A stretch of 34,003 bases of DNA from an uncultured Candidatus Peribacteria bacterium (GTDB taxonomy: Bacteria > Patescibacteriota > Gracilibacteria > Peribacterales > Peribacteraceae). A program made the position numbers and the translations under genes. The stretch covers positions 1 through 34,003 of the forward strand of contig CAZWVP010000001.1 of NCBI GenBank assembly GCA_964636635.1, read 5' to 3'. Numbering within the stretch: position 1 is the first letter of the stretch; every line of letters begins with the position of its first letter. The notes below the pieces were generated by a model that did no database searches, was not told the origin of the DNA, and saw nothing but the letters and a program-made list of their open reading frames with translations. Below are positions 1-34,003 of the stretch, one piece after another.

Positions 1-2180
1 AGGCCGGGCAGGTTCGCCGGGTGAATTTCTTTTTTCTGAGTCTCCAACTGAGGTGTCAGTTCCTTCATAGCGGCGTCCACATCGCCGCCGTTTTCGTGCA
101 GGAGTTTGGCCAGTTTGTACGGAAGCGTCCCCGGCATGAAGCCCGCTCCGAGCAGTATTTTATGCAAATGCCTCCAGTCCACGTTTTCGCCCGCGTTCAA
201 ATCGCGCAACACTTTGGTGCCTTGTGTCGGTACCATGCCCGGCACGCGGTCTTCGAAGAAGCCCATGACGCTGGATTCCTTCGTGGCGATGAGCGTCGTC
301 ATGACCCGGGCGAGGGGGTGACTGACGGTGGGGAATTCCGGCACCCTGCCCGCAAGCGCGGCCGGGAAATGCTCGTGCCAGTCGCGCACGACGCTTTCGG
401 GCAGCGGCAGATCGAGCGTGCTCTTCAGCATGATGCGCAGTGAGGGCAGAGGCGGCGTGAATTCGCCCTGTGACGCTTTGATGATGAGGTCGGCTCGCAG
501 CCATTCTTCGTTGCTGCGTGCGACGTTGCGCATGCATTCGGAAACGAACTTGGCGCCTTTCATGGCTGAGATGAGATTCGCGCTCATTTCCTGAACCGTG
601 GAAAATTCTTTGAGATGTTCCGCCACTTCGTGCAGCGACTGGATGCGCCCTTGAGCCAGCTCTCCTTCGTTCGCGGCTTTTTTATTCAGGAATCCGACGA
701 TGCGTCTGTAGGTGAAAGTGGCATCTTCGTCTTTCGTCATCCATTCCAAATGTTGCACGAACTTACGGGCGGCTTTGAGTTCTTCGGGTGAGACGTTCGA
801 GCCTTTCGGCAAAAGCGCCTCGGCCACTTCTTCCAAGGAAGCGTTCGCGAGTTCGCGGCGAACGCGCATGTCCAAGCCTTTGCCCTTCAGCCCGGAACCG
901 TTACGGCGAAAGAAACGTTCGCGCTCTTGGAAGTAGGACCGTCGCAGATCATCGGCGTCTTCCGGCGTGGTGGAAAGCACTTGAATGAGGGCCTCCACCG
1001 CCACTTGGCGACTGACGTGGTTGTTGTACAGAATGCCGCGAATTTCGGAATCGGGTCGATACTTCTGCTTGCGCTCGTCCGTCTTGGCCACCCCGCGTTC
1101 TTCGGGTGTTTTTATGCCCGCAAGCTTCGCCAGTTGAGGCGTGGTGTAGCCTTGCGCGTCCATGGCCTGCGTGGCGACGGTGCCGAAGGAGGGTCTGGCG
1201 CATTCTATTTCCCAGGCTTTTTTCCACGCCTCGCGGAACGCGTTTCGTTCTTGAGGGGGAATGAGTTCTTTCACGACGGGCTCAATGGCTTCGGGGGTGA
1301 TGAGTTCTTTTTGAATGAGCTGCTGCGCATGCAGCGGACCGAAGCCGTAGGCTTCCTGCAGCGACTGTGCGGTGCAGGTGACGCCGTGAGTGACGGCCAA
1401 GTCTTTCTCCATGGCAATGAGCAAACTCGCCAGCGGTTTCTCCAATGTCCATGTCTCGTATTGCCGCTCTTTGGTGGCCGTCCAAACAGCCAAGCCTTCT
1501 TGGCGTCGCAAGGCATTCAGCGCCGCACCTTTTTCGTTTTTTGCGGGATACGCGCCGTCCACGATGCCGAGTACCTCCACGCAAGCGGGGATGGTCTGCG
1601 TTTTCTCACGCTGCCAAATGGTGTTGTAGAAGCCCGGCTGAATTCTTTCCACCTGCGCGTGGCCGCGATCGAAGCCGACGCGGTGGTAAAAGGCGTTCAT
1701 GTGCTTGGCATTCAGACAGTCTGCACATTGGGTTCGTACCTGTTCGATGGCTTCGAGAAGATTTCGAGATTCGGGCGCTTGTTCCAGCACGTCCGGCATG
1801 GTGAGCAAGTCGAGCAGTTGTTCCCGCACCCCCAAAGGAATGTCGCACTTTTCCCAGTATTCCAGAATGCGCGTGTACTTCGAACGGTGCGGGGCCAGGT
1901 TTTCGCCGAGGTCTTTTTCCATAGCCACGTACCCTTGCTGACTGAAACCGGCACCGTCGGCGAATTCTTTGATGGGCAAATGCAGAATCGACCAGCGCAC
2001 GGAAGCGATGAGCTTCGGGAGTTTGGTTTCGGTTTCCGCGAAAATTCTCTCCAGAGCCGCGTTGCCACGCTTGGCCGCCATCAGCTCGAACGCCCGCAGC
2101 TTGGCGGTGTCGTGCAGTTGCGGCGCATCCAGCGGCAGACGCTTGTGCAAGCCGGGGAGGTTGGCGGATGAGGGGCGCAT
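1..2180 (-). CDS. Large hypothetical protein, C-terminus cut by the window edge (at least 726 aa). Alpha-helical with about 7-8 tandem HTH (XRE/Cro)-like modules.
   Basis: Absent from the ORF track because it has no stop in the window. Manual reverse-complement translation from ATG 2178-2180 (MRPSSANLPGLHKRLPLDAPQLHDTAKLRAFELMAAKRG...) stays open, checked line by line, to position 1. The ATG directly abuts the helicase stop (TAAATG). Segments such as IKEFADGAGFSQQGYVAMEKD, YTTPQLAKLAGIKTPEE and ASLEEVAEALLPKG resemble HTH cores. No other minus-strand ORF in the track shares this frame. Confidence 0.75.
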   Translation of the reverse strand, partial: MRPSSANLPGLHKRLPLDAPQLHDTAKLRAFELMAAKRGNAALERIFAETETKLPKLIASVRWSILHLPIKEFADGAGFSQQGYVAMEKDLGENLAPHRSKYTRILEYWEKCDIPLGVREQLLDLLTMPDVLEQAPESRNLLEAIEQVRTQCADCLNAKHMNAFYHRVGFDRGHAQVERIQPGFYNTIWQREKTQTIPACVEVLGIVDGAYPAKNEKGAALNALRRQEGLAVWTATKERQYETWTLEKPLASLLIAMEKDLAVTHGVTCTAQSLQEAYGFGPLHAQQLIQKELITPEAIEPVVKELIPPQERNAFREAWKKAWEIECARPSFGTVATQAMDAQGYTTPQLAKLAGIKTPEERGVAKTDERKQKYRPDSEIRGILYNNHVSRQVAVEALIQVLSTTPEDADDLRRSYFQERERFFRRNGSGLKGKGLDMRVRRELANASLEEVAEALLPKGSNVSPEELKAARKFVQHLEWMTKDEDATFTYRRIVGFLNKKAANEGELAQGRIQSLHEVAEHLKEFSTVQEMSANLISAMKGAKFVSECMRNVARSNEEWLRADLIIKASQGEFTPPLPSLRIMLKSTLDLPLPESVVRDWHEHFPAALAGRVPEFPTVSHPLARVMTTLIATKESSVMGFFEDRVPGMVPTQGTKVLRDLNAGENVDWRHLHKILLGAGFMPGTLPYKLAKLLHENGGDVDAAMKELTPQLETQKKEIHPANLPG

Positions 2181-4751
2181 TTACTTGATGTTCATTTCCA
2201 ACTCGGCCGCCGAGTCGGCGTAGGCTTTGGCCAGGGCATTGCCGCGTCTGGCCATGACGGCGCACAGGCGGTTGATTTCTTTCAAAATTGCCGTGGCCAA
2301 TTCCTGGTCGCGTTTTTTGGCGTTATAGGCGTCGTTGGCGGCCAGCTTCAGCGAGCCGACATACTGATGAATGCCACATTGCACCGCGAGCACGTCCAAA
2401 TTCACGGGGCGCCCCGCGGCATCCAGCTGCAGTTCGATGGCTTTGACGGCATTCTTCGTTTCCTTGCCCTTCTTCCCCTTGCCGGACTCTTTGGGTGTGA
2501 CCGCTTCCACTTTCGTAGTCACAACGGGCATCGTCCCTTCTTTCTCGCCGCTTACGGCCAAGTGTTGGGAGAGTGCACTTTGCGATTCGCGTTCCGCCTT
2601 CTTCCGTTCTGCCTCCAACACGAAAGCGCTGGTGCTTTTGAGCGGCGTACCTTCGTCGAGCGCGTGCTTCCGACGTTTGCGCTTTTGCACCAATATGGCG
2701 TCGGGAATGGGTTCGGGCCTGGAAAGGCCTGCGCGTTTTTGGTCGCGTTCGTAGGCGTCGAGGTCAATCATGCACTGCAGCGGCGTCCAAGTGGCGTCCT
2801 GTTCGGGCAACCGGAAGCCCATCGCTTGCGCCATTTCGCGAATGTAGGATTCCCCTTGCTGTCCTTGCAGCCATTGCATGCGGAAAAACGTGCGAGCCTT
2901 GTCGGCGTTCGCGCCTTCTTCGGTGTTGCGTATATGCCCCAAACGTCCGCGCGTTTGGTCCAGCGCATAGCGGTTCATGTTCGTAAGAATGTCGTAACAC
3001 TCCGCGCGCAGACGCAAAGCTTCGGCGATGAGCGGAGGAATGGTGACGAGAACGCGCTTCGGCTCGCCTTCTTCTTTCGGCGCATTGAACCCGTTGACGA
3101 TGATGTTCCAGCGGTCGCCACCCGCCGCGCCGTCGTAGCACCACACTTTCGCGGGCATTTTCTGCTTCACGTGCGCTTCTTGAATGCGATGCGCGTATTC
3201 GCGAGCTTGACCGGAAGCCGTCACGACGACGGTGTCGAGTTCGTACGGCTGAGGGAGTCCGAGCTTCGTCGCGGTTTTCGTCTTGGCAAACAGCTGTTTT
3301 TCGTACGCCTGCCACGCTTCTTCGCTGCCCGCTGCAGGCGGGTTTTTCGCATCGCCGATGCCGGCAAAAGCGATGGGTTTCATGAGCTTCCGGCGAATCA
3401 TCTCCTGCGTGGAGAGCATGGGCGAACGCTCGCTCCAACCGTCGATGCCGCGGTCCTGCCCCGTGAGGCCCACGATGAGCGGCCACTCTCCGCTGAGTTC
3501 CGACGTGGTGTCTCCGAGTGAGGCAGGGTTGAGTTTGCCGGCTTCGTCCACCACCAACAGACGCGCGCGCTTCAGAATTTCCTCCCGCACGTCGCTGCGC
3601 ACCAGGTCGGCCGCGCGCGTGAGGGCGGAGCCGTACGAAATGCAGAACTGCGCCGGCGTTTCGAGGTTCGGCTTGTTGGAGTACGCGTCGCGGTTCACCG
3701 ACAACTGAACGTGCGAGGCTTTTATGCGATACTCGGGCGTTTCCACCAGTGCGTAAGCTCCGTCACCGCGGTAGCGATTTTGCCCGTCGTCGTTGCCGAG
3801 AGCCTCGCGAGGCAGGGGCTTTTCCGGTTGCGGCACGTTGTAGATGTCGCGCACGAGCACCATTTTTCCGGCCATGAGCGAAAGCAGCGTGGCTCGAATT
3901 TGCGTGCGCTTTTCCGCTTGGAGTTTCGCCCAGCGATCGGCCGGTTTTCCACTGAGAGCGGCGAGGTAGGCGTCGAGCTTTTGCTCGGCCGTCCGGCCGT
4001 CCTGCTCTTCGGCCGAAACTTCGTTGGCATCGAAGAGTCCGAAGAAGGGGTGCTTTTTGCCTCGCGGCTTTTCGAAGCATTCGCTGAAGTCCGTTCCGAA
4101 CATGGTGCCGAGGTTGTTCCAGTAGCCAGTGACGTCTTTGCGTTCCACGGTGTACGGCGGCTGGAGAACGGCATGCTGTTGGCCCAAAGCGTTTTGCGAC
4201 ATGTGCTCTTTGCGCATGCCTAAAATGGCACCCGTCGGCACTTGTTTCGGGTCCGTGCCGTTTTGCATCATTTCATGTTGGAGAGCCACGAAAGCTTCCA
4301 CCGTCACGCCGCCGACCAGTGTCTTGCCGCTGCCGTACGGTGAGCGCAAAAGCAAATTCGAGACGCGGTCACGCGTGCCGCTGCACACGGAAAGCGTGGT
4401 CCAAGCGAAGAGTGCTTTTTGGTGGGGAAACAGTTCCATGCCGTTGGCGTTGAAGCCGGCACGGTCCATTTCCCGCCACAGCGCAAAGAGGCGCGCGGTC
4501 AGTTTTTGCGAAAATTCATCGGACGGTTCATAGCGTGTACGGAGCCATTCCTCGTAGTCGTGCGCCGGTGGCGTGAGGGTATGAGTTTCGAAACGTTCGT
4601 CGACGTAACTCCAAGCCTCCGCATCGTTGTCGGGGTAGACGGTTTCTATGCTGCCGCGCATGCCGTGGAAAGCCGTGGCGGCTTTCTTGCTTTTTTTGCC
4701 CGTGGCCACCATGTCCACAGGCTCCGGGAGTGCGTGAGAAGGGGTATGCAT
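2181..4751 (-). CDS. SF2 (DEAD/DEAH / ResIII-like) helicase-family protein, 856 aa, with a Lys-rich linker and a C-terminal helical domain
   Basis: ORF track protein. Motifs: FPHQ upstream of Walker A SPYGSGKT (about aa 137-144), motif II LLVVDEAG (about aa 398-404), GLTGQ (III-like), and LDQTRGRLGH (motif VI-like, about aa 597-606). The segment around aa 688-770 is KRKRRK / KESGKGKKGKETK rich. Confidence 0.8.
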   Translation of the reverse strand: MHTPSHALPEPVDMVATGKKSKKAATAFHGMRGSIETVYPDNDAEAWSYVDERFETHTLTPPAHDYEEWLRTRYEPSDEFSQKLTARLFALWREMDRAGFNANGMELFPHQKALFAWTTLSVCSGTRDRVSNLLLRSPYGSGKTLVGGVTVEAFVALQHEMMQNGTDPKQVPTGAILGMRKEHMSQNALGQQHAVLQPPYTVERKDVTGYWNNLGTMFGTDFSECFEKPRGKKHPFFGLFDANEVSAEEQDGRTAEQKLDAYLAALSGKPADRWAKLQAEKRTQIRATLLSLMAGKMVLVRDIYNVPQPEKPLPREALGNDDGQNRYRGDGAYALVETPEYRIKASHVQLSVNRDAYSNKPNLETPAQFCISYGSALTRAADLVRSDVREEILKRARLLVVDEAGKLNPASLGDTTSELSGEWPLIVGLTGQDRGIDGWSERSPMLSTQEMIRRKLMKPIAFAGIGDAKNPPAAGSEEAWQAYEKQLFAKTKTATKLGLPQPYELDTVVVTASGQAREYAHRIQEAHVKQKMPAKVWCYDGAAGGDRWNIIVNGFNAPKEEGEPKRVLVTIPPLIAEALRLRAECYDILTNMNRYALDQTRGRLGHIRNTEEGANADKARTFFRMQWLQGQQGESYIREMAQAMGFRLPEQDATWTPLQCMIDLDAYERDQKRAGLSRPEPIPDAILVQKRKRRKHALDEGTPLKSTSAFVLEAERKKAERESQSALSQHLAVSGEKEGTMPVVTTKVEAVTPKESGKGKKGKETKNAVKAIELQLDAAGRPVNLDVLAVQCGIHQYVGSLKLAANDAYNAKKRDQELATAILKEINRLCAVMARRGNALAKAYADSAAELEMNIK

Positions 4752-4761
4752 AAAGTGCCAA

Positions 4762-4790
4762 ATTCTAGGCTTGCAGGCAGCCGTCTACAA
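4762..4790 (-). promoter_or_regulatory. Sigma70-type promoter of the helicase operon: TTGTAG-17-TAGAAT, with ATG 10 nt downstream
   Basis: Minus-strand reading: cTTGTAGacggctgcctgcaagccTAGAATttggcactttATG. Confidence 0.55.
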
Positions 4791-4797
4791 GTAGAAT
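4771..4797 (+). promoter_or_regulatory. Sigma70-type promoter of msrB: TTGCAG-15-TAGAAT, with ATG 6 nt downstream (leaderless-type)
   Basis: TTGCAG at 4771-4776, TAGAAT at 4792-4797, ATG at 4804. Confidence 0.5.
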
Positions 4798-4803
4798 ACT
4801 CGC

Positions 4804-5166
4804 ATGGTTTTCACACCCCTCACCGCCGAAGAAGAACGCGTTATCGTTCATAAAGGCACGGAACCACCGTTTACGGGCGCGTACGAAAATTTCTGGGAAA
4901 AAGGGGACTTCACCTGCAGGCGGTGCGGCAACGTGCTCTACCGCTCCGATGACAAGTTCGACGCCGGCTGCGGTTGGCCGAGTTTCGATGACACTCTCCC
5001 CGACGCCGTGAAGCAAGTGCCCGATGCCGACGGTCGACGTACGGAAATCGTGTGCGCGCAGTGTGACGGGCATTTGGGGCATGTGTTTACGGGTGAGCAT
5101 CTTACGAAGAAAAACACGCGTCACTGTGTGAATTCGCTGTCCATCAAGTTCGTGCCGCGAGCGTAG
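4804..5166 (+). CDS. msrB: Peptide-methionine (R)-S-oxide reductase
   Basis: CRRCGNVLY...CGWPSF...CAQCDGHLGHVF...RHCVNS are the typical SelR/MsrB zinc and catalytic Cys motifs. Confidence 0.92.
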   Translation: MVFTPLTAEEERVIVHKGTEPPFTGAYENFWEKGDFTCRRCGNVLYRSDDKFDAGCGWPSFDDTLPDAVKQVPDADGRRTEIVCAQCDGHLGHVFTGEHLTKKNTRHCVNSLSIKFVPRA

Positions 5167-5171
5167 GAAAG

Positions 5172-5200
5172 TTGCGCTTCGGGTTCGCGGCTGGTAGAAA
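5172..5200 (+). promoter_or_regulatory. Promoter TTGCGC-17-(TGg)TAGAAA, with ATG 8 nt downstream
   Basis: TTGCGC at 5172-5177, TG at 5192-5193, TAGAAA at 5195-5200, ATG at 5209. Confidence 0.45.
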
Positions 5201-5208
5201 GCGAATTT

Positions 5209-5712
5209 ATGGGAATGGAATCCCACGTTCGGCAACGCTTTGCCATTGAATTTGCGGACAAACTCGCAAGCACGGTTTCCGATGTTTTGCGCCGCAACAT
5301 CGTTGAACTGCGTCGCAGATTGCTTCGGTACCAAGACATAGCCGAGCAGGTCGATGTGTCCGCGGCGCTGGCGGCGCTTGGCGCGCAAACACTGGCCGTG
5401 CGCGAGTCCATCGTCGCGAGAGTTTGCCAAAATACGTTGTCGTTTCGCGAGCATCAGGACATCAATCATCAAATTCTGCAGGCGCGACCCAGTGGGCGCG
5501 AACGACCGGAGTGGAACGAGCGTATTGATGCTCGTTTGTTGGAGCTGGCCGGAGGCGCAGTTCATGATTCGGGCCCGCACAAAGGCGAGCCTGACATCGG
5601 GCGCATTGCTTCGCTTCTGAATAAGGAATTCGGTTTGCAGTTGGAAAAAAACGTTTGGAAACGCCGTTTGCAGACCGCACGCGAACATGCGGCTCGGCAG
5701 CCTGCGGTGTGA
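5209..5712 (+). CDS. Hypothetical protein (167 aa)
   Basis: The ORF has coding-like codon usage and a promoter directly upstream. No family recognised. The overlapping 387-aa minus-strand ORF looks like an antisense shadow. Confidence 0.55.
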   Translation: MGMESHVRQRFAIEFADKLASTVSDVLRRNIVELRRRLLRYQDIAEQVDVSAALAALGAQTLAVRESIVARVCQNTLSFREHQDINHQILQARPSGRERPEWNERIDARLLELAGGAVHDSGPHKGEPDIGRIASLLNKEFGLQLEKNVWKRRLQTAREHAARQPAV

Positions 5713-5716
5713 GTGT

Positions 5717-6085
5717 TCAGTGCTTCGGCCACAATACGCGTCGCACGCCTTCCCGTGAAACGGATACCAGTTCCACAGGCGGGTAGCGAGGGTCCGGAGG
5801 TTCTTCGAAATGCAGCGAAGCCGGAGGCGGACTTTCGGCTTTTGAAACTCCTTGCTTACCCCAGTTGTTCGATTGTTCCAACAGGTAGGTGTAGGTGAAA
5901 AGCAAGTTGCGCAAGGCCAGTGCCACATGCGTGCGCGAGTTCGAAATGGCGGCCGCAGTGCATTCGCCTCCGTACTCTATGTTCGCCAATTCCTGCCCCT
6001 GTGCATTCACGATGCACGCGGTGTTCCCGCGAATTTCCAGCGCACACGAACCGTCCGCCGATGGGCAACGTTTGGCTTCCGACAT
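5717..6085 (-). CDS. Hypothetical protein (122 aa, MSEAKRCPSADGSC...)
   Basis: Internal ATG (cat at 6083-6085) of the 207-aa ORF. The longer form is Arg-rich junk and overlaps the VOC gene. Possible promoter TTGCTC-18-CATTAT, 12 nt upstream of the ATG. Confidence 0.45.
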   Translation of the reverse strand: MSEAKRCPSADGSCALEIRGNTACIVNAQGQELANIEYGGECTAAAISNSRTHVALALRNLLFTYTYLLEQSNNWGKQGVSKAESPPPASLHFEEPPDPRYPPVELVSVSREGVRRVLWPKH

Positions 6086-6144
6086 GCGCGGCGCACGATA
6101 ATGACGTGCGCGCAACCTGACGAGCAAACGCTTCGGTTTTTTTG

Positions 6145-6153
6145 TGGTAGTCT
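6145..6153 (+). promoter_or_regulatory. Extended -10 (TGgTAGTCT), 6 nt upstream of the VOC gene ATG
   Basis: tTGgTAGTCTttgcgtATG. The -35 is weak. Confidence 0.4.
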
Positions 6154-6159
6154 TTGCGT

Positions 6160-6555
6160 ATGGACCCCATCGTACACTTCGAAATTCCCGTTTCCGATCT
6201 CGAGTCTTCGAGAAAATTCTACGGCGAAATCTTCGGCTGGAAGCTGCAAGATTGGCCCATGCCGGACGGTTCCACCTACATCGGCGTGCACACCACACCC
6301 ATCGACGAAACCACGCGCCAACCGTTGAAAGCGGGTGCAATCAACGGCGGCATTATGAAGAAGAACGAAAAAGTACAAGCCCCGGTTTTCGCCGTACATG
6401 TGCAGTCCATAGACGCCACGGCGGAGAGAATTCTCGCCGCGGGCGGAGCCATGGTCATGCCGAAAATGGACATGATGGGCAGCGGTTTCTACTGCTACAC
6501 GAAAGACCCGAGCGGCAATGTGATAGGACTTTGGGAAGACGCGCCGAAGAAGTAG
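6160..6555 (+). CDS. VOC / glyoxalase-bleomycin resistance family protein
   Basis: MDPIVHFEIPVSDLESSRKFYGEIFGWKL...DPSGNVIGLWE is a typical VOC fold signature. The track ORF starts at TTG 6154; ATG 6160 is preferred. Confidence 0.85.
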   Translation: MDPIVHFEIPVSDLESSRKFYGEIFGWKLQDWPMPDGSTYIGVHTTPIDETTRQPLKAGAINGGIMKKNEKVQAPVFAVHVQSIDATAERILAAGGAMVMPKMDMMGSGFYCYTKDPSGNVIGLWEDAPKK

Positions 6556-6569
6556 TTGCCAAAAAACCC

Positions 6570-7319
6570 CTAAGGCAACACCTTCGCCAGGTTCGTGTCG
6601 TCCGTCATCATGATGCGCGGCAGTTTGAACCAGTCGTCTTTTTCGGTCACGGGCCGCGGGTCCATGATGCTGGCCGTAAGGTAGCCTGCCGCCTTGGCGC
6701 GCTCACGCACCAGCGCGTTCTGCGCGGTGGACGGGTAGGCGAGGTGCAAGACGGGTTTGCCCGTGAGGGCTTCGAGTGTTTTGCGACTTTCCGTCAGTTC
6801 TTCATCCAGCCTTTTGCGCGAAAGGTAAGTGAGTGTGGAGTGGGAAACGGTGTGTGATTCCACGAACATACCCGCCTTCACCAGCTCTTTCGTTCGTGCT
6901 TCGTCGATGGTGCCGGGGTTTTTGAGGCGATTGCTCACTTGGTAGAACACGGCTTTCTGGTAGTACTTCTTCAGTACGGGCAGAGCGTTTTCGTAGGCGT
7001 TGAGATTGTTGTCGTCGAAGGTGATGACCACGGGCTTCACGGGACCTTGCAGTTCGCCTTTCAGTATTTTCGTCATGGTGGTGAGGTCGATGCTCGTGTA
7101 GTTGTTATCGGCCAGCCACTTCATATGTTTTTCGAACGTGGCGGGAGTGACGGTCATTTTCCAGCTCCAGGTGCTTTTCGCCCACCCTTGCTGAGGGCGC
7201 ACATGGTGGTACACCAAAATGGGAATGCTGAATTTCTTTCCGGGTGCGGTTTGCGCGTGCGTGCTTGGTGTAATGAACAGCAGTGTGGCGAGGACTCCAA
7301 GAAGCACGTGGTGTTTCAT
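6570..7319 (-). CDS. Polysaccharide deacetylase (NodB/CE4 family), secreted
   Basis: Signal peptide MKHHVLLGVLATLLFITPSTHAQ. NodB motifs ITFDD and ESHTVSH. The track ORF (to 7523) was trimmed because its N-terminal extension reads through tRNA-Leu. Confidence 0.85.
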   Translation of the reverse strand: MKHHVLLGVLATLLFITPSTHAQTAPGKKFSIPILVYHHVRPQQGWAKSTWSWKMTVTPATFEKHMKWLADNNYTSIDLTTMTKILKGELQGPVKPVVITFDDNNLNAYENALPVLKKYYQKAVFYQVSNRLKNPGTIDEARTKELVKAGMFVESHTVSHSTLTYLSRKRLDEELTESRKTLEALTGKPVLHLAYPSTAQNALVRERAKAAGYLTASIMDPRPVTEKDDWFKLPRIMMTDDTNLAKVLP

Positions 7320-7326
7320 GGGGCTC

Positions 7327-7332
7327 AGTATA
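7327..7332 (-). promoter_or_regulatory. -10 box TATACT, 7 nt upstream of the deacetylase ATG
   Basis: Minus-strand reading: ctacggTATACTgagccccATG. The -35 is weak. Confidence 0.35.
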
Positions 7333-7355
7333 CCGTAGATAAAAGTATTTTTTGA

Positions 7356-7442
7356 TGGTGCCCAGAAGAGGACTTGAACCTCCACAGGATTGCTCCTACA
7401 CGCTCCTGAAGCGTGCGCGTCTACCAATTCCGCCATCTGGGC
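7356..7442 (-). tRNA. tRNA-Leu (anticodon CAG), CCA encoded
   Basis: Minus-strand GCCCAGATGGCGGAATTGGTAGACGCGCACGCTTCAGGAGCGTGTAGGAGCAATCCTGTGGAGGTTCAAGTCCTCTTCTGGGCACCA. It has a 7-bp acceptor stem, anticodon loop TTCAGGA, a long variable arm and a GTTCAAGTCC T-loop. Confidence 0.93.
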
Positions 7443-7517
7443 ATTCCAAAGATCAACCGGTGGATTTTTGCCTATAGTCACCTGCTTGTCGAGCAAAAAC
7501 ACGCTACGCTTGCGCGC

Positions 7518-8360
7518 ATGCACTGCGTTTGCGTGGGTTGTGTGGCCGACGAAAAGTATGCGCCCGGTCTGGCTGGCACCTTGCGTTCACTCGCCGATGC
7601 CTGCAGCCGACCCGTGCAGGCTTGGGTGATAGACGGAGGCCTTTCGCCGGAAGCCCGAAAGAAGTTGAACGCGTCTTGGTCGAACATAGAAGTGCATTGG
7701 TTGGAACCGGATTTTTCGCACATCAAAAATCTGAAAGCACACAAATGGTTCAACTACCTCGTGCACGCACGCTTGCTGCTGCCGCACTTGGCAACGGGTG
7801 CGGAGCGTTTGTTGTACGTGGATAGCGACATGCTCGTGCGTGGCGACGTTGCGCAGTTGTACGACAGCGACTTGTACGGAAAAGCCTTCGGAGCGGTGCA
7901 GGACTTGGGATGCTTGACGGTTTCGGAACCGACGTACGGACTTCTCAACTGGCGCGAATTGGGTTTGCCGCCGGACAGGCCGTATTTCAATTCCGGCTTG
8001 CTCCTCATGAACATTCCCCGCTGGAACGAGCTGGCGCTTTCGGAGCGCGTTCTGGAATACGTCGCGCAGAATCCCGAGCAGCTCCGTTGGCCCGGGCAGG
8101 ATGGCGTGAACGTGATTGGCGGCGAGCATTGGACGCAGTTGGACCCGGCCTGGAACTCGCTCTACGAAGCCTTGCGCACCATGGATTGGTCCGATGATCG
8201 CACCGATGCCGCGACGCTTAGCCGTTTCACGGTAGACCCGAAGATTGTGCATTTCATCGGCCCCATAAAGCCGTGGCAGGCAAGCTGTGCGCATCCTCGT
8301 ACTTCCGAGTTTTTAGACGTGCTTCGTCGCACTGCCTTCGCAGCCGACATTCCGCACTAG
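7518..8360 (+). CDS. Glycosyltransferase family 8 (LPS/glycan alpha-glycosyltransferase-like)
   Basis: YVDSDMLV (DxD), NSGLLLMN, GQDGVNV and HFIGPIKPW motifs. Start moved to ATG 7518 to avoid overlapping the tRNA. Confidence 0.85.
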   Translation: MHCVCVGCVADEKYAPGLAGTLRSLADACSRPVQAWVIDGGLSPEARKKLNASWSNIEVHWLEPDFSHIKNLKAHKWFNYLVHARLLLPHLATGAERLLYVDSDMLVRGDVAQLYDSDLYGKAFGAVQDLGCLTVSEPTYGLLNWRELGLPPDRPYFNSGLLLMNIPRWNELALSERVLEYVAQNPEQLRWPGQDGVNVIGGEHWTQLDPAWNSLYEALRTMDWSDDRTDAATLSRFTVDPKIVHFIGPIKPWQASCAHPRTSEFLDVLRRTAFAADIPH

Positions 8361-8393
8361 CGGTAGTGCGCCCTTTTCGGCACACTGTTCACC

Positions 8394-10289
8394 GTGCTCT
8401 CCGCGCGCGCGCAAGCGGCTTTGCAGGCGTACCTGCTCCCCACGTTCGTGGCCTTTGCCATATTGTGGCGCGGCGGCAAGAGTTTGGATGCCACGTGGCT
8501 TTTGGTGGCGGTGGCGTGGTTGCTCATTTCCGTCGTGTACAAGCGCCCCGCTTCGGCTCTGCCCGAACCGAAACAGGGCACGGCTTCCGCTCTTGGGTTC
8601 TTCTTCGTATTCTGGACGTTCGTCAGTTTCGTCTTTTCAAAAACGGCCAACTACGGTTTCGACGAACTCTTGCGTGACGGCTCGTTGGTGCTGCTTTTCC
8701 TCTGGTCCGTTTCCGTTTTTGCCGCCGAAGAGGGCGTGGCCTTGAAACAGCGCATTCTCAACGTGCTGCGTGTTTCCACCTTGCTTGCTTGCGCCGTGGG
8801 CGCATGGGTATACGTCACGCAGCCGGTGGACAGGTTCGTCGGCACATTCTTCGACTGGCGTTTCCACACCGACTTCTGGCCGAACGCTTGGGCAGAATAC
8901 TTGCTCTTGGCGTGGCCGATTTTCTTACTACCTGCATTGCAGTTGGAACTGCGCACGCGTCGTCAGCTTGTCTGGTTCGTGATTTCGCTGGGTGCGGTCG
9001 TGGGTTGTTTGCTTCTCAGTTATTCGCGCGGTGCGCTCTTGGCGTTCGGCGGGCAGGCTGCGTTGCTTGCAGGCTACCTGTTCCTCAACGGGTTTTCGAA
9101 AGCGGAATGGAAGAGAATTCTTCTTCTCACGACGGCGATTGCCGTCACGGCGCTCGTGACGTTTGCGGGTGTAAACGCTGTGCGCGGTTTGGCTTTTCCG
9201 GTGCAGAGCGTCGCCGACAAGGTGACGTTTACGGCGGAAGAGGGAACTTCCTCCATAGATGAGCGCAGTGCGTTTTGGAATCAGTCGCTCATGTTGGCGC
9301 AAGCGAACCCCGTTTTCGGTTGGGGTCCGTACAGCTTTCGTTTCCTGCAGCCCCACCTGCAAACCGGTGTCTTGGCCACTTCCGACCATCCGCATAACGT
9401 TTTTCTGAAACTGCTTGCCGAACGCGGCTTGCCCGCCGCGGCCGCTTTTGCGGCGTTGCTTCTTTTCGTACTGGTGCCGGCCATGCGCCGCACGCTTTCC
9501 ACTCTCGCGCCCACTCCGGCCGTCTTGCTCATTGCCTTGCTCGGTACGTTGGCGCACAACCTCTTGGACTTCAATTTGCAGTTCGTGGGCATAGCCCTGC
9601 CGTTCTGGCTTTTTCTCGGCATGCTCACGGGAAATTTCTTTTCCACTCAAAAGGAACACACGGCTCGTCTGCTGCGCTTGGCGCGCAGAGTGTGCATCAG
9701 TTTGCTGCTGCTCGCGGCTCTCGTGGAAGCGCCGTTGCTTTTGGCTTCGTCCGTCGGGCGTCGCGCGGAGCGTGAAGGCGACGTGGAAACGGCTTGCAAA
9801 TATTACGCGTTGGCCCGGCACCAGTTGTTCAGCCGCGATTTGCACCTGAGCCGCACCCGCCTGTGCGGACAAGAGAGTATTCAAGACTACTTCGCTCAAA
9901 ACGTTCAAGACGGCCGTGCGTATGTATTGGCGGGGCAATACTGCGCCACGGGCGAAAAGTCGGAGCAGTGCGTTTTGCAGAACGCACTTCTGGCGTACGA
10001 GGCGAACCGTTGGAACGACCTGCAAACCGTCAGTCAGCTCATTGTCGTTCTGCCGGCGCAGGCAAAAGCGCTGCAGCCGGAAATACGAGCGTTACTGTTC
10101 CACTATGCCGTCGCTTTCGAAACGAACGCCCACTTCATAGCGCTTTCGCCGCAACTGGAGGAGTTTTTGGTGGCTCTCCGCGAGTACGAAAAGGCCTTCG
10201 GTTACGATGAAGAGCTGAAGAAACGCGGAGTGGCGGCCGCCGCGCACGCCTTGCAAGAACGCGCCCGACTGCGCGGCCGCGAAGAGTAA
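8394..10289 (+). CDS. O-antigen ligase / Wzy_C-family polytopic membrane protein with a soluble helical (TPR-like) C-terminal domain
   Basis: Many TM segments. Motifs LLSYSRGALLAFGG, FGWGPYSF and HPHNVFLKLLAERG. GTG start. Confidence 0.75.
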   Translation: MLSARAQAALQAYLLPTFVAFAILWRGGKSLDATWLLVAVAWLLISVVYKRPASALPEPKQGTASALGFFFVFWTFVSFVFSKTANYGFDELLRDGSLVLLFLWSVSVFAAEEGVALKQRILNVLRVSTLLACAVGAWVYVTQPVDRFVGTFFDWRFHTDFWPNAWAEYLLLAWPIFLLPALQLELRTRRQLVWFVISLGAVVGCLLLSYSRGALLAFGGQAALLAGYLFLNGFSKAEWKRILLLTTAIAVTALVTFAGVNAVRGLAFPVQSVADKVTFTAEEGTSSIDERSAFWNQSLMLAQANPVFGWGPYSFRFLQPHLQTGVLATSDHPHNVFLKLLAERGLPAAAAFAALLLFVLVPAMRRTLSTLAPTPAVLLIALLGTLAHNLLDFNLQFVGIALPFWLFLGMLTGNFFSTQKEHTARLLRLARRVCISLLLLAALVEAPLLLASSVGRRAEREGDVETACKYYALARHQLFSRDLHLSRTRLCGQESIQDYFAQNVQDGRAYVLAGQYCATGEKSEQCVLQNALLAYEANRWNDLQTVSQLIVVLPAQAKALQPEIRALLFHYAVAFETNAHFIALSPQLEEFLVALREYEKAFGYDEELKKRGVAAAAHALQERARLRGREE

Positions 10290-10297
10290 GCTACCAT

Positions 10298-10807
10298 GTG
10301 CGCATGCGTTTTTCCGCCCCTCTTCTTCTGTGTGTATTTCTGCTCGCCGCTTGTTCCCAGAAACAAGTGAAGATTGGCGATGAGCCGCAAAAGGGGCGCA
10401 GCGAATATTCCATACCCGACAAGTCGGTTGCGGTGGACCCCGATCACGGACGCGAGGTGGCACTCGGCGTCACGGCTTTGACCGGCACGGGCGGTACCCA
10501 GGCCAACGGCGTGGCTCAAGCCAGTCTCTTCAGCGACGGCGCTGCGCGTGCCGTGCTGCAGCTCAACATTGCCCGGACGGAAGCGGGTGAATACTACGAG
10601 GCGTGGCTGCGCAACCCGTCCACGGGAGAAAAGGTCTCGTTGGGGCAAGTGACGAGCAAGCTCGGAGATGCCCGTCACGGCGCCCGCAAAGACGTTAAAA
10701 AAGACCCGCGCGACTTTTCGGAGGTGGTGATTACCCGGGAAAATGAATCTCCCGCCGTAGCGGGCGTAACGGTGGCGGTGGGAACCTTGAAGTTCCAGCG
10801 GCGCTGA
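10298..10807 (+). CDS. Lipoprotein with an RskA-like (anti-sigma-K C-terminal-like) domain
   Basis: Signal peptide with lipobox LLAAC. GEYYEAWLRNPSTGEKVSLGQV resembles the RskA C-terminal motif. GTG 10298 or ATG 10304 could be the start. Confidence 0.65.
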   Translation: MRMRFSAPLLLCVFLLAACSQKQVKIGDEPQKGRSEYSIPDKSVAVDPDHGREVALGVTALTGTGGTQANGVAQASLFSDGAARAVLQLNIARTEAGEYYEAWLRNPSTGEKVSLGQVTSKLGDARHGARKDVKKDPRDFSEVVITRENESPAVAGVTVAVGTLKFQRR

Positions 10808-11079
10808 AGCTCTGTTTTTAGCCGAGGCTGGGAGTGCGCGTGAACATTTCCACCACGTAGGCGGCAATGAGGAACGCGTGCACCCACAACAGGGGATTCT
10901 GAAGTTTGTGTTGTGTGTATTTCACGCGATTCATCATAGAAGAATGGGAAAAAGGCGGGCAGTGTACGTACGGAAAGGTTGTTGCATAGTGCAATTTTGG
11001 CCCATTTTCCCTTGCTCGAAGGCGATTTCGGATTTTTTGGCTCCAATATGGCAAAAAACAAGCAATGTTTGCCGGTCCG

Positions 11080-11110
11080 TATTTATGAATACAATATTTG
11101 TTCATAAATA
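11080..11110. repeat. Perfect 10-bp inverted repeat TATTTATGAA-N11-TTCATAAATA inside an AT-rich island
   Basis: Read directly: tatttatgaa tacaatatttg ttcataaata. Confidence 0.9.
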
Positions 11111-11216
11111 ATTCCCAAAACAGTAAAAATGTTTTCTTGTATACATAAGCTTGGCTTCATTTCATGCAAATCTTCGCTTTTGTTCGCCGGACATTGTCAG
11201 TATCATCTGCCCGCGT

Positions 11217-11293
11217 CGGGATGTAGCTCAGTTGGCTAGAGCGTACGGTTCGGAACCGTAAGGCCGCAGGTTCAAGTCCTGTCATCCCGACCA
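11217..11293 (+). tRNA. tRNA-Pro (anticodon CGG), CCA encoded
   Basis: CGGGATGTAGCTCAGTTGGCTAGAGCGTACGGTTCGGAACCGTAAGGCCGCAGGTTCAAGTCCTGTCATCCCGACCA. Acceptor stem CGGGATG/CATCCCG, anticodon loop TTCGGAA. Confidence 0.93.
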
Positions 11294-11487
11294 TTCATTC
11301 GTGAAAGAAAACCTACCCTTCGACCGCGCTCAGGACAGGCGGTTTCTCTCACGAGCTCTCTTTCCCTTAACAAGGAGCGCCTCCACTTCGGGCAGAGCCC
11401 TCGTTCGGCGAATGTATCGATAACAGATCAAACCCTGCCTGCCTGCGTGCCGTAGTCTATTTCAACTGGCTCAGTACAGGCTCCGGC

Positions 11488-11521
11488 GAAGTCGGGTCAT
11501 CCCGATGATTCGACTTCTTTT
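11488..11521 (+). terminator. Putative rho-independent terminator
   Basis: GAAGTCGGGTCATC-CC-GATGATTCGACTTC hairpin (with G-U pairs) followed by TTTT. There is no T-run in the opposite orientation. Confidence 0.5.
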
Positions 11522-11568
11522 CCACACCAAAACGCACTTTTACATTTTTCTGCAGAACAGCTGCACGT

Positions 11569-11826
11569 TTATTCCTTGTCGCCTTCATCATCTTCCTCTT
11601 CCTTTTTTTCAGGGCGAGTGATGGGCGGAGGCAGGCACATGGGGCAACCGCCGCAGCTATGACCTCCTTGCGAAGGTGGTGCGGTAGCCGCGGCAATGCC
11701 GGCGGCGACGGTGCCCAATATGCGTAAAAGTCTCAACCCGGTGGAAGGTGCAGGCGTCGATTCGGCGTCGGCCTTCATTTCTTCTGGATTGCCGCCACCG
11801 GCCGCTGCTGTTTGCTTGAGAGCCAT
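11569..11826 (-). CDS. Small hypothetical protein (85 aa) with a hydrophobic segment, an HSCGGCPMC motif and an acidic tail
   Basis: ORF with GC3-rich codons. Good promoter TTGTCA-17-TACGAT, 8 nt upstream of the ATG. Confidence 0.5.
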   Translation of the reverse strand: MALKQTAAAGGGNPEEMKADAESTPAPSTGLRLLRILGTVAAGIAAATAPPSQGGHSCGGCPMCLPPPITRPEKKEEEDDEGDKE

Positions 11827-11834
11827 GGGGGCGC

Positions 11835-11863
11835 ATCGTACGACTTTTCAAAACGGCTGACAA
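11835..11863 (-). promoter_or_regulatory. Promoter TTGTCA-17-TACGAT, with ATG 8 nt downstream
   Basis: Minus-strand reading: TTGTCAgccgttttgaaaagtcgTACGATgcgcccccATG. Confidence 0.5.
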
Positions 11864-11927
11864 ACAGTCCGATGCCCTCCTGGCGCTGTGATACCATGCG
11901 CGCAGCCCGTCGTTTCCATTCGCATTT

Positions 11928-12647
11928 ATGAAAGAACTTCTTCGTTCCTATCGTTATCTGGATTTCATCATGGCCGCGTTCGTGGCCGTGGTGCTTGTGA
12001 GCAACATTGCTTCCTCGGCGAAAATCGTGGATTTCGGTTGGTCGATTGCGGGCGTGCCGCTGGCTTTCGATGCCGGTACGTTGCTCTTTCCACTCAGCTA
12101 CATTTTCGGCGATATTCTCACCGTGGTGTACGGCTTCGACAGAAGCCGCAGAGTCATTTGGACGGGTTTTGCCGCGGCTGCTCTCATGAGCGCGGTGTTC
12201 TGGGTGGTGCAGCAACTGCCGGGGGAGGTTCAGTGGCAGCAGTATGCAGGCGACGCTTCGTACGCAGCCATTTTGGGCGGCATAAGCAGCTTCGGCATCG
12301 TCGCGGCCAGTCTGTGTGCGTACGTGTGCGGAGAGTTCACGAATTCCTACGTGCTGGCGAATATGAAGGTGGCCATGAAGGGGCGTCATTTGTGGGTGCG
12401 CACCATCGGCTCCACGCTGGTGGGTGAAGGCGTGGATACCGTTCTCTTCACGCTTTTGGCTTGCAGCTTCGGCGTGTTTCCATGGGAAATAGCGCTCAGT
12501 CTCATTTTGGCGAACTATCTCTTCAAGGTGGCAATCGAAGTGCTCTTCACTCCCGTCACCTACCGCGCGGTAACGTGGCTTAAGCGCGCGGAGGCGTGCG
12601 ATGTGTACGACCGCGGCACGAACTTCAACCCCTTTACGCTTTCGTAG
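11928..12647 (+). CDS. yhhQ: Queuosine-precursor transporter (YhhQ / VUT, DUF165 family)
   Basis: Polytopic membrane protein. Motifs FPLSYIFGDILTVVYG, WVRTIGSTLVGEGVDTVLF and ANYLFKVAIEVLFTP. Confidence 0.85.
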   Translation: MKELLRSYRYLDFIMAAFVAVVLVSNIASSAKIVDFGWSIAGVPLAFDAGTLLFPLSYIFGDILTVVYGFDRSRRVIWTGFAAAALMSAVFWVVQQLPGEVQWQQYAGDASYAAILGGISSFGIVAASLCAYVCGEFTNSYVLANMKVAMKGRHLWVRTIGSTLVGEGVDTVLFTLLACSFGVFPWEIALSLILANYLFKVAIEVLFTPVTYRAVTWLKRAEACDVYDRGTNFNPFTLS

Positions 12648-12864
12648 CGAGAGCAGCACGCAAGCTTACGTCCAATTCGTCCAACGTTTCGTCGCTCAGA
12701 GGACTTTGCGTTTGCAGTTTTTGGTAGTCCGCGCCGTTTTCCAAGAGCAGATGAATGCGATACAAAAAAGCCGTTCGAGGGTTGGTTAAGTCTCCGCTGT
12801 CGAGCATTTCCGTACGCAGCGCCGCGGGCGAGTTCGGCAGCGTTCTGTCTATGGAGTTACTCAT
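12634..12864 (-). CDS. Small hypothetical protein (76 aa, MSNSIDRTLPNSPAALRTEML...)
   Basis: Coding-like codon usage. Internal ATG of the 86-aa ORF. Overlaps the yhhQ 3' end by 14 nt (convergent). Confidence 0.4.
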   Translation of the reverse strand: MSNSIDRTLPNSPAALRTEMLDSGDLTNPRTAFLYRIHLLLENGADYQKLQTQSPLSDETLDELDVSLRAALATKA

Positions 12865-12960
12865 GAGAAAGAGAGATGAAGAAATGGAGATCATTCTACC
12901 CGTGAAAACGTTGCTGCCTAGTGACTCTGCTGTAGTATGGTTTCACTTCACCCGCTCATC

Positions 12961-13530
12961 ATGTCTTCCTTCTTGAAAAACACCCCCGCCCTCATTCTTC
13001 TCGGTATCATCTTCGTGCTCGGAGCGTGGCTCTGGAGCAGTTACAACGGTTTGGTGGGCTCCAAGGCGGAACTCGACTCCGCTTGGGCGAACGTGGAGGC
13101 TCAGTACCAGCGTCGTTTCGACTTGATTCCGAACCTGCAAGCCATCGTGCAAGGCGCCGCCGACTTCGAGAAGAGCACGTTTACCGCGGTGACGGCAGCT
13201 CGTACGCAGTGGCAGAATGCCGGTTCACAAACCGAAAAACTTCAGGCCATCAACAACTTCGACAGTTCGCTGTCGCGCTTGCTCGTGACGGTTGAGGCGT
13301 ATCCCGCATTGAAAGCCACGCAAAACTTCGCCGATTTCCAAGCCGAATTAGCCGGTACGGAAAACCGCATCACCGTTTCCCGTCAGGACTACAACGAGGC
13401 CGTGAAGCGTTACAACGTGTTCGTGAAGGTGTTCCCGCGCAACCTCATCGCTTCGTGGTTCGGCTACGAGGAGGCCGCTTTCTTCCGTGCCGCCGAAGAC
13501 GCGGCTCAGGCTCCGAAAGTGCAGTTCTAG
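12961..13530 (+). CDS. lemA: LemA family membrane protein
   Basis: N-terminal TM, then YNGLV...VEAQYQRRFDLIPNL...EAYPALKA...ELAGTENRI...R.YN is a typical LemA signature. ATG 12961 is preferred over 12937 because 12937 overlaps a candidate -10 box (TAGTAT at 12933-12938, with TTGCTG 16 nt upstream). Confidence 0.88.
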   Translation: MSSFLKNTPALILLGIIFVLGAWLWSSYNGLVGSKAELDSAWANVEAQYQRRFDLIPNLQAIVQGAADFEKSTFTAVTAARTQWQNAGSQTEKLQAINNFDSSLSRLLVTVEAYPALKATQNFADFQAELAGTENRITVSRQDYNEAVKRYNVFVKVFPRNLIASWFGYEEAAFFRAAEDAAQAPKVQF

Positions 13531-13531
13531 C

Positions 13532-14407
13532 ATGTTCAGCCGCATGCCGATCGTCGGCCTGTGTGCCGCCGCATTGTTCTTGCAGGCGAACTTCGCACAT
13601 GCGGAAATAACCGTGCCCGCCAATGACGGTTACGTGACGAATCTTGCGGGTGAAACGGTGATGACAACGGTGCAGGAAGAGGCTTTGGAAGCCGATTTGA
13701 AGGCCTACAAAGACGCCACGAGCAACGAAATCGCAGTCGTCATTTTACCCGAACTGGCCGGCATGCCCGCTTTCGACGTGGCGTTGCAAATAGGCAGAAG
13801 TTGGGGCGTGGGTGACGAGCAGAAAGACAACGGCATCGTGTTTTTGGTGGCGTACAAAGAACGCGAAGTCTTTCTCTCCATTGGGCGAGGGTTGGAAGGC
13901 CCCGTGCCCGACATGATCGCCAAGCGGATCATTGAAACTGACATCGTGCCGCAATTTCGCGACGGCAAATATGCCGAAGGCATCGCTGCGGGCATCGACG
14001 CCTTGAAGAAGCACATCGGTGGCGAGTACACCGCCGACCGTTATGCCGTGAGCACGTCTCCCGACGTTATTTTCTTCATGCTCATTTTCGCGCTTATCGG
14101 TCTCCAATGGCTGGCCGCGTTTCTCTCGCGCAGCAAATCGTGGTGGTTGGGCGGGGTGCTGGGCGGGGCGGGCGGCTCTTGGGCGGCATTGTTTTCCGGT
14201 TGGTGGCTGCTCGTGCCGCTGCTCGTCGGCGTCGGCTTGGTGTTCGACTACTGGGTTTCGAAATACCCGCAAATCGGTCGCCATCGCCGAGGCGGCGGTT
14301 GGCGCGGCGGTTCGGGCGGTTGGGGCAGTGGCGGAGGCGGCGGAGGTGGCTTCGGTGGCTTCGGCGGCGGGTCGTTCGGCGGAGGCGGCGCTGGTGGCAG
14401 GTGGTAG
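13532..14407 (+). CDS. TPM-domain (YgcG-like) membrane protein with a Gly-rich C-terminal tail
   Basis: Signal peptide, then TPM motifs (NEIAVVILPEL, DNGIVFLVAYKEREV..IGRGLEG), TM segments and a GGGWRGGSGGWGSGGGGGGGFGGFGGG tail. The start lies 1 nt after the lemA stop. Confidence 0.85.
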   Translation: MFSRMPIVGLCAAALFLQANFAHAEITVPANDGYVTNLAGETVMTTVQEEALEADLKAYKDATSNEIAVVILPELAGMPAFDVALQIGRSWGVGDEQKDNGIVFLVAYKEREVFLSIGRGLEGPVPDMIAKRIIETDIVPQFRDGKYAEGIAAGIDALKKHIGGEYTADRYAVSTSPDVIFFMLIFALIGLQWLAAFLSRSKSWWLGGVLGGAGGSWAALFSGWWLLVPLLVGVGLVFDYWVSKYPQIGRHRRGGGWRGGSGGWGSGGGGGGGFGGFGGGSFGGGGAGGRW

Positions 14408-14443
14408 GGGATAGGATTAAGGATTAGGGTTAGGGTTAAGGAT
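14405..14443. repeat. Degenerate tandem 6-7-nt repeat TAGGGGA TAGGAT TAAGGAT TAGGGT TAGGGT TAAGGAT (telomere-like TTAGGG units)
   Basis: Read directly; begins at the TPM stop codon. Confidence 0.85.
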
Positions 14444-14458
14444 CGCGAAATGCGCGAC

Positions 14459-14486
14459 ACGCTATACGCCACACGCAATACGCAAT
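14459..14486. repeat. Four tandem heptamers: ACGCTAT ACGCCAC ACGCAAT ACGCAAT
   Basis: Read directly. The last unit overlaps a TAGACT -10-like box (14486-14491), 6 nt upstream of ATG 14498. Confidence 0.85.
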
Positions 14487-14497
14487 AGACTGCATGC

Positions 14498-15382
14498 ATG
14501 CTCAAATACTCGTGCCTGCTCCTGCTCATTCTGATTCCGACTGCCTCCGTGCAAGCGGCGGAGATGTTGCACATTACCGAGACGCCGACATCGCACGGCA
14601 CCATCCCGCCAGGCAGCCAGCGCGTGCCGTTCCTGTCGCTCAAACTGGAGGCTCCTTGCGGCGGTGACGATGTGGAACTTCAATCTCTCACGTTTCGTCA
14701 CGGCGGTGCCGGAGCATTGCAAGATTTCGCCGCTTTGTACCTTCTGAGCGAAGCGGGCGAGAGACTTTCGTCGCCGCGCGCTTTCTCCGACCGCAGCGGC
14801 AAAATTACGTTGCCTCTTTCGGATTGGACGTTGCCCGCTTGCGCCACGCAAACGCTTGTCCTCGCGGCCGATATTTCCGCTTCCGCCAGTCCGGCGGCGG
14901 TGCATCGCTTGCAGTTTACCGGTATGGAACCTGCTCGCTCCTTTCAGCACACGATGGCAAAAGCCCTTGCCGCCGAGCCTATTCGCGTGCCGGCGGGGCG
15001 ACTGAAGTACGAATTTCTCACCGTCACGAAACGCCCGCGAGCCACGGTGCTCGGCACGTTGCATCGTTTCCAACTGGAAAACGACACGCAGGATGCTCAG
15101 GAGCTCCGCAGCATACACTTCACGCTCGGCGGCACCATTCGCGAAAGTGATCTCACCGGTCTGCAGCTGCGCCGGCACAACCAAGTATTGGCGAAGGCCG
15201 CGAAGGTGACGAAGACCGGGGTGACCTTTACGTTGAGCCAGCCGTTCGCGTTGCCACGCAGTTCCAGCATTCAGTTCAGCGTCATGGGCATTGTGCAGAG
15301 GCGCGCCTACGGCACGCTGTCATTTTCTATCCGGGACGCATCGGACATTGTTGTCCAGACCAGGCGCGAGCGCACCCGGTGA
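14498..15382 (+). CDS. Secreted hypothetical protein (294 aa) with two similar beta-rich halves
   Basis: Signal peptide MLKYSCLLLLILIPTASVQAAE. Both halves follow a similar pattern: a hydrophobic-alternating stretch, then L..L.F..GG, then T(L/F).L. Confidence 0.7.
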   Translation: MLKYSCLLLLILIPTASVQAAEMLHITETPTSHGTIPPGSQRVPFLSLKLEAPCGGDDVELQSLTFRHGGAGALQDFAALYLLSEAGERLSSPRAFSDRSGKITLPLSDWTLPACATQTLVLAADISASASPAAVHRLQFTGMEPARSFQHTMAKALAAEPIRVPAGRLKYEFLTVTKRPRATVLGTLHRFQLENDTQDAQELRSIHFTLGGTIRESDLTGLQLRRHNQVLAKAAKVTKTGVTFTLSQPFALPRSSSIQFSVMGIVQRRAYGTLSFSIRDASDIVVQTRRERTR

Positions 15383-15397
15383 CGCGAGCTCGATTTT

Positions 15398-16270
15398 GTG
15401 CCACACTTGGCTACCGTGAGACCACTATGGCTATTTGCGGGGGTCGTCGTACTGTCGGTGCAGGTTTCCGCCTGTGCGAAAGTTCGGCAGGTGTTGCCGG
15501 CGGCGCAAGTACTGGAGCGCGCCACCGTGGCGGGAACGCAATTGGAATCGGCACGTTTCACCTTGGCTCTGGATTGGACGGACAGTGACGGATCGTTGGT
15601 GGTGCAAGCTGACGGAGTCATGCAAAACGGCGGCAAGCAGCTCGGTGCCAGTTTTACGGGTGCGTACGTGCCTTCGTCGGGAATCGCGACCGAGCCCATC
15701 GAAGCGGCCGGGGAAGTTCGTTTGGTGAGCGGTACGGAACAGTACGTTCGTCTGCAAAAACTCTCGATATTGCCTGAAGAAGCTCGTCCGTTTCTGAATA
15801 CTTGGTGGAAGTTGCCCACGGCCGGCAGCGGTGAAATGTTGAGCGTGGAGGTGACGCCGGACCCGGTCATGCTTACTGCCCAGTCGGAATCGGTGCGACT
15901 GCTTCGTGACGACGGCATCGTGCAGCGCAACGGCGAGGACACCTACCATTACGCGGTGACCGTGGACGCGGAGAAACTGGAAACGGTTTTGGCAGCCATG
16001 AATGAGACCGACGAAGACGAGCCGTTGCCCGAGTGGTTGAACGCCGAGCAGGTGGAAGGGGAGCTTTGGATAGGTGCCGATGATTTCATTCTGCGCGAAG
16101 CCCGTTGGTTGGTGCGTGAAACGGCCGAAAATCCGTTGCCGCGAGGCACCCTTCGTTTTTCTCTCGATGACATCAACGACGCACCGGCCGTGAGCGTGCC
16201 ACCCAATGCTCCGGAATTCTCCTTCGATGCTTTCGGCATGCCGCCGAGCTTCCTCTCGCCCACGCCATGA
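15398..16270 (+). CDS. Lipoprotein, hypothetical (possibly a LolA/LppX-like fold)
   Basis: Signal peptide with lipobox VSAC (LWLFAGVVVLSVQVSAC). Alternative GTG start at 15416. No family confidently recognised. Confidence 0.7.
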   Translation: MPHLATVRPLWLFAGVVVLSVQVSACAKVRQVLPAAQVLERATVAGTQLESARFTLALDWTDSDGSLVVQADGVMQNGGKQLGASFTGAYVPSSGIATEPIEAAGEVRLVSGTEQYVRLQKLSILPEEARPFLNTWWKLPTAGSGEMLSVEVTPDPVMLTAQSESVRLLRDDGIVQRNGEDTYHYAVTVDAEKLETVLAAMNETDEDEPLPEWLNAEQVEGELWIGADDFILREARWLVRETAENPLPRGTLRFSLDDINDAPAVSVPPNAPEFSFDAFGMPPSFLSPTP

Positions 16271-18303
16271 CCCCCGAGCCGCTTCTCGACGGCATTACCG
16301 CGCCTCCGACTCCGACGACGGTTTCGCCGGCACCCGCGCAGTCCGTGCCTGTTCGCATCGACCCGCCCGTGTCGCCGGAACTGCGCAAACGCATGCGTTT
16401 CGCATTGGTCACGCTCGTCGGCGCCCCGTACGGCGTGTTCCTGCTCTGGTGTCTCATTCTCATCACCATTTTCCCGAATGCCAGCGGCGGCTTCGACGCC
16501 ATCATTCCGTTGGCCATCACCACCGGTGCGCTCGGTGCTTTCATAGCCATCGCCATTGGTGCGGTGGCGGGCATTCGCATTGCGGCCGTGCCCACCACCC
16601 CCGTCATTAAAGTATTCAGCGGTATTCGCTTGGCGGCCGTGGTGCTGCCCGGAGTCATACTCGGAGGCTGGGCCGCTCTGGCCGCGAGTTCAGAGCCTTC
16701 GTTGCCCTTGCGCATTACGGCGCCCACCGATGCCAAGCAAGTGGTGGCCCCGTTGGCGGTGACGTTCAGTGCCGAAGAAGCCATGGAAATCGTCGCCAAG
16801 CGCAACAAGTCCGGCGTCAGTTTCGCTTGGGATTTCGACGGTGACGGTGTCGCGAACGACACCACCGTACTGCCCGTGGCTACGGCCGTGTACGACAAGG
16901 CCGGCGTGTACGCGGTGAGTGTGATCGTAAAACTCAGTGACGGTACCACGCGCACGCTCAAGCGGCAGCTCAGCATTCCCAGGCAGGTCTTCAGCGTGAC
17001 GCCTCTGCAGCCGCTCGTCGACCAACCTCTCACGTTCGATCTCACGAACCTGATTGCAACCCCCGAAGACATTCGTGGCGTGCAGTGGGATTACGAAAGC
17101 GACGGGAAAATCGATCACGAAGGCCCCGAAGCGCAGGTGAGCACCACCTACGTACGCACGGGCGATGTGACCGTGACCGCCGTGGTGACGTTGAACAACC
17201 AGACGAAGCAAGAACTCAAGCGCACCATCACCATCAGCGAGCCTCTGCCGCAGCCGTTTGCAGCCGAGATTGTTTCCGAACCGCTCATGCTCGTGAGCCC
17301 CACGCCGTTCCAGACGAAGTTCTCCGTCTCCACCGAAGAGAACGTGAAAGACGTGACGTGGGATTTCGGCGACGGCGGCAAAGCCGAAGGGCGCGAAGTG
17401 GGACACACCTTCGAGAAGAAAGGCCAGTTCTTGGTCACCGCCCGCTTGCGCAGCGCCGATACGGGCGAGACAACCGTTGTCTCCAAAGTGGTGAAGGCAA
17501 CAGATCTCCTGAAAATTCCCAATTTGCAATTCAACGGCGAACCGAAAGTGGATGAACAACGCGGCATGATAAGCGGCGAAGTGCCGTTGACCCTCAAGCT
17601 CACGCCCGTGGCCGACCCGCTCATCGATTTCTCTTGGGAGGTGCCCGAGGCGAGCGAGGTGGGCTCCACCGTCACGGCTCTGCAGGCCATTTACCGCCGT
17701 CCGGGAACGTACTCTCTGTATTTGGTGGCGCAAGCGCCCGACGGCAAATCGTTCCGTCGCAAGTACGTGGTGGAAGTTCGGCCGCCGTCTTCGTTCGTGG
17801 TCATTCGCACGGACCGCGAAGGCGGCGATGCGCCTTTCGCCGTTACGTTCGATGCTTCGGAAACCATCATTCCCGGCGAAACCATCAGCGGCTTCGAGTG
17901 GCTCTTCGGCCAAGGGAAGGAAGAGAAGCCAGTCCAGGCAGGCGCCATCGTGCGTCACACCTTTGCCAAACCCGGCACGTACATGGTCACCGCCACCGCC
18001 AAAACCACGAAGGGCGGCGCGTATCAATCCACCAAAACCATCGTGGTGCGCGCACCGCTTCTCAAAGCGTGTGTAACCGCCAGTCGCACGGAAGGTGCCG
18101 TACCGTTGGGTGTGAAGTTCGACAGCACCTGCACCGCAGGTACGCCGGTTTCGTACGAATGGGATTTCGGCGACGAGGCCAAAACGGATGAGGAGAATCC
18201 CACGCACGTCTTCGCCTCTTCTGGCAGCTTTACGGTTACCTTGAAGGTGACGGATAGCGCTGGTACGCTCAGCACCGATTCTCTTACCGTCACCGCAAAA
18301 TGA
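16267..18303 (+). CDS. Membrane protein with N-terminal TM helices and about 5 PKD-like Ig domains
   Basis: Repeated WDFDGDG / WDYESDGK / WDFGDGG..GHTF / WLFGQG..HTF..PGTY.VT / WDFGDE..NPTHVF..SGSFTVTLKVTD motifs. ATGA overlap with the upstream gene. Confidence 0.85.
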   Translation: MTPEPLLDGITAPPTPTTVSPAPAQSVPVRIDPPVSPELRKRMRFALVTLVGAPYGVFLLWCLILITIFPNASGGFDAIIPLAITTGALGAFIAIAIGAVAGIRIAAVPTTPVIKVFSGIRLAAVVLPGVILGGWAALAASSEPSLPLRITAPTDAKQVVAPLAVTFSAEEAMEIVAKRNKSGVSFAWDFDGDGVANDTTVLPVATAVYDKAGVYAVSVIVKLSDGTTRTLKRQLSIPRQVFSVTPLQPLVDQPLTFDLTNLIATPEDIRGVQWDYESDGKIDHEGPEAQVSTTYVRTGDVTVTAVVTLNNQTKQELKRTITISEPLPQPFAAEIVSEPLMLVSPTPFQTKFSVSTEENVKDVTWDFGDGGKAEGREVGHTFEKKGQFLVTARLRSADTGETTVVSKVVKATDLLKIPNLQFNGEPKVDEQRGMISGEVPLTLKLTPVADPLIDFSWEVPEASEVGSTVTALQAIYRRPGTYSLYLVAQAPDGKSFRRKYVVEVRPPSSFVVIRTDREGGDAPFAVTFDASETIIPGETISGFEWLFGQGKEEKPVQAGAIVRHTFAKPGTYMVTATAKTTKGGAYQSTKTIVVRAPLLKACVTASRTEGAVPLGVKFDSTCTAGTPVSYEWDFGDEAKTDEENPTHVFASSGSFTVTLKVTDSAGTLSTDSLTVTAK

Positions 18304-18395
18304 AGCAGAAAACTCTCGTTCGCGGCATGGCCATCGTGGCCGTCGTCGCCATCATTCTCGGCGCGCTGCTGCCGGCTGCGTCCATGTTCGTTTAG
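18300..18395 (+). CDS. Possible 31-aa single-TM micropeptide (MKQKTLVRGMAIVAVVAIILGALLPAASMFV)
   Basis: Found manually; below the ORF-track size cut-off. Its ATG overlaps the PKD gene stop (ATGA). Its 3' end overlaps the convergent tsaD stop by 4 nt. Confidence 0.35.
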   Translation: MKQKTLVRGMAIVAVVAIILGALLPAASMFV

Positions 18396-19351
18396 CGCGA
18401 AAACTCCGCCGCCGCGGCAATCATGGCCGCGTTGTCGGTGCAGTAGGAAATGTGCACGGGCGTGCGTACCTGTATGCCGGGGAGAGATGCAATCAGCGAA
18501 GAGCGGAGGGTGGCGTTCGCGGAGACTCCGCCCACCACGTGCAGTTCTTTCACTTGGGGGTGCGCCTCGAAAGCTTTGAGCACGCGGTCGCACAAGTGAC
18601 GGCAAATGGCTCGTTCGAAGGAGGCCGCCAGATTTTCCAGAGGCAGCGCATCGGCTGGCAGTTTTGCGAGCAAATATCGCAGTGAGGTTTTGAGGCCTGA
18701 AAAACTGAAATCCAACGTACTTTCGCCGGCAAACGGCAGTGGAAAGGAAAAAGCGGTCGCGTCGCCTGTTTTGGCCAGACGCGAAATGGCCGGGCCGCCG
18801 GGGTAGGGAAGTCCGAGCAAGCTGGCACCTTTGTCGAAGGCTTCGCCGGCGGCATCGTCACGGGTTTTGCCCAAGAGCGTTTGGCTTGTGTGGCTTTGGC
18901 GCAGCCACAATTCCGTGTGGCCGCCCGAAGCGGTGAGGCAGAGCAGCGGGAACACGGGTTCGAAGGTCTCACTCGTATGTTTGCCAAAAAGCCATGTGGA
19001 CGCCATATGTCCGTGAATGTGGTCCACGCAAAACAGAGGCTTGCCATGAATGCTCGCCAATGTGCGTGCCGTTGTAGTGCCTACCAGCAGCGAGCCCGTC
19101 AAACCGGGACTGACCGTACAGGCGATGGCATCGATGTCATCCCACGTTTTTTCGGCTTGCGAAAAACAGGCGTGCAGAGCCGGCAAGATCAATTTTAGTT
19201 GTTCGCGTGCGGCCACTTCGGGAATCACGCCACCCAAACCGCGGAATGCATCCTGCTGGCTGCTTATGACCGAAGCCTCCACCCACCGCCCGTCACGCAC
19301 GATGGCTACGGCGGTCTCGTCGCACGATGTTTCAATACCCAAAATGCGCAT
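18392..19351 (-). CDS. tsaD: tRNA N6-adenosine threonylcarbamoyltransferase
   Basis: MRILGIETSCDET, VDHIHGHM, GGVSAN and YCTDNAAMIA motifs. Start trimmed to ATG 19349-19351. Confidence 0.9.
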   Translation of the reverse strand: MRILGIETSCDETAVAIVRDGRWVEASVISSQQDAFRGLGGVIPEVAAREQLKLILPALHACFSQAEKTWDDIDAIACTVSPGLTGSLLVGTTTARTLASIHGKPLFCVDHIHGHMASTWLFGKHTSETFEPVFPLLCLTASGGHTELWLRQSHTSQTLLGKTRDDAAGEAFDKGASLLGLPYPGGPAISRLAKTGDATAFSFPLPFAGESTLDFSFSGLKTSLRYLLAKLPADALPLENLAASFERAICRHLCDRVLKAFEAHPQVKELHVVGGVSANATLRSSLIASLPGIQVRTPVHISYCTDNAAMIAAAAEFSR

Positions 19352-19392
19352 TGGCCTCACTGTACGCGATCCGCCTCCGTCTGGGGAAATTA

Positions 19393-19420
19393 TTGTAAAA
19401 TTATGAAAATATTGTATAAT
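19393..19420 (+). promoter_or_regulatory. Near-consensus promoter TTGTAA-16-TATAAT, with ATG 8 nt downstream
   Basis: tatTTGTAAaattatgaaaatattgTATAATatacataaATG, in an AT-rich 77-bp intergenic region. Confidence 0.65.
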
Positions 19421-19428
19421 ATACATAA

Positions 19429-20127
19429 ATGGCAAAACGTCATCCACACACACAAAAACGGCGCGGTGTCCTCGGGGTGTGCTTTCTGCTCTGCAGCTCA
19501 CTCTTCGTTTGGGTGTATTCACTCCAAATGACGGCCATGCTGCCGCTGGCAAACAGCATCGACCCGTTCGTCAGGCAGGACGCAGGCCACGCCGCCGCAC
19601 CCGTTGCGGAGCCGGAAAAACCGAGAGCCAGCGAGCTTCTGACGTGGGGATACGAGCCTGCAGCCTACGTGCTGAGCATTCCGCGCTTGGAAGTGCAAGC
19701 GCCGGTGCTGCGCACTCCGTCGCAGTTTTGGGATACCCAAGATTGGGCGTTGCTTGAACATCAAATGCAGGCGGGTCTGCGCCATGGCACCGTGGCGTAT
19801 CCGCATTCCGTCGAACCGGGCGAAATCGGCAACATCATCATTGCGGGTCACAGCAGCGCACCCGACCCCCTTACCGCTAAGAGTGAGTTTGCCGACGTTT
19901 TCGCCGATTTGTCGCAGGTGCGCATCGGCGACCGTGTGCTGCTGAAAACCGGTGGAAGAACCGTGACGTATCTGGTTCAAGACATGCGCGTGGTGACCCC
20001 CGAGCAAACGGATGTGCTTTTGCCTCAGCGCAAAACCGCCGATTTGAAAATCATCACCTGTCATCCGCTCGGCACGAGTAAAAACCGTTTGGTGGTGACG
20101 GCGCGAGCGGAAGGCGACAGCGACTAG
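19429..20127 (+). CDS. Sortase-family transpeptidase (membrane anchored)
   Basis: N-terminal TM, His motif NIIIAGHS, Cys motif LKIITCHP, and a downstream Arg (NRLVVTA). Confidence 0.85.
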   Translation: MAKRHPHTQKRRGVLGVCFLLCSSLFVWVYSLQMTAMLPLANSIDPFVRQDAGHAAAPVAEPEKPRASELLTWGYEPAAYVLSIPRLEVQAPVLRTPSQFWDTQDWALLEHQMQAGLRHGTVAYPHSVEPGEIGNIIIAGHSSAPDPLTAKSEFADVFADLSQVRIGDRVLLKTGGRTVTYLVQDMRVVTPEQTDVLLPQRKTADLKIITCHPLGTSKNRLVVTARAEGDSD

Positions 20128-20131
20128 TTTT

Positions 20132-20920
20132 GTGTGGCACACTGTTCGGGTGATTGCGTTTTTTCCCACACGGGCGGTCGCGCTGGTACTCGGCCCTTTG
20201 CATGTTCACTGGTACGGACTCTTGTATTTGACGGCTTTTCTGCTGGGCTACGTTTTGGTGCAGCGTCTTCAGCACCATCGGAATTTGCGTCTTTCGAACG
20301 ACGAATGGTCCGCCTTTCTCTCGTACGTCGTGCTGGGCGTCATCGTCGGCGGGCGTTTGGGTTTCGCGCTCTTCTACGAACCCGTCTACTTCATGGCTCA
20401 TCCGCTGGAAGTGTTTGCGGTGTGGCAAGGGGGTATGTCTTCCCATGGCGGTTTTCTCGGCGTGAGCTTGGCTTTGCTGCTGTTTCGCCATCGTCATCGT
20501 TTGCCGTTTTTGGCTTTGACCGACACCGTCATCGTCCCCGTCGCCATCGGTTTGGCGTTGGGTCGTTTGGGGAATTTTATCAACCAGGAACTCTACGGCA
20601 TCGTCACCACGCTGCCTTGGGGCACTGCCATCCCGGGCGTGGACGGCTTGCGTCACCCCACCGCCCTGTATGCCGTGACGAAAGATCTCTTCATCGCTAC
20701 GGTGTGTTTTTTGCATCTGCGCCGAGCGCCGTTCATACCCGGACGCACGACCGCGTTGTTTCTGGTTCTCTACGGCATGCTTCGTTTCGCCTTGGAGTAC
20801 CTGCGTGAACAGCCGTACGGGTACGTTTACAGTCTCAGCTTGGGCCAGGCGTATACGTTGCCGGTCATTGTACTCGGCATCGCTCTGTGGGCATTCACCA
20901 TGCGCCGCAAGTTGCCCTAA
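20132..20920 (+). CDS. lgt: Prolipoprotein diacylglyceryl transferase
   Basis: GPLHVHWYGLLY, GGMSSHGG and GRLGNFINQELYG motifs. GTG start at 20132; an alternative in-frame GTG is at 20150. Confidence 0.9.
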   Translation: MWHTVRVIAFFPTRAVALVLGPLHVHWYGLLYLTAFLLGYVLVQRLQHHRNLRLSNDEWSAFLSYVVLGVIVGGRLGFALFYEPVYFMAHPLEVFAVWQGGMSSHGGFLGVSLALLLFRHRHRLPFLALTDTVIVPVAIGLALGRLGNFINQELYGIVTTLPWGTAIPGVDGLRHPTALYAVTKDLFIATVCFLHLRRAPFIPGRTTALFLVLYGMLRFALEYLREQPYGYVYSLSLGQAYTLPVIVLGIALWAFTMRRKLP

Positions 20921-21486
20921 CGCAGGTGAATGAAGGTTTGCCGGTGCAGAGTGCTCAAGCCGTGTTGGCGCAGGGCTTTCACGTGAGAGGCACTTCCGTA
21001 GCCTTTGTGTTTTTCAAAACCGTACTGCGGAAATGTTTTGGCGTACGCAATCATCAGGCGGTCACGCGTGACTTTCGCCACGATGGACGCCGCGCTGATG
21101 CAGGCTTCCGTAGCGTCTCCGCGAATGATGCTTGTGTGGGGAACGGAAAAGGAAAATTTGTCGCGTCCGTCCACGAGCAACTCGTCGGTTTTCGTCTGCA
21201 CGAGCAGAGCCTTTACGGCGTCTTGCATGGCGCCTTCCGTGGCGGCAAGAATGCGTTTGGCGTCTATGAACTTCGCCGTGCGTTTGCCCACGCCGAAGAG
21301 ACAGTGTTTGGAAATCCACTCGTACGCTTCGTCACGTTGTTTCGGCGTGAGGGCTTTGCTGTCTCGAATGAAGCGCGGCACGCGCACATTCGCAGGCAAT
21401 ACGCAGGCCGCGGCCACCACCGGCCCCGCCAAGGCACCTCTGCCCGCTTCGTCCACTCCGGCGACTGTTGTCTTCGGCTTCTTCAT
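20917..21486 (-). CDS. rnhB: Ribonuclease HII
   Basis: VAGVDEAGRGALAGPVVAAA, DSK, and SIVAKVTRD...GYGS motifs. Its ATG overlaps the stop of the upstream Mur ligase gene (ATGA). Confidence 0.9.
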   Translation of the reverse strand: MKKPKTTVAGVDEAGRGALAGPVVAAACVLPANVRVPRFIRDSKALTPKQRDEAYEWISKHCLFGVGKRTAKFIDAKRILAATEGAMQDAVKALLVQTKTDELLVDGRDKFSFSVPHTSIIRGDATEACISAASIVAKVTRDRLMIAYAKTFPQYGFEKHKGYGSASHVKALRQHGLSTLHRQTFIHLR

Positions 21487-22802
21487 GAAGCGATGATCTG
21501 TGTCAGCAAGTCCTTGGCAATCTCTCTTTCGTTCCAGGGAATTTGCCCCGCAGCGGTCCACATGGTGACGTCTGCGCCCTTGCCGCAGAGCAGCACCACG
21601 TCGCCGGGTTTCGCTTCGCGGAATATGAAGCGCAAGGCATCCAGACGGTCGACGATGCGGTGCAGCTGCGTGAGCTTCGCGTCGGCGCCGGCAATCACTT
21701 CGTCGATGATCGTTTCGGGATTTTCCGTGTAGGGGTCTTCATTCGTCACCACCATGACGTGCGCGTGACGACTGACGATGCCTCCCACTTCGGGTCGCTT
21801 CTCCTTCATGCGGTCGCCGCAACTGCCGCACAGCACGAGGAGTCGTTTGTCCGGCGAAAGGTTTTTGCGAATGGTCGAAAGCGTTTTTTCGTATGACTGC
21901 GGCGTGACGGTGAAATCGACGAAGACCGTGAAAGGTTGGCCCGCCTCGATTCTTTCCATGCGTCCAGGAACGCCGCGGAACGTGCCGAGCGAACGTACCA
22001 ACGATTCAAGCGAGAGTGTTTGAGAGAGAGCATGCGCGCAAGCCAGCGCACAGAGCGCATTCTCCACGTTGAACGCACCGGGAACGTCGAGTGTGAGAGG
22101 CATCTGTACTTCTGTTTTTTCCAGACGCGCGTGGAGCGTCGCTTTCGAACCGGAAACATCGCCGAAAACTTCACTTACCCAGAAGGCATGATCTGCAGAC
22201 GGCGGCACGGCTCCGGATGAGTACGGAAAATTGCGCGCATCTTCCGCGCGGACCTTTTCCAAACGTTCGTACGACGCATCTCCGTAATGCAGGACTTTCG
22301 TTCCGCCTCGTCGCAGTTTGACGAACAGCAACATTTTGGCTTCCAGGTAACGCTTCATGTCGCCGTGGTAATCCAAATGTTCCGGCGAAATGTTCGTGAT
22401 GGCCGCGACCGCGGGGAACGTCCAATCCACGCGCCCTTGCAGCAAGCCGTGCGAAGAACATTCCAGAACGACATGCGTGCAGCCCGCTTTCACGCAGTCG
22501 CGCAGAAATCGTTGCACGATGAACGGCGAAGGCGACGTTTTCTGGGTGGGGTTCAAAGTCACTGTTCCCCGTATGCGAAAAAAGGCCGTGGAAAGCGCTC
22601 CCGTCGCGATGTCGTTTTCGTGGAGAATATGCGCCAACATGCCGACCGTCGTGGTTTTTCCGTCGGTGCCGGTAACGCCGACGATCGTGAGTCGGTTTGC
22701 CGGAAAGCCGTAGCGCAAAGCGGCAAGCAGAGCTTTGCTTCTGTGCCAGAAGAGTCGCAGCGGGTGTGTTTCGGCCAGAAGGCCGTGCACGAACGATTTC
22801 AC
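21483..22802 (-). CDS. Mur ligase family protein, MurE-like (UDP-MurNAc-tripeptide synthetase-like), lacking an obvious N-terminal domain
   Basis: VGVTGTDGKTTT P-loop, ITNISPEHLDYHG, and C-terminal VVTNEDPYTENP. GTG start overlaps the upstream stop (GTGA). Confidence 0.8.
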   Translation of the reverse strand: MKSFVHGLLAETHPLRLFWHRSKALLAALRYGFPANRLTIVGVTGTDGKTTTVGMLAHILHENDIATGALSTAFFRIRGTVTLNPTQKTSPSPFIVQRFLRDCVKAGCTHVVLECSSHGLLQGRVDWTFPAVAAITNISPEHLDYHGDMKRYLEAKMLLFVKLRRGGTKVLHYGDASYERLEKVRAEDARNFPYSSGAVPPSADHAFWVSEVFGDVSGSKATLHARLEKTEVQMPLTLDVPGAFNVENALCALACAHALSQTLSLESLVRSLGTFRGVPGRMERIEAGQPFTVFVDFTVTPQSYEKTLSTIRKNLSPDKRLLVLCGSCGDRMKEKRPEVGGIVSRHAHVMVVTNEDPYTENPETIIDEVIAGADAKLTQLHRIVDRLDALRFIFREAKPGDVVLLCGKGADVTMWTAAGQIPWNEREIAKDLLTQIIAS

Positions 22803-23164
22803 GTGCCGATCATAGCACGAACGGCCGCCACGTCGGTCGCAATTTGCACGCGTAATGCGTCGGGGTCGGGGAACTCACGCACGTCGCGCAGACGTCCCAC
22901 CACTTCGACTTCCAAGCGCGGGGGCAGCGTTTCCAGTACGACGTCCAGCAGGTGCACTTCGGCGCTGAGGCCTTCGTGGAAGGTGGGTTTCGGTCCGTAA
23001 TGCAAGGCGGCAGCATGCCAGGTTTCGCCGTTGACGGAAGCTCGCGCGGCGTACACGCCTTCGCAAAAATCACTCGGCAGTTCCCGTACGTTCAAATTGA
23101 CGGTGGGAAAACCGAGAGCGTGTCCGCGAGACGAGCCGCTCACAGAAGAGGCGGAAAAGCGCAT
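22799..23164 (-). CDS. Riboflavin kinase (stand-alone RibF C-terminal-type domain)
   Basis: GHALGFPTVNL, GVYA, PTF..., EVHLLD and LRDVREFPDPDALRVQIATD motifs. ATG 23162-23164 was chosen to avoid overlapping the upstream gene. Confidence 0.8.
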   Translation of the reverse strand: MRFSASSVSGSSRGHALGFPTVNLNVRELPSDFCEGVYAARASVNGETWHAAALHYGPKPTFHEGLSAEVHLLDVVLETLPPRLEVEVVGRLRDVREFPDPDALRVQIATDVAAVRAMIGT

Positions 23165-23168
23165 ACGA

Positions 23169-24185
23169 CTATTGGCCCGCCGCTTTCGCTTTGGCTTCAC
23201 GGGCGTCATTCGCCATTTGCTGAGCGCGCAGCTGAATCTGTTCGCTTATTTTCACGATGTTGGCGTCCGAACTCATTTCTTTGGCTTTGGCAGCCAGGTT
23301 CCAGGCGTCGCCGTCCAGACGGATGGTCTCGTCGTAATTCTTTTCACGACCGGCGGCCAAGGCGCGAACCAAGGCACGGTAGGACTCGGCAATTTTCACC
23401 ACCGCTTTCACCAAGGCCGCATCGGGGGCCGTGGCCAGTGCGCCGCGGGCCGCGAGCAAACCGCGAGCGGAGGCATACTCGGCTTGTACGAAGTTCTCCA
23501 GAAGCGTTTGGTCGGTGATGATGATTTCACTTTCCACTTCGTTCAGCAGTGCCTGGGAGCGACGTCCTTCCTTGAACGTGAGCAGGCGGAACAAGAGCAG
23601 GGAAGTCGCCTGACGATCGAGTGTGCGCGACACGCCAAGTGTGCCGTCGGTGCCGATCATGGTCATGGAGGTGGCGATGCCGAGACGCATGTACGGGTAG
23701 TACCAAGCGTTGGGATCATTCACGTCATCGGAAAGCGGCAGACGAATTTCGCCGTATGAATTTTCATCCATCGCCTGCGCCTCGAGCATCATTTTCATGG
23801 CTTCGGCTTTGGTGACTGTCGCAGCGGGCTTGAACGAACCGTCCGGGTAACCGCCCAACCAACCCTGCGCTTTGGCGTAGCAAACGTACGCGGCGAACCA
23901 TTCTTTCTGCACGTCTGGGAAGCAGCCGTTGAATTCTTCGGCGGAGGGCGTGGCGTTGCGGCTGGTGACCAAAAGCTTCGCCAGTTCCGCGCGGTTCACG
24001 GGGTTGCTCGGCTTGAACGTCCCGTCCGGATAGCCGTTCACGATGCCTTTTGCGCTGAGGTATTCAACAGCGTCGTAAGCCGCGCTGCCGTTGGGGAGAT
24101 CGGAAAACGCCGCGAGCGTCGTCGCGGGAAGAGCGAGGCAAGTTATTGCAAAAGCGGCGGATGTGAACGAAGGCCTAAGACGCAT
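23169..24185 (-). CDS. SLH (S-layer homology) domain protein with a helical C-terminal region
   Basis: Signal peptide MRLRPSFTSAAFAITCLALPATTLAA. Two SLH repeats: FSDLP...GIVNGYPDGTFKPSNPVNRAELAKLL and FPDV...GWLGGYPDGSFKPAATVTKAEAMKMM. Confidence 0.85.
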   Translation of the reverse strand: MRLRPSFTSAAFAITCLALPATTLAAFSDLPNGSAAYDAVEYLSAKGIVNGYPDGTFKPSNPVNRAELAKLLVTSRNATPSAEEFNGCFPDVQKEWFAAYVCYAKAQGWLGGYPDGSFKPAATVTKAEAMKMMLEAQAMDENSYGEIRLPLSDDVNDPNAWYYPYMRLGIATSMTMIGTDGTLGVSRTLDRQATSLLLFRLLTFKEGRRSQALLNEVESEIIITDQTLLENFVQAEYASARGLLAARGALATAPDAALVKAVVKIAESYRALVRALAAGREKNYDETIRLDGDAWNLAAKAKEMSSDANIVKISEQIQLRAQQMANDAREAKAKAAGQ

Positions 24186-24192
24186 GCCGCCT

Positions 24193-24222
24193 ACTCTACC
24201 ACTGCTCCAACGGAAGAGACAA
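24193..24222 (-). promoter_or_regulatory. Promoter TTGTCT-18-(TGg)TAGAGT, with ATG 7 nt downstream (SLH gene)
   Basis: Minus-strand reading: TTGTCTcttccgttggagcagTGgTAGAGTaggcggcATG. Confidence 0.55.
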
Positions 24223-24241
24223 TTCTCACATTGCCTCACAC

Positions 24242-24270
24242 TTGTAGACAAACTCGATTTTTGGTATACT
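24242..24270 (+). promoter_or_regulatory. Promoter TTGTAG-17-(TGg)TATACT, with ATG 10 nt downstream
   Basis: cTTGTAGacaaactcgattttTGgTATACTgcttggatttATG. Confidence 0.6.
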
Positions 24271-24280
24271 GCTTGGATTT

Positions 24281-25150
24281 ATGCACACACAAACACACAC
24301 ACAATTTTTTCGCATCGCTCGGACAGTTGTTTGGGCTGTTTTCGCCTTGGCGTTGCCGACCATAAGTTTGGCTGCGGAAAGCCCTTCTTTTCGTTTGTAC
24401 GATGAGTTTCCGAACTACGGTGACAACATTGGAAAATCGTCGGGGAGTTTTACCATGAACAGCGACGGTACGACTTGGTTCGCCGAGGCTACGCGCAGTG
24501 CAAGTTTTATTCTTCAGCCAAGCAACACGATTCGTGCGACCGGCGGCAGTACCGGTGGTACCGGCGGTGCAGGTTCCACGGGTTCTTCCGGAGGCGGCGG
24601 TTCGGGTACGGGTGACGATTCGAACGCGGGAACGGGAGGCGGCGGACGCCGCCCTCCTGTTGTCGTTGCCGAGCCCACGCAGCCCGAAAAGCCGTCGAAT
24701 ACGGGTGGCGACATTCCGAAAGATCCCGTGATCAATTTGCCCGAGGTTTCCCCTCCCGCCGCGCCGGTTGATACGACGAAGTCATTCGAACCTGCAATCA
24801 TCGATACGCGACATGCCGCAGCGCCCGATGAGCATGAGCGTAGTTTCAACGTGGTGGGACTGCCGGTACGATCGCCCGGCGTCTCCGTCGAACCTGCCGC
24901 TTGTCCTCCGGAGACCATGCACGGCGCGGCGTTCGACCACGTGCAGTCTTGCACTTGCACCTCAGCGACTTCCTGCTGCACGCGCATTGTTTCCTACCTC
25001 GGCTACGTGAAGTGGGTGATACTCATTCTGCTTTTGGTTTGTGCGGACTTGCTGGCTATTGTTATTCTGCTTATCGGTAAGGTTCGTTTGCTGGAGGAAC
25101 GTGTGCTCACCAAGCCCGCTCGTCGGCCTCGTAACCGCAAGAAGGCGTAG
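24281..25150 (+). CDS. Hypothetical cell-surface protein: signal peptide, small N-terminal domain, Gly-rich and Pro-rich linkers, C-terminal TM anchor with a basic tail
   Basis: Signal peptide ...ALALPTISLAAE. Three SxSFxL units (SPSFRL, SGSFTM, SASFIL). GGSTGGTGGAGSTGSSGGGGSGTG tract. C-terminal WVILILLLVCADLLAIVILLIG followed by RRPRNRKKA. Confidence 0.75.
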   Translation: MHTQTHTQFFRIARTVVWAVFALALPTISLAAESPSFRLYDEFPNYGDNIGKSSGSFTMNSDGTTWFAEATRSASFILQPSNTIRATGGSTGGTGGAGSTGSSGGGGSGTGDDSNAGTGGGGRRPPVVVAEPTQPEKPSNTGGDIPKDPVINLPEVSPPAAPVDTTKSFEPAIIDTRHAAAPDEHERSFNVVGLPVRSPGVSVEPAACPPETMHGAAFDHVQSCTCTSATSCCTRIVSYLGYVKWVILILLLVCADLLAIVILLIGKVRLLEERVLTKPARRPRNRKKA

Positions 25151-25158
25151 TTTCCCAC

Positions 25159-26721
25159 ATGCGCACGCGTGCACTCTTTCTCATCGGCTGTGTTACTGCC
25201 CTGCTTACCGCCGTGGCCCCGCAAGCGCACGCCATCACTTCGGTGCCGCAGAAAATCGTGTACAACGGGCACCTGCTCGATTCCTCCGGCAATCCCATTA
25301 CCACCGCACACAGCGTGCGTTTCAGTTTTTGGAGCAGCGCCGATTACCTTTCCACCGACACGACGGTTGCCGGTGCCATTGAAACTTCCGCTCCCAACTA
25401 CCAAGGCTGGAACGAAGTGCACACCGTCACGCCCAACGCCGACGGCTTTTTTACAGTGAACCTGGGTTCGGTGACGCCGTTGCCGGGCATGGACAGCTTT
25501 TCCGTGGCCGGCTTGCTCTCGTTTTACATTCAAGTGGAAATCAAAGCTCAAGCTTCCCCCGATACGAGTTACGAACAGATGGACGTGAGTCCGAGCGATG
25601 CCACGAACGATCGCTCGCCGGTTTCCTCCGTGCCCTTCTCACTCAACTCCGACTTTCTCGACCAGCGTGAAATAGGTACGGGTAGCGGCAACATCGCTTT
25701 GCTGACGACGGGCGGCGTGTACGGACCTTCCGTCATTCCCGGCGGGACGAACATCGATCGTTTCGCAATCGACTTCGATGACACCGCCACGGGCGTCATC
25801 GAATTGGCTTTTGGCCAAACGTTGAACAAAGTTCTTTCGTACGATGTCGCCGGAGGATTTTTCTCTTTCAACGATGACGTGAGAGTTACCGGCAGCCTGA
25901 CCGTGAGCGGACTCATAAACGGCGTGGATATTTCTTCGCTCTCGGGCGCAAGCGATACCAAACTGCGCGTCTTCAGCGGCGCAGGGCTCACCGTGAACAT
26001 TATGGAAGGAGGCTACCGACTGGCGGGCGTCACCACGTATTACGCCGGCGCCGCCGGAGTGGCGCTCACGGACAACGCCACGAACTCGTTGTACTTGGAC
26101 GGTACGGGATTGGTGGTTTCCACAACCGGTTTTCCCACGAACAAAAGTCTCATACCGCTTGCATCCGTCGTGACGTCCGGCGGGAACGTGTTCACCGTCA
26201 GTGATCGTCGTGTGTTCCAGTCCGATGACCGCGAGCACCTGAAGACCGTGGTTTTCCAGCCCGAGTACGACGGCGCCGCTTTCCATGACGACGGCAGTGG
26301 CAACGTGGGGCAACTGCGCATCGATTACGATGCGGTGAGTCGCAAGAACACGTACGTGTGGAACAGTACTCGCAGTACGCTCAACGATTATCAAATCATG
26401 GTCCCGTACCGCATTCCCGAAGGGTTCGTGCAGTTCGGTACGCCCGCACTTACCTTGTTGTACAAAACCGGCACGGCATTGGCCGCGGACAATGCCATCG
26501 ACGTCGTTGTTACGGACACCGCGGGCGCTTCGGTGACCCTGGTCGGTTCCAGTACGAACTTGGTGAACACCTCTTGGACGCAGACAACGTTGAACTTCGG
26601 AGGTAGTCCTACATTCACGGTCGGCCAGGACATGCTGGTGACCATCGTTCTCACCTCCAAAGTCGGCGGTTCGGCGCAGGTCGGCACGTTGGAGCTCAAG
26701 CACAAAGCCCTGCAGCCGTAA
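25159..26721 (+). CDS. Secreted tail-fibre-like surface protein (520 aa), paralog A
   Basis: Signal peptide ...VAPQAHA. N-terminal module IVYNGHLLDSSGNPITTAHSVRFSFW...FFTVNLGSVTPL. Its C-terminal domain is shared with the 26822 gene. The start lies 8 nt after the upstream stop. Confidence 0.8.
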   Translation: MRTRALFLIGCVTALLTAVAPQAHAITSVPQKIVYNGHLLDSSGNPITTAHSVRFSFWSSADYLSTDTTVAGAIETSAPNYQGWNEVHTVTPNADGFFTVNLGSVTPLPGMDSFSVAGLLSFYIQVEIKAQASPDTSYEQMDVSPSDATNDRSPVSSVPFSLNSDFLDQREIGTGSGNIALLTTGGVYGPSVIPGGTNIDRFAIDFDDTATGVIELAFGQTLNKVLSYDVAGGFFSFNDDVRVTGSLTVSGLINGVDISSLSGASDTKLRVFSGAGLTVNIMEGGYRLAGVTTYYAGAAGVALTDNATNSLYLDGTGLVVSTTGFPTNKSLIPLASVVTSGGNVFTVSDRRVFQSDDREHLKTVVFQPEYDGAAFHDDGSGNVGQLRIDYDAVSRKNTYVWNSTRSTLNDYQIMVPYRIPEGFVQFGTPALTLLYKTGTALAADNAIDVVVTDTAGASVTLVGSSTNLVNTSWTQTTLNFGGSPTFTVGQDMLVTIVLTSKVGGSAQVGTLELKHKALQP

Positions 26722-26722
26722 C

Positions 26723-26751
26723 TTGAAAAAAATTTCACATTCTGATATACT
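26723..26751 (+). promoter_or_regulatory. Strong promoter TTGAAA-17-(TGa)TATACT
   Basis: acTTGAAAaaaatttcacattcTGaTATACTg, directly after the paralog A stop codon. Confidence 0.65.
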
Positions 26752-26757
26752 GTTATG

Positions 26758-26780
26758 ATTTCTCCCTAAAAAAGAGAAAT
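26758..26780 (+). promoter_or_regulatory. Hairpin at the 5' end of the predicted transcript: ATTTCTC-N9-GAGAAAT
   Basis: Perfect 7-bp inverted repeat starting about 7 nt after the -10 box. Confidence 0.4.
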
Positions 26781-26821
26781 TCCTCACTCGTTTACACACA
26801 CATCCTTTCCCCATATATACC

Positions 26822-28264
26822 ATGTGTAATTCTATTTCCTCCCCTCGCTGGAAACAGCGCGTGGCCCGCGGCCTTCTGGGCATGACGGTGCTCGCGTCGT
26901 TGCCACTCTCGGCTCTGGCGAGCTCGTGGAGCCCCACGCTTCTCGTGAACAACGAGGCGTTTGAAACCATCTCCGACGGAGACGGTTCCAGTCCTATTTT
27001 CCTCCAGTTCGGCGACAGCGCCGCGGAGAAGATCATCTGGGACGTTTCCAGCGGACAGTTCATCTTCACCGATGACGTTGCCGTGCAAGGCAACATTACC
27101 GCGAGCGGTTCGCTTTCCATTAACGCGGACGACACCGGTGACGCCACCATGACCTTCGTCGGTCCCGGCGTCGACAACACGATTACGTTCAGCGACGTGC
27201 AGAACGTGTTCAAGTTCTCCTCCGGCGCGACCTTCGCGGGTGTGCTCTCGGGTGCTTCACTTCGTGCCGAGAACATTAAAAGTTGTTCCACGCTTACCAC
27301 GGACTCTCAGGGTCGTGTGACGTGTAACGGTACGACGTACATGAACGTTTCCGATGCCGATGCTCGTTACGTTCGTACCAGCGGCGGCACCATGACGGGT
27401 GCGCTGCGCATCAACAACGCCGGCGGTTTGGCTACCACGGGTACCATCACGTCCAGCGGCGGTTTGACCATCAACGACCAAGGTGCGGGCAGTGCCACGC
27501 TTACCTTCGGCGGACCGGTGGTGCAGACCATCACGTACAACTCCACCGCTCGCGGTTTCGAGTTCTCGTCCGGTGCGTACTTGAACGGTAACTTGCGCGT
27601 GACGGGCTCCATGTCCGGTCGTTCGTTGGCTCTTTCCACGGGCAACGTGACCATCAACGGCGTGGCGTACAGCTTCACGAACACGCAAGGTGCCGCCAAT
27701 ACGGTTCTGAAGAACAACGGTGCCGGTTCCCTTACTTGGGTAACGGCAGCCAGCTTGCTCGGCAGCACGTCCGGTTCCATGCTTGCGTTGAGTCCCGAGT
27801 ACTCCGACGCGGTGTATGAAGGCGACGGTTCCAACAACGTGGGTACGCTTGCCACGAAGAACGACGGTACGAGCAACTTGAACTACTACCGCTGGACCAC
27901 CACGCGCGCCACGCTCCAGGACTACGACATTTACACGCGCGTTCGCGTTCCTCTGAACTTCACGGGTTGGCGCACGGGTAGCGGTCTGCAGCTCATGTAC
28001 CGCACGACCGACACTACGCCCACGAACAACGGCGTGCGCATCCGCGTGTTGGATACGGCGGGCGTCGCCTCCTACGACTCCGGTGCCACGAACTTGGTGA
28101 GTGCATCTTCCACCTTCGTCACTCGCGGCGTGAGTGCCGCCGCTCTCACGGGCACATTCACTCCGGGAGGCGTGATGACGGTACGCATTACGGTGAGCGC
28201 GCTCACCGCGAAGAATACCGACGTCAGCAACCTCTACCTCAACTGGCAGACGACGACTCCGTAA
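26822..28264 (+). CDS. Secreted tail-fibre-like surface protein (480 aa), paralog B
   Basis: Signal peptide ...LASLPLSALASS. Repeated F.F(S/T)..a..G.l..SG units. YVRTSGGTMTGAL motif. Its C-terminal domain is homologous to paralog A. Double stop TAATAA. Confidence 0.8.
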   Translation: MCNSISSPRWKQRVARGLLGMTVLASLPLSALASSWSPTLLVNNEAFETISDGDGSSPIFLQFGDSAAEKIIWDVSSGQFIFTDDVAVQGNITASGSLSINADDTGDATMTFVGPGVDNTITFSDVQNVFKFSSGATFAGVLSGASLRAENIKSCSTLTTDSQGRVTCNGTTYMNVSDADARYVRTSGGTMTGALRINNAGGLATTGTITSSGGLTINDQGAGSATLTFGGPVVQTITYNSTARGFEFSSGAYLNGNLRVTGSMSGRSLALSTGNVTINGVAYSFTNTQGAANTVLKNNGAGSLTWVTAASLLGSTSGSMLALSPEYSDAVYEGDGSNNVGTLATKNDGTSNLNYYRWTTTRATLQDYDIYTRVRVPLNFTGWRTGSGLQLMYRTTDTTPTNNGVRIRVLDTAGVASYDSGATNLVSASSTFVTRGVSAAALTGTFTPGGVMTVRITVSALTAKNTDVSNLYLNWQTTTP

Positions 28265-28304
28265 TAACGGTCTAGTCCAACACAGTCTTGGGGAAAGGAC
28301 TGTT

Positions 28305-28341
28305 CCGCCCTCGTACCAACCGGTACGGGGGCGGTTTTTTT
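28305..28341 (+). terminator. Rho-independent terminator
   Basis: CCGCCCTCGTACC-aacc-GGTACGGGGGCGG (13-bp stem with one G-U pair) followed by 7 T. Confidence 0.85.
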
Positions 28342-28393
28342 GTTGGCACACTTTCATCTGGCACCACTCTTGAAACCTTAGTACTCTTCGTTT

Positions 28394-28481
28394 GGAGGGA
28401 TGGCAGAGTGGTCGATCGCGACTGACTTGAAATCAGTTGAACCGTAAGGTTCCGTGGGTTCGAATCCCACTCCCTCCGCCA
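28394..28481 (+). tRNA. tRNA-Ser (anticodon UGA), CCA encoded
   Basis: GGAGGGATGGCAGAGTGGTCGATCGCGACTGACTTGAAATCAGTTGAACCGTAAGGTTCCGTGGGTTCGAATCCCACTCCCTCCGCCA. Anticodon loop CTTGAAA, long variable arm. Confidence 0.93.
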
Positions 28482-28483
28482 GA

Positions 28484-30793
28484 CTACAGTTCGTTTCCTG
28501 TGAGACCTAAACGGTCCCTGAGCTGAGCGTTCGTCGGCAGTTTTTCCTGGTCCACGGCGCGGCTGCGCCAGAACTCTCGCAAGGCCTCCAGATAGCCGTC
28601 TTGTTCGAGGAGCTGCTGCCTGAATGCCGATGACGAATCGCCAAAGCGGCTCTTGCCGCCGTTTTCACGCAAGGCGTACACGGCCGTGACAAAAGCATCT
28701 TCGCCACCGCGGACTTCCGCGCGCACCTCGTCCTGCACCGCGTCCATAAGGCTTTCGGTGTCGAGGCCCGCCAAAAAGAGCAGGTCTTCGGCCGAGCCGG
28801 AAGGGAAGTAGTGGTTCACGCCAAGTCTGCGCAACGAACAGGGGAGGGAGAAGTCGGCGATGACATCGGCCACTTGAGCGGCCAGACCGCTTTCGCTGCT
28901 GTGGTCTTCGGCCACGATGATATGCCCGGTTTCCAAAGCGGCTTTAATGACGGCCGAGCTGTCCAACGGTCGCACGCAGGCGACGTTGAGCACACGCACG
29001 CGAATTTTCTGTTCGCCCGCAAGCAGTGCATCGGCCGCGGCGATGGCGCTCGGTACCAACAGTCCCGTGGCGATGATGGTGATTTGATCCGACGTGTCGC
29101 CTTGTCCGCGAACCAAATCCGCTTTGCCGTCGAACACGTAGTCCGTGCCGTACACGGGCGTGCCGTCGGGCGAGAGGGTGGGGAGGGTGCCGCTTCGCGG
29201 AAAGAACGTGAACACGCTTTGGTGTCCTTCGGCTATCACTTCCATGGCTTTTTCCGCCATGGCCGCGGCTTGGTTGGCATCGGCCGTGCACCACACTTGG
29301 GTGTGGTCGAACGGAATGTTCAGGTAGTGGCGTTCCTGATGCGTTTCGCCGTCTTCACCCACGCTCAAACCCGCATGCGTGCAGTCGTGCAGCACGCCGC
29401 AACGCGTGTGGCCGCAGTTCACGTCTATGAGACGCGCGTTCGCGCGCGCTTCGTTCGTGCCGAAGGCGGCGAAGGTGTAGGTGACGGGTAGTAAGCCCGT
29501 TTGGCGCATGCCAGCGGCCATCATGGCCATATTCGCTTCGGCTACACCTACGTTGACGACTCGGTTTGGAAACTCCTTTTCCACTTTATCAAAACCACCG
29601 GAACCGGCGAGGTCTGCATGCAAGACGACGATGCGCTCGTCTCCCGCCATCAAATTCTTCAAGTGTACAGCGCCGAAATCTTGTCGGGCCGCGGCTTTCT
29701 CGGACGTGATTTTTCGCGCGTAGGCCGACGGCAGTTTCCAGGAGAGGGGAATATCGGTGACGGTGCGCTGCTGCTGCCTGGCTTTTTCTTTGGCGCGGTA
29801 TGGCTCGTATGCGGCGATAAGGTCAGCCAAGGGCGGCAGGCCCGCTCTGGCTTTCTCCGCGTCTTCAGGGGAGAGAGGGGAGCCGTGGTAGTTTTTCTTG
29901 CCGTTGTTGGTACCTTCTTCCATGAGTGCGATGCCATGGCCCATGGTGGTGTAGTAGCAAATGAACACGGGCTGATGTTTTGCTTGCTTCGCAGCCTCCA
30001 GAGCGGCGCGCACCTGGGCGTAGTCGTTGCCGTTCTGCACTTCTATCACGTACCAGCCGCTGGCGTAGGCGAGTGACGCGAAATCGGCCGCGACCGTTTC
30101 CGTGGGCTTGCCGCTCAGCTGAATGTCGTTGAAGTCGCCGTGCACGACGAGGTTGTCGAGCCGCAGGTGCGCGGCCAAACGAAAGGCTTCCATCACTTGT
30201 CCTTCCTGGCTGTCACCATCGGCCAGCACCACGTCCACGTAGCCGGCTTTCTTCTGATGCTTCAAACCGAAGGCCGCTCCCAAGGCATTGGAAACGCCTT
30301 TGCCGAGCGGTCCGGTGCCGAACGGAATATCGCCGATGCCGGCTTCGATATGCCCGGGTAAACCCGCCGGCGTGCGGAAGGTGTCGATGATGGTCTGCGG
30401 ACTTTGCAGACGAGCGTCTTGGCCTTCGCGGCCAAACAGCCATTGCAATCCGTACCCGAGAACGGACAGGTGCCCGGGGCTCATGCGTAGCGGCTGGTCC
30501 ACGGAAGGGTTGCGCACTTTCTGCACCGCGTAGCTGAACGTGAAGGCCGAAAGAGGTCCGCCCGGATGACCCGACTTGCGCTTAAGCGGGGCTTCTATGG
30601 CCAAGTGGCAGTGAATGTCGCGCGCCAAGGCGTAGGCTTCGGCATCTTCTTGCGAAAGCTTCAACGCTTCTTCGGGGCCTATCCAAAGAGACTCCAAGGG
30701 CTTGGCGTCTTTCAAAATACGCTGGCAGGAAAACGGGACGACGGAAGGGTCTTGACCTGCGAGAGCGGCGGCATTCGGACGGGAACGTGGCAT
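28484..30793 (-). CDS. tkt: Transketolase (single-chain) with extra N- and C-terminal sequence
   Basis: SGHPGGPLS, GPLGKGVSNALG, ADGDSQEG (TPP/metal site), and pyrimidine-binding and C-terminal domains (VGVAEANM, EDGETHQ). Confidence 0.88.
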   Translation of the reverse strand: MPRSRPNAAALAGQDPSVVPFSCQRILKDAKPLESLWIGPEEALKLSQEDAEAYALARDIHCHLAIEAPLKRKSGHPGGPLSAFTFSYAVQKVRNPSVDQPLRMSPGHLSVLGYGLQWLFGREGQDARLQSPQTIIDTFRTPAGLPGHIEAGIGDIPFGTGPLGKGVSNALGAAFGLKHQKKAGYVDVVLADGDSQEGQVMEAFRLAAHLRLDNLVVHGDFNDIQLSGKPTETVAADFASLAYASGWYVIEVQNGNDYAQVRAALEAAKQAKHQPVFICYYTTMGHGIALMEEGTNNGKKNYHGSPLSPEDAEKARAGLPPLADLIAAYEPYRAKEKARQQQRTVTDIPLSWKLPSAYARKITSEKAAARQDFGAVHLKNLMAGDERIVVLHADLAGSGGFDKVEKEFPNRVVNVGVAEANMAMMAAGMRQTGLLPVTYTFAAFGTNEARANARLIDVNCGHTRCGVLHDCTHAGLSVGEDGETHQERHYLNIPFDHTQVWCTADANQAAAMAEKAMEVIAEGHQSVFTFFPRSGTLPTLSPDGTPVYGTDYVFDGKADLVRGQGDTSDQITIIATGLLVPSAIAAADALLAGEQKIRVRVLNVACVRPLDSSAVIKAALETGHIIVAEDHSSESGLAAQVADVIADFSLPCSLRRLGVNHYFPSGSAEDLLFLAGLDTESLMDAVQDEVRAEVRGGEDAFVTAVYALRENGGKSRFGDSSSAFRQQLLEQDGYLEALREFWRSRAVDQEKLPTNAQLRDRLGLTGNEL

Positions 30794-30874
30794 GCTTACA
30801 CTGGGGTAATGGCCTCCAGTATGGACGATTTCGAGAACTTTTGCACCGTGTTTGTTCTGTCAAGCGGACTTGGC

Positions 30875-30904
30875 TTGTCGCCCCGCGAACGGTCGAGGTA
30901 GGGT
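30875..30904 (+). promoter_or_regulatory. Candidate promoter TTGTCG-18-TAGGGT, with ATG 10 nt downstream
   Basis: TTGTCG at 30875-30880, TAGGGT at 30899-30904, ATG at 30915. Confidence 0.35.
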
Positions 30905-30914
30905 ACTTCGCTTT

Positions 30915-31049
30915 ATGCAATCCAACCAACCGCAACGCTCCGCTTCGCGCCGTCTCCGTACGGTGCGCCGCATCAGTCTGCTGCACGTGAACATGACGGT
31001 CGTCCTGCTCTTTACGCTCTTCATCATCGGAGCGGCTCAGTCTTTCTAA
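30915..31049 (+). CDS. Possible 44-aa membrane peptide (MQSNQPQRSASRRLRTVRRISLLHVNMTVVLLFTLFIIGAAQSF)
   Basis: Internal ATG of the 65-aa ORF. Basic N-terminus plus one TM. Ends 4 nt before csaA. Candidate promoter upstream. Confidence 0.3.
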   Translation: MQSNQPQRSASRRLRTVRRISLLHVNMTVVLLFTLFIIGAAQSF

Positions 31050-31053
31050 AAGC

Positions 31054-31386
31054 ATGGCAACCTTCGAAGATTTCGACAGGCTCGACATGAGAGTCGGCAT
31101 CATTGTCGATGTCCGTCCCTTTCCCGAAGCCCGCAAGCCCGCCTACAAGCTGCGCATCGACTTCGGTCCTGAGATCGGCGTAAAGAATTCTTCGGCACAA
31201 ATCACCGTGCTGTATACGCCGGAAAGCCTTATGGGCAAGCGCGTGGTGGCCGTGACGAACTTCGCTCCCAAGCAAATCGGTCCGTTTCTCTCCGAAGTGC
31301 TCACGCTCGGCGTTGCCGATGCCAGCGGAGACGTGGTGCTGCTGCAACCCGAGCGCGAGGCGCCTCTCGGCTCTCGCGTGTATTAG
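31054..31386 (+). CDS. csaA: tRNA-binding protein (CsaA/YgjH, EMAP-type OB fold)
   Basis: FDRLDMRVGIIVDVRPFPEARKPAYKLRIDFG...VTNFAPKQIGPFLSEVLTLG is typical of this family. Confidence 0.88.
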   Translation: MATFEDFDRLDMRVGIIVDVRPFPEARKPAYKLRIDFGPEIGVKNSSAQITVLYTPESLMGKRVVAVTNFAPKQIGPFLSEVLTLGVADASGDVVLLQPEREAPLGSRVY

Positions 31387-32159
31387 TCTTTCTGCAGCAC
31401 GAGCATCACCTTTTTGCCGTTGCTCGTTTCTTCTTTCACGCCCGTCCAGTCGTGAATGGCGCCGAGCAAGACGTCTTTGTCGTAACGGTAGCCCGCGCCT
31501 CTTTTGGTGCCGGGGTCGTTCGTAATGAATGAGCTGCCGTCGTAGCCGGTGATGACGAGCATGTGGTACCACGGGCCCTCACCGCTGAAATAGGGGTTGC
31601 CCAGCTCGCGGCCTGCAGCAGGCACAATGACGGGATGTCCTTCGTCGAGCAGTTGTTCAATGCGGTCGACCGTCACATTGTTCTCCACGATGGCACGGTG
31701 GCCGTAGAAATTTCGCGCAATGGTCGCGAGTTGTTCGATGGTCACGTCCTGGGCGTAGCCGTTTTGCTCTTCATAGCGGATGACCGCGAGCAAGTCTGCA
31801 TCGGCTTTTTCGGCGCTGAGTGACGACGTGCCGAGCAGGAAGTGGTGTGCCATGACTAACGAAGCTTCTTCGCAGGCTTCTTGGTACGGGTCTTCCCAGT
31901 TCGCAAACGGCGCTTGCACCATGAACGGCACGGACAGCGGGTTCGTAACATTGGCTGAAGGCCGTTGGATCACGGCGGTGCTCGAAGACGATGACGAGCT
32001 ACGAGCGGTCTGCGCGGACATCGTCGAAGACGCGGCGGTGGAGCGGACCGAAGTTTTGGAGGAAGCGGAAGCAGCCGACGAACTTGAGGTCGAGTTGCCC
32101 GGAGTCGTTTGCACGCAAGCGGCAAGTAGCAAAGCCAAGACCAAAGAAAGAGGTTTCAT
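31383..32159 (-). CDS. Peptidase C39-like (C39_2) lipoprotein with a Ser-rich linker
   Basis: Lipobox LLLAAC. Ser-rich linker. VPFMVQAP...ACEEASLVMA (Cys) and WYHMLVITGYD (His). Start trimmed to ATG 32157-32159. Confidence 0.7.
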   Translation of the reverse strand: MKPLSLVLALLLAACVQTTPGNSTSSSSAASASSKTSVRSTAASSTMSAQTARSSSSSSSTAVIQRPSANVTNPLSVPFMVQAPFANWEDPYQEACEEASLVMAHHFLLGTSSLSAEKADADLLAVIRYEEQNGYAQDVTIEQLATIARNFYGHRAIVENNVTVDRIEQLLDEGHPVIVPAAGRELGNPYFSGEGPWYHMLVITGYDGSSFITNDPGTKRGAGYRYDKDVLLGAIHDWTGVKEETSNGKKVMLVLQKD

Positions 32160-32232
32160 AAGAGGAGAGAGGGGCGAGTGTAGTACAAGACGAACGACCG
32201 TGGTACAGTATGACCACTTTTCTTTTCTCAAT

Positions 32233-33066
32233 ATGAATGCTTTCGTCACCCGCTCCGTATCCGCAGTGTGTTTCGTTTTGCTGCTCCTGCCTCTTTCCGC
32301 TTCGGCACGCCCGGTAGGTGAAGGCGTGTACGAGCGTGCGGAGAAAGTCGTCGCCGCCATGAAGAAGACCGCCGTACATTCCGCCGTCGCTCCCGTTCGT
32401 CGCAGCAGCAGGTTGCGCTTGGCCGTTGAGCGTCAACGCAAGTCCGAGCGCGCCATGCGCCCGGCCGTGACGGTGAAGAAGCGTTTGAACAAAGATGACA
32501 TCGTCACCAAGGAAATGCCCGCCGTCATTTTGCCCGGCGACCACGTACGCGGCGATGCCGCGGCTCCCGTGTCGCTCATCGAGTACGTGGATATTGAATG
32601 TCCGTTCTGCCAGAGGCACCACGCCGTCATGCAGCAGTTGCTCGACGAGTACGCCGGTCGCGTGAATTGGGTCTACCGCCCCTACCCTCTCGAATTTCAC
32701 ACGCATGCGCGCAAGGCGGCTCTCACCGCCGAGTGCGTGGCTGAAGCCGGCGGGAACACCGCTTTTTGGCAGTATTTGGACATGCTTATGACGGGTGCAG
32801 ATCTCTCCACGAATTCCCTGTTGGAAAAGGCGCGTTCGACGGGCGTGGATAAGAAGATCATTCAGAGCTGCGTGGACCGCGAGGTGCACGCCGATGTTCT
32901 GGCGGCGGCACTGAAACAAGTGGAAATCGACGGCGTGAGCGGCACGCCTTCCACGCTCGTCGTACACCATGCTTCCGGCAAACAGCAAATGATGCCGGGT
33001 GCTCTGCCCATCGAATCGCTGCGCACAGCCATCGATGCCTTGCTCGGCACGAGTTCCGCCAAGTAA
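32233..33066 (+). CDS. DsbA-family thiol:disulfide oxidoreductase (secreted)
   Basis: Signal peptide MNAFVTRSVSAVCFVLLLLPLSASA. Active site CPFC. GVSGTPSTLV near the C-terminus. Start trimmed from the 428-aa track ORF. Confidence 0.8.
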   Translation: MNAFVTRSVSAVCFVLLLLPLSASARPVGEGVYERAEKVVAAMKKTAVHSAVAPVRRSSRLRLAVERQRKSERAMRPAVTVKKRLNKDDIVTKEMPAVILPGDHVRGDAAAPVSLIEYVDIECPFCQRHHAVMQQLLDEYAGRVNWVYRPYPLEFHTHARKAALTAECVAEAGGNTAFWQYLDMLMTGADLSTNSLLEKARSTGVDKKIIQSCVDREVHADVLAAALKQVEIDGVSGTPSTLVVHHASGKQQMMPGALPIESLRTAIDALLGTSSAK

Positions 33067-33067
33067 C

Positions 33068-34003
33068 GTGCCCCGCACATCGTCGCTTATCGTCGTCAAA
33101 GTCGGCAGCAACGTGCTCACCGATGAGTCGGGCCATCTGCGTACCGAGGTGATGGGGAAAATCGTCGAGCAAATAGCCGAACTCAAACACCGCGGCTTCG
33201 CGGTGATGCTCGTGACATCCGGCGCCATGGCTGCCGGACGGGGCTTGCTTGGCAAGAAGGCCTCCGGCAAAGACGGCGTGACGGCCAGGCAGCTTCTGGC
33301 GGCGGTGGGGCAAGCGCACCTGCTTGAGCTCTATCGCCAAATTTGCGAGCGTCACGGCATGCTGTGCGCGCAGGTGTTGCTGACGAAAGCCGATGTCCGC
33401 AGTCGCGAGCACTTCGTGAACATGCAACGATGCCTTACCGCTCTTTTGCAAGACAACGTTCTGCCCATCATCAACGAGAACGACGTGGTTTCCGTGCAGG
33501 AACTCATGTTCACGGACAACGACGAACTGGCGGCCATGCTCGCTTCCATGCTTTCGGCCGAGCGTGTGTTCATTCTCACCAGCGTCGACGGAGTGTTCGC
33601 AGGCAAGCCCGGCGACCCGGGCGTGCAGGTGATTCGTGAAGTGGCTCCCGGTTCACAGGAATGGAAGAGTCACATTCACGCTTTCACTTCGCAGTTCGGT
33701 CGCGGCGGCATGCACACGAAGTGCGCCATGGCCGCGCGTTTGGCCGGCATGGGCATAGAAACTTTTATCGTCAACGGCTTGCACGAGAACGTCATCGTGG
33801 ACGCGCTGGACGGCAAGCGAACGGGCACGCGATTCGCGCCGAGCAAACGGGTTTCCGGGAAAAAGCGTTGGCTCGCCACGGCCGGCGGCTTGGAAAAAGG
33901 TCGCGTCATCATCAATGCGTGCGCGGTGGAGGTGTTGCGCAGCGCGGTACCTACGAGCTTGCTTCCCGTGGGTGTGGTGCGCGTGGAGGGGGAATTTTCG
34001 GCG
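33068..34003 (+). CDS. proB: Glutamate 5-kinase, 3'-truncated by the window edge
   Basis: Not in the ORF track (no stop in the window). GTG start. Manual translation gives VPRTSSLIVVKVGSNVLTDE...VTSGAMAAGR...NENDVVSVQELMFTDNDELAA...LTSVDGV...GRGGMHTKCAMAA..., then the start of a PUA domain (GRVIINACAVEVL...SLLPVGV). Confidence 0.88.
   Translation, partial: MPRTSSLIVVKVGSNVLTDESGHLRTEVMGKIVEQIAELKHRGFAVMLVTSGAMAAGRGLLGKKASGKDGVTARQLLAAVGQAHLLELYRQICERHGMLCAQVLLTKADVRSREHFVNMQRCLTALLQDNVLPIINENDVVSVQELMFTDNDELAAMLASMLSAERVFILTSVDGVFAGKPGDPGVQVIREVAPGSQEWKSHIHAFTSQFGRGGMHTKCAMAARLAGMGIETFIVNGLHENVIVDALDGKRTGTRFAPSKRVSGKKRWLATAGGLEKGRVIINACAVEVLRSAVPTSLLPVGVVRVEGEFSA

Follow-up and report, generated by a model that had tools for sequence, protein, structure and literature searches.

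A stop-to-start operon encoding an atypical SF2-type ATPase and a predicted multi-HTH protein, recovered so far only from Peregrinibacteria

INTRODUCTION

SF2 ATPases of the XPB/Rad25 family are recognised by a DEVH Walker B motif, a RED motif in HD1 and a thumb insertion in HD2, and in archaea XPB pairs with the protein Bax1. Ordinary members of the Cro/C1 (XRE) class of helix-turn-helix (HTH) proteins carry one ~60-aa HTH together with a small oligomerisation or sensor domain. Here we describe an operon that places an SF2-type ATPase next to a large protein with XRE-type HTH modules. It lies in contig CAZWVP010000001.1 of an uncultured Candidatus Peribacteria bacterium, within the 34,003-nucleotide stretch that we analysed as a whole (the window). 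A first-pass annotation, made from the sequence alone, had framed the pair as a candidate system for defence, restriction or mobile-element control. We compare the two proteins with described families, follow the pair across related genomes, and weigh what it may do.

RESULTS

Organisation of the operon

The two genes occupy the minus strand and are joined stop to start, the SF2-type ATPase gene (gene 1) preceding the multi-HTH gene (gene 2), as read from the sequence:

2181..4751 (-), stop codon included: gene 1, atypical SF2 ATPase/helicase-like protein of 856 aa (ORF with an ATG start)
1..2180 (-): gene 2, truncated at its 3' end by the window edge, with 726 of ~740 codons for an all-helical multi-HTH protein (translation)
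2178..2183 (-): junction TAAATG, in which the gene 1 TAA (2181-2183) abuts the gene 2 ATG (2178-2180) (direct sequence read)
4785..4790 (-): -35-like hexamer TTGTAG, 3 of 6 consensus positions (direct sequence read)
4762..4767 (-): -10-like hexamer TAGAAT, ending 10 nt before the ATG (sequence read and comparison)

These readings bear out the first-pass annotation in its description of a coupled operon with abutting TAA and ATG, of a first product of 856 aa, and of a second product of at least 726 aa that runs off the window. The frame from 1 to 2180 is intact over 726 codons, but the gene is nearly complete. Its product can be aligned over its whole length with complete homologues (734-765 aa), and therefore only ~12-20 C-terminal residues should lie beyond the window edge. 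The TAAATG junction is consistent with translational coupling, and at homologous loci the two genes overlap by up to 8 nt or stand up to 20 nt apart.

The promoter that had been proposed, TTGTAG-17-TAGAAT, held up in part. Both strings are present with a 17-nt spacer, and other lineages back the -10 element: 20 of 22 have a TAnnnT hexamer whose end lies 8-14 nt ahead of the first in-frame ATG, versus 6.9% of random positions. The -35 hexamer fits just 3 of 6 positions, which is why a generic promoter scan made no call here. A -10 element so close to the ATG implies that the operon mRNA would be leaderless or have a very short leader.

Gene 1 encodes a predicted SF2 ATPase

The gene 1 product shows the following regions and motifs:

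4452..4712 (-): conserved N-terminal domain (~aa 14-100) with motifs VFPDDDxEAW and SDEFSQ (alignment A1; pLDDT >90)
4401..4424 (-): HQKALFAW, a Q-type motif upstream of Walker A, as in ResIII/XPB/SNF2-type SF2 proteins (alignment A1)
4320..4343 (-): Walker A (motif I) SPYGSGKT, aa 137-144 (alignment A1)
3642..4184 (-): highly conserved family-specific insertion in RecA1, ~180 aa (aa 190-370) (alignment A1; model secondary structure)
3537..3548 (-): Walker B (motif II) DEAG, aa 402-405 (alignment A1; codons read in the sequence)
3453..3470 (-): motif III-like GLTGQD, aa 428-433, with G428, T430 and D433 invariant (alignment A1)
2832..3254 (-): RecA2 lobe (~aa 500-640), with an alternating beta/alpha pattern in the AlphaFold2 model
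2925-2960 (-): motif VI DQTRGRLGHIRN in RecA2 (alignment A1)
2184..2831 (-): C-terminal region, aa 641-856 (alignment A1; pLDDT profile)

Across the 28 sequences of alignment A1, invariant positions include G142 and K143 of Walker A (family form GSGK[ST]), D402, E403 and G405 of Walker B, and Q599, G602, R603, L604 and H606 of motif VI, whose family form DQxRGRLGH conforms to the QxxGRxxR arginine-finger pattern. In HQKALFAW, Q111 never varies, and H110, K112, A113 and W117 show little or no variation. The C-terminal region comprises a conserved helical segment, a basic IPDxxxxxRRKxR patch, a low-complexity linker and a terminal helical domain; D670, D684, R691 and K692 are conserved, and the terminal domain is absent from some clades (P0017-P0020). 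The consensus segment of the N-terminal domain is without any Pfam match. Mean column identity over the whole length is 47% for the gene 1 protein and 59% for the gene 2 protein.

The AlphaFold2 model of gene 1 (pLDDT 84, pTM 0.77) adopts a two-RecA SF2 ATPase fold. Foldseek returned 100 PDB matches at E <= 1e-3, and the best 50 of these 100 are all helicase-type ATPases, almost all of them SF2, with one SF1 protein (UvrD). Ranks 1-3 are XPB/Ssl2 in TFIIH (E ~4e-6), followed by MrfA, RecQL5, Chd1 and DbpA; besides Chd1 the matches take in the remodellers Isw1 and CHD4, and besides DbpA the DEAD-box RNA helicases Mss116, Vasa and DDX1. Against the viral library BFVD there were 154 matches, with phage 'SSL2' helicases best (E ~1e-8). 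The features that define the SF2 superfamily, tandem RecA-like lobes together with Walker A, Walker B and motif VI, are all present. Given its intact motif set and fold, the gene 1 product is predicted to be a catalytically competent SF2 ATPase, and in the model its two-RecA core most closely resembles XPB/Ssl2/ResIII-type dsDNA translocases.

Sequence profiles gave a different picture. Gene 1 fell below every curated threshold in Pfam, NCBIfam, PADLOC and PHROG. Its best sub-threshold Pfam match was DEAD (PF00270), at 12 bits for the window protein and 17-20 bits for the family consensus against a cut-off of 26; removing the RecA1 insertion raised the consensus match to 20.1 bits (E 5.6e-4). 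ResIII (PF04851) reached 14.2 bits over the HQKALFAW stretch against a cut-off of 22.5, Helicase_C gave zero matches, and a PDB profile search came back empty, without XPB. The earlier label of an SF2/ResIII-like helicase is thus upheld by the fold and the invariant motifs but not by any curated sequence-family threshold. The family numbers 29 proteins, every one of them unnamed or 'hypothetical', and gene 1 is an SF2 lineage invisible to sequence profiles. Membership in the XPB/Rad25 family was considered and rejected on the DEAG Walker B, the lack of a RED tripeptide after motif II, the RecA1 insertion and the lack of sequence homology.

Gene 2 encodes a putative array of HTH-like modules

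Of the seven ~70-aa modules in the gene 2 protein, three are strong and four are weak matches to the Cro/C1 (XRE) profile. This reference had itself been validated against PDB, and reversed-profile controls stayed at <=1.5%:

1785..2042 (-): module A (aa 47-132), XRE-type HTH, well supported (hhalign 96%, E 3.8e-9, 55 columns)
1539..1769 (-): module B (aa 138-214), XRE-like with WQREKTxTxP, weakly supported (hhalign 8.9%, E 3.7e-3)
1251..1451 (-): module C (aa 244-310), kin to F and G and weakly to XRE (15.5% against XRE)
966..1199 (-): module D (aa 328-405), XRE-type HTH (hhalign 88%, E 3.5e-6)
681..893 (-): module E (aa 430-500), XRE-type HTH, well supported (hhalign 94%, E 9.2e-8, 52 columns)
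399..611 (-): module F (aa 524-594), XRE-like, weakly supported (27.7%, E 6.4e-4 against XRE, 58 columns)
81..335 (-): module G (aa 616-700), XRE-like, weakly supported (13%, E 2e-3 against XRE)

A second hhalign run with module A gave 86% (E 4.7e-6), with a reversed-profile control of 0.1%; the controls for modules B and E were 0.1% and 1.5%. Module B retains W189, Q190, R191, T196 and P198 as invariant residues (alignment A2, 11 sequences). In module D, helices 1-2 are well supported and an inserted loop sets helix 3 apart; its consensus segment matched Pfam HTH_31, HTH_37 and HTH_3 at E 0.004-0.017. When modules were aligned with one another (51 sequences), the highest values were those among C, F and G (C-F 77%, C-G 59%, F-G 51%) and the remaining pairs scored <=23%. 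A self-comparison on a shallow alignment produced one weak off-diagonal match (E 0.44).

At the level of the family profile, the protein falls in the Cro/C1 (XRE) HTH class, with the consensus at 22.6 bits against a cut-off of 23; the window protein alone is under all Pfam cut-offs. Pfam HTH_31 was detected in 11 of the 51 members and HTH_3 in 7 (best E 7e-7 and 1.4e-5, respectively), and two remote relatives have been named 'XRE-family transcriptional regulator' by JGI. The AlphaFold2 model is all-helical but of low confidence (pLDDT 65), with no significant fold match in PDB, and a PDB sequence search was likewise without match. An exhaustive profile search of 1.84 billion proteins outlined a small, closed family of 68 clusters at 50% identity, nearly all of 690-770 aa. 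The best reading of these data is that gene 2 encodes a ~740-aa protein with up to seven XRE-like HTH modules linked by long helices. Of the repeated HTH-like modules reported previously, DNA-binding folds are present in three of seven at 88-96% XRE probability, the other four standing at 9-28% against a control of <=1.5%.

The pair appears to be inherited together

In each of the 25 distinct lineages recovered (25/25), the two genes are adjacent and in the same order, with -8 to +20 nt between them. The partner lies directly downstream at every locus with enough DNA, and neither gene was seen alone there, the loci having been ascertained by searching for the gene itself. Co-occurrence as neighbours, which the first-pass annotation had suggested looking for in related genomes, is therefore the rule. 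The protein identities of the two genes co-vary pairwise (r = 0.97, 190 pairs), their GC content follows that of the flanks from 41% to 59%, and LemA-TPM synteny is retained between lineages at ~40% identity. All 16 genome matches (16/16), like all the cluster members that carry a name, belong to Ca. Peribacteria or Peregrinibacteria, as MAGs; the closed genomes of Ca. Peribacter riflensis were not among the matches of a pattern-based scan that may miss them. Among the sequences recovered so far, the pair is restricted to Peregrinibacteria. Its context, co-evolution and family breadth make it look like a vertically inherited, lineage-specific core module.

Genomic neighbourhood

The flanks of the pair are housekeeping genes, including those for aldolase, Obg, DnaK, GAPDH, RimK, ribosomal proteins and LigA. 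LigA, convergent and 1-2 genes downstream at 6 loci, is the most recurrent annotated neighbour, and the closest neighbours vary between distant lineages. In the flanks examined we found no defence island, and no integrase, transposase or phage structural gene adjoins the pair at any annotated locus. Neither protein had sequence matches in IMG/VR, INPHARED or PLSDB (viral contigs, phages and plasmids), and PADLOC-DB v2 returned 0 families for either at E <= 1. Searches of Pfam, NCBIfam, PHROGs and PDB sequences likewise matched the pair to no named system. Neither protein contains a recognisable nuclease, methylase or other effector domain, and no nuclease or methylase partner of the pair was found.

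On these points the first-pass annotation, which had reported no named system and no nuclease or methylase partner, was right, and profile and structure searches led to no characterised housekeeping pathway either. Its framing of the pair as a defence, restriction or mobile-element system is left unsupported by the housekeeping flanks, the lack of viral, phage or plasmid matches, the host-like GC and the co-divergence, as well as by the restriction to Peregrinibacteria and the deep synteny. Taken together, these features suit a lineage-specific core module better than they suit a defence island.

DISCUSSION

We propose that the pair is a two-subunit Peregrinibacteria nucleic-acid motor, apparently inherited vertically, that serves a chromosomal process rather than immunity, and we give this reading a probability of about 0.5. 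Both proteins would be made from a single leaderless or short-leader mRNA, and stop-start coupling of gene 2 would favour equimolar synthesis. From gene coupling alone, we infer that the two proteins may form a physical complex. The multi-HTH subunit would grip an extended stretch of dsDNA as an anchor or targeting adaptor, and the SF2 subunit would use ATP hydrolysis to translocate on, or open, the adjacent DNA. Such a complex could serve repair, transcription or nucleoid remodelling, for example. Working analogies are XPB in TFIIH, HsdR on the type I R-M recognition core, and remodellers with SANT/SLIDE anchors. The substrate of gene 1 may be DNA or RNA, the fold matches including DEAD-box RNA helicases and DEAD being the best sub-threshold Pfam family.

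In one alternative, gene 1 would be an RNA or ribonucleoprotein remodelling ATPase, of ribosome biogenesis or quality control for example, with HTH modules that attach to structured RNA or to the ribosome in the manner of the XRE-fold protein MBF1/EDF1. The DEAD score of 20.1 bits, the DbpA, Mss116, Vasa and DDX1 fold matches, the agreement of ribosome-bound MBF1/EDF1 structures with the XRE profile, and the translation-related neighbours at L041 (Obg, CCA-adding enzyme) and L001 (a ribosomal protein cluster, methionine aminopeptidase) all point this way. However, the top fold matches are the dsDNA translocases XPB/Ssl2, MrfA and Chd1, HQKALFAW and DEAG are unlike the DEAD-box Q motif, DEAD and SAT, Cro/C1 HTHs are overwhelmingly dsDNA binders, and the most recurrent annotated neighbour is LigA, not a translation gene; we consider this alternative distinctly unlikely. 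Strict adjacency and coupling in 25/25 lineages, the r = 0.97 co-divergence, which indicates joint constraint, and the failure to see either gene without its partner where the DNA is long enough argue against two independent, merely co-transcribed proteins, namely a large XRE regulator, perhaps autoregulating the operon, and a helicase acting by itself in repair or recombination. Repression is the usual role of XRE proteins, and the JGI label on two remote relatives agrees with such a split, but ~740 aa and seven modules are far above the size of an ordinary XRE repressor, and we regard it as highly improbable.

An undescribed two-gene anti-phage or anti-plasmid defence system seems to us unlikely. 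In such a system foreign DNA would be sensed or bound by the multi-HTH protein, or this protein would serve as a repressor-like switch, with the SF2 protein as effector or licensing ATPase. A motor paired with a DNA-binding protein of no known family recalls many recently found defence pairs, neither protein matches any curated family, and the immediate neighbours change between distant lineages. In addition, a few flanking ORFs at related loci match PADLOC models (mad2/3/8, IetA, QatD/AriA-like), and L043 has a ParE/Phd toxin-antitoxin pair 3-8 kb downstream of the operon. Those PADLOC matches are mostly generic ABC-ATPase or TatD cross-matches, however, and both proteins of the pair are themselves PADLOC-negative and without a recognisable nuclease, methylase or other effector domain. 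The pair was found in a single phylum only and shows no sign of horizontal spread, its GC matching the host and its two proteins co-diverging; it is missing from viral contigs, phages and plasmids, its direct neighbours are housekeeping genes with conserved LemA-TPM and LigA synteny, and conservation is strong over the full length of both proteins. Much the same evidence bears on the idea that the pair was left behind by, or is carried on, an integrated mobile element or prophage as a replication or control module, to which we give almost no credence. In the viral library the fold of gene 1 is best matched by phage 'SSL2' helicases, XRE HTHs are typical of phage repressors, and the window has a tRNA-Leu 2.6 kb upstream of the operon. 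Against this stand the lack of adjoining integrase, transposase and phage structural genes at any annotated locus, the lack of sequence matches in the three viral, phage and plasmid collections, a GC content equal to that of the flanks, and conserved host-gene synteny.

Bacteria of the Candidate Phyla Radiation (CPR) have very small genomes, and the retention together of ~850- and ~740-codon genes therefore makes an important role likely for the pair, kept as it is across the Peregrinibacteria lineages recovered. Neither protein belongs to a curated family, and with ~25 natural variants and clear motifs the pair is a well-defined target. If it is a chromosomal DNA motor with its own DNA-binding adaptor, as we favour, it would represent a new motor-adaptor design and show how one uncultivated phylum carries out a basic DNA transaction in a way particular to its lineage. 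Should it turn out to act in defence instead, it would do so without a recognisable effector domain. A bolder form of the chromosomal reading, which we think improbable, is an essential, phylum-defining chromosome machine for ATP-dependent DNA opening or nucleoid remodelling, in which a seven-module HTH 'ruler' would clamp at least ~70 bp while an XPB-like translocase would pump or unwind the duplex next to it. Were that true, the pair would be a bacterial counterpart of the TFIIH-XPB and remodeller motors, replacing a function that other bacteria handle differently, and would establish both a new class of two-subunit SF2 machine and the poly-XRE array as a new architecture.

Among known systems, XPB/Ssl2/Rad25 (COG1061 'SSL2', including archaeal XPB-Bax1) is the top structural match to the two-RecA core of gene 1, in PDB as well as in the viral library. 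Like XPB/Ssl2, gene 1 has a Q-type motif upstream of Walker A, and like XPB it has a dedicated partner encoded alongside. Unlike XPB, it carries DEAG rather than DEVH, has no visible RED motif after motif II, and bears its large insertion in RecA1 rather than a thumb in RecA2; sequence-level kinship is lacking and TM-scores are 0.2-0.3. Its partner is an all-helical HTH array without a nuclease family match, unlike the nuclease Bax1. The type I and III restriction motors HsdR and Res (Pfam ResIII) share the logic of an SF2 motor with a separate DNA-binding specificity component, and the ResIII likeness of gene 1 is weak and spans the Q motif and Walker A (the 14.2-bit match); unlike in those systems, no methyltransferase, nuclease domain or HsdS-like target-recognition domain was found here, and the pair does not sit in variable islands.

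The Chd1/ISWI (SANT-SLIDE) remodellers offer a conceptual parallel, Chd1, Isw1 and CHD4 being among the significant fold matches of gene 1: an SF2 dsDNA translocase with multiple HTH-fold DNA-binding modules as its anchor. Bacteria lack nucleosomes, SNF2-type-specific Pfam families are absent from the gene 1 matches, sub-threshold ones included, and, unlike the Myb/SANT modules of Chd1/ISWI, those of gene 2 are XRE-type and sit on a separate polypeptide. We know of no precedent for a poly-XRE array of up to seven HTH modules, and no curated Pfam model covers this architecture. Modules A, D and E match the profile of the Cro/C1 (XRE) proteins (HTH_3, HTH_31), but where an ordinary XRE protein has its single HTH, gene 2 strings up to seven diverged modules along ~740 aa.

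Two large genes joined stop to start

Two very large minus-strand genes, a helicase-like gene (gene 1, ORF1) and its partner (gene 2, ORF2), lie behind promoter-like hexamers.

Features of the operon
4790-4785 (-): −35-like hexamer TTGTAG, 17 nt before the −10-like hexamer
4767-4762 (-): −10-like hexamer TAGAAT, 17 nt after TTGTAG
4751 to 2181 (-): ORF1 (helicase), 856 aa, ATG start, TAA stop
2180 to the window edge at 1 (-): ORF2 (partner), ATG at 2180-2178, open for 726 codons

The stop-to-start join described in the first-pass annotation was confirmed: the ORF1 TAA (2183-2181) abuts the ORF2 ATG (2180-2178) with a gap of zero, and the second frame (1-2180) runs uninterrupted to the window edge. 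Aligned to full-length homologues (734-765 aa), the window's ORF2 lacks only its final 12-20 residues; the database gives 36,812 nt as the length of the source contig. The divergent msrB start is 52 nt from the operon, whose GC content (57-62%) is the same as that of the remaining window. Long antisense ORFs overlie both genes at 927-2171 (+), 21-443 (+) and 2367-3521 (+). We rejected the first two as genes, their matches at other loci being opposite-strand shadows of the partner gene; all three are shadow ORFs, typical where coding sequence is GC-rich, and not genes.

The promoter proposed earlier, TTGTAG-17-TAGAAT, held in part. Both strings are present, but a generic sigma-70 scan left the site uncalled because the −35-like hexamer agrees with the consensus at only 3 of 6 positions. 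The −10 is backed by comparison, as a TAnnnT hexamer ends 8-14 nt upstream of the helicase's first in-frame ATG in 20 of 22 lineages, whereas random positions carry one in 6.9% of cases. This fixed distance argues that the operon mRNA is probably leaderless or very short-leadered, starting at M1, and suggests that (near-)leaderless transcription of the operon has been kept across the phylum. In the window and the upstream sequences inspected, the stretch from the −10-like hexamer to the start codon showed no Shine-Dalgarno sequence. A helicase start at M14 (4712), with GGAG upstream, was rejected in favour of M1 since the upstream ATG is the sole option in several homologues, and since the hexamer keeps its distance from the M1-equivalent ATG in those 20 lineages.

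The pair was found only in Peribacteria and Peregrinibacteria

The helicase family comprises 29 clusters at 90% identity, and an exhaustive profile search of 1.84 billion proteins gave 68 partner clusters at 50% identity, nearly all of 690-770 aa, with no further family after them. Repeating the word-index search with the partner alignment brought up the 8 proteins already found. Named cluster members are all Peribacteria or Peregrinibacteria hypothetical proteins; two remote partner relatives are labelled ‘XRE-family regulator’ by JGI. Species-representative genomes contributed 16 loci, each in a Ca. Peribacteria or Peregrinibacteria MAG, and metagenome scans gave 20 loci. There were none in IMG/VR viral contigs, and phage and plasmid records held no relatives of either protein.

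Dropping duplicates left 25 lineages, the loci having been found through the gene itself; in every lineage with enough DNA the partner lies directly downstream of the helicase on the same strand, so that the two genes are indeed conserved neighbours in relatives. At the junction the genes overlap by up to 8 nt or stand up to 20 nt apart. The two proteins diverge in step, their pairwise identities correlating at r = 0.97 (190 pairs), and the pair's GC content, between 41% and 59%, rises and falls with that of the flanking DNA. The sole seeming exception to adjacency is locus L035, which diverges from its twin L022 just past the junction. The two are 100% identical over the first 1592 nt, covering the helicase end and the first ~120 nt of the partner region, and L035 is completely divergent over 1593-2053; the likely cause is either chimerism at the contig end or a rearrangement at strain level. 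In a Peribacteraceae MAG (L009, 8454-10186) the partner appears broken into two ORFs (153 and 432 aa) with residues ~90-286 unrecovered, which could be a frameshift, deletion, pseudogene or assembly error.

Gene 1 has an SF2 fold with invariant motifs

Gene 1 is below the threshold of every curated family tested. Searched against Pfam, NCBIfam, PADLOC and PHROGs, it gave only E > 0.1, and across all 28 family members and their consensus DEAD (at most 20.1 bits, cut-off 26) and ResIII (14.2 bits, cut-off 22.5) stayed sub-threshold while Helicase_C gave zero matches. The family profile retrieved no PDB sequences. The AlphaFold2 model, built on a 28-sequence alignment, was confident (pLDDT 84, pTM 0.77), and Foldseek grouped it with SF2 proteins: XPB/Ssl2 in TFIIH took ranks 1-3 (E ~4e-6), followed by MrfA, RecQL5, Chd1, DbpA, LGP2/MDA5, Brr2 and Cas3, and the best viral-library fold matches were phage ‘SSL2 superfamily II helicases’ (E ~1e-8). 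TM-scores to these matches are low (0.2-0.3), so the common fold is the core only. The catalytic motifs are invariant in the family alignment.

Motifs and family-specific regions of gene 1
HQKALFAW: Q-type motif, as in ResIII/XPB/SNF2 proteins
SPYGSGK[ST]: Walker A
DEAG: Walker B
GxTGxD: invariant motif
DQxRGRLGH: motif VI
aa 14-100: N-terminal domain, family-specific
aa 190-370: ~180-aa insertion in RecA1, family-specific
C-terminal helical region with conserved basic patch, family-specific

By modelled fold and motifs alike, gene 1 is a member of the SF2 superfamily, and ‘atypical SF2, ResIII-like’ proves a fair label for a protein that reaches no curated family threshold. It is no XPB orthologue, as its Walker B is DEAG whereas XPB has DEVH, the RED motif is absent and the insertion sits in the other RecA lobe. 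The terminal helical domain (aa ~770-848, window 2208-2444) is missing in the clade of family proteins P0017-P0020, and another clade (P0021, P0022 and P0025) has an unrelated acidic tail in its place; the domain is thus an optional accessory.

The partner is an array of HTH-like modules

The partner gave nothing significant against Pfam, PADLOC, NCBIfam or PHROGs, nor did its family profile against PDB sequences, and we detected no nuclease or other enzymatic motif in it. Its AlphaFold2 model is all-helical and of modest confidence (pLDDT 65), and Foldseek of this low-confidence, many-domain full-length model returned no significant match. From secondary structure we delimited seven modules of ~70 aa (A to G) with long helices between them, and compared each, using a 51-sequence family alignment, with an XRE reference profile of ten classical Cro/C1 domains that was checked on PDB; there the profile retrieves P22 C2, 434 Cro and repressor, HipB, SinR, MqsA and C.AhdI (E 1e-26 to 1e-12).

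Partner modules against the XRE profile (probability, E-value)
Module A, aa 47-132: 96%, 4e-9
Module E, aa 430-500: 94%, 9e-8
Module D, aa 328-405: 88%, 3.5e-6
Module F, aa 524-594: 28%, 6.4e-4
Module C, aa 244-310: 15.5%, 1.7e-3
Module G, aa 616-700: 13%, 2.1e-3
Module B, aa 138-214: 9%, 3.7e-3

A reversed-profile control gave at most 1.5% for each of the seven, and a separate tool-run hhalign of module A gave 86% (E 4.7e-6). In the 51-sequence alignment modules C, F and G are mutually alike (51-77%), superseding a shallow alignment that had shown a single weak repeat against itself. Pfam HTH_31 matched 11 and HTH_3 matched 7 of the 51 family members (best E 7e-7), and HTH_3 scored 22.6 bits on the consensus (cut-off 23). 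At family-profile level the partner thus carries XRE-type HTH domains. The module scores and reversed control indicate that the earlier description as repeated HTH-like modules is right, as judged by profile, for at least three (A, E and D, 88-96%) and plausible for all seven, the other four scoring weakly (9-28%). The poly-module architecture matches no described family.

The surroundings are housekeeping genes

The genes around the pair are housekeeping genes: msrB and a VOC protein in the window, and, across loci, fructose-bisphosphate aldolase, a ribosomal-protein/rpoA cluster, Obg, DnaK, GAPDH, CCA-adding enzyme, RimK and glycosyltransferases. NAD-dependent DNA ligase (LigA) is convergent with the pair, 1-2 genes downstream of the partner, in six loci, a position that the window stops short of; it occupies 12816-14951 at L042, and downstream-neighbour loci also include L027, L029, L031, L032, L036 and L022. 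A TPR protein of ~630 aa recurs near the pair in six loci. The window has a LemA-TPM gene pair on the upstream side of the operon, in divergent orientation (12937-14407 (+)); a marine lineage of ~42% GC, L014/L027, shows the same arrangement (3271-4420 and 5271-6420, respectively). Between this lineage and the window the helicase is 40%, LemA 59% and TPM 39% identical, and retention of LemA-TPM beside so diverged a helicase indicates deep conserved synteny.

PADLOC gave few matches on 147 flanking ORFs, mostly generic ABC-ATPase or TatD types. In the pooled flanking set, 3-5 ORFs matched mad2, mad3 and mad8 (best E 1.5e-42) and two matched IetA (E 5e-31). At L043, ParE-toxin and Phd/YefM-antitoxin family genes (16099-16380 and 18440-18607) lie ~3-8 kb downstream of the pair.

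Elsewhere in the window, a 167-aa ORF without family match (5209-5712 (+)) sits between msrB and the VOC gene. A tRNA-Leu(CAG) (7356-7442 (-)) falls inside the 5' extension of the longest polysaccharide deacetylase ORF (6570-7523 (-)), so the true deacetylase start lies downstream of the tRNA. Further tRNAs are Pro(CGG) at 11217-11293 and Ser(TGA) at 28394-28481, and an anti-sigma-K RskA-like gene (10298-10807 (+)) is downstream of an O-antigen-ligase-like gene.

A predicted motor with its own DNA-binding adaptor

Literature searches turned up no description of the pair, and the Peribacteria genome paper (PMC4736985) leaves it unmentioned. As the first-pass annotation had held, no named system fits: PADLOC returned none for the pair, which lacks a nuclease or methylase. 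Its framing as defence or mobile-element control fared less well given the absence of phage or plasmid matches, the housekeeping flanks and the host-like GC. Restriction to one phylum, host-matched composition, conserved synteny, housekeeping surroundings and high conservation of both proteins along their full length point instead to a chromosomal function that is specific to the lineage and inherited vertically. The LigA neighbourhood hints at DNA repair as the process served, and by analogy it may be transcription or nucleoid remodelling.

That the genes are strictly adjacent, coupled stop to start and co-divergent argues for joint action of their products, probably in a complex. We rate the pair as a predicted SF2 motor with a DNA-binding adaptor. 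RNA or RNP could conceivably be its substrate; the pairing of an intact SF2 ATPase with a dsDNA-type HTH array suggests that the motor acts on DNA and brings its own subunit for anchoring or targeting. Known here from sequence and models, the pair is a clean, conserved, previously undescribed module of an uncultivated phylum. The proposed motor-anchor logic would have parallels in TFIIH with its XPB subunit, in type I R-M, where HsdR sits on the recognition core, and in remodeller ATPases with SANT/SLIDE modules.
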